64,000 bases of DNA from contig JAJPJA010000159.1 in the NCBI GenBank assembly GCA_021324455.1, forward strand, positions 39,239 through 103,238, given 5' to 3'. Under the pieces are notes generated by a model that was given only the letters and a program-made list of their open reading frames with translations, was not told the origin of the DNA and did not search any database. Below, piece by piece: positions 1 through 64,000 of the stretch; position 1 is the first letter of the stretch; each line of letters opens with the position of its first letter. The DNA comes from Pseudomonadota bacterium (GTDB lineage: Bacteria > Desulfobacterota > Binatia > Binatales > Binataceae). A program made the position numbers and the translations under genes.

Positions 1-64
1 GTTCGGATCTGTCAGGGAGCAGTTTTGATGCCAACCCGGAACGGTTGGACCGATCGAAATCAAT

Positions 65-1411
65 TCAAACGCCGGCCAACGGCAGCCATACCGTGAACTC
101 GCAGCCGTCCGGCAGGTTGCGCACGGTGATCTCGCCCTTATGCAGCCGCACTATCTCCCTGCACAGGTTCAAACCCAGGCCGCTGCCGCCGGCCGCCGGC
201 GCCGCGCCGCGAAAGAAACGCTCGAAGATGTGGGGCAGGTCCGTTTGAGCAATGCCGGGTCCGGTGTCGCGCACGCGAAGCGTCGCATGCTGGTTGTCCT
301 GTTTCAGAGCCAACGCCACAATTCCGCCTTCGGGCGTGAATTTGATCGCGTTGTCGAGCAGATTGATGATCAGACGCTTGAGATGGTCGCGATTTCCGGC
401 CACCGTCAGGCCGCCCTCGCAGCTCGCCTTCAGGCTCAGATGTTTGGACTGAATCAGGGGCTCGATGGCATCGAGCACTTCGCGCGCCAGCTCGCCCAGA
501 TTGACCGCATCGCGCCGCACGTACGCCTCCTCGCTGAGCTGCGCCATGGTGAGCAATTCCTCCGCCGTCGCACACAGCGCGTTAACCTCGCGCAGGGCGG
601 ACTGGATCGCGCCGCGCAGTTCCTCCGGATCGCGCTCGCGATTGAGCGCTATTTCCAGCCCGGTGCGCAGGACCGTGAGCGGCGTGCGCAGTTCATGAGC
701 GGCGTCGGACACAAAGCGCCGCTCGACGATCGACGCGCTCTCCACCCGCTCCAGCAATGCGTTTATCGCGGCGCTCAGGCGGCCGATCTCGTCGCGCGAA
801 TTGGCAATGGCGATGCGCCGGCCGATTTCCCTGGCGTCCATACGGGCCAGTTCGGCGGCCAGCGCGGCGATCGGATCAAGCGAGCGTCCGGCCAGCCAAT
901 AGCCTCCCGCCACCGAGACCAGCAGGACGAGCGGAGTGCCCAGCAGCACAATCGCGCGCAGGCGCGCAATCGAATCGCGCACCGCGGTGGCGTCAACGCC
1001 GTCTTCCAGGACAGCGGGGCGGCCGCCGATCAGAAGCGGCATGACCGCGTACCTGAAAACGCCGTCGGCGCCCTCCACCACACCTTCGCGCGCGCCGCGC
1101 TCGGAGATCGCGGGCAAGCCCGCGCCGAGGTCGCCGGCGTCAGCCAGCACCCGGCCCGCCGCGATCAGGCGCACCCGTTTGCCGGGACCGAGATCGCGCT
1201 CGCGGCTGAGCCGCCGCACGATCGAAACCGCGCCGGAATCGTCGCTACGCGCGATCGCGCCGGCACTGGTGTCCGCCTCCTCGATCAATGCGGCGTCGAG
1301 CGCGGCCCATTGCTGGCGGCTGAAAATCGCGCACACCGCGCCCGCCGCCGCAATCACAATCGCGGCCAGTACCGCGGCCCAGTACAGGGTCAGCCTCTGC
1401 CTGATACTCAT
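65..1411 (-). CDS. two-component sensor histidine kinase (two N-terminal TM segments, HAMP, HisKA, HATPase_c)
   Basis: H-box ELRTPLTVL; N-box LLDNAIKFTPEGG; G1 DTGPGI; G2 GLGLNL; two hydrophobic N-terminal helices. Its start overlaps the stop of the downstream response regulator (ATGA at 1408-1411). Confidence 0.85.
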   Translation of the reverse strand: MSIRQRLTLYWAAVLAAIVIAAAGAVCAIFSRQQWAALDAALIEEADTSAGAIARSDDSGAVSIVRRLSRERDLGPGKRVRLIAAGRVLADAGDLGAGLPAISERGAREGVVEGADGVFRYAVMPLLIGGRPAVLEDGVDATAVRDSIARLRAIVLLGTPLVLLVSVAGGYWLAGRSLDPIAALAAELARMDAREIGRRIAIANSRDEIGRLSAAINALLERVESASIVERRFVSDAAHELRTPLTVLRTGLEIALNRERDPEELRGAIQSALREVNALCATAEELLTMAQLSEEAYVRRDAVNLGELAREVLDAIEPLIQSKHLSLKASCEGGLTVAGNRDHLKRLIINLLDNAIKFTPEGGIVALALKQDNQHATLRVRDTGPGIAQTDLPHIFERFFRGAAPAAGGSGLGLNLCREIVRLHKGEITVRNLPDGCEFTVWLPLAGV

Positions 1412-2091
1412 GCGGGGCGGCGCAGCGAGTAGCCGGCGCCGCGGACGGTTAGGATTAGGGATTCGCTCCCGGCATAGTCGATCTTCTGGCGCAGCCGGTT
1501 GACGAATACCTCGATCAGGTTGGTGAACCCGTTATAACCGGTGCCCCAGGCCACTTCGGCGATCATGTCGCGCGTCACCACTTCGCCCGCATGGCGCATC
1601 AGCAGCTCCAGCAGAATCATTTCCTTGGGCGACAGCGCCAGCTCACGCCGCGACCGCCAGGCCTTGCGCCGGATAGGGTCGAGTTCCAGGTCCGCAACTT
1701 TCAGCATCGCCGCTGGCGCCGCGCTGCGCCGCCGCGCCAGCGCTCTGACCCGCGCCAGCAGTTCAGCGAAGGCGAACGGCTTGACCAGATAGTCGTCCGC
1801 TCCCGAGTCGAGTCCCGTAACGCGTTCGCTCACCGAACCGCGCGCGGTCAGAATCAGCACCGGCGTGGTATTGCCCTGCTGGCGCAAATCGCGCAGAAAT
1901 TCCAGGCCGTCTTTGCCGGGCAGCCGCAGATCCAGCACGATCAGATCGCGGGCCCCGGCGCTCAGTTCGCGCTGCGCGGCCTCGGCGCTGGGCGCCCACG
2001 CCACCGCAAAGCCCTCCTCGGCAAGCCCGCGCCGCAGACTCTCCGCCAAACGGGCTTCGTCCTCAACCAGCAGCAGCGACAGCGGTTGCAT
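1408..2091 (-). CDS. OmpR-family DNA-binding response regulator
   Basis: Receiver motifs LLLVEDE, DLIVLDLRLPGKDGLEF and DYLVKPF; C-terminal winged-helix region ending LTVRGAGYSLR. Start taken at internal ATG (MQPLSLLLVEDE), because the ORF-track start at 2181 runs into the hairpin. Confidence 0.85.
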   Translation of the reverse strand: MQPLSLLLVEDEARLAESLRRGLAEEGFAVAWAPSAEAAQRELSAGARDLIVLDLRLPGKDGLEFLRDLRQQGNTTPVLILTARGSVSERVTGLDSGADDYLVKPFAFAELLARVRALARRRSAAPAAMLKVADLELDPIRRKAWRSRRELALSPKEMILLELLMRHAGEVVTRDMIAEVAWGTGYNGFTNLIEVFVNRLRQKIDYAGSESLILTVRGAGYSLRRPA

Positions 2092-2110
2092 GTCACGATA
2101 ATGCCACGGC

Positions 2111-2167
2111 AAGGGGTGGGGCTGAACCGGGGTCATCGGGATGACCCCCGGTTCAGCCCCACCCCTT
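2111..2167. terminator. long near-perfect palindromic hairpin (about 25-bp stem) between the cupin gene and the response-regulator gene
   Basis: ggggtggggctgaaccggggtcatc paired with gatgacccccggttcagccccacccc, read directly from the sequence. Probable intrinsic terminator for the cupin gene and/or attenuator of the two-component operon; no clean T-tract follows. Confidence 0.5.
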
Positions 2168-2202
2168 GCGTTATCCCGCAAAACAACAGCGCACGGAGGA
2201 GG

Positions 2203-2655
2203 TCAGCGCAGGGTGTGTTCGCCGCCGACTCCGCCCACGGCAATGGCGGCCATTTTAGTGGGGCGGCCGCTGCGGTTGTGCCATGCATGCATCCCGCCCA
2301 ATTGCACCACGCAGTCGCCCTGCTTCAGATGCGCCTCGGTGCGATCCTGAAAGATCAGATCGATTTCGCCTTCCAGTACGACGAGGTAATCGACGGTCGG
2401 CGTTTTATGCATCACGCCGGCGGAATCGGTCGGCGGAAATTCCACGATACGAAAGCGCGTCTCGCCCGGTTGCAGGTCCATCCGCATGCGATCGAAGCCG
2501 GGAGTGATATCCCGTTCGTTTTTCAGGTCGGGAACGGAGCCGCCGGTGGCCCAGATTTCGGTGACGGAAAAGCCGCCCTGCCCGAAGACTTTGGGCGCCG
2601 CTCCGTCGATCAGCGCGTGGGGTTGGGATTGTCCGCCGACCACTCTTCTGACCAT
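2203..2655 (-). CDS. cupin-domain protein
   Basis: Small beta-barrel protein with two His-containing cupin-like segments (HKTPTVDYLVVLEG ... GGMHAWHN). GGAGGG RBS 6 nt before the ATG at 2655. Confidence 0.6.
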   Translation of the reverse strand: MVRRVVGGQSQPHALIDGAAPKVFGQGGFSVTEIWATGGSVPDLKNERDITPGFDRMRMDLQPGETRFRIVEFPPTDSAGVMHKTPTVDYLVVLEGEIDLIFQDRTEAHLKQGDCVVQLGGMHAWHNRSGRPTKMAAIAVGGVGGEHTLR

Positions 2656-2672
2656 GATTCGCCCTCCGGCTG

Positions 2673-4081
2673 TTATTCGTCTTTCCAATCCAATTCGCGA
2701 ACATAGCGCGCGAACAGGTCGCCGCGTTCGATGTAGTCCCTGAACAGACCGAAGCTGGGCGAGGCCGGCGAATGCAGACAGATCCGGCCCGGCGGCGTGC
2801 TTCGGTATGCGATCGATACCGCCGTGCGCATATCGGATGCAACGAAGCGTCGAGGCAGTTTCCCGGCCGGGTATTCGCGCTCCATCGCCTGCCAGATGCG
2901 TTCTCCCGAGGGCGGGAACAGGATGACGGTTTCCACCGCGCTTTGCGCCAGCCGCCGCGCCAGCCCGGTCATGTCGAGCCCGCGATCGTATCCGCCCAGC
3001 AGCATCGTGGCGACGCCTTCTCCGAGCGCGTCCAAAGCGGCGATAGCCGCCTGGGGAATGGTCGCCAGCGGATCATTGTAGAAAGCAACGCCGCGGAAGC
3101 TCCCCACCTTTTCCAGCCGGTATGGCAGCGGCTTGAATGCGCGCACCGCCTGCGCGATTGCGTTGGGCGCAGCGCCGAGAACGCGCGCCGCGGTTACGGC
3201 CGCCAACACGTTGTGCAGGTTGAAACGCCCCGCCAGAGGAACCTGTTCAAGCGGCAGGATTGTCTCCGTCCGCCCGCTTTCATCGCGATAGAGCACGCGG
3301 TCCGCTTCCACCCAGCCGCCCGGACCCGGCACGCCGTCCAACCCGAATGCAAACCGCCGCGCCAGGGACGAAGCGGCAATCTCGCGCGGTATCGGATGCG
3401 TCGGGTTGTAGATCAGGAAGTCCCGCCTGGTCTGAAACCGCGTGATGTTTTGCTTGGCGCGCACGTAATTTTCGAATCCGCCGTGCAGGTCCAGATGCTC
3501 CGGCACGATGTCGAGCAGTACCGCGGCGTGCGGGCTCAGGCTGATACCGTCGAGCTGGTAGCTGGACAGCTCCAGAACCAGATAGCTGCCGCGGCCGGCG
3601 GTGCGCAAAAGGCTCAGCGGCGGCACGCCGATGTTGCCTGCCAGGTGCGAATCGAGACCGCCGGCTTTAAGTATCGCATGAATCAGCGACGCCGTAGTGC
3701 TCTTGCCCTTGGTGCCGGTGATGCCAACGGTTGTCCCCACGCAGTTGGCCAGGAAGATTTCGATATGCGAGGTGACCCGCGCGCCCGCTCCGATGGCCTG
3801 CCGGATCGCCGGCGTGATCAGGGGCACTCCGGGCGACCTGACGATCACTTCGTACTGCCGCAGACACTGCAGGTAATTCTCGCCAAGATGGGCGGCCAGA
3901 TTGCGGTCGTGCGCGATGGCGCCGCGCACTTCAGGCGCGAGCCGATCGGCCTCCAGACGATCGGCGACGCCGATCATGCGGTCAGGAAATTCGGCGCGCA
4001 GGAAACGATAGGTCTCCAGTCCCTCGCGCCCCATCCCCAAAATCACAATCCGGCTGCGCCCCAGAACATCGAGCTTCATCG
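2673..4081 (-). CDS. Mur ligase family protein, MurD-like (UDP-N-acetylmuramoyl-L-alanine--glutamate ligase paralog)
   Basis: N-terminal Rossmann region IVILGMGREG; P-loop GITGTKGKSTT; C-terminal FYNDPLATIPQAAIAAL resembling the MurD FINDSKATN motif. The ORF-track N-terminus is an Arg-rich overprint; the real start is the ATG at 4079, overlapping the upstream stop (ATGA). Confidence 0.8.
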
Positions 4082-5458
4082 GATGGAGAGCTGCCCTTTG
4101 AGCAGCGCCGCGTAGTGCGGCGGCAGGTAATGATTGTCGCTCCACGCGGATAGAATCGAATGCGAGAGCGCGTCGAGGTTGTCTTGCGCGATCATTTCGC
4201 GTTCGACGGCGGCCAGCACAGGCGTTAGCGGCTCGCCGCGCTCCCGCCGCCGCTTGACGCCCAGATGCAGCCCGGCCAGGGTCTCCTCCCGCGTGCCGAC
4301 GCATTCGAACGGTTTCGGTCCGCCGGTTCCCAGCAGCGCGCGTATCAGCGCGATCGCGTGGTCCTGATCGAACAGGTCGCGGCCGAAGATCGCGCGCATC
4401 GCATCCAGCGGCAGGAACGGCGACAGCGAGATGAATACTGACAGGCACTTGGGGCAGCTGCCGCACCATGCGCCTTGATTCTGCGCGCGATTGCAGCTGC
4501 GGAAGGCATGGAAATACTCGCCGCACCCGGCAAACAGCCGGCACACCTGGATTTCGAACAGCGGCCGGAGCAGGCTGAAATAGCCGATCCCCGGAGCCAG
4601 GTGCCTTTCGGCATAGGCGCGCATCGCGGTCTCGAACGCGAAGGTCTTGGAATACTGATGGTTGATCTCGGCGCCGAGGAATTCCACGTTGCCCTCATCC
4701 GCGCTGCGTTCATTGGAGACCACCACGCGGTCGTAGTCGAAAATCATCGCGCAGCTCAGGCCTAAAATCGCCAGCAGCGCCGAGAACGGCGTATGTCCAT
4801 TGAGATAGCCGCGGCCATTGAGCTCCAGCAGGGCCGGATCGAGGGTGCGCCGCACGATGATCGGCCGCGCGCAGCCGCCGATTGCCGCGACCTCAAGCGC
4901 CGCCGGCAGCGGGTTGAGCATCAGGCAGTCGAACTGCTCGCCCAATTCGCGCAGCTCGTGCAGCGTCAAGGCGGAGTCTTTGCCGCCGCTGACCATCACC
5001 AGGGTGCGGCGTGCGCGCCGTCCGGACGGCGGCGGAGCGGCGCGCCGGCGGGGGGTGGGCGCGGCAATATTCAGATAGCCGGCCGGCCTGAAATCTATCC
5101 GGTTGACGTAAAAAAATTCCCCCATCCCCCGCAGCCACACCTCCCGCCACCACTGGATTTGCCAATCATCCAAAGCACCCGCCTCGATCAGCACATCGCG
5201 CGGACAGGCGGCCTTCCAGTAGCTGAGCATCTCGACCATCCCGAGATGGAAGGCGAGGCGCTCGACGACCGCGGGATCGAGGTCGTCGATGCGCGATCGG
5301 TCGATCGACTCGATTACGATCCCGGGCGTGAAGATCAGGTCTGGCTCGAGCTCGAAGCAAAACGCGATCCTGAGGCGGTTGGCGGTCCGCTCCAGGGCAT
5401 AACTGCGGTAAATGAAGCGCGGATGCCTGCGCCGCAGTTCCTCGGCCGTGAACTTCAT
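4076..5458 (-). CDS. PP-loop (SGGxDS) ATP pyrophosphatase family protein with C-terminal Cys cluster (CxxC ... CGSCPKC)
   Basis: VMVSGGKDS PP-loop motif, as in TilS/QueC/MnmA-type adenylating enzymes, and a CGSCPKC zinc-ribbon-like motif. Translationally coupled to the MurD-like gene. Start ambiguous: ATG at 5458 or TTG at 5494. Confidence 0.7.
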   Translation of the reverse strand: MKFTAEELRRRHPRFIYRSYALERTANRLRIAFCFELEPDLIFTPGIVIESIDRSRIDDLDPAVVERLAFHLGMVEMLSYWKAACPRDVLIEAGALDDWQIQWWREVWLRGMGEFFYVNRIDFRPAGYLNIAAPTPRRRAAPPPSGRRARRTLVMVSGGKDSALTLHELRELGEQFDCLMLNPLPAALEVAAIGGCARPIIVRRTLDPALLELNGRGYLNGHTPFSALLAILGLSCAMIFDYDRVVVSNERSADEGNVEFLGAEINHQYSKTFAFETAMRAYAERHLAPGIGYFSLLRPLFEIQVCRLFAGCGEYFHAFRSCNRAQNQGAWCGSCPKCLSVFISLSPFLPLDAMRAIFGRDLFDQDHAIALIRALLGTGGPKPFECVGTREETLAGLHLGVKRRRERGEPLTPVLAAVEREMIAQDNLDALSHSILSAWSDNHYLPPHYAALLKGQLSIR

Positions 5459-5494
5459 GAATTTTCGACCCGCACCGGCGCGCTCGGCGGGCAA

Positions 5495-6715
5495 TCAGTT
5501 GCGCAGGATGACCGCGCTGCCCTGGTTCTCGAACGCCCACCCCAGGCAGGCTGCGATATGACCGTCCTTGACCTGGCGGCATCCTTTGGAGCGATCATAG
5601 GTGTGCTTGCCTTCGGCCCAGTTGGGACAGTAGTCGTCCGCGCGATGGCGGAGCTGGCGCACGTTTTCGATCACCATCGCGATGCCATGCGTGTAGCCCT
5701 CCGACAGATGCCCGCCGGAGAGGTTTGACGGCAGCCGCCCGTCAATCTTGAGCGCGCCATCCTTGACGAAATCCCCCGCCTCGCCGTAGCCGCAGAAACC
5801 ATACGCTTCGAGATTGATCAGGCTGGTGAAGGTGAAGGCGTCGTAGGCGGAGACAAAGTCAATGTCTTTCTGGCTGACCCCGGCCATCCCGAACAGCCGC
5901 TGGCGCCCGTAGTTGCCGGCGACGTAATGAATCACCGGGCGCGAATAGTTCCACATCGGATTGTCCGTGGTCATGCGCGCGATGCCGCCCATGATATAGA
6001 CCGGCGGCTGGCGCAGGTCGTACGCGCGTTCGCGCGAGGTGATGATGAGCGCGGCGGCGACGTCGGTTTCAAGACAGCAGTCGAGCAGGCGGAAGGGCTT
6101 GGAGACCCATCGCGAGCGATGATGATCCTCCTTCGTGATCGGCTTGCGCATGATCGCCTTGGGATTGAGCGTGGCGTGGTAGCGATGGGCCACGGCGACT
6201 TCGGCGAACGCATCCGTGGTGTTGCCGGTGTCATGCAGCCAGCGCATCGCCGACATGCCGAAGCGCTGCGCCGGCGTGGTCCATCCGACGGTCATGTTGA
6301 ACTGGCCGTCGCCGGCGGCGGGGGCCTGGCGCACGGGGCCGCCGGGGCTCTGCCCGCCCATCCGCCGGTTCGACCTTCCGTTCATGGAGCGGAACACCAC
6401 GATGGTGTGGCAGCATCCGGCTTCCAGCAACCCGATACATTTCATGATCAGGGCTTCGGTGCTGGAGCCGCCGCCCATGATATCGACCGAGTAGTTCAGC
6501 CGGATGCCGAGCGCGGTCGCGATATGGTTGGAGCTGGTGGAATCCATCGCCTGGTAACTGGTCATGCCGTCGATATCGCGCGGCTGCAGACCGGCGTCGG
6601 CCATCGCCTTGAGCACCGCCTCGCAGCCCATCGACAGCGTGGTCCGGTTGGACGGCCGCATGTGGGGCGTTTCTCCCACGCCCACGATGCAGTACTTGTC
6701 AGTCAGTGTTCCCAT
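5495..6715 (-). CDS. thiolase-like protein, SCP-x / nonspecific lipid-transfer-protein type
   Basis: Thiolase fold with N-terminal CIVGVGETP, catalytic-Cys region and C-terminal GGHLSEGYTHG. It resembles the SCP-x thiolase at 57140 more than a degradative thiolase. Confidence 0.7.
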   Translation of the reverse strand: MGTLTDKYCIVGVGETPHMRPSNRTTLSMGCEAVLKAMADAGLQPRDIDGMTSYQAMDSTSSNHIATALGIRLNYSVDIMGGGSSTEALIMKCIGLLEAGCCHTIVVFRSMNGRSNRRMGGQSPGGPVRQAPAAGDGQFNMTVGWTTPAQRFGMSAMRWLHDTGNTTDAFAEVAVAHRYHATLNPKAIMRKPITKEDHHRSRWVSKPFRLLDCCLETDVAAALIITSRERAYDLRQPPVYIMGGIARMTTDNPMWNYSRPVIHYVAGNYGRQRLFGMAGVSQKDIDFVSAYDAFTFTSLINLEAYGFCGYGEAGDFVKDGALKIDGRLPSNLSGGHLSEGYTHGIAMVIENVRQLRHRADDYCPNWAEGKHTYDRSKGCRQVKDGHIAACLGWAFENQGSAVILRN

Positions 6716-6898
6716 CGTTTCCTCCCGCTCCGGATGCCTTGCAATCGCTTCTGAAAACCGTTTATGCCACGATTTGCCGCGGCTTTCGGCGCAACGCCCG
6801 CAGCCGTCTTCGCGGACGGCGCCGCGATGTTCTGGTATAACCTCTTTTATGGGCGATTAGAAAGTACGGGACGCAAAAACTTCGCCGAGGAATCTGAA

Positions 6899-7255
6899 AT
6901 GGCGGACCTGCTCAGAGAGAAATGCGTAGCATGCCGGCGCGATTCGCCGCGCGTCACCGAGGCCGAAATGAAAGAGCTGGGCGCGGCGATTCCGAAATGG
7001 CAGGTAATCGAACGCGACGGAATCCCACGCCTGGAGCGGATTTTCACATTCCCCGATTTTGCCGGGGCGATCGCCTTCACCAACCGCGTGGCCGCGATCG
7101 CCGAAGAGGAGGGGCATCATCCGGCTCTGCTGACCGAATGGGGCCGGGTCGCGGTAACCTGGTGGACGCACAAGATCCGCGGCCTGCATCGCAACGACTT
7201 CATCATGGCGGCAAAGACCGATGCGATCGCGCGCCAGGCGGGGGTCGAGTCGTAA
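6899..7255 (+). CDS. phhB: pterin-4a-carbinolamine dehydratase (PCD/DCoH family)
   Basis: Signature E-E-G-H-H-P followed by conserved W and H ([24 protein letters not shown]). GAGGAA RBS 7 nt before the ATG at 6899; the longer ORF-track N-terminus is unlikely. Confidence 0.8.
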
Positions 7256-7332
7256 CCTTATTTCAGAAGGCGCGCACCCCGGCGTGCGTGCGGCCGCGCA
7301 CCGACAGGAGTTCCACGCTGCAGGAGACCGGA

Positions 7333-7409
7333 TGGTGGCGGCGGTAGGACTTGAACCTACGACTCCGCGGATATGAGCCGCGTGCTCTAACCAACTGAGC
7401 TACGCCGCC
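7333..7409 (-). tRNA. tRNA-Met (anticodon CAT; elongator-type acceptor stem, could also be tRNA-Ile2 if lysidinylated)
   Basis: The reverse complement folds as a 77-nt cloverleaf GGCGGCG-TAGCTCAGTTGGTTAGAGCA-CGCGG-CTCATAT-CCGCG-...-GGTTCAAGTCC-...-CGCCGCC-ACCA, with 1:72 G-C paired, so it is not an initiator. Confidence 0.85.
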
Positions 7410-7454
7410 ACTGGACAGGACAGATTAGCTGGGGGCCGCGGCGGACGAAAGGGG

Positions 7455-8165
7455 CTAGCGCAGCGCCTTGATTCGATGGCTGCTCACCTTTCTGCTGCCG
7501 CGATTGACCTGGTAGCATCGGCCTTCGGTAAATTCGACGCAGCTCAACTTGCCGCCGTAAACCAGACCCGTGTCGAGCCCGATCTTGTACGGCAGATCCA
7601 GCATCACATCGCGCATCGGGGTATGGCCGAAGATCACCGTATGGCCCAGGTCATGCGGATTGGCGATGAATTCCTGGCGAATCCACAGCATGTCTTCCGC
7701 CTCCTGGTCCTCCAGCGCGCGCAGCGGATGCACGCCGGCGTGGACGAACAGGTAGGGCGGCCGCAGGTAGCTGGTCTCCAGCTTCTGCAGGAAATCGACA
7801 TGGCCGTGCGGCAGTAGCGCCAGCGCCTGGTCGAGATTGGATTCGTCGATATCGTAGCTCGCCATGGTGGCGAAGCCGCCGTTGAACAGGAAGGATTCGC
7901 CATAATGCCCCGGCATCCCGAGGAACGACAGCATCATGTCCTCGTGGTTGCCCTTGAGGAACACGGTATTCGGGTTGTACTGCTTGAATTCAATCAGCAG
8001 GTCGATAACGTCGCGCGCCGACGGTCCGCGATCGACGTAATCGCCGACGAAGATCACGGTATCGCCCGGACCCGCCTCGATCGCGCGCAGCAAAGCATCG
8101 AGCTCCTGCGGGCATCCGTGGATATCGCCGATGGCGAAGACGCGATCTTCCCTTCTCCACGCCAT
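7455..8165 (-). CDS. metallophosphoesterase, PPP-family Ser/Thr phosphatase / ApaH-like
   Basis: GDIHGCPQEL, GDYVDRGPSARD, GNHEDMML and VIFGHTP metal-ligand motifs. Start at the internal ATG at 8165, 1 nt after the meaB stop. Confidence 0.8.
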   Translation of the reverse strand: MAWRREDRVFAIGDIHGCPQELDALLRAIEAGPGDTVIFVGDYVDRGPSARDVIDLLIEFKQYNPNTVFLKGNHEDMMLSFLGMPGHYGESFLFNGGFATMASYDIDESNLDQALALLPHGHVDFLQKLETSYLRPPYLFVHAGVHPLRALEDQEAEDMLWIRQEFIANPHDLGHTVIFGHTPMRDVMLDLPYKIGLDTGLVYGGKLSCVEFTEGRCYQVNRGSRKVSSHRIKALR

Positions 8166-8166
8166 G

Positions 8167-9159
8167 TCAGCAGTCTCCCCCGGATTTGCTGAGCAGCGCG
8201 CCGAGCGCCGACGGGTCGTCCAGCAGCATCCGCGCGGCGGCGTAAGGGTTGAGCTTGCCCGCACTGACCGATTCCATGATCTCGTGCGCGCGTCCGTTGC
8301 TCATCGCGTTGCGGGTGCGCTCCTCGATTTGGCCGGTGAGGATTTCGATGAACTCATGGGCGCGATGCTGCCGCTGCGCCTGCGGGTCGGTGTGTTCGCG
8401 CAGATATTCACGATGCTTGTCCAGCTGCGCCACCAGCGCTTCGACTCCGCGGTCATTGGCGGCCTGCGTCAGCAGCACCGGCGGACGCCATCCGTTATCC
8501 GCGCGCAGATGCACGTTGAGCTCGAGCTCGGCCTTGACCCGATCGGCGCCGTCGCGGTCGGCCTTGTTGACCACGAAAATATCGGCAATCTCGTTGAGCC
8601 CGGCCTTCATTATCTGGATACCGTCGCCGCCTTCGGGCACCGTCACCACGACCGTGGTGTGCGCCAGATCCATTATGTCCAGTTCGGTCTGTCCGACCCC
8701 CGCGGTTTCGACGATGATGACGTCGAATTTGAACGCCTCGAGCAGGATGACGATCTGGCGGGCGGCGCGGCTCAGTCCGCCATGGCTGCCGCGCGTGGAC
8801 AGGCTGCGGATGTAGACTCCGGGGTCGGCGTAATGGTCGCCCATGCGCACGCGGTCGCCGAGCACGGCGCCGCCGGAAAACGGGCTGGACGGATCGATGG
8901 CCAGCACCGCGACCTGCTGCTTGCGCGCGCGCAGCCTGTTCACCAGGCGGTCGATCAGCGTTGACTTGCCGGCTCCAGGCGGTCCGGTGACGCCGACGAC
9001 GTGGGCCTGAGCGGCGGGATTGTAGAGCCGCTCCATTACCCGGGCCACGCTGGGATGGCGATTTTCCACCAGCGTAATCAGGCGGGCCAACGCCAGCCGG
9101 TCGCCCGCGGCGAAACGGCCCAGCAGCTGCTCGAGCCGGTTGGTGCTTGCATCGCTCAT
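8167..9159 (-). CDS. meaB: methylmalonyl-CoA mutase-associated G-protein MeaB / ArgK family GTPase
   Basis: P-loop GVTGPPGAGKST; switch and base-specificity motifs ETAGVGQ and NKADRDGA; characteristic C-terminal dimerisation region. Confidence 0.85.
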   Translation of the reverse strand: MSDASTNRLEQLLGRFAAGDRLALARLITLVENRHPSVARVMERLYNPAAQAHVVGVTGPPGAGKSTLIDRLVNRLRARKQQVAVLAIDPSSPFSGGAVLGDRVRMGDHYADPGVYIRSLSTRGSHGGLSRAARQIVILLEAFKFDVIIVETAGVGQTELDIMDLAHTTVVVTVPEGGDGIQIMKAGLNEIADIFVVNKADRDGADRVKAELELNVHLRADNGWRPPVLLTQAANDRGVEALVAQLDKHREYLREHTDPQAQRQHRAHEFIEILTGQIEERTRNAMSNGRAHEIMESVSAGKLNPYAAARMLLDDPSALGALLSKSGGDC

Positions 9160-9318
9160 TGAGGTATTAAGGTTAGCCGAAATGCCGATCCAAGTGTATC
9201 ACAACCGGCTCAATCAGACTCGCACAGGATCGGAAGGGAAACAAATCCGGAAGCTGGCTGTTGATTTACGTTGGGCCGGCGTGTTGTTTTTGTCCCGAGC
9301 GCTTCGTATGGTGCGTTC

Positions 9319-9783
9319 ATGAAACCGCCGGAGCTGTATGGCGACTGGCGTGTGGTCGCCGGCGTGGTTCTGATCCTGCTCGGAATCGGCAACTGGCTGG
9401 TGGGACTGAACGGTATCGTTCAGTACCGGCGAATGGTGGTGGCGAGTCCGCCCAGTGCCGAGCTTTACCGCAATTTCGACGAGCTCGACGCGCGCACCGA
9501 CGGCGCGGTCCTCGCGCCGCTTACGCAGGATGAAAGAACCATCTCATACGCCGCCGCGCAGATGGACTTCTATCACGCCGTCTACCTGACCGGCTGTATA
9601 TTGTTCGCGCTGGGCTTGCTGATTACGCTGCTATCCTTTATCAGCGTAATTCGGCGCGACGCCCGCGAGGCTTTGCAAAGGAGATCGCGCTCGCGCGTGC
9701 CGCATCGCGATGGCCATACATCCGGAGTTGCTGACCCCCGCCAAAATCAACCTCTTCCTGCGCATAACGGGACGTCGATCTGA
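9319..9783 (+). CDS. hypothetical small membrane protein (2 predicted TM helices)
   Basis: Hydrophobic helices VVAGVVLILLGIGNWLVGL and LTGCILFALGLLITLLSFISVI. The Arg-rich tail overlaps the ispE start by about 74 nt, so the 3' end and reality of the gene are uncertain. Confidence 0.35.
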   Translation: MKPPELYGDWRVVAGVVLILLGIGNWLVGLNGIVQYRRMVVASPPSAELYRNFDELDARTDGAVLAPLTQDERTISYAAAQMDFYHAVYLTGCILFALGLLITLLSFISVIRRDAREALQRRSRSRVPHRDGHTSGVADPRQNQPLPAHNGTSI

Positions 9784-10603
9784 CGGCTATCACGAGCTCG
9801 ACTCGGTTTTCCTTCCCGTTTCACTCTATGACCGGATCACACTGGAGGCCCGGGCGGCGCCGGCAAGCGAGGTGTCGCTGCGATGCAACTGGGCGGACTT
9901 GCCGCTTGACGGGCGCAACCTGGCCCTGCGCGCCGCGACTTTATTCCTGGATCAGACCGGTTTGCGCTGGCGGGTGCGCATCAACCTGCACAAGGAAATC
10001 CCCGCCGCCGCCGGCCTGGGCGGCGGATCGTCGGACGCCGGCGCCGTGCTGCGTCTGATGGCGCAGCGGGCCCGGATCGAAGTACCAGCGCTGGCGGCGG
10101 CGGCGCTGCGGCTGGGCGCCGACGTGCCGTTTTTTCTCGATCCGCGCCCAGCCCGAATCGGCGGAGTGGGTGAACGGATTACCGATATCGCAAGCCGTTT
10201 CGACCTGCATTTGGTGATCGGCGTACCGCCCATCGCGGTGCCGACGGCGGAGATTTACCGCTATCTGAAACGCGCCGACTGGAGCGGTCCGGGACCGGAG
10301 GCGCTGCCCGCGCTGGTGGACGCCGACGCCGCGGCCGCGGGCCTGCTGGTCAACGACCTCGAGCGGCCGGCGCTGGCGCGCTATCCGCAAATCGGTGAAG
10401 TTAAAGTACTGCTTAAGCATCTGGGTGCGGCGGAAGCCTTGATGTCGGGCAGCGGGGGTGCCGTTTTCGGCATCTTTCAGGACCCGGCGCGCGCGGTGCA
10501 GGCGGCCGCCGCGGCGCGGCGGCGGATGCCGCAGGGGCGTTTTTTTGCGGCTCGGATCGCGCCCCGGAACCATTCGTCAACAGCTCTTTGGCACGCTTGT
10601 TGA
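9710..10603 (+). CDS. ispE: 4-diphosphocytidyl-2-C-methyl-D-erythritol kinase
   Basis: N-terminal PAKINLFL and the GHMP-kinase motif KEIPAAAGLGGGSSDAGAVL. Confidence 0.9.
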   Translation: MAIHPELLTPAKINLFLRITGRRSDGYHELDSVFLPVSLYDRITLEARAAPASEVSLRCNWADLPLDGRNLALRAATLFLDQTGLRWRVRINLHKEIPAAAGLGGGSSDAGAVLRLMAQRARIEVPALAAAALRLGADVPFFLDPRPARIGGVGERITDIASRFDLHLVIGVPPIAVPTAEIYRYLKRADWSGPGPEALPALVDADAAAAGLLVNDLERPALARYPQIGEVKVLLKHLGAAEALMSGSGGAVFGIFQDPARAVQAAAAARRRMPQGRFFAARIAPRNHSSTALWHAC

Positions 10604-10839
10604 CCTATGTTAAAAATCATAATTGACAAAGGTTTAACCCGGCCATAACATCGCCGACGAAATCCCTATCAGAGCTGAGCGAGACGGCCTGAACCGCGGT
10701 TGGACTGACGCCGGGTTCCCCCCGTCCTTTTCCGGATCAGACGCTGCCGGAGGTGCTGATGATGGCGATGCTGGGGTGGGTATCGGGTAAAAGTGTTGAT
10801 GGCGGCCATGACCGCCGTCGCTGTGAAGATTTTTAGTGT

Positions 10840-10915
10840 TGGGCGGTCGCCAAGCTGGTAAGGCACCAGGCTTTGGACCTGGCATTCGAAGGTTCGAATC
10901 CTTCCCGCCCAGCCC
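10840..10915 (+). tRNA. tRNA-Gln (anticodon TTG)
   Basis: TGGGCGG-TCGCCAAGCTGGTAAGGCA-CCAGG-CTTTGGA-CCTGG-...-GGTTCGAATCC-...-CCGCCCA-G matches bacterial tRNA-Gln almost position for position. Genomic 3' end reads GCCCA, so the CCA is probably not precisely encoded; 3' coordinate is within 2 nt. Confidence 0.85.
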
Positions 10916-10998
10916 AAGGCATGAAGGATACACAAGGCGCGTCAACCGCACGCGGGAGCGGCGGGCCGCGGCAGCCGCAAGAGAGGTCGCAGGAATCG

Positions 10999-11958
10999 AT
11001 GCCTGAGCGGGCCAAAGACGAGTTGAAGATTTTCACCGGTAATTCCAATCCCGGGTTGGCGCGCGAAGTCTGCGCGGTGCTCGACGTGACCCTGGGTCAG
11101 GCCGAGGTCGGCCGTTTTCCCGATGGTGAAGTAATGGTTGAGATTCGGGAGAATGTGCGCGGCGGCGACTGCTTCGTGATGCAGTCGATCTGCACACCGC
11201 CCAACGACAACCTGATGGAGTTGCTGCTGCTGATGGACGCGCTGCGCCGCGCCTCCGCCAAGCGCATCACCGCCGTCATCCCCTATTTCGGCTACGCCCG
11301 CCAGGACCGCAAGGTCGCGCCGCGCGTGCCGATCAGCGCCAAGCTGGTCGCCGACCTGATCACCACCGCCGGCGCCTCGCGCGTGATGACGGTCGATCTG
11401 CATGCCGGCCAGATCCAGGGCTTCTTCAACATCCCGGTCGACAACCTGTTTGCGATGCCGGTGCTTATTCCCTACCTGCGTAAACGCATCGAAGGCAAGC
11501 GCGTGACGGTGGTCTCGCCCGACGCCGGCGGCGTGGAGCGGGCGCGCGCCTTCGCCGGACGCCTCAACGCCAGCCTGGCGATTATCGACAAGCGGCGCCG
11601 GCGCGCCAGCGAGGTCGCCGAGATGCAGCTGGTGGGCGACGTCAATGACGCCACCGCCATCCTGCTCGACGACATGATCGATACCGCAGGCACCGTGACC
11701 GAAGCCGCCAAAGTGGTGCTCAAAGCGGGCGCCATCGAAGCGATTGCCTGCGCGACGCATCCGATCCTGTCCGACCCCGCGTGCGAGCGGCTTAACCATT
11801 GTCAGCTCCAGCAACTGATCACTACCAATACCGTTCCGCTGCGGCCCAAAGCTTTGGCCGAATTGCGCAACGTAAAGGTGCTGTCGGTGGCGGAGCTGAT
11901 TGGGGAGGCGCTGCGCCGGATCCATAATGAGGAGTCGGTCAGCTCGCTGTTCCTGTAG
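10999..11958 (+). CDS. prs: ribose-phosphate pyrophosphokinase (PRPP synthetase)
   Basis: MPERAKDELKIFTGNSNPGLAREV N-terminus, PRPP-binding loop and VVSPDAGGVERARAFA. AGGAA RBS before the ATG at 10999; the ORF-track 5' extension would overlap the tRNA. Confidence 0.9.
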   Translation: MPERAKDELKIFTGNSNPGLAREVCAVLDVTLGQAEVGRFPDGEVMVEIRENVRGGDCFVMQSICTPPNDNLMELLLLMDALRRASAKRITAVIPYFGYARQDRKVAPRVPISAKLVADLITTAGASRVMTVDLHAGQIQGFFNIPVDNLFAMPVLIPYLRKRIEGKRVTVVSPDAGGVERARAFAGRLNASLAIIDKRRRRASEVAEMQLVGDVNDATAILLDDMIDTAGTVTEAAKVVLKAGAIEAIACATHPILSDPACERLNHCQLQQLITTNTVPLRPKALAELRNVKVLSVAELIGEALRRIHNEESVSSLFL

Positions 11959-12038
11959 ATGCGCGCGCCTATCTGCGTGTTCGCCTGGAATCGGCGCCCC
12001 CCAACCGGCAAGATGAATTATCCGGAGAGTTTTAGCTG

Positions 12039-12737
12039 ATGGAGACACTCGATCTTAATTGTGAGAAACGCGAACTGGGAACCAAAGGCAAGGTCCGCGC
12101 CCTGCGCCGCACCGGAATGGTTCCCGCCGTGGTTTATGGCCGCACCCGCTCGGCCACCCCGATTGCGGTCGCCGGGTTGAGCCTCAAAGCCTCGGTCACC
12201 ACCGACGCCAGTCAGCGTCTGCTCCGGCTCAAAGCCTCCGAGCCTGACCTCAACGGCCGCCACGTCATCATCAAAGACGTGCAGCGCGCGCCGCTGACCG
12301 GCGCCCTGCTCCATGCCGACCTGTACGAAGTGGACCTGACGCGGAAGATTCAGGTCACGGTGCCGCTGCGCTTTCAGGGCAAGCCCAAGGGCGTGGCCGA
12401 TGGCGGTATCCTGCAGCCGCTGGTGCGCACTATCGACGTCGAATGCCTGCCCACGGATATTCCCGAGGGAATCGATGTTGACGTGACGGAACTGGGCATT
12501 CACGACGCGATTCACATCTCCTCGCTGCGGTTCGGCGCCAACATTACCCCGGTGTTCGACAGCGATATCGCGCTGGTCACCGTGCTGCCGCCCACCGTCG
12601 AAGCCGCACCTGCGCCGGCGGAAGCCGCGGTCGAAGAGGGCGCCGCGGCCGCTCCCGCCGAGGGCGAGGCTGCCGCCGCACCGGCTGCGGAGGGCAAAGG
12701 GGAAGCCAAAAAGGCGGAACCCGCCGCGAAGAAGTAA
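12039..12737 (+). CDS. rplY: 50S ribosomal protein L25 / general stress protein Ctc, with Ala/Pro/Glu/Lys-rich C-terminal tail
   Basis: L25/Ctc beta-barrel N-domain (VPAVVYGR, HVIIKDVQR) plus a low-complexity tail; canonical position downstream of prs. Confidence 0.85.
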   Translation: METLDLNCEKRELGTKGKVRALRRTGMVPAVVYGRTRSATPIAVAGLSLKASVTTDASQRLLRLKASEPDLNGRHVIIKDVQRAPLTGALLHADLYEVDLTRKIQVTVPLRFQGKPKGVADGGILQPLVRTIDVECLPTDIPEGIDVDVTELGIHDAIHISSLRFGANITPVFDSDIALVTVLPPTVEAAPAPAEAAVEEGAAAAPAEGEAAAAPAAEGKGEAKKAEPAAKK

Positions 12738-12745
12738 TCTCTGCT

Positions 12746-12777
12746 ACCCGCTCCCACGATCGTCCGTGGGAGCGGGT
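12746..12777 (+). terminator. hairpin terminator downstream of rplY
   Basis: cccgctcccacg-atcgtc-cgtgggagcggg begins 9 nt after the rplY stop codon. Confidence 0.5.
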
Positions 12778-12882
12778 CAGGATGCGGGCGGCCGATCCAC
12801 TTCAAGCGGCACCCGCGATGAAGCGGGCGAGGTGGCAAAAAAAAGATGACGCCGAGGGGTTTTCGGGGTTGAGGGGTTTTCA

Positions 12883-15800
12883 ATGAGTTTCGTCCATCTT
12901 CACGTCCATACCCAATACAGTCTTTTGGACGGCGCGAACAAACTCGGTCCGCTGCTCGACCATGCCAGGGCCGCGGGGATGCCGGCGATGGCGATCACCG
13001 ACCATGGCAACATGTTCGGTGCGGTCGAATTCTACAAAAAAGCGGTGGAACGCGGGATCAAGCCGATCATCGGATGTGAAGCCTATCTCGCGCCGGGCAA
13101 GCGCACCGACCGCGGTTTCGCGGTCAAAGCCGATGACGTCGAAGGCGCCGGCAATTATCATCTGATCCTGCTGGTTCAGAATCAGACCGGATACCGCAAC
13201 CTGTGCCGTCTGCTCACCGCCGCCTATCGCGAAGGGCTCTATTACAAGCCGCGCATCGACAAGGAGATCTTGCAGGAAAACTCCGAGGGGCTGATCGTGC
13301 TGTCCGGATGCCTGTCGGGGGAGCTGGCGCGTGCGCTGCGCGCCGGACGCACCGACAAGGCGTATGAAGTGGCCCAGTCCTATGCCAGGATGTTCCCCGG
13401 CCGCTTCTACATCGAGCTGCAGGACAACAAGCTGCACGGCCCCTATAACGAGGCGCTGCGCGAGATTGCCCACAAGGTCGGCCTGCCGATGGTGGCCACC
13501 AATGACTGCCATTATCTGCATCGCGAGGACGCCCGCGCACACGAAGTCCTGCTCTGCATCCAGACCGGCAAGACCATGGCGGACGAGACCCGATGGCGGT
13601 TTGACACCGACGAACTTTACGTCAAGACACCCGCCGAGATGGAATCGGCTTTCGCCGACGATTTGTCGCCGGTACGCAATACGGTGGAAATCGCCAACCG
13701 CGTCGATTTTCAGTTCGACTTCGGCAAGTTCCATTTCCCGCGCTACGAGCTGTCGGCGGACGATCTCGGCCGCGCCCGCGCCGGCGGGGACGAGGAAGCG
13801 CAGCTGCAAAGCGTGCTGGAGCAGCGTACGCGCGAGGGACTGCAGCGGCGGCTGGACGAACTGCACGCGCGGCGCGGCGATTTCGACGAAACGCCCTATC
13901 ATGAGCGGCTCGATCGCGAACTGCCGGTTATCCGCGAGATGGGTTTTTCCGGCTACATGCTGATTGTCGCCGACTTCATCAATTACGCGCGCGGTCTCGG
14001 AATTCCGGTCGGACCGGGCCGCGGCTCGGTGGTCGGCAGTCTGGTCTCCTACGCCCTGCGCATCACCGAACTGGATCCGATCGAGCACAAGCTTCTGTTT
14101 GAGCGATGGCTCAATCCGGGGCGGCGTTCGATGCCCGATATCGACGTGGACTTCTGCTTTGAACGGCGCGACGAAGTGATCGACTACGTGCGGCGCAAGT
14201 ACGGCGAGGAGCGCGTCGCACAGATCATCACCTTCGGGACGATCAAGGGCAAGCAGGCCATTCGCGACGTCGGCCGCGTGCTGGGATTATCCTTCGGCGA
14301 GACCGACCGCATCTGCAAGCTCTACCCGGCGCCCAAGCAGGGCCGCGACTTCCCGCTGGAGGACGCGCTCAAGATGGAGCCGCGGCTGCGCGAGGAGCGG
14401 CAGAAATATCCCGAGCTGTTCGAATTCGCCTTCAAGCTCGAAGGTCTGCTGCGCCACGCCTCGCGCCATGCGGCAGGCGTGGTGATCGCCGACGGTCCGC
14501 TCGATGAGATGGTTCCGCTCTACGCCGATAAGGAACGCGCCGAGGGCGCCCCTGCCATCACCCAGTACTCGATGAAGTTCGTCGAGGATATCGGGTTGGT
14601 GAAGTTCGATTTTCTGGCGCTGAAAAACCTGACCCTGGTGGAGGATACGCTGGAATTGATCAAGGCGGGCGGCAAAACGCCTCCCGATCTGAACCGCTTG
14701 CCGCTGGATGACGCCGATTCCTACAAGCTGCTGGCGCGCGGCGATACCGTGGGCGTGTTCCAGGTGGAAGGTTCCGGGTTTCGCCGCTTCCTGACCGATC
14801 TCAAGCCGACCTGCTTCGATGACATCATCGCAGCCGGCTCGCTCTTCCGTCCCGGCCCGCTTGACGCGGTGGAAGACGGCAAGACGATGGTGCAGCATTA
14901 CGTCGATCGCAAGCACGGCCGAGAGCAGGTCAAGTATCCGCATCCGCTGCTTGAACCGGTGCTGCGCGACACCTACGGCGTGATCATCTACCAGGAGCAG
15001 GTGATGCGGGTGGCGCAGGCGCTTTCGGGATACACCCTGGAGCAAGCCGACATCCTGCGCGCCGCGATGGGCAAAAAGAACAAGGCGGTGATGGAGAAGG
15101 AGCGCGAGCGCTTCATCCAGGGCGCGGTCAACAACGGCATCGACCACGATACCGCGCACAGCATCTTCGAGCAGATCGAAACCTTCGCGTCATACGGATT
15201 CAATCGCAGCCACGCCGCCGCCTACGCGCTGACAACGTACATCACCGCCTATCTCAAGGCGCATTACCCCTGCGAGTTCATGGCCGCGCTCACCTCGCTG
15301 GACATGGACGACGTCGACAAGACCTACAAGAATATCGCGGCGCTGCGCGAGATGGGAATCAGGCTGCTGCCGCCCGACGTCAATGAAAGCCGGGTCAAGT
15401 TCGCGGTCGTGGCCGACGCAATCCGCTTCGGAATGGGTGCCATACGCGGGGTCGGCGCGAAGACGGCCGAGGCGATTATCGCGGCGCGCGAGCAAGGCGG
15501 GCGCTTCACCAGCCTGACCGACCTGTGCATGCGCGCCGACCCGCAGCAGATCAACCGCAAGGTGCTCGAAGCTTTGGTCAAGTGCGGCGCGTTCGATTCA
15601 ACCGGCGTCAGCCGGGCCGAAGCGATGGCGCAAATCGAGGACGGGCTCAAGCTGCTGGCGCGGCGCGCCGACCCCTCCGCGGCCAATCAGATGGGATTGT
15701 TCGGCGCGATGGCGCCGGCGATTCGCACCGCGCCGCGCGCTCCCGCCGCGCCGTGGGACTTGAAGGAACTGCTGCGCGCGGAAAAAGAAGCCCTCGGCTT

Positions 15801-16416
15801 TTACGTCACCGCCCATCCGCTCGACAAGTACACCGACAGGATCGGACCTCTGACCGGCGGCGTCACCACCGCCGATCTCGCTTCGGCGCCCGACGGCAGT
15901 TCAGTCGTGCTGGTCGGCGTGGTGCAGGCGGTGAAGCTCAAGAACAACAAGGCGGGCAGGCGCTACGCCACTTTCACGCTGGAAGATCTTAACGGAGCGG
16001 TTGAAGTAATCGCGTGGCCGGAGACCTATCAGCGGGTGGAGCCGGTCATTAACAGCGACGAGCCGGTGGTGGCGCGCGGCAAACTGGATATCGACGAGGA
16101 ACGCGCGCAAATCCTGCTCGACGAGCTCAAACCGCTCAGCGTGGTGATGGTGGACAGCGTGCGCGAAGTCCATATCCGGGCGCCAAAGACGCGTCTGGAC
16201 GATGAATCATTGCGGCAACTGAAAGCGCTGTTCGGCCGCTATGGCGGCGGATGCCCCATCTACCTGCACCTGGAGCTTGACGCCGCGCGCGAGGCGATCT
16301 TCCTGCTCGGCAACGATTTTCGCGTCGCACCCACCGAGGGATTCGTGGGCGAGGTGGAGCAGATGCTGGCGCCGGGCGCGGTCGAGTTGAGGGCGCAACA
16401 GGGGGCCGCGATCTGA
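12883..16416 (+). CDS. dnaE: DNA polymerase III alpha subunit
   Basis: 1177 aa. PHP domain HLHVHTQYSLLDG; polymerase core; OB fold near the C-terminus. Confidence 0.95.
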   Translation: MSFVHLHVHTQYSLLDGANKLGPLLDHARAAGMPAMAITDHGNMFGAVEFYKKAVERGIKPIIGCEAYLAPGKRTDRGFAVKADDVEGAGNYHLILLVQNQTGYRNLCRLLTAAYREGLYYKPRIDKEILQENSEGLIVLSGCLSGELARALRAGRTDKAYEVAQSYARMFPGRFYIELQDNKLHGPYNEALREIAHKVGLPMVATNDCHYLHREDARAHEVLLCIQTGKTMADETRWRFDTDELYVKTPAEMESAFADDLSPVRNTVEIANRVDFQFDFGKFHFPRYELSADDLGRARAGGDEEAQLQSVLEQRTREGLQRRLDELHARRGDFDETPYHERLDRELPVIREMGFSGYMLIVADFINYARGLGIPVGPGRGSVVGSLVSYALRITELDPIEHKLLFERWLNPGRRSMPDIDVDFCFERRDEVIDYVRRKYGEERVAQIITFGTIKGKQAIRDVGRVLGLSFGETDRICKLYPAPKQGRDFPLEDALKMEPRLREERQKYPELFEFAFKLEGLLRHASRHAAGVVIADGPLDEMVPLYADKERAEGAPAITQYSMKFVEDIGLVKFDFLALKNLTLVEDTLELIKAGGKTPPDLNRLPLDDADSYKLLARGDTVGVFQVEGSGFRRFLTDLKPTCFDDIIAAGSLFRPGPLDAVEDGKTMVQHYVDRKHGREQVKYPHPLLEPVLRDTYGVIIYQEQVMRVAQALSGYTLEQADILRAAMGKKNKAVMEKERERFIQGAVNNGIDHDTAHSIFEQIETFASYGFNRSHAAAYALTTYITAYLKAHYPCEFMAALTSLDMDDVDKTYKNIAALREMGIRLLPPDVNESRVKFAVVADAIRFGMGAIRGVGAKTAEAIIAAREQGGRFTSLTDLCMRADPQQINRKVLEALVKCGAFDSTGVSRAEAMAQIEDGLKLLARRADPSAANQMGLFGAMAPAIRTAPRAPAAPWDLKELLRAEKEALGFYVTAHPLDKYTDRIGPLTGGVTTADLASAPDGSSVVLVGVVQAVKLKNNKAGRRYATFTLEDLNGAVEVIAWPETYQRVEPVINSDEPVVARGKLDIDEERAQILLDELKPLSVVMVDSVREVHIRAPKTRLDDESLRQLKALFGRYGGGCPIYLHLELDAAREAIFLLGNDFRVAPTEGFVGEVEQMLAPGAVELRAQQGAAI

Positions 16417-16454
16417 TACAATCCTCCTCAAGTTGATCTCGTGAGAGCATAACC

Positions 16455-17750
16455 CTGGCGCCCATTTATCAACCGACAACACCCGAGCGCGAACGTGCCG
16501 TCCTGGTCGGCGCGGCCATCGGCGGGCAGGATCGGGCCGCGGCCGAAGATTCGCTGCACGAGCTTGGCGCGCTGGCCCAAAGCGCGGGCGCGCTCGTGGC
16601 CGGCGAGTTGTTCCAAAGCCTCAAGGAAGTCGATCCCCGGACCTTTATCGGACGCGGCAAGGTGAGCGAACTGCGCGACCTGGCGCAGCGGCGCGGCGCC
16701 ACCCTGACCATCTTCGACGACAGCCTGACCCCGGCGCAGTCGCGCAACCTCGAAGGCGAGCTCAAGCTGCGCGTCATCGACCGCACGCAGCTCATCCTGG
16801 ATATCTTCGCGCAGCGCGCGCACAGTCAGGCCGGCAAGCTGCAGGTCGAGGTGGCGCAGCTTGCCTATCTGCAGCCGCGTCTGACCCGCCAATGGACCCA
16901 CCTGTCGCGCGTCAGCGCCGGCGGCGGAGCGGGCGGACGGATCGGCACGCGCGGACCCGGCGAGACCCAGCTCGAAGTCGATCGCCGCCGATTGTCGGAG
17001 CGGCTGACGCGATTGCGCCGGCGCCTGCGCGAGGTCGAGCGCACACGCGCGATCCAGCGCCGCCGCCGCGTCGAGGTGCCCTATCCAACCGTGGCGCTGG
17101 TCGGTTACACCAATTCGGGCAAATCCACCCTGATGAACGCGCTGACCGGCGCCGGAGTTGAAGCGGCGGCGCGGCTATTCTCGACGCTGGATCCGACGAT
17201 TCGCCGGCTCAAGCTGCCCGGCGGGATGAGCGTGATGCTGAGCGACACGGTGGGTTTCATCCATCGCCTGCCGCATCAACTGGTCGAAGCGTTCAAGGCC
17301 ACGCTGGAGGAGGTGCGCACGGCGGACCTGTTGCTGCATGTGGTGGACAGCGGCTCGCCCACGCATCCGGATCAGATCGAAGTGGTGGAGCGGGTGCTGA
17401 AAGAAATCGGCGCGGACACCCTGGCGCGTATAATGGTGTTTAACAAATGTGATCTTGCGGACACTCCGCTTTACAGGTTACATAGCGAGGGCGCGATCAA
17501 AATCAGCGCTCTGCGACGGATCGGTATCGACCAACTGGTGGCGATGATGGCCGGATTTTTTGCCAGGCTGCGCGAAGAGGTGTCGGTTACCCTGCCCGCC
17601 GCCCGCGGCGACCTGATCGCGGCCGCGCGGCGCGACGGCCAGGTGCTGAGCGAGGAATATCAGGACGGATGCGTGCGGGTGCGCGCGCTGGTCACCCGCC
17701 CGATGGCGGGGCGGATGCGCAAGGCGTCGCTCAAGGCGAGCGCGAGGTAA
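16455..17750 (+). CDS. hflX: GTPase HflX
   Basis: HflX N-domain (AVLVGAAIGG ... FIGRGKVSEL) plus G-domain (GYTNSGKSTLMNAL, DTVGF, NKCD). The first ATG at 16596 would remove conserved N-domain residues. Candidate in-frame starts are non-canonical: CTG at 16455 or ATT at 16464; 5' end uncertain. Confidence 0.8.
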   Translation: MAPIYQPTTPERERAVLVGAAIGGQDRAAAEDSLHELGALAQSAGALVAGELFQSLKEVDPRTFIGRGKVSELRDLAQRRGATLTIFDDSLTPAQSRNLEGELKLRVIDRTQLILDIFAQRAHSQAGKLQVEVAQLAYLQPRLTRQWTHLSRVSAGGGAGGRIGTRGPGETQLEVDRRRLSERLTRLRRRLREVERTRAIQRRRRVEVPYPTVALVGYTNSGKSTLMNALTGAGVEAAARLFSTLDPTIRRLKLPGGMSVMLSDTVGFIHRLPHQLVEAFKATLEEVRTADLLLHVVDSGSPTHPDQIEVVERVLKEIGADTLARIMVFNKCDLADTPLYRLHSEGAIKISALRRIGIDQLVAMMAGFFARLREEVSVTLPAARGDLIAAARRDGQVLSEEYQDGCVRVRALVTRPMAGRMRKASLKASAR

Positions 17751-17754
17751 GCGG

Positions 17755-18387
17755 GTGTCCACGCAATCCACCAAGCCGGCCGCCCGCCCGGCCCGGCCGG
17801 TCGAGTCGGCCGCCGCGCTTCATCGCCATCTGCTCAATCTGCCCAACGCGCTCACGCTGTGCCGGATTGTGCTGATTCCGTTCTTCATCGCGGCGCTCAG
17901 CCGCAACCGGCTGCATGAAGCGCTGGGCATCTTCGCCGCCGCCGCCATCACCGACAGCCTCGACGGCACGCTGGCGAGATGGACCAACCAGCGCACCGAG
18001 TTGGGCGCGTTTCTGGATCCCTTCGCCGACAAGCTTTTGCTGATCAGCGCGCTGGTGATCCTGACGGTGCAGGACATCATGCCCGGATGGGTGCTGGGCG
18101 TCATCGCCCTGCGCGACGTAGTGGTGGTATTCGGCTACCTGATGCTGGTGTTCTTCATCGGCGAGCCCATTCCGGTGCGGCCCAACTATGCCGGCAAGGC
18201 GGGCACGGTGCTGCAGATCGCATGTATCGTGACCGCGCTTCTGGGATGGCCGCAGCTGGGGCACGTGCACCATGTCTGGACCGGGCTGCTGCTGCTGACG
18301 GTGCTGATGACCGGTGTGTCGGGCCTGCAATATATGTATCGGGGGTTGGTAATCCTTAATTCCCGCGAGCCGCAGATGTTCGCATAG
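17755..18387 (+). CDS. pgsA: CDP-diacylglycerol--glycerol-3-phosphate 3-phosphatidyltransferase (CDP-alcohol phosphatidyltransferase family)
   Basis: D-x2-DG-x2-AR ... G-x3-D motif (DSLDGTLARW ... LDPFADK). GTG start 4 nt after the hflX stop. Confidence 0.85.
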   Translation: MSTQSTKPAARPARPVESAAALHRHLLNLPNALTLCRIVLIPFFIAALSRNRLHEALGIFAAAAITDSLDGTLARWTNQRTELGAFLDPFADKLLLISALVILTVQDIMPGWVLGVIALRDVVVVFGYLMLVFFIGEPIPVRPNYAGKAGTVLQIACIVTALLGWPQLGHVHHVWTGLLLLTVLMTGVSGLQYMYRGLVILNSREPQMFA

Positions 18388-18432
18388 GCGATGTGCCCGC
18401 GCGCCGCGGCCCCAGCCCACCGGCAATCGCGC

Positions 18433-19134
18433 CTAAAGGTACTCCGGGCCGCGTTTCCATCCGGTTATCATCGAGATGAAGTTGCTCCATCCGTGCAGGA
18501 TTACCATCACCAAATGGCCCGCGATAAAAGCCAGGAACGCCGACATTACGGCGAAATGCCACACCCGCGCCCAGCGGAATCCGCCCATCATTGCCGTCAG
18601 CAACGAGAACTGATTCGGATTGTAGATCGCCATCCCGGTCAGCGCCGCCAGCACGCCAAGGACAACCGCCCCGGTGTAGGCGAGCTTCTGCAGCGGATTG
18701 TAGGGCTGCGTCTGCGGCGGTTTGGGGCCGAACAAAAAGTAGTGGCGCACCATCGGCCACACGCCCGGCAGGTCGGATGGCGTGAACAGCAACATCCGGT
18801 AGCGCCCGCTCGCCGCCTGATAGATCAGATAGACGACGCCGGTGAAGAGGAAAATCCAGATGAAGGTGAAATGCCACTGCAGGCCGCCCGCCAGCCATCC
18901 GCCCAGCATCAGCGCGCGCGGCAGATGGATGAAATCGCGCTGCGGAATCTTGGGTCCGAACCCGGGGAACGCCCAGAAGATCTGCCATCCGCTGAAGATC
19001 AGCACCAGGATGCTGACGCCGAGGAGCCAGTGACACCATCGAATGACCGCCGGATGCTCGTACGCGGCGCGCACGGCATTGTTCGAGCGGTCCTCGGTCT
19101 CGACCACGTCAAGCTTTAATCCGCCCGCATTCAC
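18433..19134 (-). CDS. cytochrome b561 / Ni-Fe-hydrogenase-type b cytochrome family membrane subunit
   Basis: Conserved heme-ligand context RWCHWLLG in the first TM helix and further TM helices with His residues. Start reassigned to the GTG whose sequence overlaps the upstream stop (GTGA at 19131-19134), because the ORF-track 5' extension is an Arg-rich overprint. Confidence 0.7.
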   Translation of the reverse strand: MNAGGLKLDVVETEDRSNNAVRAAYEHPAVIRWCHWLLGVSILVLIFSGWQIFWAFPGFGPKIPQRDFIHLPRALMLGGWLAGGLQWHFTFIWIFLFTGVVYLIYQAASGRYRMLLFTPSDLPGVWPMVRHYFLFGPKPPQTQPYNPLQKLAYTGAVVLGVLAALTGMAIYNPNQFSLLTAMMGGFRWARVWHFAVMSAFLAFIAGHLVMVILHGWSNFISMITGWKRGPEYL

Positions 19135-19850
19135 AGGCTGTAATACCAGGGATAACCCTGATCCTCCCAGTAGCCCCATCGGCGTACGACGTTGGTGACC
19201 TCCAGGCTGGTGAGGTACTTGGCGGATTTGTAACCGATTTTGGTCGGCAGCAGCAGCCGCAGCGGCGCGCCATGCCCCGGCAGCAGCGGCTCGCCGTACA
19301 TCTCGTAGCACAGCAGCGAGTTGGGCTGCATCGCGCACGCCATATCGAGCGATTCGTAGTAGTTGTCGGCGCACTCGACGTAGATGAAGCGGGCGGAGGG
19401 ATCGGCGCCGACGAACTTCAGAAAATCGCCGATTCGCGCCCCGCCGAAATTGCCGATCACGTCCCATCCTTCGACGCAGACGTGGCGCGTATTCTGTCTG
19501 ACTTTGGGCACGCTCTGGATCTGCGCCAGCGTGTACTCGCCCGGCCGCTTGACCAGTCCGCCCACCTTAAGCCGCCATTTGTCCGTGTCGATCTCCGGAT
19601 CGAGCACGTCGTAATAGTTGTAGGGAAAGCGCTTGAGCGGGGCCACCGCGGAATCCGGATAGGTGGCTGCACGATGCCCGCTGCGATACCACAGCGACGC
19701 CGCCCATCCGTTGAACCGCTCACCCGCACTGAGCAGAGCCGCGCGTGCCGGCGGCACCGCGAAGGCGCCCAGCGCGATCAGCGGGGTCATCTTGAGCAGT
19801 TCGCGCCGGTTCATTCGCGCAAACGTGCGGCGGTCGATGCGCATGTCCAT
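19131..19850 (-). CDS. molybdopterin-dependent oxidoreductase, sulfite-oxidase family (MsrP/YedY-like periplasmic catalytic subunit)
   Basis: Tat signal RRTFARMNRRELLK and Mo-cofactor domain (HVCVEGWD, YEMYGEPLLPGHGAPLRLLLPTKIGYKSAKYL). Coupled to the downstream cytochrome b gene. Confidence 0.75.
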   Translation of the reverse strand: MDMRIDRRTFARMNRRELLKMTPLIALGAFAVPPARAALLSAGERFNGWAASLWYRSGHRAATYPDSAVAPLKRFPYNYYDVLDPEIDTDKWRLKVGGLVKRPGEYTLAQIQSVPKVRQNTRHVCVEGWDVIGNFGGARIGDFLKFVGADPSARFIYVECADNYYESLDMACAMQPNSLLCYEMYGEPLLPGHGAPLRLLLPTKIGYKSAKYLTSLEVTNVVRRWGYWEDQGYPWYYSL

Positions 19851-19939
19851 GGCCTTTATCGTCCAACCTCAAGCATACGCCGCCCGCGCCTGATATTGAA
19901 TGCTCCGATGCGGGAGAAGGTTTTACTCCGGGCGGCGTC

Positions 19940-20749
19940 TCAGGGAGCGCCGGGCCGGGCCATCCCGCCCGGCGTGGGAATATCCATGGAGACCGCGAGC
20001 ACCCTGAACGCCGAGTCGGAAACCACCACCGCGCCCTGGTAAGGCGTCGCCAGTTCGCTGATGGCGAGAATCGTCAACCCGATCAGCGCGGCGAAGGTCC
20101 CGCACATCAGGGCCTGCTGACGAAAGCGGCGGGTGACGAAAAAATAACTGAATCCCAGCGTGATCGCGCAGCCGACGTAGATGACGATCCAGATCACCGA
20201 AGGCAGGTCCTCGCTGTAATAGACGTATCTCAATCGGCGCAGGTCGCTGAGCTGCGTAACCTGGTCGATGCTTTTATCCAGAAAAACCTGTTCCTGAGCG
20301 TTGGCCGGTACGGCCCTGAAAAGGATCTCCCACAAGCGCTGGACCGGAGTCTGATCGGGCGGGAACTTTCCGTCCGCCATTTCGCGCCACTCCGAATGCA
20401 GCACATTGTAAGCATAGGCGCGCAGCTCCTTGCGCATCTCGCTGCGAACCGGATCGCCCAGTCCCCGCGCCAAATTGAAGAGATTGGAGACCGCCAGGCT
20501 CTCCGCCTGCACCTGCTCGTTGGCGCGTTCGAAGCGCTGCCACACCGCGACGATCACGAACGCCAGCACCACGCCGTAAAACGCGCCGATTACGCCGAAG
20601 GTAAAGCCGGCCACGTCATGATCGGTCCTGAGCGCCTCCGGCTCGACCCTGCGCCGCACCAGGTAAAGACCGCCCACCGTGATACCGGCGAATACGGCGG
20701 TAATCAACAGCGCCTGAACCAAAGTCGGAAGAAATTCAATAACGTCCAT
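19940..20749 (-). CDS. hypothetical integral membrane protein (DUF4239-like)
   Basis: Three or four predicted TM helices and no catalytic motifs I recognise. Confidence 0.5.
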   Translation of the reverse strand: MDVIEFLPTLVQALLITAVFAGITVGGLYLVRRRVEPEALRTDHDVAGFTFGVIGAFYGVVLAFVIVAVWQRFERANEQVQAESLAVSNLFNLARGLGDPVRSEMRKELRAYAYNVLHSEWREMADGKFPPDQTPVQRLWEILFRAVPANAQEQVFLDKSIDQVTQLSDLRRLRYVYYSEDLPSVIWIVIYVGCAITLGFSYFFVTRRFRQQALMCGTFAALIGLTILAISELATPYQGAVVVSDSAFRVLAVSMDIPTPGGMARPGAP

Positions 20750-20945
20750 AGCCAGCCCTCGAGTCCGCGGACCGCGGCCAGATCGCAGGTCCGCACCGAA
20801 ATTGGAATCAAGCCAAACAGAGCAGGAATTTCATCCATTTGCGAGACGTTTGCAGCGGCTCCGCGCGGCGGCCGCAAGCTGGACACCGCGCATATTCTTG
20901 CGGTTAACACGGCCTCTGTGGGACCTTTCCCTCGGAGGAAAACTT

Positions 20946-21893
20946 ATGAGCGATCATCCACTGCGCTTCGGCATCCAGACTCCGCAGCAGCAGGCGCAAT
21001 GGAGCGACCTGCGCGGCTTGTGGCAGAAGGCGGACCGATGGGGTTACGACTCGCTGTGGGTCTTCGATCATTTCTATCCGATCATGGGCGCCGACCCCGC
21101 CGGGCCGTGCCTGGAGGGATGGACCGTGCTGAGCGCGCTGAGCCAGCAGACCAGCCGCGCCCGAATCGGCGCACTGGTCAACGGCAACACTTACCGCAAC
21201 CCATGCATCACGGCGAAGATGGCGGCGACCCTGGACCATCTGAGCGGCGGGCGTTTCGTGCTTGGGATCGGCGCCGGATGGTACGAGTTGGAGCACAACA
21301 GCTTCGGCGTCGAGTTCAAAACCGTACCATGGCGGCTGCGCGCGCTGGACGAAGCCTGTCAGATCGTCAAAGGCATGTTCACGCAGGATAAGTTCACGCT
21401 GCACGGCAAGCATTACCAGGTCACCGACGCGGTATGCAGTCCCAAACCGCTCCAGCAGCCGCATCCGCCGCTGATGGTGGCGGGAACCGGCGAAAAAGTT
21501 TTGCTAAGGATCGTCGCCAAATACGCCAACCTGTGGAACTCGGGCGGCAGCGCCGAGCGGATCGGACATCTGATCGCGGTGCTCAAGCGCCATTGCGACG
21601 CGATCGGCCGCGACGCCGATGAAATCGAAAAGACCCTGATCACGTCGCTGTGCTATCGCGCCGGCCCGGACCGGGAGAAGCAGGTGACGGCGCGCGCCGC
21701 CGCGATGAGCCGCGGTACTGCGCAGGAAGCGCGCCGGAATATGGTGATCGGCGGCGCCGACGAATGCCTGGAGACCATCGAGCGCTATCGCAAGGCCGGA
21801 GTTACTCATTTCATCTTCTCGATGACACCGCCGTACATGGAAGACGAAATCCAGGGCTTTGCCGAAGACATATTCCCCGGGGTGCGCGGTTAG
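20946..21893 (+). CDS. LLM-class (luciferase-like) flavin-dependent oxidoreductase
   Basis: TIM-barrel LLM signature (DSLWVFDHF ... GRFVLGIGAGW). GGAGGA RBS before the ATG at 20946. Confidence 0.85.
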   Translation: MSDHPLRFGIQTPQQQAQWSDLRGLWQKADRWGYDSLWVFDHFYPIMGADPAGPCLEGWTVLSALSQQTSRARIGALVNGNTYRNPCITAKMAATLDHLSGGRFVLGIGAGWYELEHNSFGVEFKTVPWRLRALDEACQIVKGMFTQDKFTLHGKHYQVTDAVCSPKPLQQPHPPLMVAGTGEKVLLRIVAKYANLWNSGGSAERIGHLIAVLKRHCDAIGRDADEIEKTLITSLCYRAGPDREKQVTARAAAMSRGTAQEARRNMVIGGADECLETIERYRKAGVTHFIFSMTPPYMEDEIQGFAEDIFPGVRG

Positions 21894-22029
21894 CGGTGTA
21901 CCGCGTGTGTGAATTCGGGCCGCGGCGGCAATTCAACCTGTTGGCGCCGCAGCAAATATGCGGTACGACTAGAACAGCGGCGGCGGGACGTTCCTATCGC
22001 CCGCACGACAGATCGCAGAGAAGAGCAAG

Positions 22030-22566
22030 ATGGCACAGGGAACCAAGCTAGCTACTTTCGGAGCCGGATGCTTCTGGCATGTCGAGGCGGCATTCGCCGC
22101 GTTGGACGGCGTGGTCTCAACACAGGTCGGCTATATGGGCGGGACCGTGCCCAACCCCAGCTATGAGATGGTTTGCACCGATGGCACCGGCCACGCCGAG
22201 GTGGTTCAAGTCGAATACGACCCCGGCGTGATTTCGTACGAGCAGTTGCTTGAGCTTTACTGGGACCTGCACGACCCGACTTCCCTTAACCGGCAGGGAC
22301 CGGATATCGGCTCGCAGTACCGGTCGGTGATTTTCTTCCATGATGCGCAACAGGAAGGTGCGGCGCGGGCCGCGGTTCGCGCGCTGCAGGAAGCGGGGCG
22401 CTACGATCGTCCGATCGTAACCGAGATCGTGCCGGCGGCGGAGTTCTATCGCGCCGAGGAATATCATCAGCAGTACTTCGCGCGGCATTTCGGCCTGTCC
22501 CCGCAGCAGGCGGCGTTGGCCTGTGCCGTCGGCACCCCGGCGATGCGCCACGTCAAGAAGCCATAA
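22030..22566 (+). CDS. msrA: peptide-methionine (S)-S-oxide reductase
   Basis: Active-site GCFWHVEA and conserved C-terminal region. Confidence 0.9.
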
Positions 22567-22694
22567 TCTTTGGTTGCGTCCCTCCGGCCTGGGATTGCTC
22601 GCCCGCGGACTGAACGACGAAAGTGGAGAGCCTGCCGCGGAACCGGAAACTCGTTGCCGGGAGGGACGCCGCGCCATCATCGAAACGGGATAAA

Positions 22695-22733
22695 CAAAGA
22701 CGGCCGGAGAGGGGTGCTCCGGCCGTCTCTTTG
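22695..22733. terminator. bidirectional hairpin terminator between convergent msrA and thiolase genes
   Basis: aaagacggccggag-aggggtg-ctccggccgtctcttt. Confidence 0.55.
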
Positions 22734-22750
22734 CCGCGCTTTACAGCCGG

Positions 22751-23995
22751 TTACATCCGCTCCAGGATGGTGGCTATCCCCATGCCGCCGCCGATACACA
22801 TCGTTACCAGCGCGGTGGTCTTGTCGCGGCGCTCCAGTTCGTCGAGCACCGTGCCGACCAGCATCGCACCGGTGGCGCCCAGCGGATGCCCCAGCGCGAT
22901 CGCGCCGCCATTGACGTTGACCTTGTCGCGCGGGATACCGATGTCCTTCATCACCTTCAGCGGAATCGCCGCGAAGGCTTCGTTGATTTCCCACAGGTCG
23001 ATATCATTGGCCGTCATCTTCGCCTTCTGCAGCGCGCGCTTGCTGGCGGGCACCGGCGCCGTCAGCATGATGATCGGCTCGTCTCCGTAGGTCGCGGTCT
23101 GCAGGATGCGTGCGCGCGGCTTGAGCCCGTGGGCCTTGGCGTAATCCGGCGACGCCAACAGCACCACGCCGGCTCCATCCACGATGCCGCTGGAGTTGCC
23201 CGGAGTATGGACGTGGTTGATCACTTCGGCCTGCGCGTAGCGGGTCTTGGCCTTCTGGTCGAAGGTGAGCGGGCCGTCCTTCATGCGATAGCCGCCGCCG
23301 TTGGGATGGGTTCCGGCAAATGAGGGTTCCAGCTTGGCCAGCCCTTCCATGGTGGTGTTGGCGCGCGGATGCTCGTCGTGATCGAGCACCACCTTGCCCT
23401 CGCCGTTTTTGACCGGAATCAGGCTCTTTTTGAAGTAGCCTTTCTCCATCGCGTTCTTGCACATCATCTGCGACTCGTAGGCGAAGCGGTCGCAGTCCTC
23501 GCGCGAGAAGCCTTCCAGGGTGGCGATCAGATCGGCGGACACCCCCTGCGGGACCAGCGGATGGAGTTCGCGCAGATGGCGGTTGTGGCCGTCCAGACCG
23601 GAGCCGTCGGCACCCATCGGAACCCGCGACATGCTTTCCACACCGCCGCCGACCACCAAATCCTGCTGGCCCGCCATTACCCCCATCGCGGCGAAGTTGA
23701 CCGCCTGAAGGCCCGAGCCGCAGAAACGGTTGAGCGACACGCCCGTGGCCTCGTTGGGCCATCCCGCGGCCAGCACCGCCATCCGTGCGATACATCCGCC
23801 CTGCTCGCCGACTTCGCTGACGGTGCCGACGACCACGTCCTCGACGTCGCGTTTCTCGATCCCGTGGCGGTCGACCAGGGCGTTGAGCGCCTGGGCGAAC
23901 AGTTCCTGCGGATGAATCCCGGACAGCGCTCCGGAATCCTTTTTGCCGCGGCCCCGCGGCGTTCTGACGCAATCGATAATCCAGGCTTCGCTCAT
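22751..23995 (-). CDS. acetyl-CoA C-acyltransferase / 3-ketoacyl-CoA thiolase
   Basis: Thiolase signatures [11 protein letters not shown] (Cys nucleophile region), [14 protein letters not shown] and CIGGGMG. Confidence 0.9.
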
Positions 23996-24133
23996 GATTA
24001 AGAAATCTCCCTTAAATTTGGTTCGCTAATTCCAAGTGCCGGCCTTAAAGCTGCGCGCCGCATGCTGCGGGCGGCGCTTTGACCCATCATTCAGCGCATC
24101 GTGCCGTTGTGTCAAACCTGACGAAGGCCGCGT

Positions 24134-25222
24134 TCAGCCCAACTGCGGCATCACCGCCGCCCGCGTCACCTCGCGCCGCTCGCTTTTGTCCAGCGCCTCG
24201 GCCGCCCGCGACAGCGGAAATCTGGCGTCGCACAACTCGCCATAGGGATAGCGGTCGATGTGCAGGCTCAGGAAGTCGAGCGCCTTCTTGAGATAATGCG
24301 GCGGATAGCCGGTCATCGCGATCACCTGGATCGACTTCATGGTCAACGTCGAGGGCGGAAACTCAATCGTCAGGCTGCGCGAGATGTTGCCCAACTCCAG
24401 CACCAGGCCGCCCGCGCGCACCATCGCGAGCGCCTCGCTGAACGCCTGCGGGACACCCGCGACTTCCAGCACCGCGTCGGGTCCGGGGCCGCCGGTGAGT
24501 TCGCGGACGCGGGCGGTGCGGGCGCGCGCGTCGGGATATTGGCGGATGTCGATAATTTCATCGGCGCCGAAGCGGCGCGCGTGATTCAGCCGCCCATCGA
24601 CGCCGTCGATCGCTATAACATACGCGCCGCGGGCCCTGGCGATCGCAATCGCATGCAGCCCCAGTCCGCCGGCGCCCTGCACTACCAGCGAGTCGCCATA
24701 ACCGATACGTCCGCGATCCAGCGCCCAGAACACCTGCGACATCGCGCAGTTGGCCGAAGCGGCCACCTCGTCGGGCACATTGTCGGGAACGCGGTAGAAG
24801 ATCTGTTCGGGGCGGATGAAGTAATGGGTCGAGAAGCCGGCGGTGAAATGCGGCGGATGGTCGGGATGCGGATTGCCGGGCAGCGGATTCAGACAGGCGG
24901 CATGATTTCCCGACACACAGTTCCTGCATCGGTAGCACACCCGGAAGTACACCGGCGCGATGCGGTCGCCGGGTTTGATCGGCGCGCCGGCGCAATCCCT
25001 GCTGACCCCGCCGCCCAAAGCCGCCACGCGTCCGGCCAGCTCATGCCCCGGCATCATGCCGCGTCCGGCCATGAATTCGCCCTTCCAGACGTGCAGCTCC
25101 GAACCGCAGACGTTGCTCTGGGTCACCTCCAGCAGCGTCCAGCCGGGCTGCACCTGGGAAACTTCGTATTCGTGGAATTCCAGCGTATGCGCCGCCGGCA
25201 TGAACGCGATTTTGCCTTTCAT
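24134..25222 (-). CDS. zinc-dependent alcohol dehydrogenase (MDR superfamily)
   Basis: Catalytic-Zn motif CGSELH, structural-Zn Cys cluster (CYRCRNCVSGNHAAC) and GxGxxG nucleotide fold (VVQGAGGLG). Confidence 0.85.
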   Translation of the reverse strand: MKGKIAFMPAAHTLEFHEYEVSQVQPGWTLLEVTQSNVCGSELHVWKGEFMAGRGMMPGHELAGRVAALGGGVSRDCAGAPIKPGDRIAPVYFRVCYRCRNCVSGNHAACLNPLPGNPHPDHPPHFTAGFSTHYFIRPEQIFYRVPDNVPDEVAASANCAMSQVFWALDRGRIGYGDSLVVQGAGGLGLHAIAIARARGAYVIAIDGVDGRLNHARRFGADEIIDIRQYPDARARTARVRELTGGPGPDAVLEVAGVPQAFSEALAMVRAGGLVLELGNISRSLTIEFPPSTLTMKSIQVIAMTGYPPHYLKKALDFLSLHIDRYPYGELCDARFPLSRAAEALDKSERREVTRAAVMPQLG

Positions 25223-25259
25223 CTGATGCTCCCAATCAATTGAGCGCGGGTTTGAATCA

Positions 25260-26276
25260 TCATCGGAACTCCGGCATTACCTTGGACGCGAACAACTCCA
25301 TATGCTCGCGCATCACGCCCGGTGGACAGGCGGCCTCGTTCATGATGAAGGTCAGCGTCGTGGTATGCATCGCCTGCGCGTACTGGCGAATCGCCTTGAC
25401 CGCCTGATTGGGAGTAAGCACCGTCAGCAGTCCGGTTTTGCGCAGCTCCTCCTTGTTGCTGACCGGCGGGTAAAGCGGCGGCGTGTTCCAGTTGAGCATC
25501 CACACCGAATAGCATTCGATGGCGTGGATGACGTAGGGCGCGATTTGGTCCCAGGCCCGTTCCGGATCGTTGGACACGTACTGCCAGGCCGGACCGTTGG
25601 CCAGAAACGCTTTGGAGGGATCCTTGCCCAGCTTCTTCAGTTCCTCCAGATAAATCCTTACGCTGTCCGGCTCGCCCGAGAGCAACCCGTCGCCCATGCG
25701 CGCCGCGCGCCTGACCGCGTTGGGCGCAAAGCCGCCGATATACATCGGCGGACGCGGCTGCTGCACCGGCCGCGGCGTCAGCCTGGTCTTCTCGCACTGT
25801 AAGTATCTGCCTTTGAAGGTGACGGTCTCGCCTTCCCACAGGCGGCGGATTATTTCCAGCATCTCGTCCGCGCGCCGGCTGCGCTGCTTCATCTCCATCC
25901 CGTAGCCCATGAACTCCTCGGGCCGATAGCCCAGCCCGAAGCCGAACTCGTAGCGGCCGCCCGAGAGGATATCGAGCACGGCGCCGTCCTCGGCCAGCCG
26001 CACCGGATGATAAAACGGCAGTAGGCCGACAAAGGTGCCGAGCCGAATTCGTTTGGTGCGCATCGCAATCGCCGTCAGCAGCATCAGCGGCGACGGCGCC
26101 CAGTCGTCGTCGGTGAAGTGATGCTCGGTGATGTAGATCGAGTCGTAGCCGAGGTCCTCGGCCATCACGATGCTGTCGATGATTTCATGATAGAGCCGGG
26201 TGGGATCGCGGCGCCATTTGCCGGGATTTCGGAAATGGACCACGGGCGCGAATTTCAACTTGATGTCTTGAGCCAT
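25260..26276 (-). CDS. LLM-class flavin-dependent oxidoreductase
   Basis: LLM signature (YDSIYITEHHF ... GGRYEFGFGLG). GGAGG RBS before the ATG at 26276. Confidence 0.85.
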   Translation of the reverse strand: MAQDIKLKFAPVVHFRNPGKWRRDPTRLYHEIIDSIVMAEDLGYDSIYITEHHFTDDDWAPSPLMLLTAIAMRTKRIRLGTFVGLLPFYHPVRLAEDGAVLDILSGGRYEFGFGLGYRPEEFMGYGMEMKQRSRRADEMLEIIRRLWEGETVTFKGRYLQCEKTRLTPRPVQQPRPPMYIGGFAPNAVRRAARMGDGLLSGEPDSVRIYLEELKKLGKDPSKAFLANGPAWQYVSNDPERAWDQIAPYVIHAIECYSVWMLNWNTPPLYPPVSNKEELRKTGLLTVLTPNQAVKAIRQYAQAMHTTTLTFIMNEAACPPGVMREHMELFASKVMPEFR

Positions 26277-26437
26277 CGGCGGCCTCCGGAGTGCGGATAT
26301 ACGATAACGGACGTTCAGCTTCAAGCCGGCTTCCGTGCGCTGAAAACAAAGCCTGAAAGGGAAAAAATATGAGCAACCAGGAAAACTTTGTTGAACATAA
26401 AGCTACTTTTTGCTACAAACGGGGCCGGAGGACAAAA

Positions 26438-26824
26438 ATGGTGCGTTCAGGCAAAAAGACCGCGATATTTACTCTGGCTGGAATGGTTGCCCTGTGGGTG
26501 GCGGGCACCGCGTGGGCGGACGGTTCAAGCCTCAAGGGCGACGATCCGGTGCTCTGCTGTCAGGACGCCTCGCTGCGTCCCACAACGACCCCCGTGGCCG
26601 GCGGCGGATCCGGTATTTTCATCTTCAAGGGCTGCCAGGCAATTGACGCCGGCCCCACCGCCTTCAACCGCTGCGACGGGCTGGTGATCAACTGTGCCGA
26701 GACCCCCGCGGCGTGCGTGCCGGACCCCAAACTCGGGGGCAAAGATTGCATCTGCGGCGTCAACCTGAATCTCGACGTCCTGCTCAACCTGACCCCGCTG
26801 GCCGGTTCCACCCCGACACATTAA
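26438..26824 (+). CDS. small secreted cysteine-rich hypothetical protein (8 Cys)
   Basis: Signal peptide MVRSGKKTAIFTLAGMVALWVAGTAWA, then 8 Cys in about 100 residues. GGAGGA RBS 7 nt before the ATG at 26438. No homology I can recognise. Confidence 0.55.
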   Translation: MVRSGKKTAIFTLAGMVALWVAGTAWADGSSLKGDDPVLCCQDASLRPTTTPVAGGGSGIFIFKGCQAIDAGPTAFNRCDGLVINCAETPAACVPDPKLGGKDCICGVNLNLDVLLNLTPLAGSTPTH

Positions 26825-26976
26825 GCCGCTTTGCCCCGGCAGGCCGCCGCAATGGCCCGGCCTGCCGGCCCAATCCCGCAACCGATCGCCGACGCCGGTT
26901 GACATCCGCCGCGGGGAACAGACAGATGTAAGCCGAAGACGGGAGACGGTCCCGTATTCGACTGGAGGCATCGCAC

Positions 26977-27984
26977 ATGGCTTACAATCTGACCATCGGA
27001 GTCGGATGGGAAGGCAAACCCGATTTTCCCGGATTGATCGAACGCGCCAGAACCGCGGAGGGGGCGGGAATCCATTCCATCTGGCTGGCGGAAGCCTGGG
27101 GGCATGACGCCTTTACCCTGCTGACACTGGTGGCCGAGCATACCAGGCGCATCCTGATCGGCACCTTCATCGTCAACATTTACGGCCGCACTCCGGGCGC
27201 CTACGCGCAGCATTTCGGCACCCTGGACGCGCTCAGCGAAGGCCGCATGATCATCGGGCTTGGAACGACGAGCGCCAACGTGGCCGAACATTTTCACGGC
27301 GTCAAGTTCCAGCCCGCCGTGACCCGGATGCGCGAGTACATCGACATCATCAACCTGCTGATGGCGGGGATGCCGCTGAAGTATGACGGCAAGCTGTTCA
27401 AGCTGCAGCGCGGCTTCACACTGCGTTTCGAGCCGGTGCGCAAACATATCCCGATTTATATCGGCGCGATGAATCCCAGAAGCGTCGCGCTGACGGCGCA
27501 AAAAGCCGACGGATGGTTTCCGGTGGATATTCCCGTCAGCCGCCTGGGCCAGGCGATCGACGACTTCCGCGCCATCGCGCAGGCGGCCGGGCGCGACCCG
27601 ATGGCGATCGACATCATGGCTCCGGGGTCGGTGGTTGTGACCCGCAACGTGGAGCGCGCCAAAACCGCGCACGCCAGCGGACTGGCCTTTTACGCCGGCC
27701 GCATGGGCACCTTCTATTCGGAGCAGCTTACCCGCTACGGCTTTGGCGACGAGGTGAAAAAAATCAAGCAGGCGTGGGACGCGCGCGACGCCAGGGCCGC
27801 GGCCGCGGCGGTGTCGCCGCGGATGCTGAGCGAGATGTGCTGCGTGGTCGAACCGGGCGACGTCGGCGCCGCGCGCGAGCGGCTGGCCGCGCAACAGTCC
27901 GCCGGCGCGACCCTGCATCGCGTGGAGATAGTGGAGCGCGACCCGGCCGCGTTCAATAAGATCGTCGAGTCGCTGTTGAAGTGA
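26977..27984 (+). CDS. LLM-class flavin-dependent oxidoreductase
   Basis: LLM signature (IHSIWLAEAWGHD ... GRMIIGLGT). Confidence 0.85.
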   Translation: MAYNLTIGVGWEGKPDFPGLIERARTAEGAGIHSIWLAEAWGHDAFTLLTLVAEHTRRILIGTFIVNIYGRTPGAYAQHFGTLDALSEGRMIIGLGTTSANVAEHFHGVKFQPAVTRMREYIDIINLLMAGMPLKYDGKLFKLQRGFTLRFEPVRKHIPIYIGAMNPRSVALTAQKADGWFPVDIPVSRLGQAIDDFRAIAQAAGRDPMAIDIMAPGSVVVTRNVERAKTAHASGLAFYAGRMGTFYSEQLTRYGFGDEVKKIKQAWDARDARAAAAAVSPRMLSEMCCVVEPGDVGAARERLAAQQSAGATLHRVEIVERDPAAFNKIVESLLK

Positions 27985-28466
27985 GTTTCTCGGTGCGATC
28001 CGGGTTTCCGATCCGCTCGCGATCCGCAAGAGCGTCGAACAACGCCAGCAAAGGCGCAAAACCGGTCGTTTCTCTTACCTTTCCGCCCTTTGCTCAACGG
28101 GCGCGGCTGATGGCGCCGGGCGCGCTTACAGCAGCGGGCTCCCCTCGCTCAGGAAGGAATTGACGACTGGATCGGATTTGCGGTCCCCTTTTCTGCAAGT
28201 GTCATTTCCGGTCCCTGCTCCCGCATTCTTTCGTGCGAGAGATTCAAGATAAGGGCGCCGCATACAGTTACAGCAGGGCGTTATCCCCGGTTGTTCGGAG
28301 CGGAGTGTGCAAAGCGGGGGATCTCAACCCAGGCCGGCTGAACGGCGCCGGACCGAATCGAGAAGATTCTGGCTTCGCGGCATTGGCTGGGAGTTGCCTC
28401 GCCGCGCTCGGTCGGTTGGGAAATCACATCAGGACTTGAAACTATAATTTCACAGCCAGGCGGCAC

Positions 28467-29315
28467 TTGAAGCTGTCCCTCATAATCGCGACGCATAACC
28501 GCGCCGAATCGCTTTCCAGACTGCTGGGCAGCCTCGCTGGCCAAATCATTGCGGGTGAGCATGAAATTCTGATCGCCGACAACGGCACGCCCTCGCCTTC
28601 GCCGGTGCCGGCCGGCGCCGCGATTGCGCATCATCTGCACGATCCCGCGCCGGGCAAATGCCGCGTCCAGAATCGCGCCATCTCCAGAGCTCAGGGAGAG
28701 ATCGTCGCGATGATTGACGACGACCTGATCGCCGGCCGAGGCTACCTCGCGGCAATCGAAAGTTTCTTCCGCGATCATCCGCAATTCGCCGCGATGAAAG
28801 GCAAAGTCCTGCCCGCGCAGGATCCGGCGCAAATCGCGGGCGACAAATGGCCCTACATGGATTTGCCGATTGTCGATCACGGCCCGGCAGTATGCGAAGT
28901 CCCGGGCGTGCTCGGCGCCAACATGGCGTTTCGCGCCGGCGTCTTCTCGCAGGTCGGACTATTCGATGAACGTCTGGGACCGGGAGCATGCGGTCATGAA
29001 GAGGACACGGAGATGTCGAAGCGGCTGCGCGCGGCCGGCTTGCGCATCGGCTACTGCCCCGACGCGCTGCTTTATCACGAAGTCGACGCGGCGCGGGCCG
29101 ACCGCGCCCGTTTCATACGCATCGCGCGCGAACGCGGCCGCTGCCGGATCCTGCATGAGCATCACAGCCGACCCGAAGTCCTGATGAACGCCGCGTATGC
29201 CGGCCTCAGAGCGGCCCTGGCGCGTACGCTGCGCGCGTCAAGCGAACGCCGGGCACGCGAGGAGCGCCGCTTCGCCACGGCGTTGGGCATGCTGGACGGG
29301 CTGCGCGGATGTTAA
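28467..29315 (+). CDS. glycosyltransferase family 2
   Basis: LSLIIATHNRAESL N-terminus, DD and ED motifs. Apparent TTG start. Confidence 0.7.
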   Translation: MKLSLIIATHNRAESLSRLLGSLAGQIIAGEHEILIADNGTPSPSPVPAGAAIAHHLHDPAPGKCRVQNRAISRAQGEIVAMIDDDLIAGRGYLAAIESFFRDHPQFAAMKGKVLPAQDPAQIAGDKWPYMDLPIVDHGPAVCEVPGVLGANMAFRAGVFSQVGLFDERLGPGACGHEEDTEMSKRLRAAGLRIGYCPDALLYHEVDAARADRARFIRIARERGRCRILHEHHSRPEVLMNAAYAGLRAALARTLRASSERRAREERRFATALGMLDGLRGC

Positions 29316-29364
29316 AAGCAGCGCCGTTTGCGTCGGTCTGAGGGAGCGGAAAACGGGTTGTCCT

Positions 29365-29844
29365 TCAGTACTTCCCGCCCAGCTTGGAATGATCCCAACT
29401 GGTAATCTTCTCGGGCACGATCTTCAGTACGACCCGCTTCGGCATGCTGGCTGAGGCTTCGCGCGGGACGCCCGAGGCGCCGCCCTGCGCGTCGCCCATC
29501 CGCCGCCACGCCATCTGCACCTGCGAGGCGTCTTCAATAATCTCGCAATGGCCGCGCACCAGCACACCCTTAAGCTCGTTGTAGATGCGCCCGGTCTCCA
29601 CCATCAGGCCGACCTTCGGATTGCGCCGGATATTCACCACCTTCTGCGCCTTGCCGTAGGAGGTCATGTAAAAGACGCCGTCGCGATAGACGTAGTTCAT
29701 CGCCACAACATGGGGGAATCCATGCTGGTCCAAAGTGGCGAGCGCGGCCTTCTGGTTGTTGGTAAGAAAAGCTTCCTGCTCTTGGGGCGTGAACTTGATC
29801 GATTTTCGTTTACCGGGCATCAGCTTCTTCCTGGCCAGGGTCAT
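29365..29844 (-). CDS. pyridoxamine 5'-phosphate oxidase (PPOX-class) family flavin/F420-binding protein
   Basis: Split-barrel PPOX-like fold (ATLDQHGFPHVVAMNYVYRDGVFYMTS ... LVRGHCEIIED). Confidence 0.65.
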   Translation of the reverse strand: MTLARKKLMPGKRKSIKFTPQEQEAFLTNNQKAALATLDQHGFPHVVAMNYVYRDGVFYMTSYGKAQKVVNIRRNPKVGLMVETGRIYNELKGVLVRGHCEIIEDASQVQMAWRRMGDAQGGASGVPREASASMPKRVVLKIVPEKITSWDHSKLGGKY

Positions 29845-29874
29845 CCAGCGATATCACCGCGATGACGTTGCCGA

Positions 29875-30969
29875 TCAGTTAAGCCCGTACAACTCGGCGA
29901 CGTTGTCATGAACGATCAGCCGGAACTCCTCCTCGGTCAGCCCCTCGCGATGCTCCTTCAGCAGGGCCTGCGAATTGGGCCAGGTGGAGTCGCTGTGCGG
30001 AAAGTCGTTGGCCCACAACAGCCGCCGGATGTTGCACAGGTTCTTCATCTGAAACGCCACCCAGTCGTCCTGGAACGTGGTGTAAACGTTTTCCCTGAAG
30101 TACTCGCTGGGCAGCTTGTTAAGGCGTCCCGACGGCGGCAGCCAGTAGCGATGCCGCTTGTAAGCGTGGTCCATGCGGTACATGAAATGCGGGACCCATC
30201 CGGCGTCAGCCTCCACGCATATCACCTTCAACCTGGGATGCCGCTCGAAGACGCCGCCGAAGACGAACACGCCGAGAATATCCTGGCATCCGCGGATGAT
30301 CGCCATCAGGCCGTTAATCCTGGGTCCGCGCTGGCGCAGCGTATCGGCGCGGCTGGTAAGGATGTGGAAGCTCAGCGGCATCTTCAGATCGACCGCCGCC
30401 TCGTAAAAAGGATCGTAGATCGGGTCGTCGTAATCCTTGATCGCCGGATTCCCCGGCAGCATCACGCCGCGGAAGCCCATCTCTTTCATCTTGCGCAGGT
30501 CGGAAATGCCCTCCTCCGGCGTGCGCATCGCGGTCTGCCCCAGCCCGATCAGCCGGTCCGGGTACGGGGCGCAGTATTCGGCGAGCCATCGGTTATAGGC
30601 GTCGAAGCAGGCCTTTTTGTAGTCGAGGTCGGGATGGTTACACAGGGTCATGCCGAGGCTCGGGTAGAGGACTTCGGCGGCGATACCGTCGCGCTCCTGG
30701 TCGGGAATCCGCGCCCTGGGGTCCCAGCCGCCGCGATGCAAATTGTCGAAGCGCGCGCCCCACACCGCCAGTTCCTCGGGTTTCTTGCCCGCGGCGGCGA
30801 CCAGTCCAATCTGCAGCGGACGGTGAAAACCCTCGACCACGAAAACATCGCCCAGTTTGGGATCGCGCACCATGTGCGGCGCCCGCTCCCTGAATTTGGG
30901 CTCGATATAATTCACGTAAGTTTCCGGCGGCTCGGTAATGTGTGAATCGGCGGAGATCATTCCCTTCAT
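29875..30969 (-). CDS. amidohydrolase-2 family metal-dependent hydrolase/decarboxylase (ACMSD/LigW-like)
   Basis: N-terminal ISADSHITEP metal-ligand His pair and TIM-barrel amidohydrolase_2 features (FHILTS ... WANDFPHSD). Confidence 0.8.
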   Translation of the reverse strand: MKGMISADSHITEPPETYVNYIEPKFRERAPHMVRDPKLGDVFVVEGFHRPLQIGLVAAAGKKPEELAVWGARFDNLHRGGWDPRARIPDQERDGIAAEVLYPSLGMTLCNHPDLDYKKACFDAYNRWLAEYCAPYPDRLIGLGQTAMRTPEEGISDLRKMKEMGFRGVMLPGNPAIKDYDDPIYDPFYEAAVDLKMPLSFHILTSRADTLRQRGPRINGLMAIIRGCQDILGVFVFGGVFERHPRLKVICVEADAGWVPHFMYRMDHAYKRHRYWLPPSGRLNKLPSEYFRENVYTTFQDDWVAFQMKNLCNIRRLLWANDFPHSDSTWPNSQALLKEHREGLTEEEFRLIVHDNVAELYGLN

Positions 30970-31119
30970 CGCGCTGTCCTCCGAACCTGAATATAGCCCA
31001 AAGACCCCGGGGAATGGAGAGCGTGCCGCGGGCTGCAGGGCGCGCCGCGCGGCTTGTCAAATGACTACACAAGGTGCGAGGTTTAGCCCAAATCAAAAGC
31101 ATGCGATTGGAGCGGGACG

Positions 31120-31968
31120 ATGGACTACAGCACGGTCATCTACGAAAAGGTCGAGGATAAAATCCGCCGCCTGACGCTCAACCGGCCTGAAAAGCTCAAC
31201 GCCATGTCGCCCAAACTGCTGCAAGAACTGGACGACGTTTTCAACACCTTCGAAGACGACCCCGACGCCAGCGTGCTGATCATCCGCGGCGCCGGACGCG
31301 CATTCTGCGCCGGATACGATCTCAACGCCGGCTCGTCGTCATCTTCCGCGCCGGCTCCATCGACCCATTCGCGGCCGCGGCGCTTCACGGTCTCGATGGA
31401 CCGCGTCATGTGCCAGCGCATTGTCAACCGATGGCAGCGGTTGTGGTCGCTGCCGAAGCCGACCATCGCGCAGGTGCATGGCTTTTGCCTGGCCGGCGCG
31501 ACCGAGTTCGTCGGCCATTGCGACATCGTCTTCGCCAGCGAGGACGCCACCTTCGGGCATCCCGCGGGCCGCCAACTCGGCGTCCTGCCGTCGCTGTCGC
31601 TGTGGCCGGTGCTGATGGGACCGCGCAAGTCCAAGGAGTACTTCTTCACCGGCGATTCGATGACCGCCCGGGAAGCGCTGGACTGGCATCTGGTCAACCG
31701 CGTCTATCCGCGCGAGAAGCTGGAAGAGGAGACGCTCAACTACGCGCGCCGCGTGGCGCTGGTTTCAGTGGAGCTGCTGGCGCTGCACAAAGCCGCCGTC
31801 AACCGCTACCTGGAAGTGACGGGCTTCCGCGCGGCGGAGCAGTCATCCGCCGATATCGACGTAATTGCGCATAATACCGAGGCGGTCAAAGCCTGGTTCG
31901 AGATGCAGCGCACGATGGGATTGAAAGGAGCGCTGTCGGAGCGCGACCGCAAGTTTCGAAAGAAGTAA
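31120..31968 (+). CDS. enoyl-CoA hydratase/isomerase (crotonase) family protein
   Basis: LNRPEKLNAM, GAGRAFCAGYDL and AQVHGFCLAGATEF, with an atypical Ser-rich insertion between them. Confidence 0.8.
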   Translation: MDYSTVIYEKVEDKIRRLTLNRPEKLNAMSPKLLQELDDVFNTFEDDPDASVLIIRGAGRAFCAGYDLNAGSSSSSAPAPSTHSRPRRFTVSMDRVMCQRIVNRWQRLWSLPKPTIAQVHGFCLAGATEFVGHCDIVFASEDATFGHPAGRQLGVLPSLSLWPVLMGPRKSKEYFFTGDSMTAREALDWHLVNRVYPREKLEEETLNYARRVALVSVELLALHKAAVNRYLEVTGFRAAEQSSADIDVIAHNTEAVKAWFEMQRTMGLKGALSERDRKFRKK

Positions 31969-32146
31969 GGGTCGAGTCCTCCGCCTGCCAGGACCCGAGG
32001 AACCGGGTAATCGCGCTGCCCCCGCCGTCACGGCTCTTCTGAGACTCCGCTCCTTAACAGAAAGTAGAGAGCGTTCCTGATCGATATTGCGTCCGAGCGC
32101 TGGTTTTTCGACGGACGGCAATAAGCTCGGGCCGATCGTGTTGAGG

Positions 32147-32947
32147 CTACGCCGGCTGCTTTAAGGGGGCGCCGCCGGCGGCGGGCGGAGCCTGCGCGGC
32201 GCGGCGGCGCATGTCCATGAAGCCTTCCAAAATATCGATCGGAATCGGGAACAGCGTGGTGGAGTTATGCTCGGCGGCGATCTCCTTGAGCGTCTGCAGA
32301 TAGCGGAGCTGAATCGTGATCGGACTGCGCGCCATGATATCGGCTGCGTCCGCCAGTTTCTGTGCCGCCTGAAATTCGCCCTCGGCGCCGATTATCTTGG
32401 CCCGCCGCTCGCGCTCCGCCTCGGCCTGCGCGGCAATCGCCCGCTGCATGTCCTGCGGCAAATCGATGTTCTTCAGCTCCACCAGCACCACCTTGATCCC
32501 CCACGGTTCGGTCTGCGCGTCGACGATCTCCTGGATTCGCGCGTTGAGCTTCTCGCGCTGGCTCAACAGCTCGTCCAGCTCGGTCTGCCCGCCCACCGAT
32601 CGCAGCGTGGTCTGGGCCAGCTGCAAAGTGGCAAAGAGATAATTCTCCACTTCGACCACTGCGCGCGACGGATCGACCACGCGGAAGTACAGCACCGCGC
32701 TGACTTTGACCGTCACGTTGTCGTGCGTGATGACGTCCTGGGCGGGGATCTCAAGGGTGATAGTGCGCAGGTCGATGCGCAGCATCCGCTCAATTATGGG
32801 AAAGATGAAGATCACACCGGGTCCCCGATAGGGCGTGAGGCGGCCCAAACGGAACACCACCGCGCGCTCATACTCGGCCAACACGTTAAGTCCGCTGAAT
32901 AAAAACAGCACCACGATCAAGACCGCGACCCCGATTGCCACCGCCAT
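32147..32947 (-). CDS. SPFH/band-7 (stomatin-like) membrane protein
   Basis: N-terminal TM followed by the SPFH domain ([11 protein letters not shown] ... [16 protein letters not shown]) and a coiled-coil region [10 protein letters not shown]. Confidence 0.85.
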
Positions 32948-33001
32948 TGGATTGCTCCTTTGTTCAGGAAACCGCCTGTTGGGAAACGGCCGCCGGCCGC
33001 T

Positions 33002-34312
33002 TCACGCGCTCGATCCGCAAGAGCCCTGTGTCAGCCCCTGCACTTCCAGCTCCATCCCCTTGACCGCTTTGACGCGCGCCGCCGCTCCCACCTCCAGCCG
33101 CTGTTCGCTGGTCGCGCGCCACATCTCGCCGTGGATGAAGATCCATCCGGCGGCGCCGGGAGCGACCGCCTGCCGAATCTCTCCCACTTCTCCCACCAGT
33201 CCTTCGCGTCCGGTGAGCGCCGGCCTTCTGCGCTCCGCCAGCAGCCATGCCAACCCCGCCATCCCGGCGACCAGCGCGACGGTCACACCCGCGATCGCTC
33301 CCCGATTGATCACCAGGTTGGTCTGCGAGGTATCGATCAGAAACAACGAGCCGAGCACGAAGGCTATCACGCCGCCCAGCCCCAGTATCCCGTGCGAGGG
33401 CGTCAGGACCTCCGCCGTGAGCAGCCCGATTCCCAGCAGGAGCAGCAGCAGGCCGGCGTTGTTGATCGGCAGCACTTGAAACGACATCAGCGCCAGCAAC
33501 AGGCAGATGGCGCCGATCACGCCGGGTGCGTAAACGCCGGGATGCGCGAATTCGAAGTAAAGCCCCAGCAGCCCCGCCATCATCAGCAGGTACACGATAT
33601 TCGGATCGGACAGCTTGTCGATCAGCCGCTCCTTGAGCGTCATTTCGCGATACACAATCGGAGCGCCTTCGAGATCGAGTGTCAGCGTACGCTCGCCGAC
33701 AATCACCCGGCGTCCGCTTGCCTGGCGCATCAGGTCAGTCAGATCGCGCGCTACAATGTCGACCACCTTGAGCCGCAGCGCCTCGCTATCGCCAATCGAC
33801 GCGCTCTGACGCACCGCCTTCTCGACCCACGCCTGATTGCGTCCGCGCTGCTCGGCGATGGTGCGGGCGAAGGACGCGGCGTAGCTTTCCATCTTGGTTG
33901 CCGCGGCGCCCTTCTCTTCCAATCCGCCCATCTCCAGCGGATGCGCCGCGCCAATCGTGGTCCCGGGCGCCATCGCCGCTATATTCGCGGCGATGGTGAT
34001 GAAGGTTCCGGCCGAGGCCGCGCTCGCTCCCGCGGGCGCGACATAGACGATCACCGCAATCGGCGCGCCCAGCAGGTCCTTTACGATGCGCCGCGTGGTG
34101 CTGAGCAGGCCGCCGGGCGTATCCAGTTCGATTACCAGCGCACGGGCGCCGCTGCGCGAAGCGGCTTCGATCGAGCCCTCGATGAAGTCGGCGACGGCCG
34201 GATTGATCGACGAATCGATCTGGATAACCAGAACCGGCGCGGGCGCCGCCTGCGCCCGCGCCATGGTCAGGATCAGGCACAGGGCGGCAACGCCCGGCGC
34301 GATCGGAAACAT
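33002..34312 (-). CDS. NfeD-family membrane-bound ClpP-class serine protease (stomatin operon partner)
   Basis: ClpP-like domain VYVAPAGASAASAGTFI ... GAAHP, multi-TM middle and C-terminal OB domain. Canonical pairing with the SPFH gene. Start at the ATG at 34312 or the TTG at 34369. Confidence 0.8.
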   Translation of the reverse strand: MFPIAPGVAALCLILTMARAQAAPAPVLVIQIDSSINPAVADFIEGSIEAASRSGARALVIELDTPGGLLSTTRRIVKDLLGAPIAVIVYVAPAGASAASAGTFITIAANIAAMAPGTTIGAAHPLEMGGLEEKGAAATKMESYAASFARTIAEQRGRNQAWVEKAVRQSASIGDSEALRLKVVDIVARDLTDLMRQASGRRVIVGERTLTLDLEGAPIVYREMTLKERLIDKLSDPNIVYLLMMAGLLGLYFEFAHPGVYAPGVIGAICLLLALMSFQVLPINNAGLLLLLLGIGLLTAEVLTPSHGILGLGGVIAFVLGSLFLIDTSQTNLVINRGAIAGVTVALVAGMAGLAWLLAERRRPALTGREGLVGEVGEIRQAVAPGAAGWIFIHGEMWRATSEQRLEVGAAARVKAVKGMELEVQGLTQGSCGSSA

Positions 34313-34337
34313 CAACCGGCGCCGGGCCGCGCCGGAT

Positions 34338-35144
34338 TCAGGCTTTGCGCGCAGGGATCTCCTTGCCAAGAGCCTTCATCACCTCCTGGATATCGGCCCA
34401 TACCAGACGCTTGTCGGCGGGATTGCGCAGCAGATAGGCGGGATGGAACGTCGGCATCATGCGGATGCCCCGCAGGTCATGCCAGCGGCCGCGCAATCTG
34501 CTGATCGGGGTCTTGACCCTGAGCAGCGACTGCACCGCGAAGGTTCCCAACCCGACAATCACTTTGGGCCGCACCAGCTCGATCTGGCGCATCAGGAACG
34601 GCTCGCAGGCGGCGACCTCGTCGGGTTCGGGGTTGCGGTTTCCGGGAGGGCGGCATTTGACGACGTTGCAGATGTAAACCTCCTGCCGTCGCAGACGCAT
34701 GCCGCGCTCGATGATGTCGGTGAGAAGCTGGCCCGCGCGGCCGACAAACGGCTCGCCGCGTTCGTCTTCTTCCGCGCCCGGCCCTTCGCCGACGAACATC
34801 AACTCGGCGTTGGGATCGCCGACGCCGAAGACAAGATTGAGGCGTCCGGGCGCCAGCTTGCATCGTTTGCAGTCGCCGATAAATGCCTGCAGCTCCTGCA
34901 GAGTCTGCGTCTTTTCCATTCCCGGGTAGATCGAGAACAACTCCGGCCCCGCTGCTGCCGGGGGCCTGACCGGACGCGGCGGAGCTGCCGGCCGGGCGGC
35001 TTCGGCCGCATCCGGGCCCGCCGCCGCGGCGGGGGGCGGTTCAAAGGGAATCCCCTCCAGACCTTCCTCGCCAAGCTGCGCCAGATAGTCGGAAATTGAG
35101 TCAATCAGGAGGCGTCTGTCAACGGGCGTGGGATCCTGGCTCAT
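34338..35144 (-). CDS. uracil-DNA glycosylase, family 4 (4Fe-4S type), with N-terminal extension
   Basis: CKRCKL and GEGPGAEED motifs, HPAYLLRNP C-terminal motif. Confidence 0.8.
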   Translation of the reverse strand: MSQDPTPVDRRLLIDSISDYLAQLGEEGLEGIPFEPPPAAAAGPDAAEAARPAAPPRPVRPPAAAGPELFSIYPGMEKTQTLQELQAFIGDCKRCKLAPGRLNLVFGVGDPNAELMFVGEGPGAEEDERGEPFVGRAGQLLTDIIERGMRLRRQEVYICNVVKCRPPGNRNPEPDEVAACEPFLMRQIELVRPKVIVGLGTFAVQSLLRVKTPISRLRGRWHDLRGIRMMPTFHPAYLLRNPADKRLVWADIQEVMKALGKEIPARKA

Positions 35145-35235
35145 ATCGGTGCCGGCTTGGAGGCAGCGCTTGCCATTTCAGCGGACATCTTCAACCGGCC
35201 CATCGAAGTTCGCAAGGCGCACCGCGCGGATCTGT

Positions 35236-36480
35236 TCACACCGGCCGCCGCAAAGCGTGCAGGGCGCCCGGGCTTGCGGCGCAGCTCTTTCTGAGCGCCG
35301 CCAGGCGATCGAGAATGATGTCGGCAACCTCATCCTTGCTGGCCTGGGGATAAGGATGCCGGCTGCCATCGGGCGCGATGATGGTCACGATATTGGTATC
35401 GACGCCGAAACCCGCGCCTTCCAGCGTGACGTCGTTGGCAACGATGAGGTCCAGCCCCTTGGATTGCAGCTTGGCAATCGCGTTGCTCTCCGTGTTCTGG
35501 GTTTCCGCGGCGAAGCCGATCAGGATGCGATTGCCTTTGCGCGCGGCCAGCCGCGGCATCTCGTCTTCGATCGGGGCAAGCTCCAGCCGCATCCCCGACG
35601 CCCGTTTCTTGAGCTTGTGGGGCGCCACCGCGGCGGGGCGAAAATCAGCCACCGCCGCCGCCATGATCAAAGTCGTGCACCAGGCGAAGTTGCGCGCGGT
35701 GGCCTCCAGCATCTGCGCCGCGCTCACCGTGTTGATGCGTTCGACGCCGCGCGGAGTCGGCAGCGCCGACGGACCGCTGAGGATCCGGACATCCGCGCCG
35801 CGGCGCCAGGCGGCACGCGCCAGCGCGTAGCCCATTTTGCCCGAGGATCGATTCGACACAAACCGCACCGGATCGATCGCTTCCTGGGTCGGACCGGCGG
35901 TGATCAGGATTTTTTCGCCGGCCAGATCGGGCGGCGTGACCATCCGCTCCAGTTCCTCGACGATTGCCGCCGGATCGCACAGGCGCCCCTTGCCTTCCCA
36001 TCCGCAGGCCAGCGCGCCTTCTTCAGGATCGATGATGCGGACGCCGCGCGCGGCCAGGCGGGCGAGGTTTTCCGTCACCGCCGGATGCCCATACATGTTG
36101 ACGTTCATGGCCGGCGCGAACGCCACCGGGCATCGGGCGGCCAGCAGCACGGTGGTCACGATATCGTCGGCAATACCGGATGCGGCCTTGGCGATGATAT
36201 CGGCGGTGGCGGGGGCGATTACAATGGCGTCGGCATTGTCGGCAAGCCGTATATGGCCGATCTGCGATTCCTGGGTGAGACTGAAGGTTTGCGTGGCGAC
36301 CGGATTGCCGCTCAGAGTCTGCAGCGTCAGCGCAGTGATGAACTCCTGCGCGTTGCGCGTCATCATCACATTGATACGCGCGCCGCGCGTGGACAGCAGC
36401 CGCACCAGTTCCGCCGCTTTATAGGCCGCGATCCCTCCGCTGACGCCGACGACGATCGTTTTGCCGTTAAGCGCACCCAT
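35236..36480 (-). CDS. coaBC: bifunctional phosphopantothenoylcysteine decarboxylase / phosphopantothenate--cysteine ligase
   Basis: Flavoprotein N-domain (KTIVVGVSGGIAAYKA, PAMNVNMYGHPA) and DFP ligase C-domain (ITAGPT ... SNRSSGKMG). Confidence 0.9.
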   Translation of the reverse strand: MGALNGKTIVVGVSGGIAAYKAAELVRLLSTRGARINVMMTRNAQEFITALTLQTLSGNPVATQTFSLTQESQIGHIRLADNADAIVIAPATADIIAKAASGIADDIVTTVLLAARCPVAFAPAMNVNMYGHPAVTENLARLAARGVRIIDPEEGALACGWEGKGRLCDPAAIVEELERMVTPPDLAGEKILITAGPTQEAIDPVRFVSNRSSGKMGYALARAAWRRGADVRILSGPSALPTPRGVERINTVSAAQMLEATARNFAWCTTLIMAAAVADFRPAAVAPHKLKKRASGMRLELAPIEDEMPRLAARKGNRILIGFAAETQNTESNAIAKLQSKGLDLIVANDVTLEGAGFGVDTNIVTIIAPDGSRHPYPQASKDEVADIILDRLAALRKSCAASPGALHALRRPV

Positions 36481-36551
36481 CGTCGGGCCATTCTAACCCA
36501 ATAATAATGGCAGGCGAAACGGCCCCTTGTTGCGCGGCATTGGGGGCCAGG

Positions 36552-37310
36552 TCACTGCGCCAGAGCGCCGCCGTCAACCGTTATTGCGGCGCCGGTGACG
36601 AACGAGGCGGCGTCCGAGCACAGCCACAGGACCGCGTCCGCCACTTCGCGCGGCTCGCCCGGCCGCCCCATCGGCATCGACGGCGGCGCGCCGGTTGCGC
36701 CCAAAATGCGCATCGATTCCTCATGCTTGTGGGTGCGGATTGCGCCCGGCAAGGTGACGTTCACGCGCACCCCCGCTTTGGCGTACTCCAGCGCCGCGGT
36801 GCGCGAGAGCGCCAGCACGCCGCCCTTGGAAGCGGTGTAAGCGCCCAGCAGCGGCGTGGCGGCCATGGCGACCAGCGAACCGGCGTTGACGATCGCGCCG
36901 CCGCCCTGTTTGACCATCTGCGGGATCTCGTACTTCATGCACAGCCAGACGCTGGTGAGATTGAAGGCGATGGTCCATTCCCATTTTTCTTCGGTGCATT
37001 CGGTTAGCGGCACGTAGTACTGGCCGGCGCCGCCCGCGTTGTTGAAGGCGCAATCCAGGCGCCCGAATGCATTGACGGCCGCGCCCACCATCGCCTCGAC
37101 CTCAGAGGCTTTGGTCACGTCGGTCTGGATGAAGATCGCGTCGCCGCCCCGCTGCTGAATCATCCGGACGGTTTCGTTTCCGGTCTCAGGCACGATATCG
37201 ACAACGGCGACCCTGGCTCCCTCCGCGGCGAAGCGCATGGCGGCGGCGCGTCCGATGTTCTGTCCCGCGCCGGTCACCAGCGCGACTTTGCCAACGAAGG
37301 TTCCGGTCAT
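36552..37310 (-). CDS. SDR-family oxidoreductase
   Basis: TGAGQNIG cofactor motif, NNAG, and a catalytic YxxxK-type region (YTASKGG). Confidence 0.85.
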   Translation of the reverse strand: MTGTFVGKVALVTGAGQNIGRAAAMRFAAEGARVAVVDIVPETGNETVRMIQQRGGDAIFIQTDVTKASEVEAMVGAAVNAFGRLDCAFNNAGGAGQYYVPLTECTEEKWEWTIAFNLTSVWLCMKYEIPQMVKQGGGAIVNAGSLVAMAATPLLGAYTASKGGVLALSRTAALEYAKAGVRVNVTLPGAIRTHKHEESMRILGATGAPPSMPMGRPGEPREVADAVLWLCSDAASFVTGAAITVDGGALAQ

Positions 37311-37557
37311 AGGCGCTTCAATCCATAAACGGATTCCGAATCGTTACACGACCGATTTTCCGACGGTGATGGGAATTCTCGGAGCATTTGGTGCTGCAGG
37401 CCGCGCGGAGGCCGCGATCGGCGGGTCGCAGACTGGCAGGCGGCGGCGGTGGGCAAAATGAAGTCCCGGTTCGCGTGTCTCGATATCGACGGGCCTGACA
37501 TCGCATATCGAACGGATGACCTCAGCCGCGCGCATGAGCCCCCAGCTCGAATTGCAA

Positions 37558-39243
37558 CTATTTGTTCGGCGCCAGGGTCTGGCCGGGCAGGTCGCCGGTG
37601 TGATTGCCGTCCTGCAGCAGCATCCTGCCGTTGACGATTACGTGGCTGATACCCTCGGCTTTGGTCACCAGCCGGCGGCCGCCGCGGGGCAGGTCGCGGC
37701 GAATCTCCGGCCGCTCCTCGCATCCGACCTTGTCGCGATCGAAGATCGTAATGTCGGCGGCCATCCCGGGCGCCAGACGGCCGCGGTCGCGCAGCCCGAA
37801 AAACGCCGCCGGCTCCGCCGTGATGCGCCTGACCGCATGCTCCAGCGATAGCATGGCGCGCTCGCGCACGAAGGTGCCGAGCAGGTAGGTGGGATAGCCC
37901 GCGTTGCACAGCATGTCGACGTGGGCGCCGCCGTCGGAGATGCCGATCATGGTGCGCGGATCGCTGAACTTGCGCGCCACCCGTTCGGGGTTGATGTCGA
38001 GCAGCGGGACCATATAGACCAGCTTTAAATCATCTTCGAGCGCCAAATCGAAAAACGTGTCCATCGGATCCTGAGCGCGAGTGCGCGCGATTTGCGCCAC
38101 GCTGCTCCACAAATTGCTTTCCAGCCGCGGGCTGCCGACCTCTTTGACCTGCATGCTCTGCCACCATCGCGGGTCCGCGGCGCGCCTGAACTGGGTCCGG
38201 AACGCCGCGCGGAATTCAGGACTGGAATAGATGCGCTTTTTCTCCTCGACGGTATCGACGGCGAACAGCGGCTTGCAGCATTCAAGCATCCCGAAGATGA
38301 ACGGGTTGCGCAGATGGAACTCGATAATCAGCGGCCGCACCGCGACCTGCGGACGTCCGCCGCGCGCGATCAGCGGCGCCGCCATCTCCAGCGTCTTCAT
38401 GCAGGCCTCGGGATGGTCGTCGGAATCGCGCAGATTAAGCCAGGTCACCGGACGCCCGCTGGCGTCCATCAGCAATTCGATCAACTGGTACTCGCGATCC
38501 GACAGCGTACTGGGACGCCGCGTCAGCGCGATTTCGATCACGCCGCGGCCGGCTTCGCGCAGCACGCCGCCGTACGCGCGCAGCTCGTCGTCGCTGGCCA
38601 GGCGGCAGGCCAGCGGATGTCCCTTGTAGCCCAGATGCTGCGGCATCACGGTGAGCGAAAAGCCCAGCGCGCCGGCGTCGACGGCGCCGGCGAGCAGACG
38701 GCGGATTTGCGCCGTCTCCTCTTCGCTGGCGGCGCGGCTCATCGCGTCCTCGCCCATCACCCAATGCCGAAACGGGGAGAGCGCGGCGAGAAAGCCCAGG
38801 TTGATTCCGCTGCCGCGGCGGCGCGCCGCTTCGATGTAATCAGGGAAGCTCTGCCAATCCCAGGTCAGGCCGCCTTCCAGCACGTCGTAGGGAATCGCCT
38901 CGACATGTTCCAGGTTCCGGGCCGCGATTTCATGTTCCTTTGAAGTGGGCCGGCATGGCGCCAGACCCACGCCGCAGTTGCCCATGATCACGGTCGTCAC
39001 GCCATGCCATGAGGAGCAGCTGACCAGCGGGTCCCAGCAGATCTGGGCGTCGTAATGGGTATGCGGGTCGATAAAGCCGGGGCTGACGATCAGGTCCGCG
39101 GCGTCGATCGTGCGCGCCGCCGGTCCGTCCACGCCGCCGACCTCGACGATGCGTCCGGCTTGCACCGCGACGTTGCCGCGATAAGCCGGCGCGCCGCTGC
39201 CGTCCACGACAGTTCCGTTTTTGATCAGCAGATCGTAGGCCAT
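37558..39243 (-). CDS. N-acyl-D-amino-acid deacylase (D-aminoacylase) family amidohydrolase
   Basis: LLIKNGTVVDGSG, PGFIDPHTHYD and the inserted beta-domain; 561 aa. Confidence 0.8.
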   Translation of the reverse strand: MAYDLLIKNGTVVDGSGAPAYRGNVAVQAGRIVEVGGVDGPAARTIDAADLIVSPGFIDPHTHYDAQICWDPLVSCSSWHGVTTVIMGNCGVGLAPCRPTSKEHEIAARNLEHVEAIPYDVLEGGLTWDWQSFPDYIEAARRRGSGINLGFLAALSPFRHWVMGEDAMSRAASEEETAQIRRLLAGAVDAGALGFSLTVMPQHLGYKGHPLACRLASDDELRAYGGVLREAGRGVIEIALTRRPSTLSDREYQLIELLMDASGRPVTWLNLRDSDDHPEACMKTLEMAAPLIARGGRPQVAVRPLIIEFHLRNPFIFGMLECCKPLFAVDTVEEKKRIYSSPEFRAAFRTQFRRAADPRWWQSMQVKEVGSPRLESNLWSSVAQIARTRAQDPMDTFFDLALEDDLKLVYMVPLLDINPERVARKFSDPRTMIGISDGGAHVDMLCNAGYPTYLLGTFVRERAMLSLEHAVRRITAEPAAFFGLRDRGRLAPGMAADITIFDRDKVGCEERPEIRRDLPRGGRRLVTKAEGISHVIVNGRMLLQDGNHTGDLPGQTLAPNK

Positions 39244-39372
39244 CGCGCAGCCCTCCCTGATCAGGACATTGCGCGCCCCCTCGGCGCAAAGTCAAGCCGT
39301 TGCGGGGCTGGCAATAAGACCCACCCGCGGCCATCATACGGCTGACATAACCAGGGCAGCGGGAGTCAAACC

Positions 39373-40134
39373 ATGGCGGGAATGCTTGAGGGCAAATGCG
39401 CGCTGATCACGGGCGCGGGAACGGGAATCGGACGCGGCGCCGCGCTGTGTTTCGCGCGCCACGGCGCACGCGTCGCAGTGGCCGATATCGCGTCCGAAAC
39501 CGGCGAGGAAACCGTCCGCATGATCAAGGCGGACGGCGGGGACGCCATCTTCATCAGGTGCAACGTGGCCGCGGCCGCCGAGGTCAAGGCCATGGTCGAG
39601 CGCGCGGTGGCGGCCTTCGGACGGCTGGACTGCGCCTTCAACAATGCCGGCGTCGAGGCCTCTTTGCTCAAACTTGCCGACGACAGCGAAGAGAACTTCG
39701 ATCGCCTCGTGTCGATCAATCTGAAGGGCGTATGGTTGTGCATGAAGCACGAGATTCATCAGATGACCGCGCAGGGCGGCGGCGCCATCGTCAATACCGC
39801 CTCGACCGCGGGTGTCGTCGGCACCGAGCTTCACGCGATCTACTGCGCGACCAAGTTCGGCGTGATCGGCCTGACCAAAACCGGCGCAATCGAATACGCC
39901 AGAGAGGGCATCCGCATCAATGCGGTTTGCCCGGGCGGCACGGAAACCCCGATGCTCCAGCGGCTGATTCCCGAACTCAAGCAGCGCGGACGCGTGATGG
40001 GACGGATGACGCCGCTGGCGCGCACCGCCCAGCCCGAGGAGATAGGCGAGGCGGCGGCGTGGCTGTGCTCGGATCGCGCGTCGTTCGTCACCGGACACGC
40101 GCTGGTAGCCGACGGCGGGTTGACGGTTCAGTGA
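39373..40134 (+). CDS. SDR-family oxidoreductase
   Basis: TGAGTGIG, NNAG, YCATKFG. Confidence 0.85.
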   Translation: MAGMLEGKCALITGAGTGIGRGAALCFARHGARVAVADIASETGEETVRMIKADGGDAIFIRCNVAAAAEVKAMVERAVAAFGRLDCAFNNAGVEASLLKLADDSEENFDRLVSINLKGVWLCMKHEIHQMTAQGGGAIVNTASTAGVVGTELHAIYCATKFGVIGLTKTGAIEYAREGIRINAVCPGGTETPMLQRLIPELKQRGRVMGRMTPLARTAQPEEIGEAAAWLCSDRASFVTGHALVADGGLTVQ

Positions 40135-40164
40135 GGCCCACACGAAGTTGATTGAGGTAAGACG

Positions 40165-41280
40165 ATGCCCAAGCAGAAGGTTCTGATCGCGGGCGCCTCC
40201 GGGCTGGTCGGCCATGCCGCCCTGCGCCTGTTCTCGCAGTTGGAGGACTGGGAGGTGGCGGCGGTATCGCGGCGCAAGCCGTTCGCGATCGATGGCTATC
40301 GCGCGCGCTTCATTCCGGTCGACCTGCTCGATCGGCAGCAATGCGCCGAGGTGTTCGGCCAGATGTCCGACGTGACCCATCTGGTTTACGCCGCGGTCAA
40401 TGAAAAGGCCGGCGACCTGATCAAGGGATGGCGCGACCGCGATCAGATGCGCAAGAACCTCGACATGATGCGCAATCTGTTCGAACCGCTTACGGCGGCG
40501 GCGCGGAATCTGCGGCAGGTCTCCTTCCTCCAGGGGACCAAGGCCTACGGCGTGCATCTGCGCGGCAACCGCATCCCGATGCCGTATCGGGAACGCTACC
40601 AGCGCCATCCGCACGACAACTTCTACTGGCTGCAGGAGGATTACATCCGCGGCAAACAGGCCGGGCAGAAATGGCATTGGACGGTATTCCGGCCGCAGTT
40701 GGTGATCGGGGAGGCGATCGGCAGCAACCTGAACATGGTCGCGGCGATTGGCGTGTACGCCGCCATCCGGCGCGAGGCGGGCCAACCGTTGTCATATCCG
40801 GGCGGTCCGCGGCTGGTCACGGAAATGGTGGACGTGGACCTGATCGCGCGCGCGCTGCATTGGGCCGCTTCCGCTCCCGCCGCCCGCAACGAGATCTTCA
40901 ACATCACCAACGGCGACGTATGCATCTGGCACGACGTATGGCCCGCGATTGCCGAAACGCTCGGGATGGATCCGGGGCAGCCGCAGCCCTGTTCGCTGGA
41001 GCACGAGATGCCCAGACATGCGGCGCAGTGGGCGGAGATCGTGCGCAAGTATAACCTGACCTCGCCGGCCGACATGCACGCCTTTGTCGGGGAATCGTTT
41101 GCGCTGACCGACGGCGCGTTTTTCTACGGCGGCAGCACGGAAGGCAGCGGTTTGCGCGCGACGCTGGTCAGCACGATCAAACTGCGCCAGGCCGGCTTCC
41201 ACGACTGCATCGACACCGAGGACATGTTCCGCAAATGGTTCAGGCGCTACCAGGAATTGCGCTGGATTCCGCCGGTATAA
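40165..41280 (+). CDS. NAD(P)-binding atypical/extended SDR (epimerase/dehydratase/enone-reductase-like)
   Basis: N-terminal VLIAGASGLVGHA Rossmann motif; about 370 aa extended SDR; no confident substrate call. Confidence 0.65.
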   Translation: MPKQKVLIAGASGLVGHAALRLFSQLEDWEVAAVSRRKPFAIDGYRARFIPVDLLDRQQCAEVFGQMSDVTHLVYAAVNEKAGDLIKGWRDRDQMRKNLDMMRNLFEPLTAAARNLRQVSFLQGTKAYGVHLRGNRIPMPYRERYQRHPHDNFYWLQEDYIRGKQAGQKWHWTVFRPQLVIGEAIGSNLNMVAAIGVYAAIRREAGQPLSYPGGPRLVTEMVDVDLIARALHWAASAPAARNEIFNITNGDVCIWHDVWPAIAETLGMDPGQPQPCSLEHEMPRHAAQWAEIVRKYNLTSPADMHAFVGESFALTDGAFFYGGSTEGSGLRATLVSTIKLRQAGFHDCIDTEDMFRKWFRRYQELRWIPPV

Positions 41281-41458
41281 AGCTTCAATCCGGCGTTTCG
41301 CGCTCGGGCTCCGCGCCGGATTGGTCATGCCGGGCCATTATGCTGGCGGTTGGACCGGACGAAGCGAAACAAACCGGGCCATTCAGACTCGGCCGGTTCT
41401 GAGCGGTTCGGCACGCTTTTCAACGAACGTTTCGCGTCAGGAACCTGATCGATGGTCC

Positions 41459-42181
41459 TCAGCCTGTTGGTTGTTCAGCGAGTTCGACGATTGCGCGGGC
41501 GCATTCCACCGGTTTGGTGAACATCACGCCGTGGCCGCTTTTGATGGAGCGGATGGTCGGGCTGCGCAGGCGATCGGTGAACAGCGGATGGAAGCGCAGC
41601 GGATCAATCGCGATGTCATCTTCCAGAACAATCACGCTGGTGGGCAGGTCGAGGGTTTCGAACTCCTTCATCGGGACCGGTTCCGACAGCACTGCCATCT
41701 GGTCGGGCACGATCGCCGCCATCACGAAATCCTGCAGATCGCGCGGGGCGTCGTTGAGTTGCTGTTTGCGGAACCGATCCGCCATCGACTCGCGCGCCAT
41801 TTTGAACCGTTCTCCCGCGCGCAGGCCGCCGCCGCGAAACACTTCCATCGGCGACTCGCCATCGCGCATTATCAGGGCGGATACAAAGATCAGCCGCTTG
41901 ATCCGATGCGGCATTCTCACCGCGACGCCCGGCATGATGATTCCGGCCATGCTGTGGCCCACCATCACGACGTCGCGCAGATCCCTTTCCTCTATATAGC
42001 GCGCGACCGCGTCGACATGGACCGCCAGCGTGATCCTGTCGAGGTCGTAGGGCGTCTCGCCGCGGCCGGGCAGATCGACGGCCATCGCTTGATGCCCCAT
42101 TTTTTGCAGTTGCGCAATCACGGCGGCCCAACTCCATGCGCCGAGACTTCCTCCATGAACCAGCACGAAAGTTTCCGCCAC
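41459..42181 (-). CDS. alpha/beta hydrolase (esterase family)
   Basis: FVLVHGG oxyanion region and GHSMAG nucleophile elbow. GGGAGG RBS 6 nt before a GTG start at 42181; the Arg-rich 5' ORF-track extension is rejected. Confidence 0.75.
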   Translation of the reverse strand: MAETFVLVHGGSLGAWSWAAVIAQLQKMGHQAMAVDLPGRGETPYDLDRITLAVHVDAVARYIEERDLRDVVMVGHSMAGIIMPGVAVRMPHRIKRLIFVSALIMRDGESPMEVFRGGGLRAGERFKMARESMADRFRKQQLNDAPRDLQDFVMAAIVPDQMAVLSEPVPMKEFETLDLPTSVIVLEDDIAIDPLRFHPLFTDRLRSPTIRSIKSGHGVMFTKPVECARAIVELAEQPTG

Positions 42182-42292
42182 GCTTGTCCTCCCGACTGCG
42201 GATAGCGGATTTTGTACCATTGTATCCGCCGCTTCAGCCAGCGTTTCGCGCCGGGACTTGAGCTTTTCAAGCGGTTGGATATTGATCGGCTT

Positions 42293-43321
42293 ATGAAAAT
42301 CGCCTCGGCTTTGACGCTTAACGATCATCACAAGGCGCTGATCAGGGCCGTATGCCCGGATGCGGAAATCGTCTGTCCCGCCGAACGCCTGCGCAATCCG
42401 GTGGTGTGGGATTCGGAGGTGCTCGATCCGTTGATCAAGGATGCCGACGTGTTCATGGGCCATCGCGCGCGTCCGGCGTTGACGGAGTTCGCGCCGCGGC
42501 TGCGATGGATCCAGTTTCTCGGCGCCGGCATCGACCATCTCAAGATTACCGATCTGCTGGCCCAGGACCGCATCATCCTGACCAATGCCAGCGGCGTTTC
42601 AGCCACCTGGATAGCGGAGTACGTGGTGGGCTCGATGCTTCTGTTCACGCATCGATTTCACGTCACGATGGCGGCGCAGAAACGGCACGAATGGATCGGC
42701 TTCTCGTCGTTCATGGCCGCGGTGGAGGGGCTGCGCGGCAAAACCGTGGGTATATTGGGCTACGGTTCGATCGGGCGCGAGACGGCGCGCCTGTGCCAGG
42801 CGCATCACATGGAAGTGCTGGCGCTCAAGCGCAACCCCGGCAATCGCAGGGACACGAGCTGGATTCGCCCGGGCGTGGGCGATCCGGAGGGATCAATTCC
42901 GCGCCGATGGTTCGGGCCGGATCAGCGCGCGGCGCTGCTGGCACAGAGCGATTACGTCGTGGTCAGTCTGCCGCTGACGCCCGACACCCGCCATTTTCTG
43001 GGCCGCCGCGAGTTCGACGCGATCAAGCGCGGCGCCTATCTGGTCAACGTCGGGCGCGGCCCGATCATCGATCAGAACGCGATGATCGAGGCGCTCAAGG
43101 ATGGACGCCTGGCGGGCGCGGGACTGGACGTGACCGACCCCGAGCCGCTCAATCCGGAAAGCGAACTGTGGGACATGGAGAACGTGATCCTGACGCCGCA
43201 CAGTTCAGGCGCACGCAAGACCTACTATGACGTTGGCTGCGAGCTGTTCGCCGAGAACCTGCGCAGGTTTCTGAACGGGCAGGAGTTAATCAACCAGATC
43301 GACCGCACGCACTGCTACTGA
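42293..43321 (+). CDS. D-isomer-specific 2-hydroxyacid dehydrogenase family protein
   Basis: NAD-binding GYGSIGRETAR and catalytic-domain motifs (LVNVGRGPIID ... LTPHSSG). Confidence 0.8.
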   Translation: MKIASALTLNDHHKALIRAVCPDAEIVCPAERLRNPVVWDSEVLDPLIKDADVFMGHRARPALTEFAPRLRWIQFLGAGIDHLKITDLLAQDRIILTNASGVSATWIAEYVVGSMLLFTHRFHVTMAAQKRHEWIGFSSFMAAVEGLRGKTVGILGYGSIGRETARLCQAHHMEVLALKRNPGNRRDTSWIRPGVGDPEGSIPRRWFGPDQRAALLAQSDYVVVSLPLTPDTRHFLGRREFDAIKRGAYLVNVGRGPIIDQNAMIEALKDGRLAGAGLDVTDPEPLNPESELWDMENVILTPHSSGARKTYYDVGCELFAENLRRFLNGQELINQIDRTHCY

Positions 43322-43396
43322 TTTTTTCAACCGCGGCGCTGGTGTTGCGGGCGGGCGCGGCGCCCGCCCCAGAACAGTTCGGGTTTGGCTGCGGTC

Positions 43397-44266
43397 TCAG
43401 ATCTCCAGCATCCTGCGCGCGTCCTGCGGCGTCGCCACTTCATGTCCCATTGACTTGACTATCTGCACGGCGCGCTCGACTATCTGCGGATTACTCAGTT
43501 TGCCTTCTTTGCTATACTGATAATCCTCCAGCCCCAGCCGGATATGTCCGCCCATGGCGACCGCGACCGGCGCGATGCGCAGCACGTCGCCGCCGAAGCA
43601 TGAGGCGAACCAGTACGCGCGCACGCCCTTGAGCATCTGGTTGTAGGCCTGGATGCTCTCGACCGTCGGCGGCAGGCCGAACGGCTGCTCGGGTCCGCCG
43701 AAGTAGTATTTGAGCAGGAGCGGCTCCTCCAGCAGGCCCTGCTCCAGGAAGATCAACGACGTGCGCAGGAAGGTGGCGTCGAAGATTTGCAGGGTCGGCC
43801 GCTTGAGCCCGCATTCGCGCATCAGCTTGAGCGTATCGCGCAGCGTGTCGAAAGAGTTCTGATAGGTGCCGCCCTTGAGCGTCTTTTTTTCCGCGTTCCA
43901 CACCGCCAGATTGACTGACCCCATGTCGGCCGCGCCCAAATCGGGTTTGGTGGCGGGATCTTTGGACAACTCCACGAAATGGCTGTAGCGGACGCTGGCG
44001 TCCTTGCCGCCGGGAAAAGTCGGCCACATCAGCGGAGCGCCGGCGCCCATCGCGGACCGCACCCGCCTGTACACTTCGGAGTAATAGGGCACGTCCTGAC
44101 ACCATTCGCCGTCGGGCTTGCGGACATGAAAATGAATCAGCGCGGCGCCAGCCCTGGAGGTCGCGACCGCGTCGTTGGCGATCTCTTCCGGCGTATAGCC
44201 AATATGAGGATTGGCGTCCTTCATCGCGATTCCGTTGATCGCGGACTCGATCATTATTTTCGCCAT
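43397..44266 (-). CDS. 3-keto-5-aminohexanoate cleavage enzyme family (BKACE / DUF849) protein
   Basis: TIM-barrel BKACE features (IMIESAINGI ... AALIHFHVR ... GGHIRLGLED). Confidence 0.75.
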   Translation of the reverse strand: MAKIMIESAINGIAMKDANPHIGYTPEEIANDAVATSRAGAALIHFHVRKPDGEWCQDVPYYSEVYRRVRSAMGAGAPLMWPTFPGGKDASVRYSHFVELSKDPATKPDLGAADMGSVNLAVWNAEKKTLKGGTYQNSFDTLRDTLKLMRECGLKRPTLQIFDATFLRTSLIFLEQGLLEEPLLLKYYFGGPEQPFGLPPTVESIQAYNQMLKGVRAYWFASCFGGDVLRIAPVAVAMGGHIRLGLEDYQYSKEGKLSNPQIVERAVQIVKSMGHEVATPQDARRMLEI

Positions 44267-44445
44267 GGTGAGCCTCCGCAGAGCTGCTATTGCGGTTTGG
44301 CTAGCAAAGCAGCGCGGGAACATCAAGGCGCGCCCGCTTTTGGGCAAGCTTCACGGCCGCTTGATTATTGGCAGGCAAAGGGTTACGCGATGTTTCCGAA
44401 ATCGCCGCCGCAATCGCGTGCGGCCTGGAACAAAGGAGAACGCAA

Positions 44446-45198
44446 ATGGCGGGACGGCTGGCCGGCAAAGTTGCCCTGATTACAGGCGGAGCCGCGGGAA
44501 TGGGCGCCGCGTTCGTTCGCGTATTCGCCTCCGAAGGCGCCAAAGTCGCCGCCGCCGATATCCAGGACGACCTGGGACTGAAGGTGGCCGAAGAGGTCAA
44601 CCGCGCCGGCGGCGAGGCGATTTATCTGCATCTCAACGTCGCCGAACAGCGCGACTGGACCGCCGCCGTCGCGCAGACGGTAAGGCGTTTCGGCAAATTG
44701 ACCACGTTATGCAACGTCGCCGGGATCTACCGCACCGAAGGCACCGAGACCGAGACCATCGAGGGATGGCAGCAGCTTATCGCCATCAACCAGACCGGCG
44801 TATGGTTCGGGATGAGAACGGCGATTCCGGAAATGAAGAAGGCCGGGGGCGGCGCGATCGTCAACATCTCGTCGGTGGCCGCGCTTTCCGCGCGCCCGAT
44901 GGCGGTTGCCTATCACGCGGCCAAAGCCGCCGTCCACCTGATGAGTAAGGTGGCAGCGCTGGAATATGCGCGCGACGGCATCCGCGTCAACTCGATTCAT
45001 CCCGGATTCACCATGACCTCCACGGCGTCGGCGCTGCCCGAGGAGATGAAGAAAGCGCTGGCGGATCCGGTGCCGATGGGCCGCGCGGCGGCGCCTGAAG
45101 AGATCGCGTATGGGGCGCTGTATCTATGCTCCGATGAGGCCGCGATCGTCACCGGCACCGAGCTGGTGATCGACGGGGGATTGTCGGCGCGGCATTAA
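44446..45198 (+). CDS. SDR-family oxidoreductase
   Basis: TGGAAGMG, NVAG, YHAAKAA. AAGGAG RBS before the ATG at 44446. Confidence 0.85.
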   Translation: MAGRLAGKVALITGGAAGMGAAFVRVFASEGAKVAAADIQDDLGLKVAEEVNRAGGEAIYLHLNVAEQRDWTAAVAQTVRRFGKLTTLCNVAGIYRTEGTETETIEGWQQLIAINQTGVWFGMRTAIPEMKKAGGGAIVNISSVAALSARPMAVAYHAAKAAVHLMSKVAALEYARDGIRVNSIHPGFTMTSTASALPEEMKKALADPVPMGRAAAPEEIAYGALYLCSDEAAIVTGTELVIDGGLSARH

Positions 45199-45574
45199 CC
45201 TGCCCGCGTGCGGGATTCTCAAAGCACGCGCTGATCCCATAAGGCAAGGCGGCCGAAACCAGCGGTTATCGGCGCGATCGTCAGGGAGCTGAGGGCGCAG
45301 CTCCTTGCACCGCGCCGGCGCATCGGTCAATTCGCATCCGCAAATCGATGTTCGATGCTCGAACGACTTTCTTGCGCATCATTGTATTTTTTATTAATTT
45401 TAGACGACTTGAGTTGTACATGCTGAATAAAAGGCGCCTGTAGCCGGCGCGTCCTTATTCAGCGCGAACATTTTTTCCGCAGGCCGACGGGCCGATCACC
45501 TGTTTAGCCGAAGCGTCCCGTCTGCACAGGACTTCACGGATTTGGCAATGTAATCGATGCTTTAGGAGATATTT
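45199..45574. promoter_or_regulatory. AT-rich intergenic island (sharp GC drop) upstream of the tail-fibre-like gene, containing an imperfect inverted repeat and T-tract
   Basis: ctgaataaaaggcgcc ... ggcgcgtccttattcag followed by cattttttcc at about 45423-45476: possible terminator of the upstream SDR gene and/or regulator site. AGGAGA RBS at about 45564. Confidence 0.4.
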
Positions 45575-47488
45575 ATGAATGTAATGTTTAAAAATCGATC
45601 CTGGCGCGAAAAAGCATCCGGGTTGGCCGCGATCGCCGGTTTGGTGATCATGCTCGCGGGAAATTGGGGTTACGCGGGCGCGCCGCCTAACAATGACTCC
45701 AGCGACAGTGGCAACACGGCCGGCGGCACCGGCGCTCTTTCGAGCAACACCAGCGGTTTCAACAACAGCGCCTGGGGCGAGAACGCGCTCAATGTCAACA
45801 GCACCGGCTTCGACAATGCGGCGATCGGACTTAACGCGCTGGAAGAAAATACCAGCGGATTCGAGAACACCGCGGCCGGGGTGGGGGCGCTGGCCAACAA
45901 CACCACCGGGGCCAACAGCGTCGCAATCGGCTTCCAGGCGATGCTGGAGAACACCACCGGCGGCTCATGCACCGCGGTGGGAGAGAACGCTCTGGAAAAC
46001 AACACCACCGGCTTTAAGAATACCGCGGTTGGAATCAATGCGTTGGCCAGCAATACCACCGGCAGCTTCAATACCGCGGTGGGCGACGCGGCACTGTTCA
46101 GCGCCACCACCGGCAGCGGAAGCACCGCGGTCGGCGACGGAGCATTGTTCCACAATACCTCGGGCGGAGCAGTCACCGCGGTCGGGGCCAACGCGCTTCA
46201 GAATAACACCACCGGAAACAACAACAGCGCGCTGGGATTCAATGCGCTGCTGTCAAATACAACGGGGTTCAACAACAGCGCGGTGGGCTTCGAGGCGCTC
46301 AAGCACAACACCACAGGCACCAGCAACACCGGCACGGGAGAGAACGCGCTTAGAGAAAACATCACGGGCAACAGCAACACGGCCACCGGTTCCAACGCTT
46401 TGGTGTTCAACACCAGCGGCTCCAGCAACACCGCGACCGGGATCAACGCGCTGCGGAACAACAATGCGGACAACAATACCGCAACCGGATTGAACGCAAT
46501 GTTCAGCAACAAAAACGGCACGCAGAACACCGCCAACGGCGTCGGCGCGCTGCAGAACAACACCTCGGGTTCGTTCAATACCGCGGTCGGGCTTGGTGCG
46601 CTGAGAAGCAATCTGGGAGGCAACAATAACACCGCTACCGGCATCAACGCGCTGCTGTCCACCACCGTGTCGAATAATACCGCCAACGGCGCCAACGCGT
46701 TGATTCTCGACACCACCGGGACTCAGAACACGGCCAGCGGAATGAACTCGCTGTTTAACAACAGCACCGGCAGCAACAACACCGCGGTCGGATATATCGC
46801 GCTGCAGAACAACACCACCGGCAGCAACAATACCGCTTTGGGATTCGCCGCCCTCAGGGCGAACACCAGCGGTTCCCGCAATGTCGGACTCGGGCTTTTC
46901 GGCGGATCCAACCTTACTACCGGCAACGACAACATCGACATCATCAACGCGGGGGTAGCCGGAGAGTCGGCCCGTATCAGGATCGGTCAGCAGGGCGTGC
47001 AGACGGCGGCCTTTATCGCCGGGATCAGCGGCACTGCGGTGAGCGGCGACGCCGTGGTGGTGAGCGGCTCCGGTCAACTGGGAATCGTGGTATCTTCGGC
47101 GCGCTACAAGAGCGACATCAAAAGCATGGGCGACCGCAGCCACGGACTGCTGAAACTGCGGCCGGTGACTTTTCGCTACAAGGACGACCCCCATGGCGAG
47201 CGACATTACGGCCTGATCGCGGAAGAGGTCGCGCGCGTTTATCCCGACCTGGTCGGTGACGCTCCGGACGGCAGGGTCCAGTCGGTTCATTATCACGAGC
47301 TGGTGCCCCTGCTGCTCAACGAGCTGCAGAAACGGACCATCGAAGTCAACCAGCTTTCGGCCGAGATGGCCGAACTCAAGGCCAGGCTGGCGGCGCTGGA
47401 ACATACCGTCAAGGCGCAGTCGAACCGCACTTTGGCTTCGGCCGCCGGGACAGCAAGGTTGCGCGATGCTCCGAGCGAGGGACGGTAA
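45575..47488 (+). CDS. secreted repeat protein: signal peptide, about 24 tandem 17-residue beta-repeats, and a C-terminal phage tail-fibre intramolecular-chaperone (Peptidase_S74-like) domain
   Basis: Signal peptide MNVMFKNRSWREKASGLAAIAGLVIMLAGNWGYAGA. Repeat unit [ST]G-x2-NTA-x-G-x2-AL-x2-N[ST], reiterated about 24 times. C-terminus SSARYKSDIKS ... LRPVTFRYKDD ... HYGLIAEEV ... YPDLV ... VHYHELVPLLLNELQK matches the Ser-Lys autoproteolytic chaperone of endosialidase and T5 L-shaped-fibre proteins, followed by a coiled-coil tail. Confidence 0.8.
   Translation: MNVMFKNRSWREKASGLAAIAGLVIMLAGNWGYAGAPPNNDSSDSGNTAGGTGALSSNTSGFNNSAWGENALNVNSTGFDNAAIGLNALEENTSGFENTAAGVGALANNTTGANSVAIGFQAMLENTTGGSCTAVGENALENNTTGFKNTAVGINALASNTTGSFNTAVGDAALFSATTGSGSTAVGDGALFHNTSGGAVTAVGANALQNNTTGNNNSALGFNALLSNTTGFNNSAVGFEALKHNTTGTSNTGTGENALRENITGNSNTATGSNALVFNTSGSSNTATGINALRNNNADNNTATGLNAMFSNKNGTQNTANGVGALQNNTSGSFNTAVGLGALRSNLGGNNNTATGINALLSTTVSNNTANGANALILDTTGTQNTASGMNSLFNNSTGSNNTAVGYIALQNNTTGSNNTALGFAALRANTSGSRNVGLGLFGGSNLTTGNDNIDIINAGVAGESARIRIGQQGVQTAAFIAGISGTAVSGDAVVVSGSGQLGIVVSSARYKSDIKSMGDRSHGLLKLRPVTFRYKDDPHGERHYGLIAEEVARVYPDLVGDAPDGRVQSVHYHELVPLLLNELQKRTIEVNQLSAEMAELKARLAALEHTVKAQSNRTLASAAGTARLRDAPSEGR
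45710..46960 (+). repeat. in-frame tandem coding repeat, 51-nt (17-codon) period, about 24 units
   Basis: Reiterated aacaccaccggc / aataccgcggt / aacgcgct motifs read from the DNA; the protein repeat is listed above. Confidence 0.75.
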
Positions 47489-47880
47489 GATGCGTTGACA
47501 GCGGCGTAAACGCGTTGGCAGCGGGATCGTAAATCACCGCGGAGTCCAAAAAACCGCCCTTTCCGTCCTCGCCTCCGGCGACCAGTACGCGCCCATCGTT
47601 CAAAAGCTTGGCGGTTTCATTTCTGGTCGGGCCGGGCATCTCGTTCGCGGCGGCGGCAAAGGTACGGCCAGAGTTGTGCCGCTCATGTCATCACCGCCGA
47701 CGATCAGCACTTTGCCTGAAGCCAGCAGGGTCATGGCGTAGGCCGCGCGTCCCAACGCCGTCATCTGGCCCGGCGTCAGCGCGATGCTGGGCGGGGTCGG
47801 CGTCGCAGTCGGGGTCAAGCAGGCGTTGGGCTGCCAGTCGGAGTGCAGTGGCGGCCGGGATCGTGATTCAGCGCGGCGCT
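47409..47880 (-). pseudogene. degraded Kelch/beta-propeller repeat gene fragment (frameshifted remnant)
   Basis: Two overlapping minus-strand ORFs in different frames (47818..47600 and 47639..47409) each carry a Kelch-type blade motif (SGKVLIVGGDD; DGRVLVAGGEDG ... SAVIYDPAANAFTPL). This is far too short for an intact propeller. Confidence 0.4.
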
Positions 47881-47918
47881 GACTACAAATGCGAACTATA
47901 GTTTGCTGCGCAATGGTA

Positions 47919-49604
47919 TTACGCCCCGCCGCGCAGGACGCGTCCCGGCATCGGACGCTCCGGATCGATCGTATCCCTGCGCTGCTCGCGGATGACCACG
48001 CCGCCTACCATCACCATCTCGATACCCGAGGGCTCGGAGATCAGCCGGTCGGCGCCGCCGGGCAGATCGTTGACCCGGCGCAGCGGACCCGCGCCCACGG
48101 TCTGCGGATCGAACAGCACCAGGTCGGCCGGCGCCCCCACCGCGATACGTCCGCGGTCGCGCAGGCCGTAAACCTCGGCCGGCCGCGCCGACATCATCCG
48201 CACCGCCTGCGGCAGCGTGAGCGCTCCCTTCTCGCGCACCCAATGACCCAGCACGTAGGTGTAAGCGCACGCGTCGCACAGCTGGCTGGCGTGCGCGCCG
48301 GCGTCGGTCAGACCAAGCATCGCGTCCGGCTGATTGAGCAACTGCGCGACCTTGTCCTCGTCGTCGTTCATTATCGTGATACTGAACAGCGCGGTCAGCC
48401 GCGACGCGATCGACAGGTCCAGCATGAGATCGACCGGATGCATGCGGCGCTCGCGGCTTACTTCCGCCACCGTGCGCTGCTCGATTTGCGGCTCGGTCGG
48501 GCACGAGGAGATCCAGATTCGATCCGGGTCAAGCGCGCGGTTGATGGCGGCTTTGGGACCGTCAACCAGTTCCTTGTAAGCGCGGCGGAACTGCGGGTCG
48601 GCGTAAACCCGCATCTTGCCCTCGACCTCCAAAGCCTCGGATACGGGTTTGAAGATGCGGATATTTTCCAGCGGGAACGGCTCGCGGAAATTGAATTCCA
48701 TCGCCAGCGGACGCGCGGAGAACTGCGGCACCAGCGATACGCCTTCGCCATCCAGCTTGCGCATCCGCTCCAGATGCCCCAGCATCCTGGTCCACTCTTC
48801 GCGACCGGCCAGGAACGAGAAGCTGATTGGACGCCCGTTGCCGCGCGCGATCTGCTCGTATTCGTCGTAGGAAAGACCCTGGCCGGTGGCGACTTCCACC
48901 GTTCCCCGGCCGCTCTCTCCCAACACCGAGGTCAGCGCCGTGATTTCCTCTATCGTGGCGAGACGGCTCGGCACCGGACGCCCCATGTAGCCGATGTGCG
49001 CGAAACCCTTGGAGGTGGCGAAGCCGGCCGCGCCGACCGCCATCGCCTCGCGCACCAGCGCCTGCATCGATCTGATTTCGTCCTCAGTCGCGGCGCGCTC
49101 GTACGCGTCCTCGCCCATCACGTACATGCGGATGGCGGTATGCCCGATTAGGGCCGCGACGTTGATTCCAACGCCGCGCCGCTCAATCGCGTCGAGGTAC
49201 TGCGGAAACGTCTGGAACGGCCATTCGTAGCCCAGCCCCGCCTCCAGCGCCGCCAGGCTCATCCCCTCGACCTTCTCCAGCGTACGCATGATCTGACCGC
49301 GATGCTCGGGGCGGGTGGGCGCCACGCCAAAGCCGCAGTTGCCCATCACCACCGTGGTGACGCCGTGCCACGGCGATACCGTCAGCATGCGATCCCACAT
49401 CACCTGGGCGTCGTAATGCGTATGGATATCGACAAAGCCGGGGGCGACGATCAGGCCGGCGGCGTCGATGGTGCGCCGCGCGGTGCCGGGCGCGCCGCCC
49501 ACCGCGACCATGCGGCCGTTTTTGATTGCGACCGCGCCGCGCACGGCGGCGCGCCCGCTGCCGTCGAGGATTAAGCCGCCGTCGATTTTTACGTCGTAAT
49601 CCAT
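47919..49604 (-). CDS. N-acyl-D-amino-acid deacylase (D-aminoacylase) family amidohydrolase, paralog of 37558..39243
   Basis: DYDVKIDGGLILDGSG, PGFVDIHTHYD. GGGAGG RBS before the ATG at 49604; the 5' ORF-track extension is rejected. Confidence 0.8.
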   Translation of the reverse strand: MDYDVKIDGGLILDGSGRAAVRGAVAIKNGRMVAVGGAPGTARRTIDAAGLIVAPGFVDIHTHYDAQVMWDRMLTVSPWHGVTTVVMGNCGFGVAPTRPEHRGQIMRTLEKVEGMSLAALEAGLGYEWPFQTFPQYLDAIERRGVGINVAALIGHTAIRMYVMGEDAYERAATEDEIRSMQALVREAMAVGAAGFATSKGFAHIGYMGRPVPSRLATIEEITALTSVLGESGRGTVEVATGQGLSYDEYEQIARGNGRPISFSFLAGREEWTRMLGHLERMRKLDGEGVSLVPQFSARPLAMEFNFREPFPLENIRIFKPVSEALEVEGKMRVYADPQFRRAYKELVDGPKAAINRALDPDRIWISSCPTEPQIEQRTVAEVSRERRMHPVDLMLDLSIASRLTALFSITIMNDDEDKVAQLLNQPDAMLGLTDAGAHASQLCDACAYTYVLGHWVREKGALTLPQAVRMMSARPAEVYGLRDRGRIAVGAPADLVLFDPQTVGAGPLRRVNDLPGGADRLISEPSGIEMVMVGGVVIREQRRDTIDPERPMPGRVLRGGA

Positions 49605-49804
49605 GATGACCTCCCGCGGCGCCGGCGCCCGCACTTTTGCCAAGCCCAGATGACTGAATTTACACCGATCGACCGGCCGTAGTGCAAACCTTCGCGAACC
49701 GTCCCGCGAGCGCTGGTATTGTCGCGGCATTTTTGACAAACAGGGAAGAGCACCTTGCAGCGGGCGCATGCCCGTTGCTCGCTGATTCGCCGAAAGACCA
49801 GATC

Positions 49805-52279
49805 ATGGGCAAAGACGCCGTCGCCAAGCAGCAGGAAACCAAACCGCACCCGCAATCGCCGGCGCTGAGTGGAATTCGGATTGTCGAATGCGGCCAGGGA
49901 GTCGCGGCGGCGTTCGCGGCCAAACTGATGGCGCTGCTGGGCGCCGACGTCATTAAAGTCGAACCGCTCCAGGGAGATCTCACGCGCCGTCGCGGTCCGT
50001 TCTTCGACACTCCCGACCCGGACCTGAGCGGCCTGTTCCTGTACCTTAACGCCGACAAGCGCGGCGTAGCGCTGGATCTGACGCGCGCCGAGGACCGCGC
50101 CAAGCTCGACCGTCTGCTGGCGCGCGCCGACATTCTCGTCCATAACATCCCGCCGGCTGAGCGCGGCGCCGCGGCGATGGACAGCGCGCGGCTCTGTGAT
50201 ATGCATCCGCGGCTTATCGTCGCGGCGATCTCGCCCTTCGGCGGCAGCGGACCCTATGCAAACTACCGCGCCTGCGAGATCACGGCGGCGTTCGCGTCGG
50301 GGATGCCGTCGACCGGTCCCGGCTCCTCGCCCTTCCCCGACCTTCCGCCGCTCAAACTGTTCGGTCATCAGGCGGAGTTTCAGACCGGAGTTTACGCGGC
50401 GCTGACCGCGCTCAGCGCTTACTACCATCGGATAGCTCACGGCGGATCCGGCCAATGGATCGACCTGGCGGAACAGGTGTGTCTGGCGGCGATGTCGGAA
50501 TCCACGCTGATCCATTACACCTACAACGGCCGGCGGGCGTCGCGGCTGGGCAAATACGGGTTCGGTCCGCGCACCGTCGCGCCGTGCGCCGACGGATGGA
50601 TCCACATCAATTTTCTGGAGGACGCGCAGTGGGAGCGCCTGATGGAACTGCTGGGCAATCCCGAATGGGGCCGCGAGGAGATCTTCAAGGACCGCTACGC
50701 CAGAGGCGCCAATTCCGACGTACTCGAGCCGATGCTTTCGGAGTTGACGCGCAAGTGGAAAACGCACGAGCTGTTCCTTGCCGCGCAGGCCCGTCGAATA
50801 CCGGTGGCGCCGGTCAACCGCGCCTGCGACGCGTATGCCGATCCTCAACTGCGGTCGCGCGCGTTCTTCGCCCCGCTGCCGATGCCGCCTGAAGCGGGCA
50901 GGAGCGTCGAGGTGCCGACCGTGCCGTTCAAGTCCAACGCGATGACCTACCGGCTGAAGCGGCCGGCGCCAAAGTTGGGCGAACACGACCGGGAAGTTTT
51001 CGAAGAATTGGAAAACGCCGCGCACGAAGCGCCCGCCGCGCCTCCACTCGATCGCCCCGCCGTCCTCCCCGGACCGCTCAGCGGCGTGCGCGTGCTGGAC
51101 TTCAGTTGGGTGTGGGCGGGACCCTTCTGCACCGCGCAGCTTGCATTTCTGGGCGCGGAAGTGATTCGAATCGAAAGCTCCAAACGCCTGTGCGCCACCC
51201 GATGCCTGCCGCCTTTCGTGGACGACAAGCCCGGCCCCAATCGCGCCGGTCCCTTCAACCAATGGAATCACAACAAGCTCAGCGTCGAGCTGAACTTAAG
51301 CCGGCCTGAAGCGGTGGAAATCGCATGCGAACTGGTGCGCCATTGCGACGCCGCGGTGGAGAACTTCGGCCCCGGCGTGATCGACCGGATGGGACTGGGC
51401 TACGACGTGCTGAGCCGCCATAAACCGGACCTGATCATGGTGTCCATGTCGGGTTACGGGCGCAGCGGACCCTACTCCCACTTCGTCAACTACGGTCCGC
51501 AGCTTGGCGCGCAATCGGGCTTGCTGTCGGTCACCGGCTACGCCGGCGACCGTCCGCGCGAGGCGGCGGTCGCCTACAGCGATCCGGCCAGCGGTCTGTT
51601 CGCGTCTCATCTGGTGGCCGCCGCCTTGATTCACAAGCGCCGCACCGGCGCGGGGCAGTACATCGACCTCTCGATGCTCGAAGTGCTGGAGATGGTGCTG
51701 CCGGAGATGCTGCTGCAGCATGCGATGACCGGACGCGATCCTGAGCGCAGCGGCAATCGCGACGCGCTGATGTCGCCGCACAACTGCTACAAGGCTTTGG
51801 GCGACGCGGAAGCATGGGTGAGTATCGCCGTCGGGAACGAAACCGAATGGCGGGCGCTGTGCCAGGCGATGGACCAGCCGATGCTGGCGGACGACCCGCG
51901 TTTCGCCGGCGCCGCGATGCGCAAACGCAACGAAGACGAACTCGATCGCATCATTACGCAATGGACCCGCACGCGCGACCGCTGGGAGATCGCCAAACTG
52001 CTGCAAAGCCGGGGCGTCGCGGCCTTCCCCGCCTTCAACAACCAGGACGTCGCCCAGGATCCGCATCTGCGCGCCCGCGGTTTTCTGGTCGAACCCGAGC
52101 ATGCCGAGGGCGGCCGCCTCACCGAGCCCGGCATCCCCTGGATCATGTCGGCGACGCCGTGCGGCGTGCGCCGCGCGTCACCGCCGCTGGGATGCGATAC
52201 CGAAGACGTGTTGACGCGGCTGCTGGGCTACTCGCGCGAGAAAATCGCGGCGCTGCGCCGCGAGGAGATTGTGATCTGA
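49805..52279 (+). CDS. fused tandem family-III CoA-transferase (two CaiB/BaiF domains in one 824-aa chain)
   Basis: Domain 1 LSGIRIVECGQGVAAAFAAKLMALLGADVIKVEP; domain 2 LSGVRVLDFSWVWAGPFCTAQLAFLGAEVIRIES. Each is followed by a full CaiB-like core and the C-terminal small domain. Confidence 0.8.
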   Translation: MGKDAVAKQQETKPHPQSPALSGIRIVECGQGVAAAFAAKLMALLGADVIKVEPLQGDLTRRRGPFFDTPDPDLSGLFLYLNADKRGVALDLTRAEDRAKLDRLLARADILVHNIPPAERGAAAMDSARLCDMHPRLIVAAISPFGGSGPYANYRACEITAAFASGMPSTGPGSSPFPDLPPLKLFGHQAEFQTGVYAALTALSAYYHRIAHGGSGQWIDLAEQVCLAAMSESTLIHYTYNGRRASRLGKYGFGPRTVAPCADGWIHINFLEDAQWERLMELLGNPEWGREEIFKDRYARGANSDVLEPMLSELTRKWKTHELFLAAQARRIPVAPVNRACDAYADPQLRSRAFFAPLPMPPEAGRSVEVPTVPFKSNAMTYRLKRPAPKLGEHDREVFEELENAAHEAPAAPPLDRPAVLPGPLSGVRVLDFSWVWAGPFCTAQLAFLGAEVIRIESSKRLCATRCLPPFVDDKPGPNRAGPFNQWNHNKLSVELNLSRPEAVEIACELVRHCDAAVENFGPGVIDRMGLGYDVLSRHKPDLIMVSMSGYGRSGPYSHFVNYGPQLGAQSGLLSVTGYAGDRPREAAVAYSDPASGLFASHLVAAALIHKRRTGAGQYIDLSMLEVLEMVLPEMLLQHAMTGRDPERSGNRDALMSPHNCYKALGDAEAWVSIAVGNETEWRALCQAMDQPMLADDPRFAGAAMRKRNEDELDRIITQWTRTRDRWEIAKLLQSRGVAAFPAFNNQDVAQDPHLRARGFLVEPEHAEGGRLTEPGIPWIMSATPCGVRRASPPLGCDTEDVLTRLLGYSREKIAALRREEIVI

Positions 52280-52297
52280 GCCAGCCAGGGAGGCATC

Positions 52298-53521
52298 ATG
52301 CCCAATCAGCGGCATATTCTTGAGGGCTACAAAGTTCTCGACATGACCCAGTTTATCGCCGGTCCAACCCTGACCCGGCTGTTGGCGCAAACCGGCGCTG
52401 AAGTGATCAAGGTGGAGAACACGCCTTACGGCGACCCGACCCGCTTTGCGCCGGTTTACAAGGATGGACATAGCTCGTACTTCAGCCAGCACAATCGCGG
52501 CAAGAAAAGCCTGTGCGTCAACGCCAAGGATCCCGAAGGCAGCAGGATTATCAAGGAGCTGCTGACCAGGGTCGATATTCTGGCCGAGAACTTCACGCCC
52601 GGCGTGATGGCTAAGCTGGGGCTCGACTACCGGACCGTCAGCCGCATCAACCCGCGCATCGTGATGTGTTCCATCTCCACCTTCGGCCAGAACGGTCCGC
52701 TCGCGTTCAAGCCCGGCTTCGATCCGATTGGCGCATGCTATGCCGGCATTGTTTCGATGGTCGGCGAGCCGGACGGTCCGCCCTATCCGCTGCGCACCGC
52801 GATGGGCGACGTTATGACCGCGGTCCACGCCTACGGCGCAATCGGCTACGCGCTGCTGCATCGCGAACGCACCGGGCGCGGTCAGTTCCTGGAAGTAACG
52901 CTGCTCGATTCATACTTCCATTGCCATGAGGAGAGCGTCGTATTAGCCAGTTCCAGCCGCGGCGAGATCAAGCCGCGGCGCGCCGGACTGCATCATGAAA
53001 CGCACTGCCCGGTGGGACTGTTCAAGGGCAGGGAACATTATATTTTCATCATCGCGATTACATTGGAGCAGTGGAAATCGCTGTGCCGGGCGATGGGCAA
53101 GCCGGAGATGGGCGACGATCCGCGCTTCAAGACCGAACCCGGACGCGTCGCGCACAAGCAGTTGATTATCGACGCGATCCAGGGATGGCTGGCGTCGATG
53201 CCCAGCGACGACGCGGCGGTCGCCGCGATGGAGGCCAATCACGTACCGGTCGCGCCGGTGCTCTCGGTGGAAGAGGCGATCGACCATCCGCATCTGCGCC
53301 AGCGCGGCACGGTGCGCACGATTACCGATCCGCTGTTGGGCGAGTACCAGGTGCCGGGGTTTCCATTCCGCTTCTCGGATTTTCCGGATGAGTTGACTTT
53401 GGAAACCCCCACGCTGGGTCAGCATAACGCGGAGATCCTCGAGCGCTACCTGGGCTATTCGCCCGAGCGCATCAGCCAGTTGGAATCCGCGGGAGTGCTG
53501 TGCAGGTATAAGCACAAGTGA
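52298..53521 (+). CDS. family-III CoA-transferase (CaiB/BaiF)
   Basis: LEGYKVLDMTQFIAGPTLTRLLAQTGAEVIKVE. AGGGAGG RBS. Confidence 0.85.
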   Translation: MPNQRHILEGYKVLDMTQFIAGPTLTRLLAQTGAEVIKVENTPYGDPTRFAPVYKDGHSSYFSQHNRGKKSLCVNAKDPEGSRIIKELLTRVDILAENFTPGVMAKLGLDYRTVSRINPRIVMCSISTFGQNGPLAFKPGFDPIGACYAGIVSMVGEPDGPPYPLRTAMGDVMTAVHAYGAIGYALLHRERTGRGQFLEVTLLDSYFHCHEESVVLASSSRGEIKPRRAGLHHETHCPVGLFKGREHYIFIIAITLEQWKSLCRAMGKPEMGDDPRFKTEPGRVAHKQLIIDAIQGWLASMPSDDAAVAAMEANHVPVAPVLSVEEAIDHPHLRQRGTVRTITDPLLGEYQVPGFPFRFSDFPDELTLETPTLGQHNAEILERYLGYSPERISQLESAGVLCRYKHK

Positions 53522-53576
53522 GAACGGACGCGGTTGGCTTCTCCGCAGTCCCCGCCGATTCCTCCCTCGAAACACG

Positions 53577-54287
53577 ATGGCTGAAAAAATCGCAAAGGAG
53601 ACTCTCAAAATGGAAGAAATGGGAATATTCCAGGCCATGCACACCGCCCGCGCGCTGCGGCGGCTCAAACCCGATCCCGTTCCCGATGACCTGATCGCCA
53701 AAGTAATCGACGCCGGCGTGCGGGCGCCGACCGGCAGCAACCTGCAGAACTGGCGCTTCGTGGTGGTAAAGGATGCGCAACTGCGGCGCGAGATCGCGGA
53801 TCTCTATCGCGCGTCGATGGAAATCGCGGGCCGGGCCTACGCCAATCGCAAGCAGCCGCCGCATATGACCAACGACAGGCAAAAAGCGATGATGTCGGCC
53901 GCAACCTATCTGGCTCAGCATTTCGGCGAGGTGCCGGTGCTGATCCTTGCGTGGCTGCAATTCACTCCCGAACAGGAGAACCCCCAGTTGCCGCCCGAGC
54001 ATATGCCGACTTTTGTGCGCCTGAGCGGCGGCAGCATTTTCCCCGCCGTCCAGAATATGATCGTTGCCTGCCGCGCGGTCGGCCTCGGCACCGTTCTGAC
54101 CACGGTTCTGGCCTACAAGGAAGCCGAGGTCAGGAACATCATCAACGCTCCCGCCGACATGCGTCTGTACGCGGCGTTGCCGGTGGGCTATCCGATGGAA
54201 GGCTACGGCCACGGTCCCGTCCGCCGGCTGCCGTTGAGCGATGTAACCTTTCTGGATAGGTACGGAAACAACTGGCCGAAAAAATAA
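53577..54287 (+). CDS. nitroreductase-family flavoprotein
   Basis: RALRRLKPDPVPDDL ... APTGSNLQNWRFVVV nitroreductase N-terminal signature. Confidence 0.75.
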   Translation: MAEKIAKETLKMEEMGIFQAMHTARALRRLKPDPVPDDLIAKVIDAGVRAPTGSNLQNWRFVVVKDAQLRREIADLYRASMEIAGRAYANRKQPPHMTNDRQKAMMSAATYLAQHFGEVPVLILAWLQFTPEQENPQLPPEHMPTFVRLSGGSIFPAVQNMIVACRAVGLGTVLTTVLAYKEAEVRNIINAPADMRLYAALPVGYPMEGYGHGPVRRLPLSDVTFLDRYGNNWPKK

Positions 54288-54462
54288 GCTTCACCCAGTA
54301 AGGTAGTCGAGGAAACGGCGAGGCATTGGAGACCGTGCAAACGCCCTGGCGTCTTCCAATTTTACAACTGTGGATTCCGGGCTGACATGGCGGTTTAGAC
54401 AAACCAGCGCCATCAGCGGTATCCTGCCGCCGTCAGGATCAGTCCAAAGGAAAATTTTCGCG

Positions 54463-55926
54463 ATGCCAGACCGCGTATCGAAATCGGCCCGCATCCGGTC
54501 GCGCCTGAATCATCCCATAATCGATTCCGACGGCCATTGGATCGAATACGAACCGCTGGCGCTGGAATACCTGTCGCGCGTGGGCGGCCCCGCTCTGGTG
54601 CGCCGCTACAAGGAAGTATCGGCACCCTTCGGCGCGCTGGCGCGGATGCCGCTGCAGACGCGCAGGGACAAGCGGATTTCGCAGTTCCCATGGTGGGGGG
54701 TGCCGGCGCGAAATACTCTGGACCGCGCCACCGCGATGATGCCGCGCTTGATGCGCGAGCGGCTGGGCGACATGGGGATGGATTTCGCCGTGGTCTATTC
54801 CACCGGCGGATCGCTGTTCGCGCCGTTTTTGCGCGACGAGGAGGTCCGGCGCGCCGCCTGCTGCGCCTTCAACATTTTTCTCGCCGACACGTTTCGCGAT
54901 TTCTCCGACCGCCTCACGCCCGCCGCCGTGATTCCGATGCATACGCCGCAGGAAGCCATCGCCGAACTGGAGCATGTGAAGGAACTGGGCCTCAAGGTGA
55001 TCATGATGTCCAGCCTGATCCGGCGCCCGGTGCCGGAGGTCGCGCGCAAGGCCCCCGAGTACCTGCGCTATGCGCTGTGGATGGACGTGCTGGGGCTGGA
55101 CAGCGACTATGACTACGACCCGGTGTGGCGCAAATGTATCGAACTCGGTCTGGCGCCCACGTTTCATTCCTCGGTCCAGGGCTACGCGCTGCACAGCTCG
55201 CTGACCAACATGGTATACAACCATATCGGGCACTTCGGCGCGGCCGGCGAGGCCGTGTGCAAGGCGATGTTCCTGGGCGGGGTGACGACGCGCTTCCCGC
55301 GGCTCAGATTCGCTTTTTTGGAAGGCGGCGTCAGTTGGGGATGCCGCCTGTATGCCGACCTGATCGGGCATTGGAAGGTGCGCAACGTCCAGGCGCTGGC
55401 TCATATCGACCCGAAAAATCTCGACCTCGCGCAGTTGACCCGCCTGGTCGGCCAATACGGCAGCGACGCGCTGCGGCAGAAGTTCGATCCGGCGCAGGTG
55501 TCGATGGGCGACAGCGCGCCGGAGCAGCTCGACGATTTCGCGCGCTGCGCCGTTCGCCGCCCCGAAGATATCCGCGACCGCTACGTGCCCAACTTTTTCT
55601 TTGGCTGCGAGGCCGAAGATCCGCTCATCGCGTGGGCCTTCAACTCCAAAGTCAATCCGTACGGCGCGCGGCTCAATGCCGTCCTGGGTTCTGATATCGG
55701 TCATTGGGATGTTCCCGACATGGAGGAGATCGCGGCCGAAGCTTATGCGCCGGTCGAAAACGGCGTCATGTCAGCGGAGGATTTCCGCGACTTCACTTTC
55801 GCCAATCCGGTGAAACTGTGGGCGTCGCTCAATCCCGATTTCTTCACGGGCACGGCGGTCGAAGATGAAGTCGCGCGCGAGCTGGCCAATTTCGATCGCA
55901 ACGCGCAACAGGCCTCTCTCCGATGA
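54463..55926 (+). CDS. amidohydrolase-2 family metal-dependent hydrolase/decarboxylase
   Basis: IIDSDGHWIE N-terminal His motif, TIM-barrel amidohydrolase_2 core, VLGSDIGHWD C-terminal metal-ligand motif. Confidence 0.8.
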   Translation: MPDRVSKSARIRSRLNHPIIDSDGHWIEYEPLALEYLSRVGGPALVRRYKEVSAPFGALARMPLQTRRDKRISQFPWWGVPARNTLDRATAMMPRLMRERLGDMGMDFAVVYSTGGSLFAPFLRDEEVRRAACCAFNIFLADTFRDFSDRLTPAAVIPMHTPQEAIAELEHVKELGLKVIMMSSLIRRPVPEVARKAPEYLRYALWMDVLGLDSDYDYDPVWRKCIELGLAPTFHSSVQGYALHSSLTNMVYNHIGHFGAAGEAVCKAMFLGGVTTRFPRLRFAFLEGGVSWGCRLYADLIGHWKVRNVQALAHIDPKNLDLAQLTRLVGQYGSDALRQKFDPAQVSMGDSAPEQLDDFARCAVRRPEDIRDRYVPNFFFGCEAEDPLIAWAFNSKVNPYGARLNAVLGSDIGHWDVPDMEEIAAEAYAPVENGVMSAEDFRDFTFANPVKLWASLNPDFFTGTAVEDEVARELANFDRNAQQASLR

Positions 55927-57143
55927 ACCCCGGCCAGATGAAGCACGTACTGGACGGTTTTCGCGTCCTCGACATTACGCAGTTCATCGCCGGACCGACG
56001 GCGACACGCTTGCTGGCGCAGATGGGAGCCGAAGTGATCAAGCTGGAGCTCGCGCCCACCGGCGATCGCGCCCGGCTGCTGCCGCTGCTGAAGGACGGAC
56101 GCAGTTCGCATTTCGTCCATCACAACCGCGGCAAGAAGAGCCTGTGCCTGGACCTGAACCAGCCGCAGGCGCTGGAGCTGACCCGGCGGATGGTGGCCAG
56201 GGTCGACGTGCTGGTGGAGAACTTCAGTCCGGGCACGATCGCGCGGATGGGCCTGGGATACGACGCCGTCAGCCGCCTCAATCCGCGCCTGGTGATGTGC
56301 TCGATTTCGACCTTCGGCCAGACCGGCAGACTTGCGTCGCTGACCGGATTCGATTTTATCGGCGCCTCCTATGCCGCCGCGATCAGCGCCTTTAACGCGA
56401 ATCGCGAGGGCCAGCCCATCCTGCCCAACATCCCGATCGGCGACGTGATGACCGGGGTGCATGCGGTGGGCGCCATCGCCTGCGCCCTGCTCTACCGCGA
56501 GCGCACCGGCAAAGGCCAATACCTCGACATCTCGCTGCTCGATTCCTACTTCAACTGCCACGAAGTGGTGACCGCGGATCTGCATCGGCGGCAGCTGGAA
56601 AGCGGGCTGGGCGACGCGCATGGCACCAGTATTGTGCCGATGGCGGTGTTTCGCGGCTCGCGGCATTACATCTGTATCATGGCCCCGCAGGACCATCTGT
56701 GGCGCCGGCTGTGCGACGCGATCGGGCGGCCCGAGTTGGGCACCGATCCGCGCTTTGTCGATCACGCCGCGCGCGCCCGCAACCAAACAGACGTGATCGA
56801 TCTTATCCAGTCGTGGCTGGACGCGACCGAAGAGACGGCCGCGCTGGAGATTCTGGAGAAGCATCATGTGCCCGCGGCGCCGGTGCTGACGCTGGCCGAC
56901 GCGATCCAGGATCCAATCCTGCTGGAACGCGGCACCGTCCGCGCCGCGACCGATCGAATCCTGGGCGAAATCAGGGTTCCCGGCCTGCCGCTGCGATTTT
57001 CCGATTTCCCCGGCGAGATGGATGTGCAGGCGCCGTTTCTGGGCGAGCATAATCGCCAGATTCTCTCCGACTATCTGAACCTGTCCGCCGATGAGATCGC
57101 CGCGCTGGAACGCTCCGGTGTCCTGCAGGAGAAGCCAAATTGA
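55923..57143 (+). CDS. family-III CoA-transferase (CaiB/BaiF)
   Basis: LDGFRVLDITQFIAGPTATRLLAQMGAEVIKLE. ATGA overlap with the upstream gene. Confidence 0.85.
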   Translation: MNPGQMKHVLDGFRVLDITQFIAGPTATRLLAQMGAEVIKLELAPTGDRARLLPLLKDGRSSHFVHHNRGKKSLCLDLNQPQALELTRRMVARVDVLVENFSPGTIARMGLGYDAVSRLNPRLVMCSISTFGQTGRLASLTGFDFIGASYAAAISAFNANREGQPILPNIPIGDVMTGVHAVGAIACALLYRERTGKGQYLDISLLDSYFNCHEVVTADLHRRQLESGLGDAHGTSIVPMAVFRGSRHYICIMAPQDHLWRRLCDAIGRPELGTDPRFVDHAARARNQTDVIDLIQSWLDATEETAALEILEKHHVPAAPVLTLADAIQDPILLERGTVRAATDRILGEIRVPGLPLRFSDFPGEMDVQAPFLGEHNRQILSDYLNLSADEIAALERSGVLQEKPN

Positions 57144-58321
57144 GCCGCTACGGTTTGCGCGGCGCGATGGCGATCGTCGGCGCGGCGGACACCAAAGTCG
57201 GCGCGGTGCCCGAACTGACCAGCGCCCAGTTGCAGACCGAGGCGGCGCGGCTGGCGCTGGCTGACGCCGCAATCAGCAAGGATCGAATCGACGGCCTGAT
57301 CACCTGCAACGCCAGCGTCGAGCGCGGTCCGCTGAAGACGTTTCACGCCGAGATGGTGGCCGAACTGCTCGGCATCGCACCCCGCTTTTGTCTGACCGGA
57401 GCGGTCGGCGGCGCGCTGCCGGTCCTGATGATGGAGCATGCGGCGGCGGCCATCGCGGCCGGCTTGTGCCATACCGTGCTGCTGATCTCCGCGGACAACA
57501 TCCTGTCGGCCGCCAAGCGCCGCGCCGCGGTTCCCGAGCCGTGGGACGACCCTCAGTTCGAAGAACCCTACGGCCCGACCACGCCCGCGATGTATGCGCT
57601 CATCGCGCGCGCGCATATGCATCGGTTCGGCACCACCAGCGAGCAGTTCGCGGCCGTGGCCGTGGCCTGCCGCAGACACGCGTCGATGAATCCGGGCGCG
57701 CACAAGCGCGAACCAATCGCGCTTGCCGACGTGCTCAATTCGCGCATGATCGCCGACCCGCTGCATCTGCTGGATTGCAGCCTGGTGTCCGACGGCGGCG
57801 CCGCGATCGTGATGACCGCCGCCCAACGGGCCCGCGATTTCCCCAATCCGCCGGTGTATTTTCTGGGCGCCGGCGAGGCTCATCCGTATCTAAGCCTGCT
57901 GCATGCCGACAGCCTGACGCATTCGGGGGCGATCCAATCCGGCCGCCAGGCTTACGCCGCGGCGGGCGTCGCGCCGCGCGATATCGACCTCGCTTTCGTT
58001 TATGACGCCTTCACCCCGATGGCGATCATTTACCTGGAAGATTTGGGCTTCTGTCCCAAGGGCGAAGGCGGCCGCTTTGTTGAGGGCGGCAATATCGAGC
58101 TGGGAGGACCGCTTCCGATCAATACGCACGGCGGATTGCTGTCGTATTGCCATGCGGGACTGGCCAATTCGATTTTTCACATTACCGAGGCGGTGCGGCA
58201 GTTGCGCGGCGGATGCGGCGCGCGCCAGGTAAACGGAGCGAAGCTGGCAATAATCCACGGGCAGGGCGGCCGCGCCTCCACCCATGGCACGGCGATTTTG
58301 GGAACCGCGGAGACCCTGTGA
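57140..58321 (+). CDS. SCP-x-type thiolase-like protein (DUF35-partnered)
   Basis: AIVGAADTKVG, catalytic-Cys region and C-terminal GGLLSYCHAGLANS. TTG start overlapping the upstream stop. Confidence 0.8.
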   Translation: MSRYGLRGAMAIVGAADTKVGAVPELTSAQLQTEAARLALADAAISKDRIDGLITCNASVERGPLKTFHAEMVAELLGIAPRFCLTGAVGGALPVLMMEHAAAAIAAGLCHTVLLISADNILSAAKRRAAVPEPWDDPQFEEPYGPTTPAMYALIARAHMHRFGTTSEQFAAVAVACRRHASMNPGAHKREPIALADVLNSRMIADPLHLLDCSLVSDGGAAIVMTAAQRARDFPNPPVYFLGAGEAHPYLSLLHADSLTHSGAIQSGRQAYAAAGVAPRDIDLAFVYDAFTPMAIIYLEDLGFCPKGEGGRFVEGGNIELGGPLPINTHGGLLSYCHAGLANSIFHITEAVRQLRGGCGARQVNGAKLAIIHGQGGRASTHGTAILGTAETL

Positions 58322-58728
58322 TGGACGCGCCCGGCAAACTGATCCCGGTCCCGACCCAGGAGACCGCGCCGTTCTGGGAGGGCTGCAAGGCGGGTGAACT
58401 GCGGCTGCAGCGCTGCGCCGATTGCGGCCGTTATCAATTCCCGCCGCAGTCATTTTGCCGCTCTTGTGCGGGCGGCCGTCTTGCCTGGAGCGCAACCTCA
58501 GGCTGCGGCAAAGTGCTGTCCTACACCATCGTGTACTGGTCGCCCAATCCCGCTTACGCCGCCGATGCGCCCTATTCGCTGGCCCTGATCCAGCTCAACG
58601 AAGGCCCGCGGATGCTGACCAACGTCACCGGCTGCCCGCCGCGGCAGCTTCAGATTGGCATGGAAGTCAAAGTAGTATTCGAGCAGTGCGGTCCCGCAAT
58701 CATGCTGCCGAAATTCCAGCCCCTATGA
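58321..58728 (+). CDS. DUF35 OB-fold / zinc-ribbon protein (SCP-x thiolase partner)
   Basis: CxxC ... CxxC rubredoxin-like ribbon (CADCGRYQFPPQSFCRSC) followed by an OB fold. Start overlaps the thiolase stop (TGATG). Confidence 0.75.
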   Translation: MDAPGKLIPVPTQETAPFWEGCKAGELRLQRCADCGRYQFPPQSFCRSCAGGRLAWSATSGCGKVLSYTIVYWSPNPAYAADAPYSLALIQLNEGPRMLTNVTGCPPRQLQIGMEVKVVFEQCGPAIMLPKFQPL

Positions 58729-58785
58729 ACGCAGGCCTGCGCGAGCTGTGGTTGGGGATGGAAAGGGAATGAGGAGCAGGATGCG

Positions 58786-60957
58786 TCACTCGTAGCGCAG
58801 GGCTTCGATCGGGTCGAGCATCGACGCCTTGCTGGCCGGATAGTAGCCGAAGAAGATCCCGATCAGGGCCGAGAAGACAAACCCTCCCGCCACCGCCAGC
58901 GGCGACACCAGCACCGGCCATCCCGCCAGCGCCGATATCATCTTCGAGGCCGCCACGCCCAGCGCGATTCCCGCCAACCCGCCCAGCGCGCTCAACAGGG
59001 TAGCCTCGACCAGGAACTGCATCAGGATCTGCGCGCGCCGTGCGCCAATCGCCTTGCGGATGCCGATCTCGCGGGTGCGCTCCGTGACCGAAACCAGCAG
59101 GATGTTCATGATTCCGATGCCGCCCACCAGCAGCGAAATCGACGCCACCGTGCCCAACAGCAGCGTCAACACGCGGCTGGCGCTCTCGGAGGCCTGCGCG
59201 ATATCGCTCAGGCTGCGCACGGTGAAGTCGTCGTCCTGGCCGGCGGCGATGTGATGTCTGCGATGCAGCGTGTCGCGCGCCGCTGCCTGCGCCGCGTCAA
59301 TCGCGCCCGCGTCGGCCGCCTGGATGAAAATCATGTTGACCACGCCCGAAATCTTGGGCGCGCTGCCGAACGGACTGACCAACGCCGAGGCCGATTGATA
59401 CACCGGGCTCGACGCGGTAGTGCTGGGCAGGCCAAGGTACGGGTTGAGCACCGGGTTGGTGGATCCGGTGGAACTGGCCGGCACGGTCGCGCTTACCTGC
59501 GAGGTGCCCAGCACTTTGCGCTCGGCGGTGTTGAACGGCATCAGCACCACGTCGTCCTGATCCTGCCCGAAGTTGGACTGGCCCTTGGAACTCAGCAAGC
59601 CGACAACGCGAATCGGCACGCCTTTGACCCGGATGACGGCGCCGACCGGATTTTCCCCCTCGCCGAACAGGTTGTTGACCACCGTCTGCCCGAGCAGGCA
59701 TACGGCGGCGCCGGCGCGCGACTCATCGTCAGTGAAGTTGCGTCCCGCCGCCAGCGGCCATTGCCGCACGGTGAGGTAGGACGGCGTCACCCCGTTGATA
59801 CTGGTGCTCCAGTTGCGGTCGCCGTTGACTACCTGCGCCACCTGCCGATTCATGTAGCTGACCGCGGAGACGGCGGGCGACTCCTTCATGATCGCGTCGG
59901 CGTCGGCCGTGGTCAGGGTGGAGATACTGCCGAAACCGGCGCGTACGCCGTTGGACGTGGTCGCACCCGGCAGCACCACGACCAGGTTGCTGCCCAAACT
60001 CTGGATCTGATCGCGCACCGAGGCGCTGGCGCCCTGCCCCACCGCGACCGTCGCGATCACCGCGGCCACGCCGATGAACACGCCCAGCATGGTCAGCGCC
60101 GACCGCATCTTGTTGCGCCGCAGCGCGCGCCACGCCGCCACCAGCGCCATCTGCGCAAACGCCCCCGACCCCGAAGACGACGCCCGCGGCGAAGCCGGCA
60201 CGGCGCCAACCTGAGCAATTGGCGCTGTGGGAGGCCTGGTTCTGCGGTCCGACACCACGATCCCGTCGCGCAGCGTAATCACGCGGTTGGCGTAGGCCGC
60301 GACGTCGGCTTCGTGAGTGACGATGATTATGGTCAGCCCCTGCTCCTGGTTGAGCCGGCGGATTATCGCCATGATCTCGTTGGAGTTCTGCGTATCCAGG
60401 TTGCCGGTCGGTTCGTCCGCCAGCACGATCGCGGGATTGTTGACCAGCGCCCGCGCGATCGCCACCCGCTGCTGCTGTCCCCCGGAAAGCTGATTGGGAT
60501 GATTGGCTTCGCGTCCGGCCAGCCCGACCATTCGCAACAGTTCCCCGGCCCGCGCCGGCCCGTCCTGCGCCGCGCCGCAGTAGAACAGCGGCAGCTCCAC
60601 GTTTTCGGCGGCGCTGGCGCGCACGAGCAGATTGAAGTTCTGGAACACAAAGCCGATACGGCGGCCGCGGATATCGGCCAGCGCTTCGTCATCGAGCATC
60701 GCCGCGTCCACGCCTTCGAGCAGATACTGGCCGCGGGTGGGCCGGTCCAGGCATCCGAGGATGTTCATCAGGGTCGACTTGCCCGATCCCGAAGCACCCA
60801 TGATGGCGACGAAATCGCCGCGCTCGATACTCAGGTTGACGGCGCGCAGCGCGTTTATTTCGACCTCGCCGACCAAATAGGTCTTGTCGAGGTTCCTGAT
60901 TTCGATCAGTGCCGCCGCAGTTTCCTGCTTGGCCGCGGTCCGGGTCTGGCCTGGCAT
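58786..60957 (-). CDS. macB: MacB-type ABC transporter, fused ATPase plus FtsX permease
   Basis: Walker A GASGSGKST, signature LSGGQQQRVAIARAL and Walker B ILADEPTGNLD; a large periplasmic domain lies between TM1 and TM2, and the C-terminus has 4 TM helices. Confidence 0.85.
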   Translation of the reverse strand: MPGQTRTAAKQETAAALIEIRNLDKTYLVGEVEINALRAVNLSIERGDFVAIMGASGSGKSTLMNILGCLDRPTRGQYLLEGVDAAMLDDEALADIRGRRIGFVFQNFNLLVRASAAENVELPLFYCGAAQDGPARAGELLRMVGLAGREANHPNQLSGGQQQRVAIARALVNNPAIVLADEPTGNLDTQNSNEIMAIIRRLNQEQGLTIIIVTHEADVAAYANRVITLRDGIVVSDRRTRPPTAPIAQVGAVPASPRASSSGSGAFAQMALVAAWRALRRNKMRSALTMLGVFIGVAAVIATVAVGQGASASVRDQIQSLGSNLVVVLPGATTSNGVRAGFGSISTLTTADADAIMKESPAVSAVSYMNRQVAQVVNGDRNWSTSINGVTPSYLTVRQWPLAAGRNFTDDESRAGAAVCLLGQTVVNNLFGEGENPVGAVIRVKGVPIRVVGLLSSKGQSNFGQDQDDVVLMPFNTAERKVLGTSQVSATVPASSTGSTNPVLNPYLGLPSTTASSPVYQSASALVSPFGSAPKISGVVNMIFIQAADAGAIDAAQAAARDTLHRRHHIAAGQDDDFTVRSLSDIAQASESASRVLTLLLGTVASISLLVGGIGIMNILLVSVTERTREIGIRKAIGARRAQILMQFLVEATLLSALGGLAGIALGVAASKMISALAGWPVLVSPLAVAGGFVFSALIGIFFGYYPASKASMLDPIEALRYE

Positions 60958-60993
60958 AATCAGCCTTTACGCGCCGGTTTCGATTGTACCCCT

Positions 60994-62229
60994 TCAGCCA
61001 ACAAACCGCCCGATCGGATTGATCCGCCGCACCCGCGCCGGCATGGCGGCGCCGGTGGCCACAACGTCTCCTTCATGCAGATCGCCGCTTACGATCTCCA
61101 CGTTCTGGCCGTCGCTGATGCCGGTGGTTACCGCCACCTGACGCGTGGTACCGCCGTTGACGACCCGCACCGAGGGCCGACGCTGCCCGGCAGTATCCGG
61201 CTCGAACCTGAGCGCCGCTACCGGCACGCGCAGCACGCCGTCGTGCCGCGCGGTTTCCAGGTTGACGTTGGCGGTCATTCCCGGCTTCAACAGCAACCCA
61301 GGATTGGCCACGCCTATCACGACGTCGTATGTGACGACGTTCTGCACCGTTATGGGAGCCTGCCGTACCTGGCTGACCGTGCCGGAAAACTCGCGGTCGG
61401 GGAACGCATCAACGCTGAAGCTCGCCGCCTGGCCCGGCTGGATCCCGCCGATATCGGACTCGCTGACGTTGGCGTCGACCTGCATCCGGGTAAGGTCCCT
61501 GGCGATTAGAAACAAGGTCGGCGTCTGAAAACTGGCCGCCACGGTCTGCCCCACGTCCACGTTGCGCGATACCACCACGCCGTCAACCGGAGAGACGATA
61601 TTGGTATAGTCGAGGTTTACCTCGGCCTCCTTAAGCGCGCTCTGCTGCTGCGCGATATTGGCCTGGTCCAGCGCGACCTGCGCCGCCGCCTGCCGATAGG
61701 CGCTGCGCGCGCTGTCCGCGGCGTCGGCCGAAACCACCTGCGCCTGGTAGAGTTGGTCCTGGCGCTGCGCGCTGATCCTCTTGTATTCGGCGTCGGCCTG
61801 GTCCTTGCGCATCTGCGCCTGGGCGTTGGCCAATGCAGCTTTGGCTTCATCGACCTTCATCTGGAAGGGCCGCGGATCGATTTTCGCAATGAGCTGACCC
61901 TGCTTCACCTGCGCATTGAAGTCGGCGTAGATGGCCTGGATCGGACCCGAAACGTAGCTCCCGACCTGAACCGTGGCGACCGGATTGACGGTGCCGGTGG
62001 CGTTGACCGACATCGCTATGGTACCGCGCGTCACCGGGGCGGTCGTATAGAGCGGGGGCGCGGAATGTCTCGCGCTCAGATAAATCGCCCCTGCGATTGC
62101 CAACCCGGCGGCCAACACCATCCATCGCGGCAGTCCAGCGCCGGCCGCGACCAGACGCCTGCCAGCGGCGGCCACGCCGTCCCTGCTGCCGCCCGCGAGC
62201 GGCCGAAGAATGGTCAGGCTGCTATCCAT
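60994..62229 (-). CDS. macA: periplasmic adaptor (membrane-fusion protein, HlyD/MacA family)
   Basis: N-terminal TM, coiled-coil alpha-hairpin, lipoyl and beta-barrel domains. GGAGGAG RBS before the ATG at 62229; the Cys-rich 5' ORF-track extension is rejected. Confidence 0.8.
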   Translation of the reverse strand: MDSSLTILRPLAGGSRDGVAAAGRRLVAAGAGLPRWMVLAAGLAIAGAIYLSARHSAPPLYTTAPVTRGTIAMSVNATGTVNPVATVQVGSYVSGPIQAIYADFNAQVKQGQLIAKIDPRPFQMKVDEAKAALANAQAQMRKDQADAEYKRISAQRQDQLYQAQVVSADAADSARSAYRQAAAQVALDQANIAQQQSALKEAEVNLDYTNIVSPVDGVVVSRNVDVGQTVAASFQTPTLFLIARDLTRMQVDANVSESDIGGIQPGQAASFSVDAFPDREFSGTVSQVRQAPITVQNVVTYDVVIGVANPGLLLKPGMTANVNLETARHDGVLRVPVAALRFEPDTAGQRRPSVRVVNGGTTRQVAVTTGISDGQNVEIVSGDLHEGDVVATGAAMPARVRRINPIGRFVG

Positions 62230-62863
62230 GATTGCTGCTCTCCTCCGCGCGGCGCATCTCGCGCAGCGCGTCCAGGCTGAATTCAGTGATATGTTCCGCG
62301 ATGCGCCCGGGGTCCATCCGCTCTTTGGGATAAAGGGCGGCCAGAACCGGCCGGGCGTTGCGATAGAACATGCATTGACCAACGATACTGAACACGCACA
62401 TCCGGATGCGGCCGCGCGGCACCGCGGGCCCGGCGATTTCACGCACCAGATTTTCCAGGTACTCGTGGCGTGGCCGCACTTCCTCTTCATACAGACGGTC
62501 GAGCATTCCGCTCGGTTGTGCGATCTCACGCGCGATCAAAATACCGTGCCAGGCAGGACGTCCCTCGCCCAAAATCCGCCCGACGAAAGCCCTGATATAG
62601 GCCCGCAGACGATCTTCGGCCACAAGACCGGCGGCGATCCCGGATTCCTGCTGCGCCGCGCGCTGATGCGCGTAGCGGAAGACTTCGGCGTAAAGGCTCT
62701 GTTTGTCGCGGAAATGGTAATTGACCGCGGCAATGTTGGCCCCGGCGCGCCGGCAGATCTCCTGGATGGTGCCGTCGCGGTAGCCGCGTTCGGCAAACAC
62801 TTCACCCGCGGCTTCGAGCAGCCGCTGGCGGGTAGCGGGGGATCTTTTGCCGGTATTTTGCAT
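62222..62863 (-). CDS. TetR/AcrR-family transcriptional regulator
   Basis: N-terminal HTH (RQRLLEAAGEVFAERGYRDGTIQEICRRAGANIAAVNYHFRDKQSLY). Stop lies 2 nt before the macA start. Confidence 0.85.
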   Translation of the reverse strand: MQNTGKRSPATRQRLLEAAGEVFAERGYRDGTIQEICRRAGANIAAVNYHFRDKQSLYAEVFRYAHQRAAQQESGIAAGLVAEDRLRAYIRAFVGRILGEGRPAWHGILIAREIAQPSGMLDRLYEEEVRPRHEYLENLVREIAGPAVPRGRIRMCVFSIVGQCMFYRNARPVLAALYPKERMDPGRIAEHITEFSLDALREMRRAEESSNHG

Positions 62864-63234
62864 CGCCCTCGGGCGCTCTCTTCAAATGACCAATTCAAAT
62901 ATAGACTTGAAATCCCCGTTGGTCAAGCGCCCTGTTCGGCGGCGCCGGTTGGGTAAACCCATGCGCCGACGGCGCCGCGATGGAACGACTGCTGGCAGGC
63001 GAGCTTATCAAGCTGCAAGGTGTTCGAAGATGAATCAGATTGATACAGATTGTATTAGCTAACCAGTTTTGATAGTCCGCCGCGAGTTCTCTTGTATATT
63101 TTGGCGACAATATATCAGCGGCATAGTGTATCGATTAGAACCAACCTAGCTTTCTAATAGAAATTGAGTGACTTGAGGTCTGCGTGCTCTTCTTTTCTGG
63201 TACAGAGGGCATCGATGAGTTATTATCCGGGAAA
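62864..63234. promoter_or_regulatory. AT-rich intergenic region: probable tetR-macAB promoter/operator and promoter of the divergent NHL-repeat gene
   Basis: Local GC drop. Candidate operator palindrome TTCAA-N8-TTGAA at about 62897-62914; flanking inverted repeat tgaccaa ... ttggtca. Confidence 0.35.
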
Positions 63235-64000
63235 ATGTCGCTGGCTCTTCGTTCACGATGGCATCACGCCAGATTTCTGGTCTTTTTGACGGTTTTGATT
63301 CTCTATGCCGCGCCTCTCGCGGCCGCGCCGGTCATTGCCAACCGGGTGCTGGGGCAAATCGACTTCGTCCATAACGGCCCCAATATCGTGTCCAACGCCG
63401 GACTGTGGACGCCGCACGCGGTCGCCGTCGATCGCAGCGTCACCCCCAATCGCGTCTATGTGGCCGACTCCGGCAATCATCGCGTACTGGGATGGCGCAG
63501 TATTGCGGCCTTGACCAACGGCAGTCCGGCCGACCTGGTGATCGGTCAGACGGATTTTCTGTCGTGGAGTGCGGAATGCAACAACGCGGCGGTAACCGGC
63601 GCCACCCTGTGCTTTCCCTCTGACGTTGCGGTCGACCCCTTGGGCAATCTTTACGTCGTCGACCAGGGCAACAACCGGGTGCTCGAATACGACGATCCGT
63701 TCAATACCGACACGCTGCCCGACATGGTTTTCGGCCAGGGCGGCAGTTTCACCTCCAGCGCGTGCAATCTGGGCGGCAACATCAGCGCCGCGACCTTATG
63801 CAATCCAACCGGTGTCGGGGTTGATTCGGCGGGCAATGTTTACGTGGCCGACACCTCGAACTCGCGTGTGCTCGAGTACGATTTGCCGCTGGCGACCGAT
63901 GTAATCGCGGATCGGGTATTCGGACAGGCCAACGGGTTCGACAGCGGGAGCTGCAATCTGGGCGGTGCGGCCAGTGCCGGGACCTTGTGTATTCCGGCCG
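63235..64000 (+). CDS. secreted NHL-repeat beta-propeller protein (5' partial, continues beyond the window)
   Basis: My own translation of frame +1: signal peptide MSLALRSRWHHARFLVFLTVLILYAAPLAAAP, then at least 5 NHL-type blades (VYVADSGNHRVLGW, LYVVDQGNNRVLEY, VYVADTSNSRVLEY), each followed by a conserved GxxxxxCN motif. No stop before 64000. Confidence 0.65.
   Translation, partial: MSLALRSRWHHARFLVFLTVLILYAAPLAAAPVIANRVLGQIDFVHNGPNIVSNAGLWTPHAVAVDRSVTPNRVYVADSGNHRVLGWRSIAALTNGSPADLVIGQTDFLSWSAECNNAAVTGATLCFPSDVAVDPLGNLYVVDQGNNRVLEYDDPFNTDTLPDMVFGQGGSFTSSACNLGGNISAATLCNPTGVGVDSAGNVYVADTSNSRVLEYDLPLATDVIADRVFGQANGFDSGSCNLGGAASAGTLCIPA

Follow-up and report, generated by a model that had tools for sequence, protein, structure and literature searches.

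Why should the gene for a Mur ligase lie away from the division and cell-wall (dcw) cluster, with its start codon overlapping the stop codon of a gene for a PP-loop protein? This arrangement is found on the minus strand of the DNA analyzed here, a 64-kb stretch (the window) from an uncultured member of the Binataceae (Binatota). The initial annotation entertained two answers. The pair might be a MurD2/MurL-like route to peptidoglycan, or it might be a different ligase-plus-adenylation system. A full-length match to MurL, the residues of MurD2, and a conserved gene order and linkage all support the former; the latter is not needed. The two genes very probably encode the MurD2/MurL bypass that places D-glutamate in the stem peptide of peptidoglycan.

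That bypass is, of course, already characterized. In Xanthomonas oryzae it consists of MurD2 (XOO_1320) and MurL (XOO_1319) (Feng et al., 2017; reviewed in PMC8788868 and PMC5808125). For X. oryzae, Micromonospora and Salinispora, both reactions, the conversion of ATP to AMP, and the unidirectionality of the process have been shown (PMC8788868; PMC5808125). MurI, for its part, is a cofactor-independent enzyme that racemizes free glutamate in a reversible reaction (PMC8788868; PMC5808125). Compared with the combination of MurI and canonical MurD, MurL would invert the stereocenter after ligation, on a nucleotide-peptide; the process would consume one additional ATP and run only one way.

The upstream gene (4076..5458, minus strand) encodes a MurL homolog of 460 amino acids that starts with ATG; it is recognized by its match to NF041275, its alignment with the MurL of Xanthomonas sacchari, and its AF2 model. 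The downstream gene (2673..4079, minus strand) encodes a MurD2 homolog of 468 amino acids, a predicted UDP-MurNAc-L-Ala--L-glutamate ligase, recognized by its Pfam domains, TIGR01087, signature residues, and linkage to murL. Read directly from the minus strand, the murD2 ATG (4079-4077) overlaps the murL TGA (4078-4076). The ATGA overlap noticed earlier (4076..4079, minus strand) is thus real, with the ligase boundary corrected from 4081 to 4079. No Shine-Dalgarno-like sequence is found at normal spacing 5' of the murD2 ATG; the overlap itself suggests that the two genes are translationally coupled.

Longer reading frames surround both starts. A mechanically called ORF (2673-4544) is an upstream extension of the 468-residue MurD-like ORF, which has its ATG at 4079 and its stop at 2673. 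An in-frame TTG also occurs at position 5494, 12 codons upstream of the murL ATG and directly after the stop of a thiolase-like gene. The 460-residue form of MurL is a verbatim entry in a public protein collection, as is the ligase, and the homologs of the former align from residue 1. Because the ORFs are long and the family matches are strong, murL and murD2 are not chance features. Translation also bears out the motifs on which the initial annotation relied: the GTKGKST P-loop and NDPLAT of the MurD-like ligase, and the SGGKDS PP-loop and CGSCPKC ribbon of the 460-residue protein encoded upstream.

The sole NCBIfam match of the upstream protein is NF041275, the MurL model (E 3e-78), which aligns at full length (protein residues 13-453 against model positions 10-443 of 447). 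The score, 263 bits, does not reach the curated equivalog cut-off of 700, which is named for and tuned to the Xanthomonadales; given this tuning, the low score excludes a "Xanthomonadales-type equivalog," not membership in the family. The protein aligns end to end with the annotated MurL of X. sacchari at 35% identity, and the two have in common GGKDS, GH.P, NHQ.SK, SCN, WC..C.KC, and KPFECVG. The motif SNE.SA is kept in X. sacchari MurL and in most of the family; the Pseudonocardia homolog has ANERSA. In precomputed annotations, all MurL homologs carry PF26298 and PF26299; a scan with a local copy of Pfam, which contains no MurL model, gave no match and no tRNA-binding domain. Set beside Xanthomonas MurL, the window protein agrees in length and in the invariant motifs at approximately 35% identity, while its PP-loop reads SGGKDS in place of GGGKDS.

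Whether MurL is a PP-loop protein at all had been left in doubt. It is; the motif is family-wide and the predicted fold resembles that of QueC. The SGGxDS loop is the motif with which AMP-forming ATP pyrophosphatases bind the alpha and beta phosphates of ATP. In the window protein, SGGKDS occupies residues 157-162 (4973..4990, minus strand, placed by translation and family conservation). Within a set of 80 MurL family members, G158, G159, and D161 are conserved at 97% or more, and [S/G]GGKDS is kept across the family, Xanthomonas included. This loop aligns with that of TtuA (by phmmer) and that of Escherichia coli QueC (by hhalign). Placed in the same way is a four-cysteine ribbon, C322-X9-C332-X2-C335-X2-C338 (CNRAQNQGAWCGSCPKC; 4445..4495, minus strand), all four cysteines of which are kept in 97% or more of the 80 family members. 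The cysteine pattern and its spacing from the PP-loop parallel those of E. coli QueC (C188-X8-C197-X2-C200-X2-C203), and the ribbon is probably a structural Zn site, to judge from its sequence.

The predicted structure leads to the same enzyme. The AF2 model of the MurL protein (pLDDT 92.2) has as its top PDB matches the QueC structures 3bl5 and 2pg3 (Foldseek probability 1.0), with TM-scores, normalized to QueC, of 0.72 and 0.64 respectively. QatC, Cap9, TtuA, ThiI, and argininosuccinate synthetase follow. In the model, the core of MurL is a PP-loop domain that resembles QueC and carries a Cys4 ribbon, and this fold provides a structural rationale for the published ATP-to-AMP chemistry. With QueC (7-cyano-7-deazaguanine synthase), the central domain of MurL shares the fold, the N-terminal SGGxDS loop, and the C-X8/9-C-X2-C-X2-C ribbon. 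However, identity is only about 15%, and MurL has an additional N-terminal domain of approximately 135 amino acids and a C-terminal helical domain of approximately 115 amino acids. QueC adenylates a carboxylate on the way to a nitrile. MurL is likewise proposed to adenylate a carboxylate, here on a substrate that would be a nucleotide-muropeptide, with epimerization rather than nitrile formation as the presumed outcome.

The C-terminal helical domain holds a further conserved element, KPFECVG (residues 382-388; 4295..4315, minus strand, placed by family conservation). Within it, 97% or more of family members across phyla keep P383 and C386, X. sacchari and Pseudonocardia among them, and we infer that C386 is a candidate catalytic residue. 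The pathway literature that was searched describes MurL as having no known domains (reviews PMC8788868 and PMC5808125). Within the literature searched (papers readable without a subscription), these two reviews, both from the Dairi group, were the only ones to bear on the pathway, and no link was found between MurL and PP-loop proteins or QueC, nor between the PP-loop class and epimerization.

The ligase requires a different kind of argument. It has the Pfam domains MurD-like_N, Mur_ligase_M, and Mur_ligase_C, and it passes the canonical murD model TIGR01087 with 308 bits against a cut-off of 212. Its P-loop, GTKGKST, covers residues 122-128 (3696..3716, minus strand, from the translation), and K126 aligns with K115 of E. 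coli MurD. Indeed, K126, N149, E170, H195, K209, T340, and S442 correspond to K115, N138, E157, H183, K198, T321, and S415 of the E. coli enzyme, which means that the catalytic set is intact. With canonical MurD (E. coli b0088; PDB 1e0d, 2jff, 3lk7), the window ligase shares the three-domain architecture, the P-loop, the position of the carbamoylated lysine, and His195; judged from these features, chemistry of the UDP-MurNAc-L-Ala type is probably common to both. In contrast with canonical murD, its gene lies outside the dcw cluster and is coupled to murL.

By overall sequence, MurD2 and MurD cannot be told apart: identity to the window ligase is 34% for X. sacchari MurD2 and 32% for E. coli MurD, and an HMM built from 66 MurL-linked ligases gives the former 284 bits and the latter, only slightly less, 251. 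Signature residues and linkage are therefore what the assignment of the ligase depends on. Four sites, all placed by alignment on the minus strand, carry the signature. Glu194 (3498..3500) corresponds to E197 of MurD2, a determinant of L-Glu specificity, and to D182 of E. coli MurD. Leu338 (3066..3068), within NDPLAT, stands at the position of E. coli K319. Arg366 (2982..2984) corresponds to MurD2 R358 and E. coli K348. Last, Pro441-Ser442-Phe443 (2751..2759) corresponds to P433/F435 of MurD2 and to A414-S415-L416 of E. coli MurD.

The window ligase therefore differs from E. coli MurD by D182 to E, K319 to L, K348 to R, and A414/L416 to P/F, so that the canonical D-Glu residues D182, K319, and K348 are replaced by E194, L338, and R366. 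Conversely, every residue reported for the L-Glu specificity of X. oryzae MurD2 is found in it (E194, R366, P441, and F443), and, as in Xanthomonas MurD2, no lysine occupies the K319 position. The check for MurD2-type versus canonical D-Glu residues thus comes out in favor of MurD2. The K319T variant of E. coli MurD reportedly accepts L-Glu. A double mutant of X. oryzae MurD2 at E197 and R358 switches to D-Glu (PMC8788868).

These replacements are not peculiar to the window. Among 70 MurL-linked ligases, position 194 is Glu in 65, position 338 is Leu or Ile in 67 and never Lys, position 366 is Arg in all 70, and position 443 is Phe or Tyr in 67; position 441 is variable. In canonical MurDs of the PDB, the Leu338 position is Lys and the E194 position is Asp or Thr. 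Arg366 is not exclusive to MurL-linked ligases; streptococcal MurD, a canonical enzyme, has Arg there as well. The N-terminal GxGxEG of MurL-linked ligases adds an invariant Glu where E. coli MurD has Thr16.

Linkage provides the second line of evidence. X. sacchari, the one pathway organism whose neighboring genes were examined, has an annotated murL-murD pair that is ordered and linked like the pair in the window. As in Xanthomonas, the same two genes are present with murL upstream and their ends overlapping; the flanking genes, and of course the host, are different. More broadly, a ligase gene lies directly downstream of murL, on the same strand, at 69 of the 80 best loci, which come from many phyla. 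Approximately 26 loci from Patescibacteria show the arrangement mraY-murL-murD2-ftsW-murG, in which the pair occupies the slot of murD. Clustering of the flanking ORFs of 82 loci found no third conserved partner of murL and murD2 other than dcw genes, these in Patescibacteria.

The two functions are also found in one polypeptide. Proteins of 740-1062 amino acids make up 28 of the best 150 representatives of the MurL family, and all ten of the long proteins scanned with Pfam have a second pathway domain, a Mur ligase in nine and MurB in one. One of the nine fusions with a Mur ligase has a MurC-type N-terminal domain. At least 595 species genomes encode relatives, and there are approximately 2,600 clusters at 50% identity. 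By these counts, the reviews greatly understate the distribution of the MurD2/MurL pathway.

As was first noted, no dcw cluster surrounds the pair within the window. A tblastn search with 13 dcw proteins and E. coli MurI matched only the window ligase within the 64 kb, so that no murI is found there; among the ORFs called as far as approximately 56 kb, Pfam detected neither a racemase nor a class IV aminotransferase. If this ligase were the sole murD, that would not be evidence against its being MurD2, since the L-Glu ligase of X. sacchari also lies outside the dcw cluster and is named murD in RefSeq. A histidine kinase and a response regulator adjoin the pair on the same strand.

Also on that strand, a cupin gene (2203-2655; Cupin_2, E 1.4e-6, just above the Pfam threshold) and a thiolase-like gene (5495-6715) flank the pair, with gaps of 17 nt between cupin and murD2 and 36 nt between thiolase and murL. 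The latter matches NF005892, an SCP-x type "lipid-transfer protein" (E 3e-99), with 332.6 bits, below the curated cut-off of 469, and has the Pfam domain Thiolase_C_1. The initial description of these flanks holds for strand and spacing. Both genes, however, are kept only in the two closest relatives; they are lineage-specific neighbors rather than parts of the system. No promoters or terminators above the expectation from shuffled sequence were found in positions 1-7600. The only Rfam matches in the window are two tRNAs.

How would such a pair work? MurD2 (2673-4079) would attach L-glutamate first, and epimerization would come afterwards, the ATGA overlap presumably coupling the translation of the two enzymes. 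MurL (4076-5458) would bind ATP at S157-GGKDS in its QueC-like domain, stabilized by the putative Zn ribbon. It would then transfer AMP to the terminal L-Glu at its alpha-carboxylate, releasing PPi; adenylation is also what published enzymology proposes for MurL (PMC8788868; PMC5808125). Adenylation would acidify the alpha-proton of that residue, and conserved residues such as H222, H267, K271, and C386 may abstract this proton and deliver it back on the opposite face. The cost in ATP, together with adenylation of the L-epimer only, would make the reaction one-way. We infer that the window proteins have these activities, and MurD2/MurL may be the only route to D-Glu in this host.

Other readings are, of course, conceivable. 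The pair might be a genuine MurD2/MurL that is merely accessory, the host having canonical MurD and MurI elsewhere and using the operon as a conditional back-up, perhaps under two-component control. The location of the pair outside any dcw cluster, beside the histidine kinase and response regulator, would fit. However, X. sacchari MurD2 also lies outside its dcw cluster, the pathway replaces MurI in the published organisms (PMC8788868; PMC5808125), and in some 26 Patescibacteria loci the pair fills the murD slot between mraY and ftsW. An accessory role is accordingly unlikely. Less likely still is that adenylation of the Glu alpha-carboxylate by the MurL-like enzyme of this clade serves some other outcome, such as amidation to isoglutamine. 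PP-loop enzymes, among them QueC, NAD synthetase, and asparagine synthetase, do commonly pass an adenylate to ammonia, and the window protein is only about 35% identical to the characterized lineage, with a score under the equivalog cut-off. Yet no glutaminase or other ammonia-donor partner is conserved beside the pair, all motifs invariant across the family are common to Xanthomonas MurL, and the L-Glu residues of the linked ligase only make sense if an epimerase follows.

One might also suppose that an ordinary D-Glu MurD, which would account for the match to TIGR01087, lies by chance next to an unrelated PP-loop enzyme of the tRNA/queuosine type or of a QatC/Cap9-like defense system, the nearest solved folds of the PP-loop domain being QueC, QatC, Cap9, and TtuA. 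This can practically be set aside. The adjacency is kept across phyla and the genes are often fused; D182, K319, and K348 are all replaced. Further, the initial annotation had raised a tRNA enzyme of the TilS/QueC/ThiI type, and the protein has no tRNA-binding or other Pfam domain and matches as a whole only MurL. A search against PADLOC gave no match, and the defense candidate was rejected.

What the MurD2/MurL assignment changes is, for the window, the annotation itself: a "hypothetical protein" becomes a MurL homolog, and the ligase moves from the D-glutamate to a predicted L-glutamate type. The assignment extends a known pathway to Binatota, an uncultured phylum that its published host range does not include. 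NCBI-sourced records of the closest relatives name this ligase group D-glutamate ligase, and the same comparative data are relevant to the practice of systematically labeling MurL-linked ligases as D-Glu enzymes. The QueC-like core, in turn, yields a short list of residues for mutation.

Taken jointly, the data tip somewhat toward a broader reading. Here, MurL would be a QueC-type PP-loop/Zn-ribbon carboxylate adenylase, and MurD2/MurL would be the standard route to stem-peptide D-Glu in Binatota, many Acidobacteriota, Rokubacteria/Methylomirabilia, and much of Patescibacteria (in the dcw murD slot). The route also appears in some Bacteroidales and Clostridia. The distribution, the dcw embedding, the fusions, and the QueC-like core all bear on MurD2/MurL as a narrow-spectrum antibiotic target. 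If these lineages do use the pathway so broadly, the premise that the target is narrow in spectrum would need to be revised.

The two genes under discussion are read from the reverse strand. MurL runs from an ATG at 5458 to a TGA at 4076 (460 aa), and the MurD-like ligase runs from an ATG at 4079 to a stop at 2673 (468 aa), according to both the ORF listing and direct translation. The MurL stop and the ligase start share an ATGA (4076-4079), as expected from the initial annotation, which had coupled a PP-loop gene to a MurD-like gene. The motifs on which that annotation relied are all present on translation: GTKGKST (3696-3716) and NDPLAT in the ligase, and the SGGKDS PP-loop (4973-4990) and the Cys motif CNRAQNQGAWCGSCPKC (4445-4495) in MurL, all on the reverse strand. 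Its upper limit of 5494 is an in-frame TTG, right where the thiolase-like gene before it has ended. The 460-aa form starting at the 5458 ATG is found verbatim in a public protein collection, and homologues align from its residue 1.

The route is known from the work of the Dairi group, whose reviews (PMC8788868, PMC5808125) describe a Xanthomonas oryzae that has no murI. There, XOO_1319 (MurL) converts the product of MurD2 to its D-Glu form, unidirectionally, using one ATP and forming AMP; a D-Glu auxotroph is complemented only by both genes. MurL was described in these reviews as having no known conserved domains. The sole NCBIfam match of the window MurL is NF041275 (MurL_Xanthomonadales, E 3e-78), the model for UDP-N-acetyl-alpha-D-muramoyl-L-alanyl-L-glutamate epimerase, with residues 13-453 aligned to positions 10-443 of its 447. 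This model is narrow, and the score, 263 bits, is far under its 700-bit equivalog cut-off. The Pfam copy used and PADLOC gave no match to the window protein; precomputed PF26298 and PF26299 are carried by all of its close homologues in a large protein database, a few of which bear the name MurL from JGI or NCBI.

An AlphaFold2 model of the window MurL, built from 35 homologues, is of high confidence (mean pLDDT 92.2, pTM 0.91). Its best Foldseek matches in the PDB are to QueC (3bl5 and 2pg3, probability 1.0, TM-scores normalised to QueC of 0.72 and 0.64), followed by the QueC-like QatC and Cap9, and then by TtuA, ThiI and argininosuccinate synthetase. No MurL-like structure was among these matches, so none seems to be present in the PDB copy searched. 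The PP-loop aligns with that of TtuA and, weakly by hhalign, with that of E. coli QueC. The invariant C322-X9-C332-X2-C335-X2-C338 of MurL parallels C188-X8-C197-X2-C200-X2-C203 of QueC, and the two patterns lie about equally far from their PP-loops. Also invariant across the family are GG.D, NGHTP, E250 and S252 of SNE.S, H267, Q268 and K271 of NHQYSK, SCN, WC..C.KC, and P383 and C386 of KPFECVG, every one of which X. sacchari MurL shares. From the fold matches, the Cys pattern and these invariants, MurL is predicted to have three parts: an N-terminal domain (about 135 aa), a core of some 200 aa that combines the QueC-like PP-loop fold with the Cys4 pattern, and a helical C-terminal domain (about 115 aa). 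QueC adenylates a carboxylate. A corresponding step, in which the alpha-carboxylate of Glu is adenylated, has been proposed for MurL (PMC8788868, PMC5808125). Particular MurL residues would carry out the proton exchange, and an oxazolone or a thioester may be an intermediate.

Is the partner MurD2, or simply a canonical MurD? The window ligase has the three Mur-ligase domains in Pfam, passes the canonical murD model TIGR01087 (308 bits), and keeps all of the E. coli catalytic residues (K115, N138, E157, H183, K198, T321 and S415). The MurD2 reference used here comes from a 508-kb X. sacchari replicon, found by tblastn among plasmid records, where RefSeq places murL and then murD with a 20-nt overlap. 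The window ligase is 34% identical to this MurD2 and 32% identical to E. coli MurD; against an HMM of 66 MurL-linked ligases, the two score 284 and 251 bits. Overall similarity does not discriminate MurD2 from MurD here, and the MurD2 call therefore rests on specificity residues and on linkage to MurL.

E. coli MurD D182, K348, A414 and L416 correspond to MurD2 E197, R358, P433 and F435, and the E197D/R358K double mutant of MurD2 switches to D-Glu (PMC8788868); K319T lets E. coli MurD accept L-Glu (PMC8788868, PMC5808125). When the window ligase was aligned with X. sacchari MurD2 and E. coli MurD (crystal numbering, Met1 removed), E194, R366, P441 and F443 were present, and Leu338 stood in place of K319. 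By HMMER alignment, the solved canonical enzymes 3lk7 and 8dp2 have Lys at the Leu338 position and Thr or Asp at that of E194. The Arg at the R366 position is shared by streptococcal MurD, both in the alignment and as stated in PMC8788868. Among 70 MurL-linked ligases (those from the 80 best MurL loci, the window and X. sacchari), R366 is found in all, E194 in 65, and Phe or Tyr at position 443 in 67, while none has Lys at position 338. The Glu of their N-terminal GxGxEG motif is invariant; E. coli has Thr16 at that position.

According to the reviews, the pathway occurs only in some genera of gamma- and alphaproteobacteria and in rare actinobacterial ones (PMC8788868, PMC5808125). A scan of species-representative genomes with two conserved MurL peptides nevertheless gave at least 595 confirmed relatives. 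The best 80 of these loci come from Binatia, Acidobacteriota/Terriglobia, Rokubacteria, Methylomirabilia, Chloroflexia, Omnitrophota, Bdellovibrionota, a cyanobacterium, many Patescibacteria, Bacteroidales and Clostridia, with MAG taxon labels as deposited and sometimes unreliable. A MurD-like gene directly follows murL on the same strand in 69 of those 80. In about 26 Patescibacteria (CPR) loci (within L017-L068; for example, L018 7402-12700 and L057 3806-15990), the order is mraY-murL-murD2-ftsW-murG. Thus, the pair stands there at the point where a dcw cluster normally has canonical murD.

Searched exhaustively with HMMER, a set of 1.84 billion representatives at 50% identity yielded 2,640 clusters of the MurL family, of which 1,202 have E <= 1e-30. 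Lengths of 740-1062 aa occur in 28 of the 150 best representatives (P0259, P0267 and P0254 among them). Pfam scans of ten of these long proteins showed a fusion in every case. Nine join MurL to a Mur ligase, which may come first or second; in one of the nine, P0299, the ligase partner has a MurC-type N-terminal domain. The tenth is a MurB-MurL fusion (P0330). Through these fusions and its place in the dcw cluster, the family is linked to UDP-MurNAc-peptide synthesis in the cytoplasm. Three Pseudonocardia plasmids (P. alni pPaSha1, 4764-6164 of its locus, and the plasmid matches H2 and H4) carry stand-alone MurL-like genes, with GGGRDS as PP-loop and every Cys motif present. The pPaSha1 gene, on the one plasmid whose flanks were examined, has WD40 and ParA-like genes beside it and no Mur ligase within 5 kb. 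The plasmid genes may encode paralogues that act on a different substrate.

No third conserved partner appeared across the flanking genes of the loci compared. In the window, a Cupin_2 protein (2203-2655) lies 17 nt downstream of the pair and an SCP-x-type thiolase or "lipid-transfer protein" (5495-6715) 36 nt upstream, both on the reverse strand with the short gaps initially described; the next genes on that strand encode an OmpR-type response regulator and a HAMP histidine kinase. As parts of the system, the cupin and thiolase-like genes were rejected; only two genomes, the closest ones (L004 and L005), have them beside the pair. In L004, the closest genome, the region is collinear, but identities differ: 96% for the thiolase-like protein (6674-7891 in L004) against 73% for MurL, 65% for MurD2 and 79% for the cupin. 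In X. sacchari, a 150-aa hypothetical protein of the cupin's size overlaps the murL start (4351-4803 of that locus); it lies on the opposite side of the pair, and tblastn with the window cupin gave no match to it.

Around the pair lie chromosomal housekeeping genes (ispE, tRNA-Gln, prs, L25 and dnaE). For the window DnaE (12883-16416), every named match is "Candidatus Binataceae" or "Candidatus Binatus", the best at 89% identity; Binataceae also supply the nearest named homologues of MurL and of the ligase (69-74% identity). The 64-kb window, a small part of a multi-megabase genome, contains no murI homologue or other dcw gene, and no class IV aminotransferase among its ORFs scanned up to about 56 kb. 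The region is also rich in luciferase-like monooxygenases, CoA-transferases and short-chain dehydrogenases (SDRs). At 20802-27984 and 49682-53521 there are three luciferase-like monooxygenases, one double-domain (865 aa) and one single family III CoA-transferase, and several SDRs and thiolases, together a dense set of genes for oxidation of the lipid or alkane type. Amid ordinary metabolic genes, a 637-aa ORF (45575-47488, forward strand) has a Peptidase_S74 domain at residues 507-560. Peptidase_S74 is the intramolecular chaperone of the kind seen in endosialidases or phage tail spikes.

The MurD2/MurL-like route that the initial annotation offered as a candidate is supported by the full-length NF041275 match, the specificity residues and the conserved murL linkage. 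The evidence supports a MurD2/MurL pair of a kind already known, in a phylum that the published range does not include. RefSeq labels the X. sacchari ligase (6136-7572 of its locus) a D-glutamate ligase, as do NCBI-sourced names for the closest homologues of the window ligase (P0124, P0127 and P0165 in this group); JGI sometimes has L-glutamate ligase. The name from NCBI sources probably reflects a systematic annotation error for MurL-linked ligases, because TIGR01087 also captures MurD2. The QueC-like core, the wide distribution and the fusions were absent from the literature searched, and subscription journals or Pfam entries may cover them. For specialists, these are the points of interest: a predicted QueC-like PP-loop core in MurL, a very wide distribution with a dcw-embedded pair in Patescibacteria, and frequent MurL fusions.

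Follow-up and report, generated by a model that had tools for sequence, protein, structure and literature searches.

The window, a 64,000-nucleotide stretch of DNA from an uncultured, Binatia-like soil bacterium recorded as Pseudomonadota, carries five open reading frames on its plus strand at 53577-58728, with GC3 of 0.76-0.82. They encode a nitroreductase-family flavoprotein of 236 aa (53577-54287; PF00881, 92 bits); an Amidohydro_2-fold protein of 487 aa, predicted below to be an amidohydrolase-related dinuclear oxygenase (ARO) (54463-55926; PF04909, only 31 bits); a family III (CaiB/BaiF/Frc-type) CoA-transferase of 406 aa (55923-57143; PF02515 over its full length, 349 bits); an SCP-x-type thiolase-fold protein of 393 aa, a predicted retro-aldolase (57140-58321; PF22691, 185 bits); and a stand-alone DUF35 protein of 135 aa, counted from ATG 58321 (58321-58728; PF12172 and PF01796). 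The preliminary description had reported five same-strand genes with the last four linked by overlaps, and all three overlaps could be read in the sequence: ATGA at 55923-55926, combining the stop of the Amidohydro_2 gene with the start of the CoA-transferase gene; TTGA at 57140-57143, combining the CoA-transferase stop with the TTG start of the thiolase-fold gene; and TGATG at 58319-58323, joining the latter to the DUF35 gene. An in-frame GTG at 58318 is an alternative DUF35 start and would create a GTGA overlap instead of TGATG. The raw Amidohydro_2 reading frame opens at GTG 54370; the assigned ATG follows an AGGA-like site, and the orthologues (488-492 aa) have the same Met start.

The order Amidohydro_2, CoA-transferase, thiolase-like, DUF35 is identical in eight complete copies of the block, those of the window and of contigs L001, L005, L006, L007, L008, L090 and L091, and the partial contigs L092, L093, L094 and L097 agree with it. 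It recurs in every contig with a close orthologue and enough flanking sequence, with no counter-example among them. Amino acid identities across the orthologous blocks are 65-91%, and the Amidohydro_2 orthologues, found in eight contigs, are 80-88% identical. Three orthologous loci also keep an NTGA overlap where the CoA-transferase and thiolase-like genes meet (L007 and L090 as TTGA, L091 as GTGA), and in the L001 assembly the two genes read as a single open reading frame, possibly through an assembly indel. No nitroreductase gene lies upstream of any orthologous copy, and hence the conserved unit comprises four genes, not five: a translationally coupled operon at 54463-58728. The nitroreductase, previously counted as an operon member, is thus a neighbour outside the block, from which a 175-nt gap separates it; it scores below all NCBIfam cutoffs, a nitroreductase occurs near ARO paralogues at only one of 79 loci, and a role for it as electron donor is speculation. 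The spacer (54288-54462) has no Rfam match, a folding z-score of -0.8 and one weak sigma-70-like match (54396-54425), within chance expectation. The analysis supports the earlier view of a tightly coupled CoA-dependent module for a carboxylic acid, and no characterised pathway shares its gene order.

The Amidohydro_2-fold protein had been described as ACMSD/LigW-type, but its ligands, a PDB profile search and Foldseek all favour PtmU3, DitZ, SfbO and AibH2 over decarboxylases and LigJ. Its candidate metal ligands, D23-x-H25 (54529-54537), H235 (55165), E287 (55321) and D411-I-G-H414-W-D416 (55693-55710), are all invariant in a 119-sequence alignment; over 120 homologues, the D-x-D-x-H, His, Glu and C-terminal motifs were counted in 113, 118, 114 and 118, respectively. 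These residues correspond to Asp25, His27, His211, Glu265, Asp337, His340 and Asp342 of AibH2 (PMC7782822), and form the D-x-H, His, Glu, D-x-x-H-x-D/E set of the PtmU3/ARO superfamily, not the H-x-H or E-x-H of decarboxylases. Characterised hydrolases, hydratases and decarboxylases of PF04909 are reported to lack D-x-H and D-x-x-H-x-D/E (PMC13154177). In the profile search DitZ (7e-12), PtmU3 (5e-11) and SfbO (4e-8) ranked highest. With an AF2 model (pLDDT 92) as the Foldseek query, AROs (PtmU3, DitZ, SfbO, TruffO and AibH1H2) took ranks 1-7, 9 and 11, the uncharacterised 4dzi ranks 8 and 10, and the first decarboxylase rank 12, decarboxylases and LigJ being two to four orders of magnitude weaker in E-value than AROs. 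The amidohydrolase-2 TIM-barrel fold is common to PtmU3 (6omp-6omr), DitZ (8uyr), SfbO (8sm6), AibH2 and the protein of the block, which nonetheless departs from known AROs in several respects: identity is only 15-18%; it is longer (~490 compared to 350-420 aa), with extra helical insertions (e.g. residues 26-105); and Gly, Ser or Ala replaces the Pro of the D-x-P-H-x-D/E signature throughout its clade, so that strict membership by this motif fails. Many AROs were discovered through an adjacent Rieske ferredoxin, whereas the conserved block encodes no ferredoxin or other reductase, and its oxygenase gene is paired with one for a CoA-transferase, not an acyl-CoA synthetase. Sequence and model together point to a dinuclear (Fe/Fe or Mn/Fe) ARO-type oxygenase, whose substrate is probably a CoA ester. 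The beta-hydroxylase PtmU3 takes CoA-ligated substrates; DitZ uses dehydroabietate as the free acid, and a CoA ester is hence not required by every ARO. Family III CoA-transferases lie within 8 kb at 17 of the 79 ARO paralogue loci, often in tandem and directly adjacent.

The CoA-transferase of the block has its conserved active-site Asp as D174 in I-G-D-V-M-T-G, aligned with that of SUGCT, Frc and YfdW. It falls below every NCBIfam equivalog cutoff, and its best PDB matches are SUGCT (9br6, 2e-64) and formyl-CoA transferases, with BbsF weaker (2e-44).

The SCP-x thiolase and BbsAB-like thiolytic core proposed earlier did not hold up, and we predict that the 57140-58321 protein is a retro-aldolase and not a thiolase. 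Gly91 (57410) occupies the position of the nucleophilic Cys, and Y288-D-A-F (from 58001) replaces the HDCF motif with the acid/base Cys; Gly91 and YDAF are kept in all orthologues. The closest structure is the uncharacterised 4u4e (300 bits; YDSF), followed by the retro-aldolases Ltp2 (6ok1, 206) and Sal (9myr, 186), the nearest characterised relatives, and lower down by archaeal thiolases (~152) and BbsB (7pxp, 132). NCBIfam equivalog scores were far below the cutoffs for BbsB (142 versus 750) and BbsA (33 versus 250). The Tyr of YDHF in Ltp2 and of YDCY in Sal is the catalytic base (PMC12329534, also for the other residue roles in these enzymes) and is retained as Tyr288. The block protein lacks the second catalytic residue of these enzymes, Tyr344 of Ltp2 and Cys304 of Sal, having His338 and Ala290 there, respectively, and a different reaction is therefore possible; His338 (58151), aligned with Ltp2 Tyr344 and Sal Gln352, is the His that true thiolases retain. 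The DUF35 protein, which combines an OB fold with a C4 zinc ribbon (C-x2-C-x10-C-x2-C), best matches in the PDB the DUF35 of Shy in the Sal complex (9myr_B, 1.4e-26) and of ChsH2 in the Ltp2 complex (6ok1_B, 2.6e-21), compared to 2e-13 for the thiolase/HMGCS DUF35, and BbsA is not among its matches. Ltp2-ChsH2 and Sal-Shy, in which the zinc-ribbon DUF35 partner is obligatory, are thus the best characterised match for both subunits, sharing the thiolase fold, the Gly at the nucleophile position and the Tyr of Y-D-x-F; the DUF35 protein here is predicted to be the corresponding partner subunit, although it stands alone, whereas in the Ltp2 and Sal complexes a MaoC hydratase carries DUF35 as its C-terminal domain.

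The reading that we favour, at about even odds (~0.5), is CoA transfer, then O2-dependent C-H hydroxylation of the acyl-CoA, probably at the beta position, then retro-aldol cleavage. A free carboxylic acid would be converted to its CoA thioester by the family III CoA-transferase, with succinyl-CoA, for example, or the short acyl-CoA released in the last step as donor, the latter idea coming from BbsEF/BbsAB of benzylsuccinate degradation. The ARO, as an O2-dependent dinuclear-metal monooxygenase, would next hydroxylate an unactivated C-H bond of the acyl-CoA, most likely at the beta-carbon, a regiochemistry proposed only by analogy with PtmU3, which beta-hydroxylates a CoA-ligated acid. The resulting 3-hydroxyacyl-CoA would be split by the cysteine-less thiolase-fold protein in complex with DUF35, with Tyr288 as base, into a short acyl-CoA and a carbonyl product (aldehyde or ketone). 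We infer this reaction order, as well as the substrate class and the CoA and electron donors. If true, the net effect would be that an oxygenolytic bypass replaces the dehydrogenase, hydratase, dehydrogenase and thiolase steps of a blocked beta-oxidation, which would suit acids with a quaternary, tertiary or ring alpha- or beta-carbon, for instance those of terpenoid or naphthenic type. Platensimycin biosynthesis is known to use this chemistry, and no genes have so far been assigned to it in catabolism. It has been proposed, with platensimycin biosynthesis cited as precedent, for ring-A opening of (-)-Ambrox in Sphingomonas, where CoA ligation of an acid with a quaternary alpha-carbon, hydroxylation at C5, beta to the thioester, and retro-aldol ring opening would follow one another (PMC13599519). 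That route is known from metabolites only, its hydroxylase and aldolase genes not being identified there, and differs from the block in that it is reported not to be operon-organised and a ligase is the presumed activating enzyme (PMC13599519).

The same enzymes might not act consecutively: the ARO could use a free acid, as DitZ does, or hydroxylate a non-beta position, with the CoA-transferase and aldolase serving elsewhere with unlinked enzymes. About 60 of the 79 ARO paralogue loci lack a nearby CoA-transferase, in line with this possibility; the tight overlap coupling, the strictly conserved four-gene order and the single CoA-transferase-aldolase reading frame in L001 (with the caveat of an indel) make it unlikely. 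Alternatively, the amidohydrolase-fold protein could be a non-redox, di- or mononuclear metallo-hydratase or hydrolase that supplies the 3-hydroxyacyl-CoA to the aldolase, e.g. by enoyl-CoA hydration or by opening of a lactone or ring. Such an arrangement would resemble ChsH1-ChsH2/Ltp2 or Shy/Sal, with a TIM-barrel hydratase replacing the MaoC hydratase. A hydratase does precede the aldolase in the Ltp2 and Sal systems, PF04909 includes hydratases such as LigJ, and the missing signature Pro and the lack of a reductase would fit, as would acyl-CoA dehydrogenase genes a few kb from the block in L001 and L005. We nevertheless consider it improbable, given the seven-residue ARO pattern and the best sequence and fold matches, all of them oxygenases; moreover, acyl-CoA dehydrogenase is no member of the conserved block, which, unlike the Ltp2 and Sal systems, has neither that enzyme nor a hydratase, and homologues (39-41%) in Variovorax and Pseudanabaena belong to sulfonate-utilisation loci, where TauD and LLM oxygenase genes surround them, the sulfonate beta-monooxygenase SfbO being itself an ARO.

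The cassette could also tailor a secondary metabolite, not degrade a growth substrate, either by oxidatively cleaving a ring in a terpenoid or polyketide acid, as for platensimycin, or through a condensing thiolase-fold/DUF35 pair, followed by export. PtmU3 is itself biosynthetic, and in L001, L007, L090 and L091 the block adjoins a divergently transcribed AurF-like diiron oxygenase gene and EthD, with MatE efflux genes (L001, L007, L090), P450 genes (L007) and a cyclase-family gene (L001, L007) nearby, surroundings that could point to tailoring. This explanation seems doubtful to us, as no terpene synthase, PKS or NRPS was seen within 10 kb in any locus, and the block moves between unrelated settings, its neighbours being CoA-transferases and a nitroreductase in the window but HpcH/HpaI and SGL in L005. 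CoA-transferases, in contrast to ATP-dependent ligases, are moreover typical of catabolism.

Far less credible is a bbs-like module, with a true SCP-x thiolase/DUF35 pair, the CoA-transferase, a non-oxidative ACMSD/LigW-type decarboxylase or LigJ-type hydratase and the nitroreductase, since, although the fold-level family assignments are correct, the searches pick up BbsB, BbsA and BbsF as remote relatives, and decarboxylases and LigJ share the fold lower in the match lists, it is largely refuted by the missing thiolase cysteines, and the equivalog scores, the DUF35 matches, the ARO ligand set and the non-conserved nitroreductase also speak against it. BbsEF/BbsAB likewise combine family III CoA-transferase, thiolase-fold and DUF35 proteins, but BbsB is a true thiolase with the catalytic cysteines, and the bbs operon, which serves an anaerobic pathway, includes dehydrogenase and hydratase genes but none for an oxygenase.

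The pairing of an ARO with an aldolase and DUF35 recurs independently. In L054 and L072, ARO paralogues adjoin Cys-less, Tyr-containing SCP-x-fold and DUF35 pairs, and on plasmid pSA2 of Novosphingobium resinovorum no more than 13 kb separates a canonical PtmU3-like ARO from an Ltp2-type aldolase and its DUF35, from a CoA ligase and from a CaiB transferase. The neighbours named in the preliminary description are all present in the window. Upstream of the nitroreductase on the plus strand are a fused double family III CoA-transferase (49805-52279; PF02515 twice, 609 bits), whose reading frame opens at GTG 49682 (49682-52279) with ATG 49805 as probable start, and a CaiB-like family III CoA-transferase of 407 aa (52298-53521; PF02515, 379 bits), which by tblastn shares ~53% identity with the orthologues of the CoA-transferase in the block. 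Both look related to the module and may form an upstream activation array. Relatives of the fused pair (53-58%) lie directly upstream of ARO paralogues in L047 (as two adjacent CoA-transferase segments), L055 and L058 (each as one whole-length matching stretch, 53% in L058); in L047 and L055 the pair and a third CoA-transferase precede the ARO paralogue. The other neighbours are two D-aminoacylase-type Amidohydro_3 genes (37558-39243 and 47919-49769, both minus strand), three SDR genes (36552-37310, minus; 39373-40134 and 44368-45198, plus) and a BKACE gene (43397-44347, minus).

The four plus-strand genes at 54463-58728 are best seen as three known kinds of enzyme brought together in a new combination that includes new sub-variants. 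The preliminary description had proposed a module that acts through CoA on an unknown substrate, and this part of its reading is supported. We found no characterised pathway with the same gene order, and our literature search returned no paper joining DUF35, an amidohydrolase and a CoA-transferase. Including the gene just upstream, the five plus-strand ORFs at 53577-58728 have GC3 values of 0.76-0.82, as expected of real genes in a window of 64% GC. They encode a nitroreductase (53577-54287; PF00881, 92 bits), an Amidohydro_2 protein that we predict to be an amidohydrolase-related dinuclear oxygenase, or ARO (54463-55926; PF04909, 31 bits against a cutoff of 26.4), a CoA_transf_3 protein (55923-57143; PF02515, 349 bits, covering all 366 model positions), a thiolase-like Thiolase_C_1 protein (57140-58321; PF22691, 185 bits) and a DUF35 protein with zf-ChsH2 and OB_ChsH2_C domains (58321-58728; Pfam, 47 and 75 bits). 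At the level of fold, Pfam thus agrees with the families first named for the five genes; the three stop-start overlaps reported with them can be read in the sequence (ATGA at 55923, TTGA at 57140 and TGATG at 58319-58323), and the neighbouring genes are present as described. The likeliest start of the amidohydrolase-fold gene is the ATG at 54463, since its orthologues (488-492 aa) begin likewise, and this leaves a 175-nt spacer to the nitroreductase.

Exact-sequence look-ups of the window ARO and CoA-transferase gave no match, and locus context was therefore drawn from the 80-86% identical homologues P0001, P0003 and P0008. Amidohydrolase-fold homologues in this identity range lie on contigs L001, L005/L006 and L007/L008, and orthologues of the thiolase-like protein (82-91% identity) on L090, L091, L092, L093, L094 and L097. 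The order amidohydrolase-fold, CoA-transferase, thiolase-like, DUF35 was found without exception on all homologue contigs with enough flank, and the NTGA overlap at the CoA-transferase/thiolase-like junction is kept among the orthologous loci. Of the five-gene operon originally proposed, the last four genes are accordingly kept as a unit, whereas the nitroreductase is absent from the orthologous blocks. The homologues' source labels, together with 79 related loci from reference genomes, indicate Binatia/Binataceae and additionally Rokubacteria and Methylomirabilota. In L001 (12600-12745), DNA alignment with the window, L007, L090 and L091 revealed a single-base insertion ~40 nt before the usual stop, through which the CoA-transferase and thiolase-like genes run together as a single ORF of 799 aa. 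As Rosetta-stone evidence this ORF was given little weight, because a single-base insertion may be an assembly error; a real fusion and an assembly indel are both possible.

The gene upstream of the block differs by locus, a nitroreductase being found there only in the window. A divergent AurF-like diiron oxygenase gene (PF11583) and an EthD-domain gene lie upstream of the block in L001, L007, L090 and L091. Three of these loci (L001, L007 and L090) also have a MatE transporter gene, and two (L001 and L007) a cyclase-family gene. A P450 gene precedes the block by 19 nt in L007, and an HpcH/HpaI lyase gene by 15 nt in L005. The AurF/EthD/MatE/P450 surroundings of several orthologous blocks fit a role in metabolite tailoring, which the block may have; in the window, no AurF-like, EthD, MatE or cyclase-family gene was found.

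Our own reading of the block, as an acyl-CoA hydroxylation and cleavage module, begins with the product of 54463-55926, which its sequence and predicted structure indicate is probably a dinuclear oxygenase of the ARO type. Alone against solved structures, the protein matched best PtmU3 (6omp) and DitZ (8uyr), and a 17-sequence profile run against the PDB placed DitZ, PtmU3 and SfbO on top, with ACMSD, LigW and other decarboxylases lower. A first AlphaFold model, built from 17 sequences, had a pLDDT of 61 and its Foldseek ranking was set aside. The second (AF2), built from a 119-sequence alignment, reached a pLDDT of 92 and a pTM of 0.91, with TM-scores to PtmU3, SfbO and AibH2 of 0.67-0.74 (normalised by target length). 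Searching the PDB with this model, Foldseek returned PtmU3, DitZ, SfbO, TruffO and AibH1H2 at ranks 1-7, 9 and 11 and the uncharacterised 4dzi at ranks 8 and 10; decarboxylases and LigJ came after the AROs, their E-values being weaker by 2-4 orders of magnitude.

AROs are O2-dependent C-H hydroxylases with Fe2 or Mn/Fe sites in a PF04909 fold, and their signature combines D-x-H near the N-terminus with a further His, a bridging Glu and, towards the C-terminus, a D-x-P-H-x-D/E loop (PMC10811679; PMC13154177). These motifs are reported to be absent from characterised decarboxylases and hydrolases (PMC13154177). In AibH2 the ligands are Asp25, His27, His211, Glu265, Asp337, His340 and Asp342 (PMC7782822). 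The candidate ligands in the window protein are D23-x-H25, H235, E287 and D411-I-G-H414-W-D416. None of these seven residues varies in the alignment of 119 sequences, and the four motifs each occur in 113-118 of 120 homologues. The metal site 1 motif, I-I-D-S-D23-G-H25-W, lies on a predicted strand (20-26), D-x-D-x-H being present in 113 of the 120. The counterparts of AibH2 His211 and Glu265 are H235 (T-F-H-S), which aligns with S-L-H-I of DitZ, S-I-H-I of PtmU3 and C-V-H-F of SfbO, and E287 (F-L-E-G-G), which aligns with S-E-G-G, A-E-A-G and I-E-H-D. In the metal site 2 loop, S-D411-I-G-H414-W-D416, the three functional residues align with those of D-Y-P-H-L-E in PtmU3. The N-terminal D-x-H and the extra His and Asp in the C-terminal loop differ from what a mononuclear site of the decarboxylase/LigJ type (without D-x-H and without D-x-x-H-x-D/E) would show. 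The ligand set, together with the ranking of AROs above decarboxylases in the profile and Foldseek searches, speaks against the decarboxylase that the preliminary description had suggested.

The signature Pro of the loop is replaced by Gly in the window protein, which does not match the strict published D-x-P-H-x-D/E pattern. Gly, Ser or Ala occupies this position in 118 of 120 close homologues, with Pro in none, and in 82 of 92 homologues from a more diverse set (full-length proteins, each representing a 50%-identity cluster), again never Pro; the other ten representatives are without the C-terminal motif and most look frameshifted. D-x-[G/S/A]-H-x-D in place of D-x-P-H-x-D/E marks a clade of ~490-aa proteins (P0001-P0270; loci L010-L088). 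The ~17,000 published AROs were defined by a ScanProsite filter that includes D-x-P-H-x-D/E (PMC13154177). Because of the Gly/Ser/Ala replacement this filter would miss the clade, and the ARO superfamily would gain a branch invisible to it. Scanning one genome per species gave at least 592 confirmed matches, with more than one paralogue in several MAGs, and 559 clusters reached E<=1e-30 when phmmer was run against 1.84 billion 50%-identity cluster representatives. Members of the clade come chiefly from uncultured Binatia, Rokubacteria and Methylomirabilota. Homologues of 39-41% identity from Variovorax paradoxus (L089) and Pseudanabaena sp. ABRG5-3 (L101) are encoded in loci for sulfonate utilisation, where TauD/TfdA dioxygenase genes and ABC transporter genes also occur; in L101 the transporters are annotated as aliphatic-sulfonate transporters and are accompanied by an LLM flavin-dependent oxidoreductase gene. 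This context, which recalls the sulfonate beta-monooxygenase SfbO, suggests sulfonate-oxidising members within the same clade.

The window encodes a second PF04909 protein (29875-30969, minus strand, 364 aa) with the canonical ARO signature including Pro (I-S-A-D-S-H, S-F-H-I-L-T, V-E-A-D-A-G-W and N-D-F-P-H-S-D). Beside it lie a PNPOx-like gene (29365-29844), an enoyl-CoA hydratase gene (31120-31968) and genes for luciferase-like monooxygenases (25260-26324 and 26977-27984).

The thiolase-fold protein (57140-58321) is, judged on its active-site residues, quite likely an aldolase. Its closest PDB match was the uncharacterised 4u4e, followed by two steroid side-chain aldolases, Ltp2 (6ok1) and Sal (9myr), by archaeal thiolases and, last, by BbsB. 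Where thiolases have their nucleophilic Cys, the alignments place either Val89 or Gly91 of G-A-V-G-G-A, according to the aligner used; no Cys is nearby except C84, which precedes this position by 5-7 residues and is kept neither in 4u4e nor in 42% identical homologues. At the position of the HDCF acid/base motif is Y288-D-A-F, and both features are identical across all orthologues. Tyr288 aligns with Tyr294 of Ltp2 and Tyr302 of Sal, His338 stands at the position of Ltp2 Tyr344 and Sal Gln352, and Ala290 at that of Sal Cys304. In Ltp2 (YDHF) and Sal (YDCY), retro-aldol cleavage of a 3-hydroxyacyl-CoA uses the motif Tyr as its catalytic base, and the Gly at the nucleophile position excludes thiolysis (PMC12329534). 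The window protein thus resembles them in Gly91 and in the base Tyr of Y-D-x-F/Y but does not keep their second catalytic residue (Tyr344 in Ltp2, Cys304 of YDCY in Sal), for which His338 or Cys337 are candidates as general acid. With this change, the YDAF/His site would be a third active-site variant among the thiolase-fold aldolases, a group of biocatalytic interest. Scores for the NCBIfam equivalogs fell far below their cutoffs (BbsB, 142 bits against 750; BbsA, 33 against 250), and this, with the missing Cys and HDCF motif, argues against the thiolytic, bbs-like SCP-x thiolase initially proposed.

The DUF35 gene (58321-58728) adjoins and overlaps the aldolase-like gene, and its product, which has a canonical C-x2-C-x10-C-x2-C zinc ribbon, is the predicted partner. 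Its best PDB matches were the Sal partner Shy (1.4e-26) and the Ltp2 partner ChsH2 (2.6e-21), well ahead of a thiolase-associated DUF35 protein (2e-13); BbsA was not among the matches. Other Cys-less, Tyr-containing SCP-x-fold and DUF35 pairs adjoin ARO paralogues in L054 and L072, which supports the reaction scheme set out below. A further thiolase-fold protein in the window (5495-6715, minus strand, 406 aa) has no nucleophilic Cys (G-G-G-S-S) and is even more Ltp2-like, as it combines YDAF with a Tyr at the Ltp2 Tyr344 position (S-E-G-Y-T-H-G). No DUF35 gene adjoins it, and the 472-aa ORF abutting it downstream (4076-5494, minus strand) had no Pfam match.

The block's CoA-transferase (55923-57143) is a full-length family III enzyme, in which D174 aligns with the conserved active-site Asp of SUGCT, Frc and YfdW. 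The protein is closest to SUGCT and formyl-CoA transferases, with BbsF more distant and racemases far lower (1e-21), and it passed none of the NCBIfam equivalog cutoffs. Of the 79 ARO paralogue loci, 17 have family III CoA-transferase genes no more than 8 kb away, frequently arranged in tandem and immediately beside the ARO gene. In other Binatia-like genomes, relatives (53-58% identity) of the fused double CoA-transferase upstream of the block lie directly upstream of ARO paralogues in L047, as two adjacent segments, and in L055 and L058, as one whole-length stretch; in L047 and L055 a third CoA-transferase stands between this relative and the ARO. A CoA-transferase array followed by an ARO is itself a recurrent arrangement (the window, L047, L055, L058 and L036), and its recurrence in L047, L055 and L058 suggests by analogy that the window array at 49805-53521 (plus strand) may be functionally linked to the block. 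Amid the metabolic genes there is also a 637-aa ORF (45575-47488, plus strand) with a C-terminal Peptidase_S74 (endosialidase chaperone) domain; L006 has a similar gene upstream of its copy of the block.

As for electron supply, neither the block nor the recurrent neighbours of the 79 ARO paralogue loci include a ferredoxin or reductase gene. Adjacent Rieske ferredoxin/reductase genes served to find many AROs, although they are not universal to these enzymes. The usual neighbours of the ARO paralogues, assigned to families from representative sequences, are luciferase-like monooxygenases, SDRs, a second PF04909 protein, CoA-transferases and Amidohydro_3 proteins. A nitroreductase gene occurs near only one of the 79 loci and in no orthologous block, so we rejected it as a conserved dedicated reductase; it is a candidate electron donor for the ARO-like protein in this window only. 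The 175-nt spacer (54288-54462) gave no Rfam match and no unusual fold, and a promoter/terminator scan of 49000-59200 gave counts at chance level.

In the proposed scheme, the CoA-transferase would load a carboxylic acid with CoA, the Pro-less ARO would put a beta-hydroxyl straight onto the saturated acyl-CoA, and the YDAF/His aldolase would split the C-C bond to yield a carbonyl compound and a short acyl-CoA, which could serve again as CoA donor and so be recycled by the transferase. We give the full scheme about an even chance (roughly 0.5), with regiochemistry, substrate and CoA donor being what we infer. The two enzyme re-assignments, each taken by itself, are the firmer part. The broader proposal, that the block would be a complete O2-dependent alternative to beta-oxidation in itself, with both a hitherto unnoticed Pro-less ARO clade and a third aldolase type, is tentative and somewhat doubtful. 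Standard annotation would name two of the block genes "amidohydrolase" and "acetyl-CoA acetyltransferase/thiolase"; their residues suggest that neither name fits the reaction.

If the scheme is true, the block would be a compact, transplantable candidate gene set for C-C cleavage beside carbons that are quaternary or part of a ring, in saturated acids (terpenoids, resin acids and naphthenic acids, for instance). On the broader proposal, the large expansion of the clade in Binatia and Rokubacteria would suggest oxygenolytic catabolism of acids resistant to beta-oxidation. The scheme also draws support from a 2026 study of (-)-Ambrox, which proposed the same chemical sequence for the opening of ring A on the evidence of metabolites alone; it cites platensimycin biosynthesis as precedent and did not identify the hydroxylase and aldolase genes (PMC13599519). 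On the broader proposal, the block would provide the first genetic basis for a route of CoA activation, beta C-H hydroxylation and retro-aldol cleavage for quaternary-carbon terpenoids. Further support for the scheme comes from plasmid pSA2 of Novosphingobium resinovorum (L102; record 422770-447531), where the same ingredients lie within 13 kb in a loosely organised catabolic locus: a PtmU3-like ARO with canonical, Pro-containing motifs (D-A-H, F-H-T-G, F-V-E-S-G and D-Y-P-H-A-E), an Ltp2-type aldolase (YDHF, E-A-Y-I, no Cys) accompanied by an OB-fold/DUF35 protein, a phenylacetate-CoA-ligase-like gene, a CaiB-type transferase, SDRs and an acyl-CoA dehydrogenase. The species name suggests resin-acid degradation.
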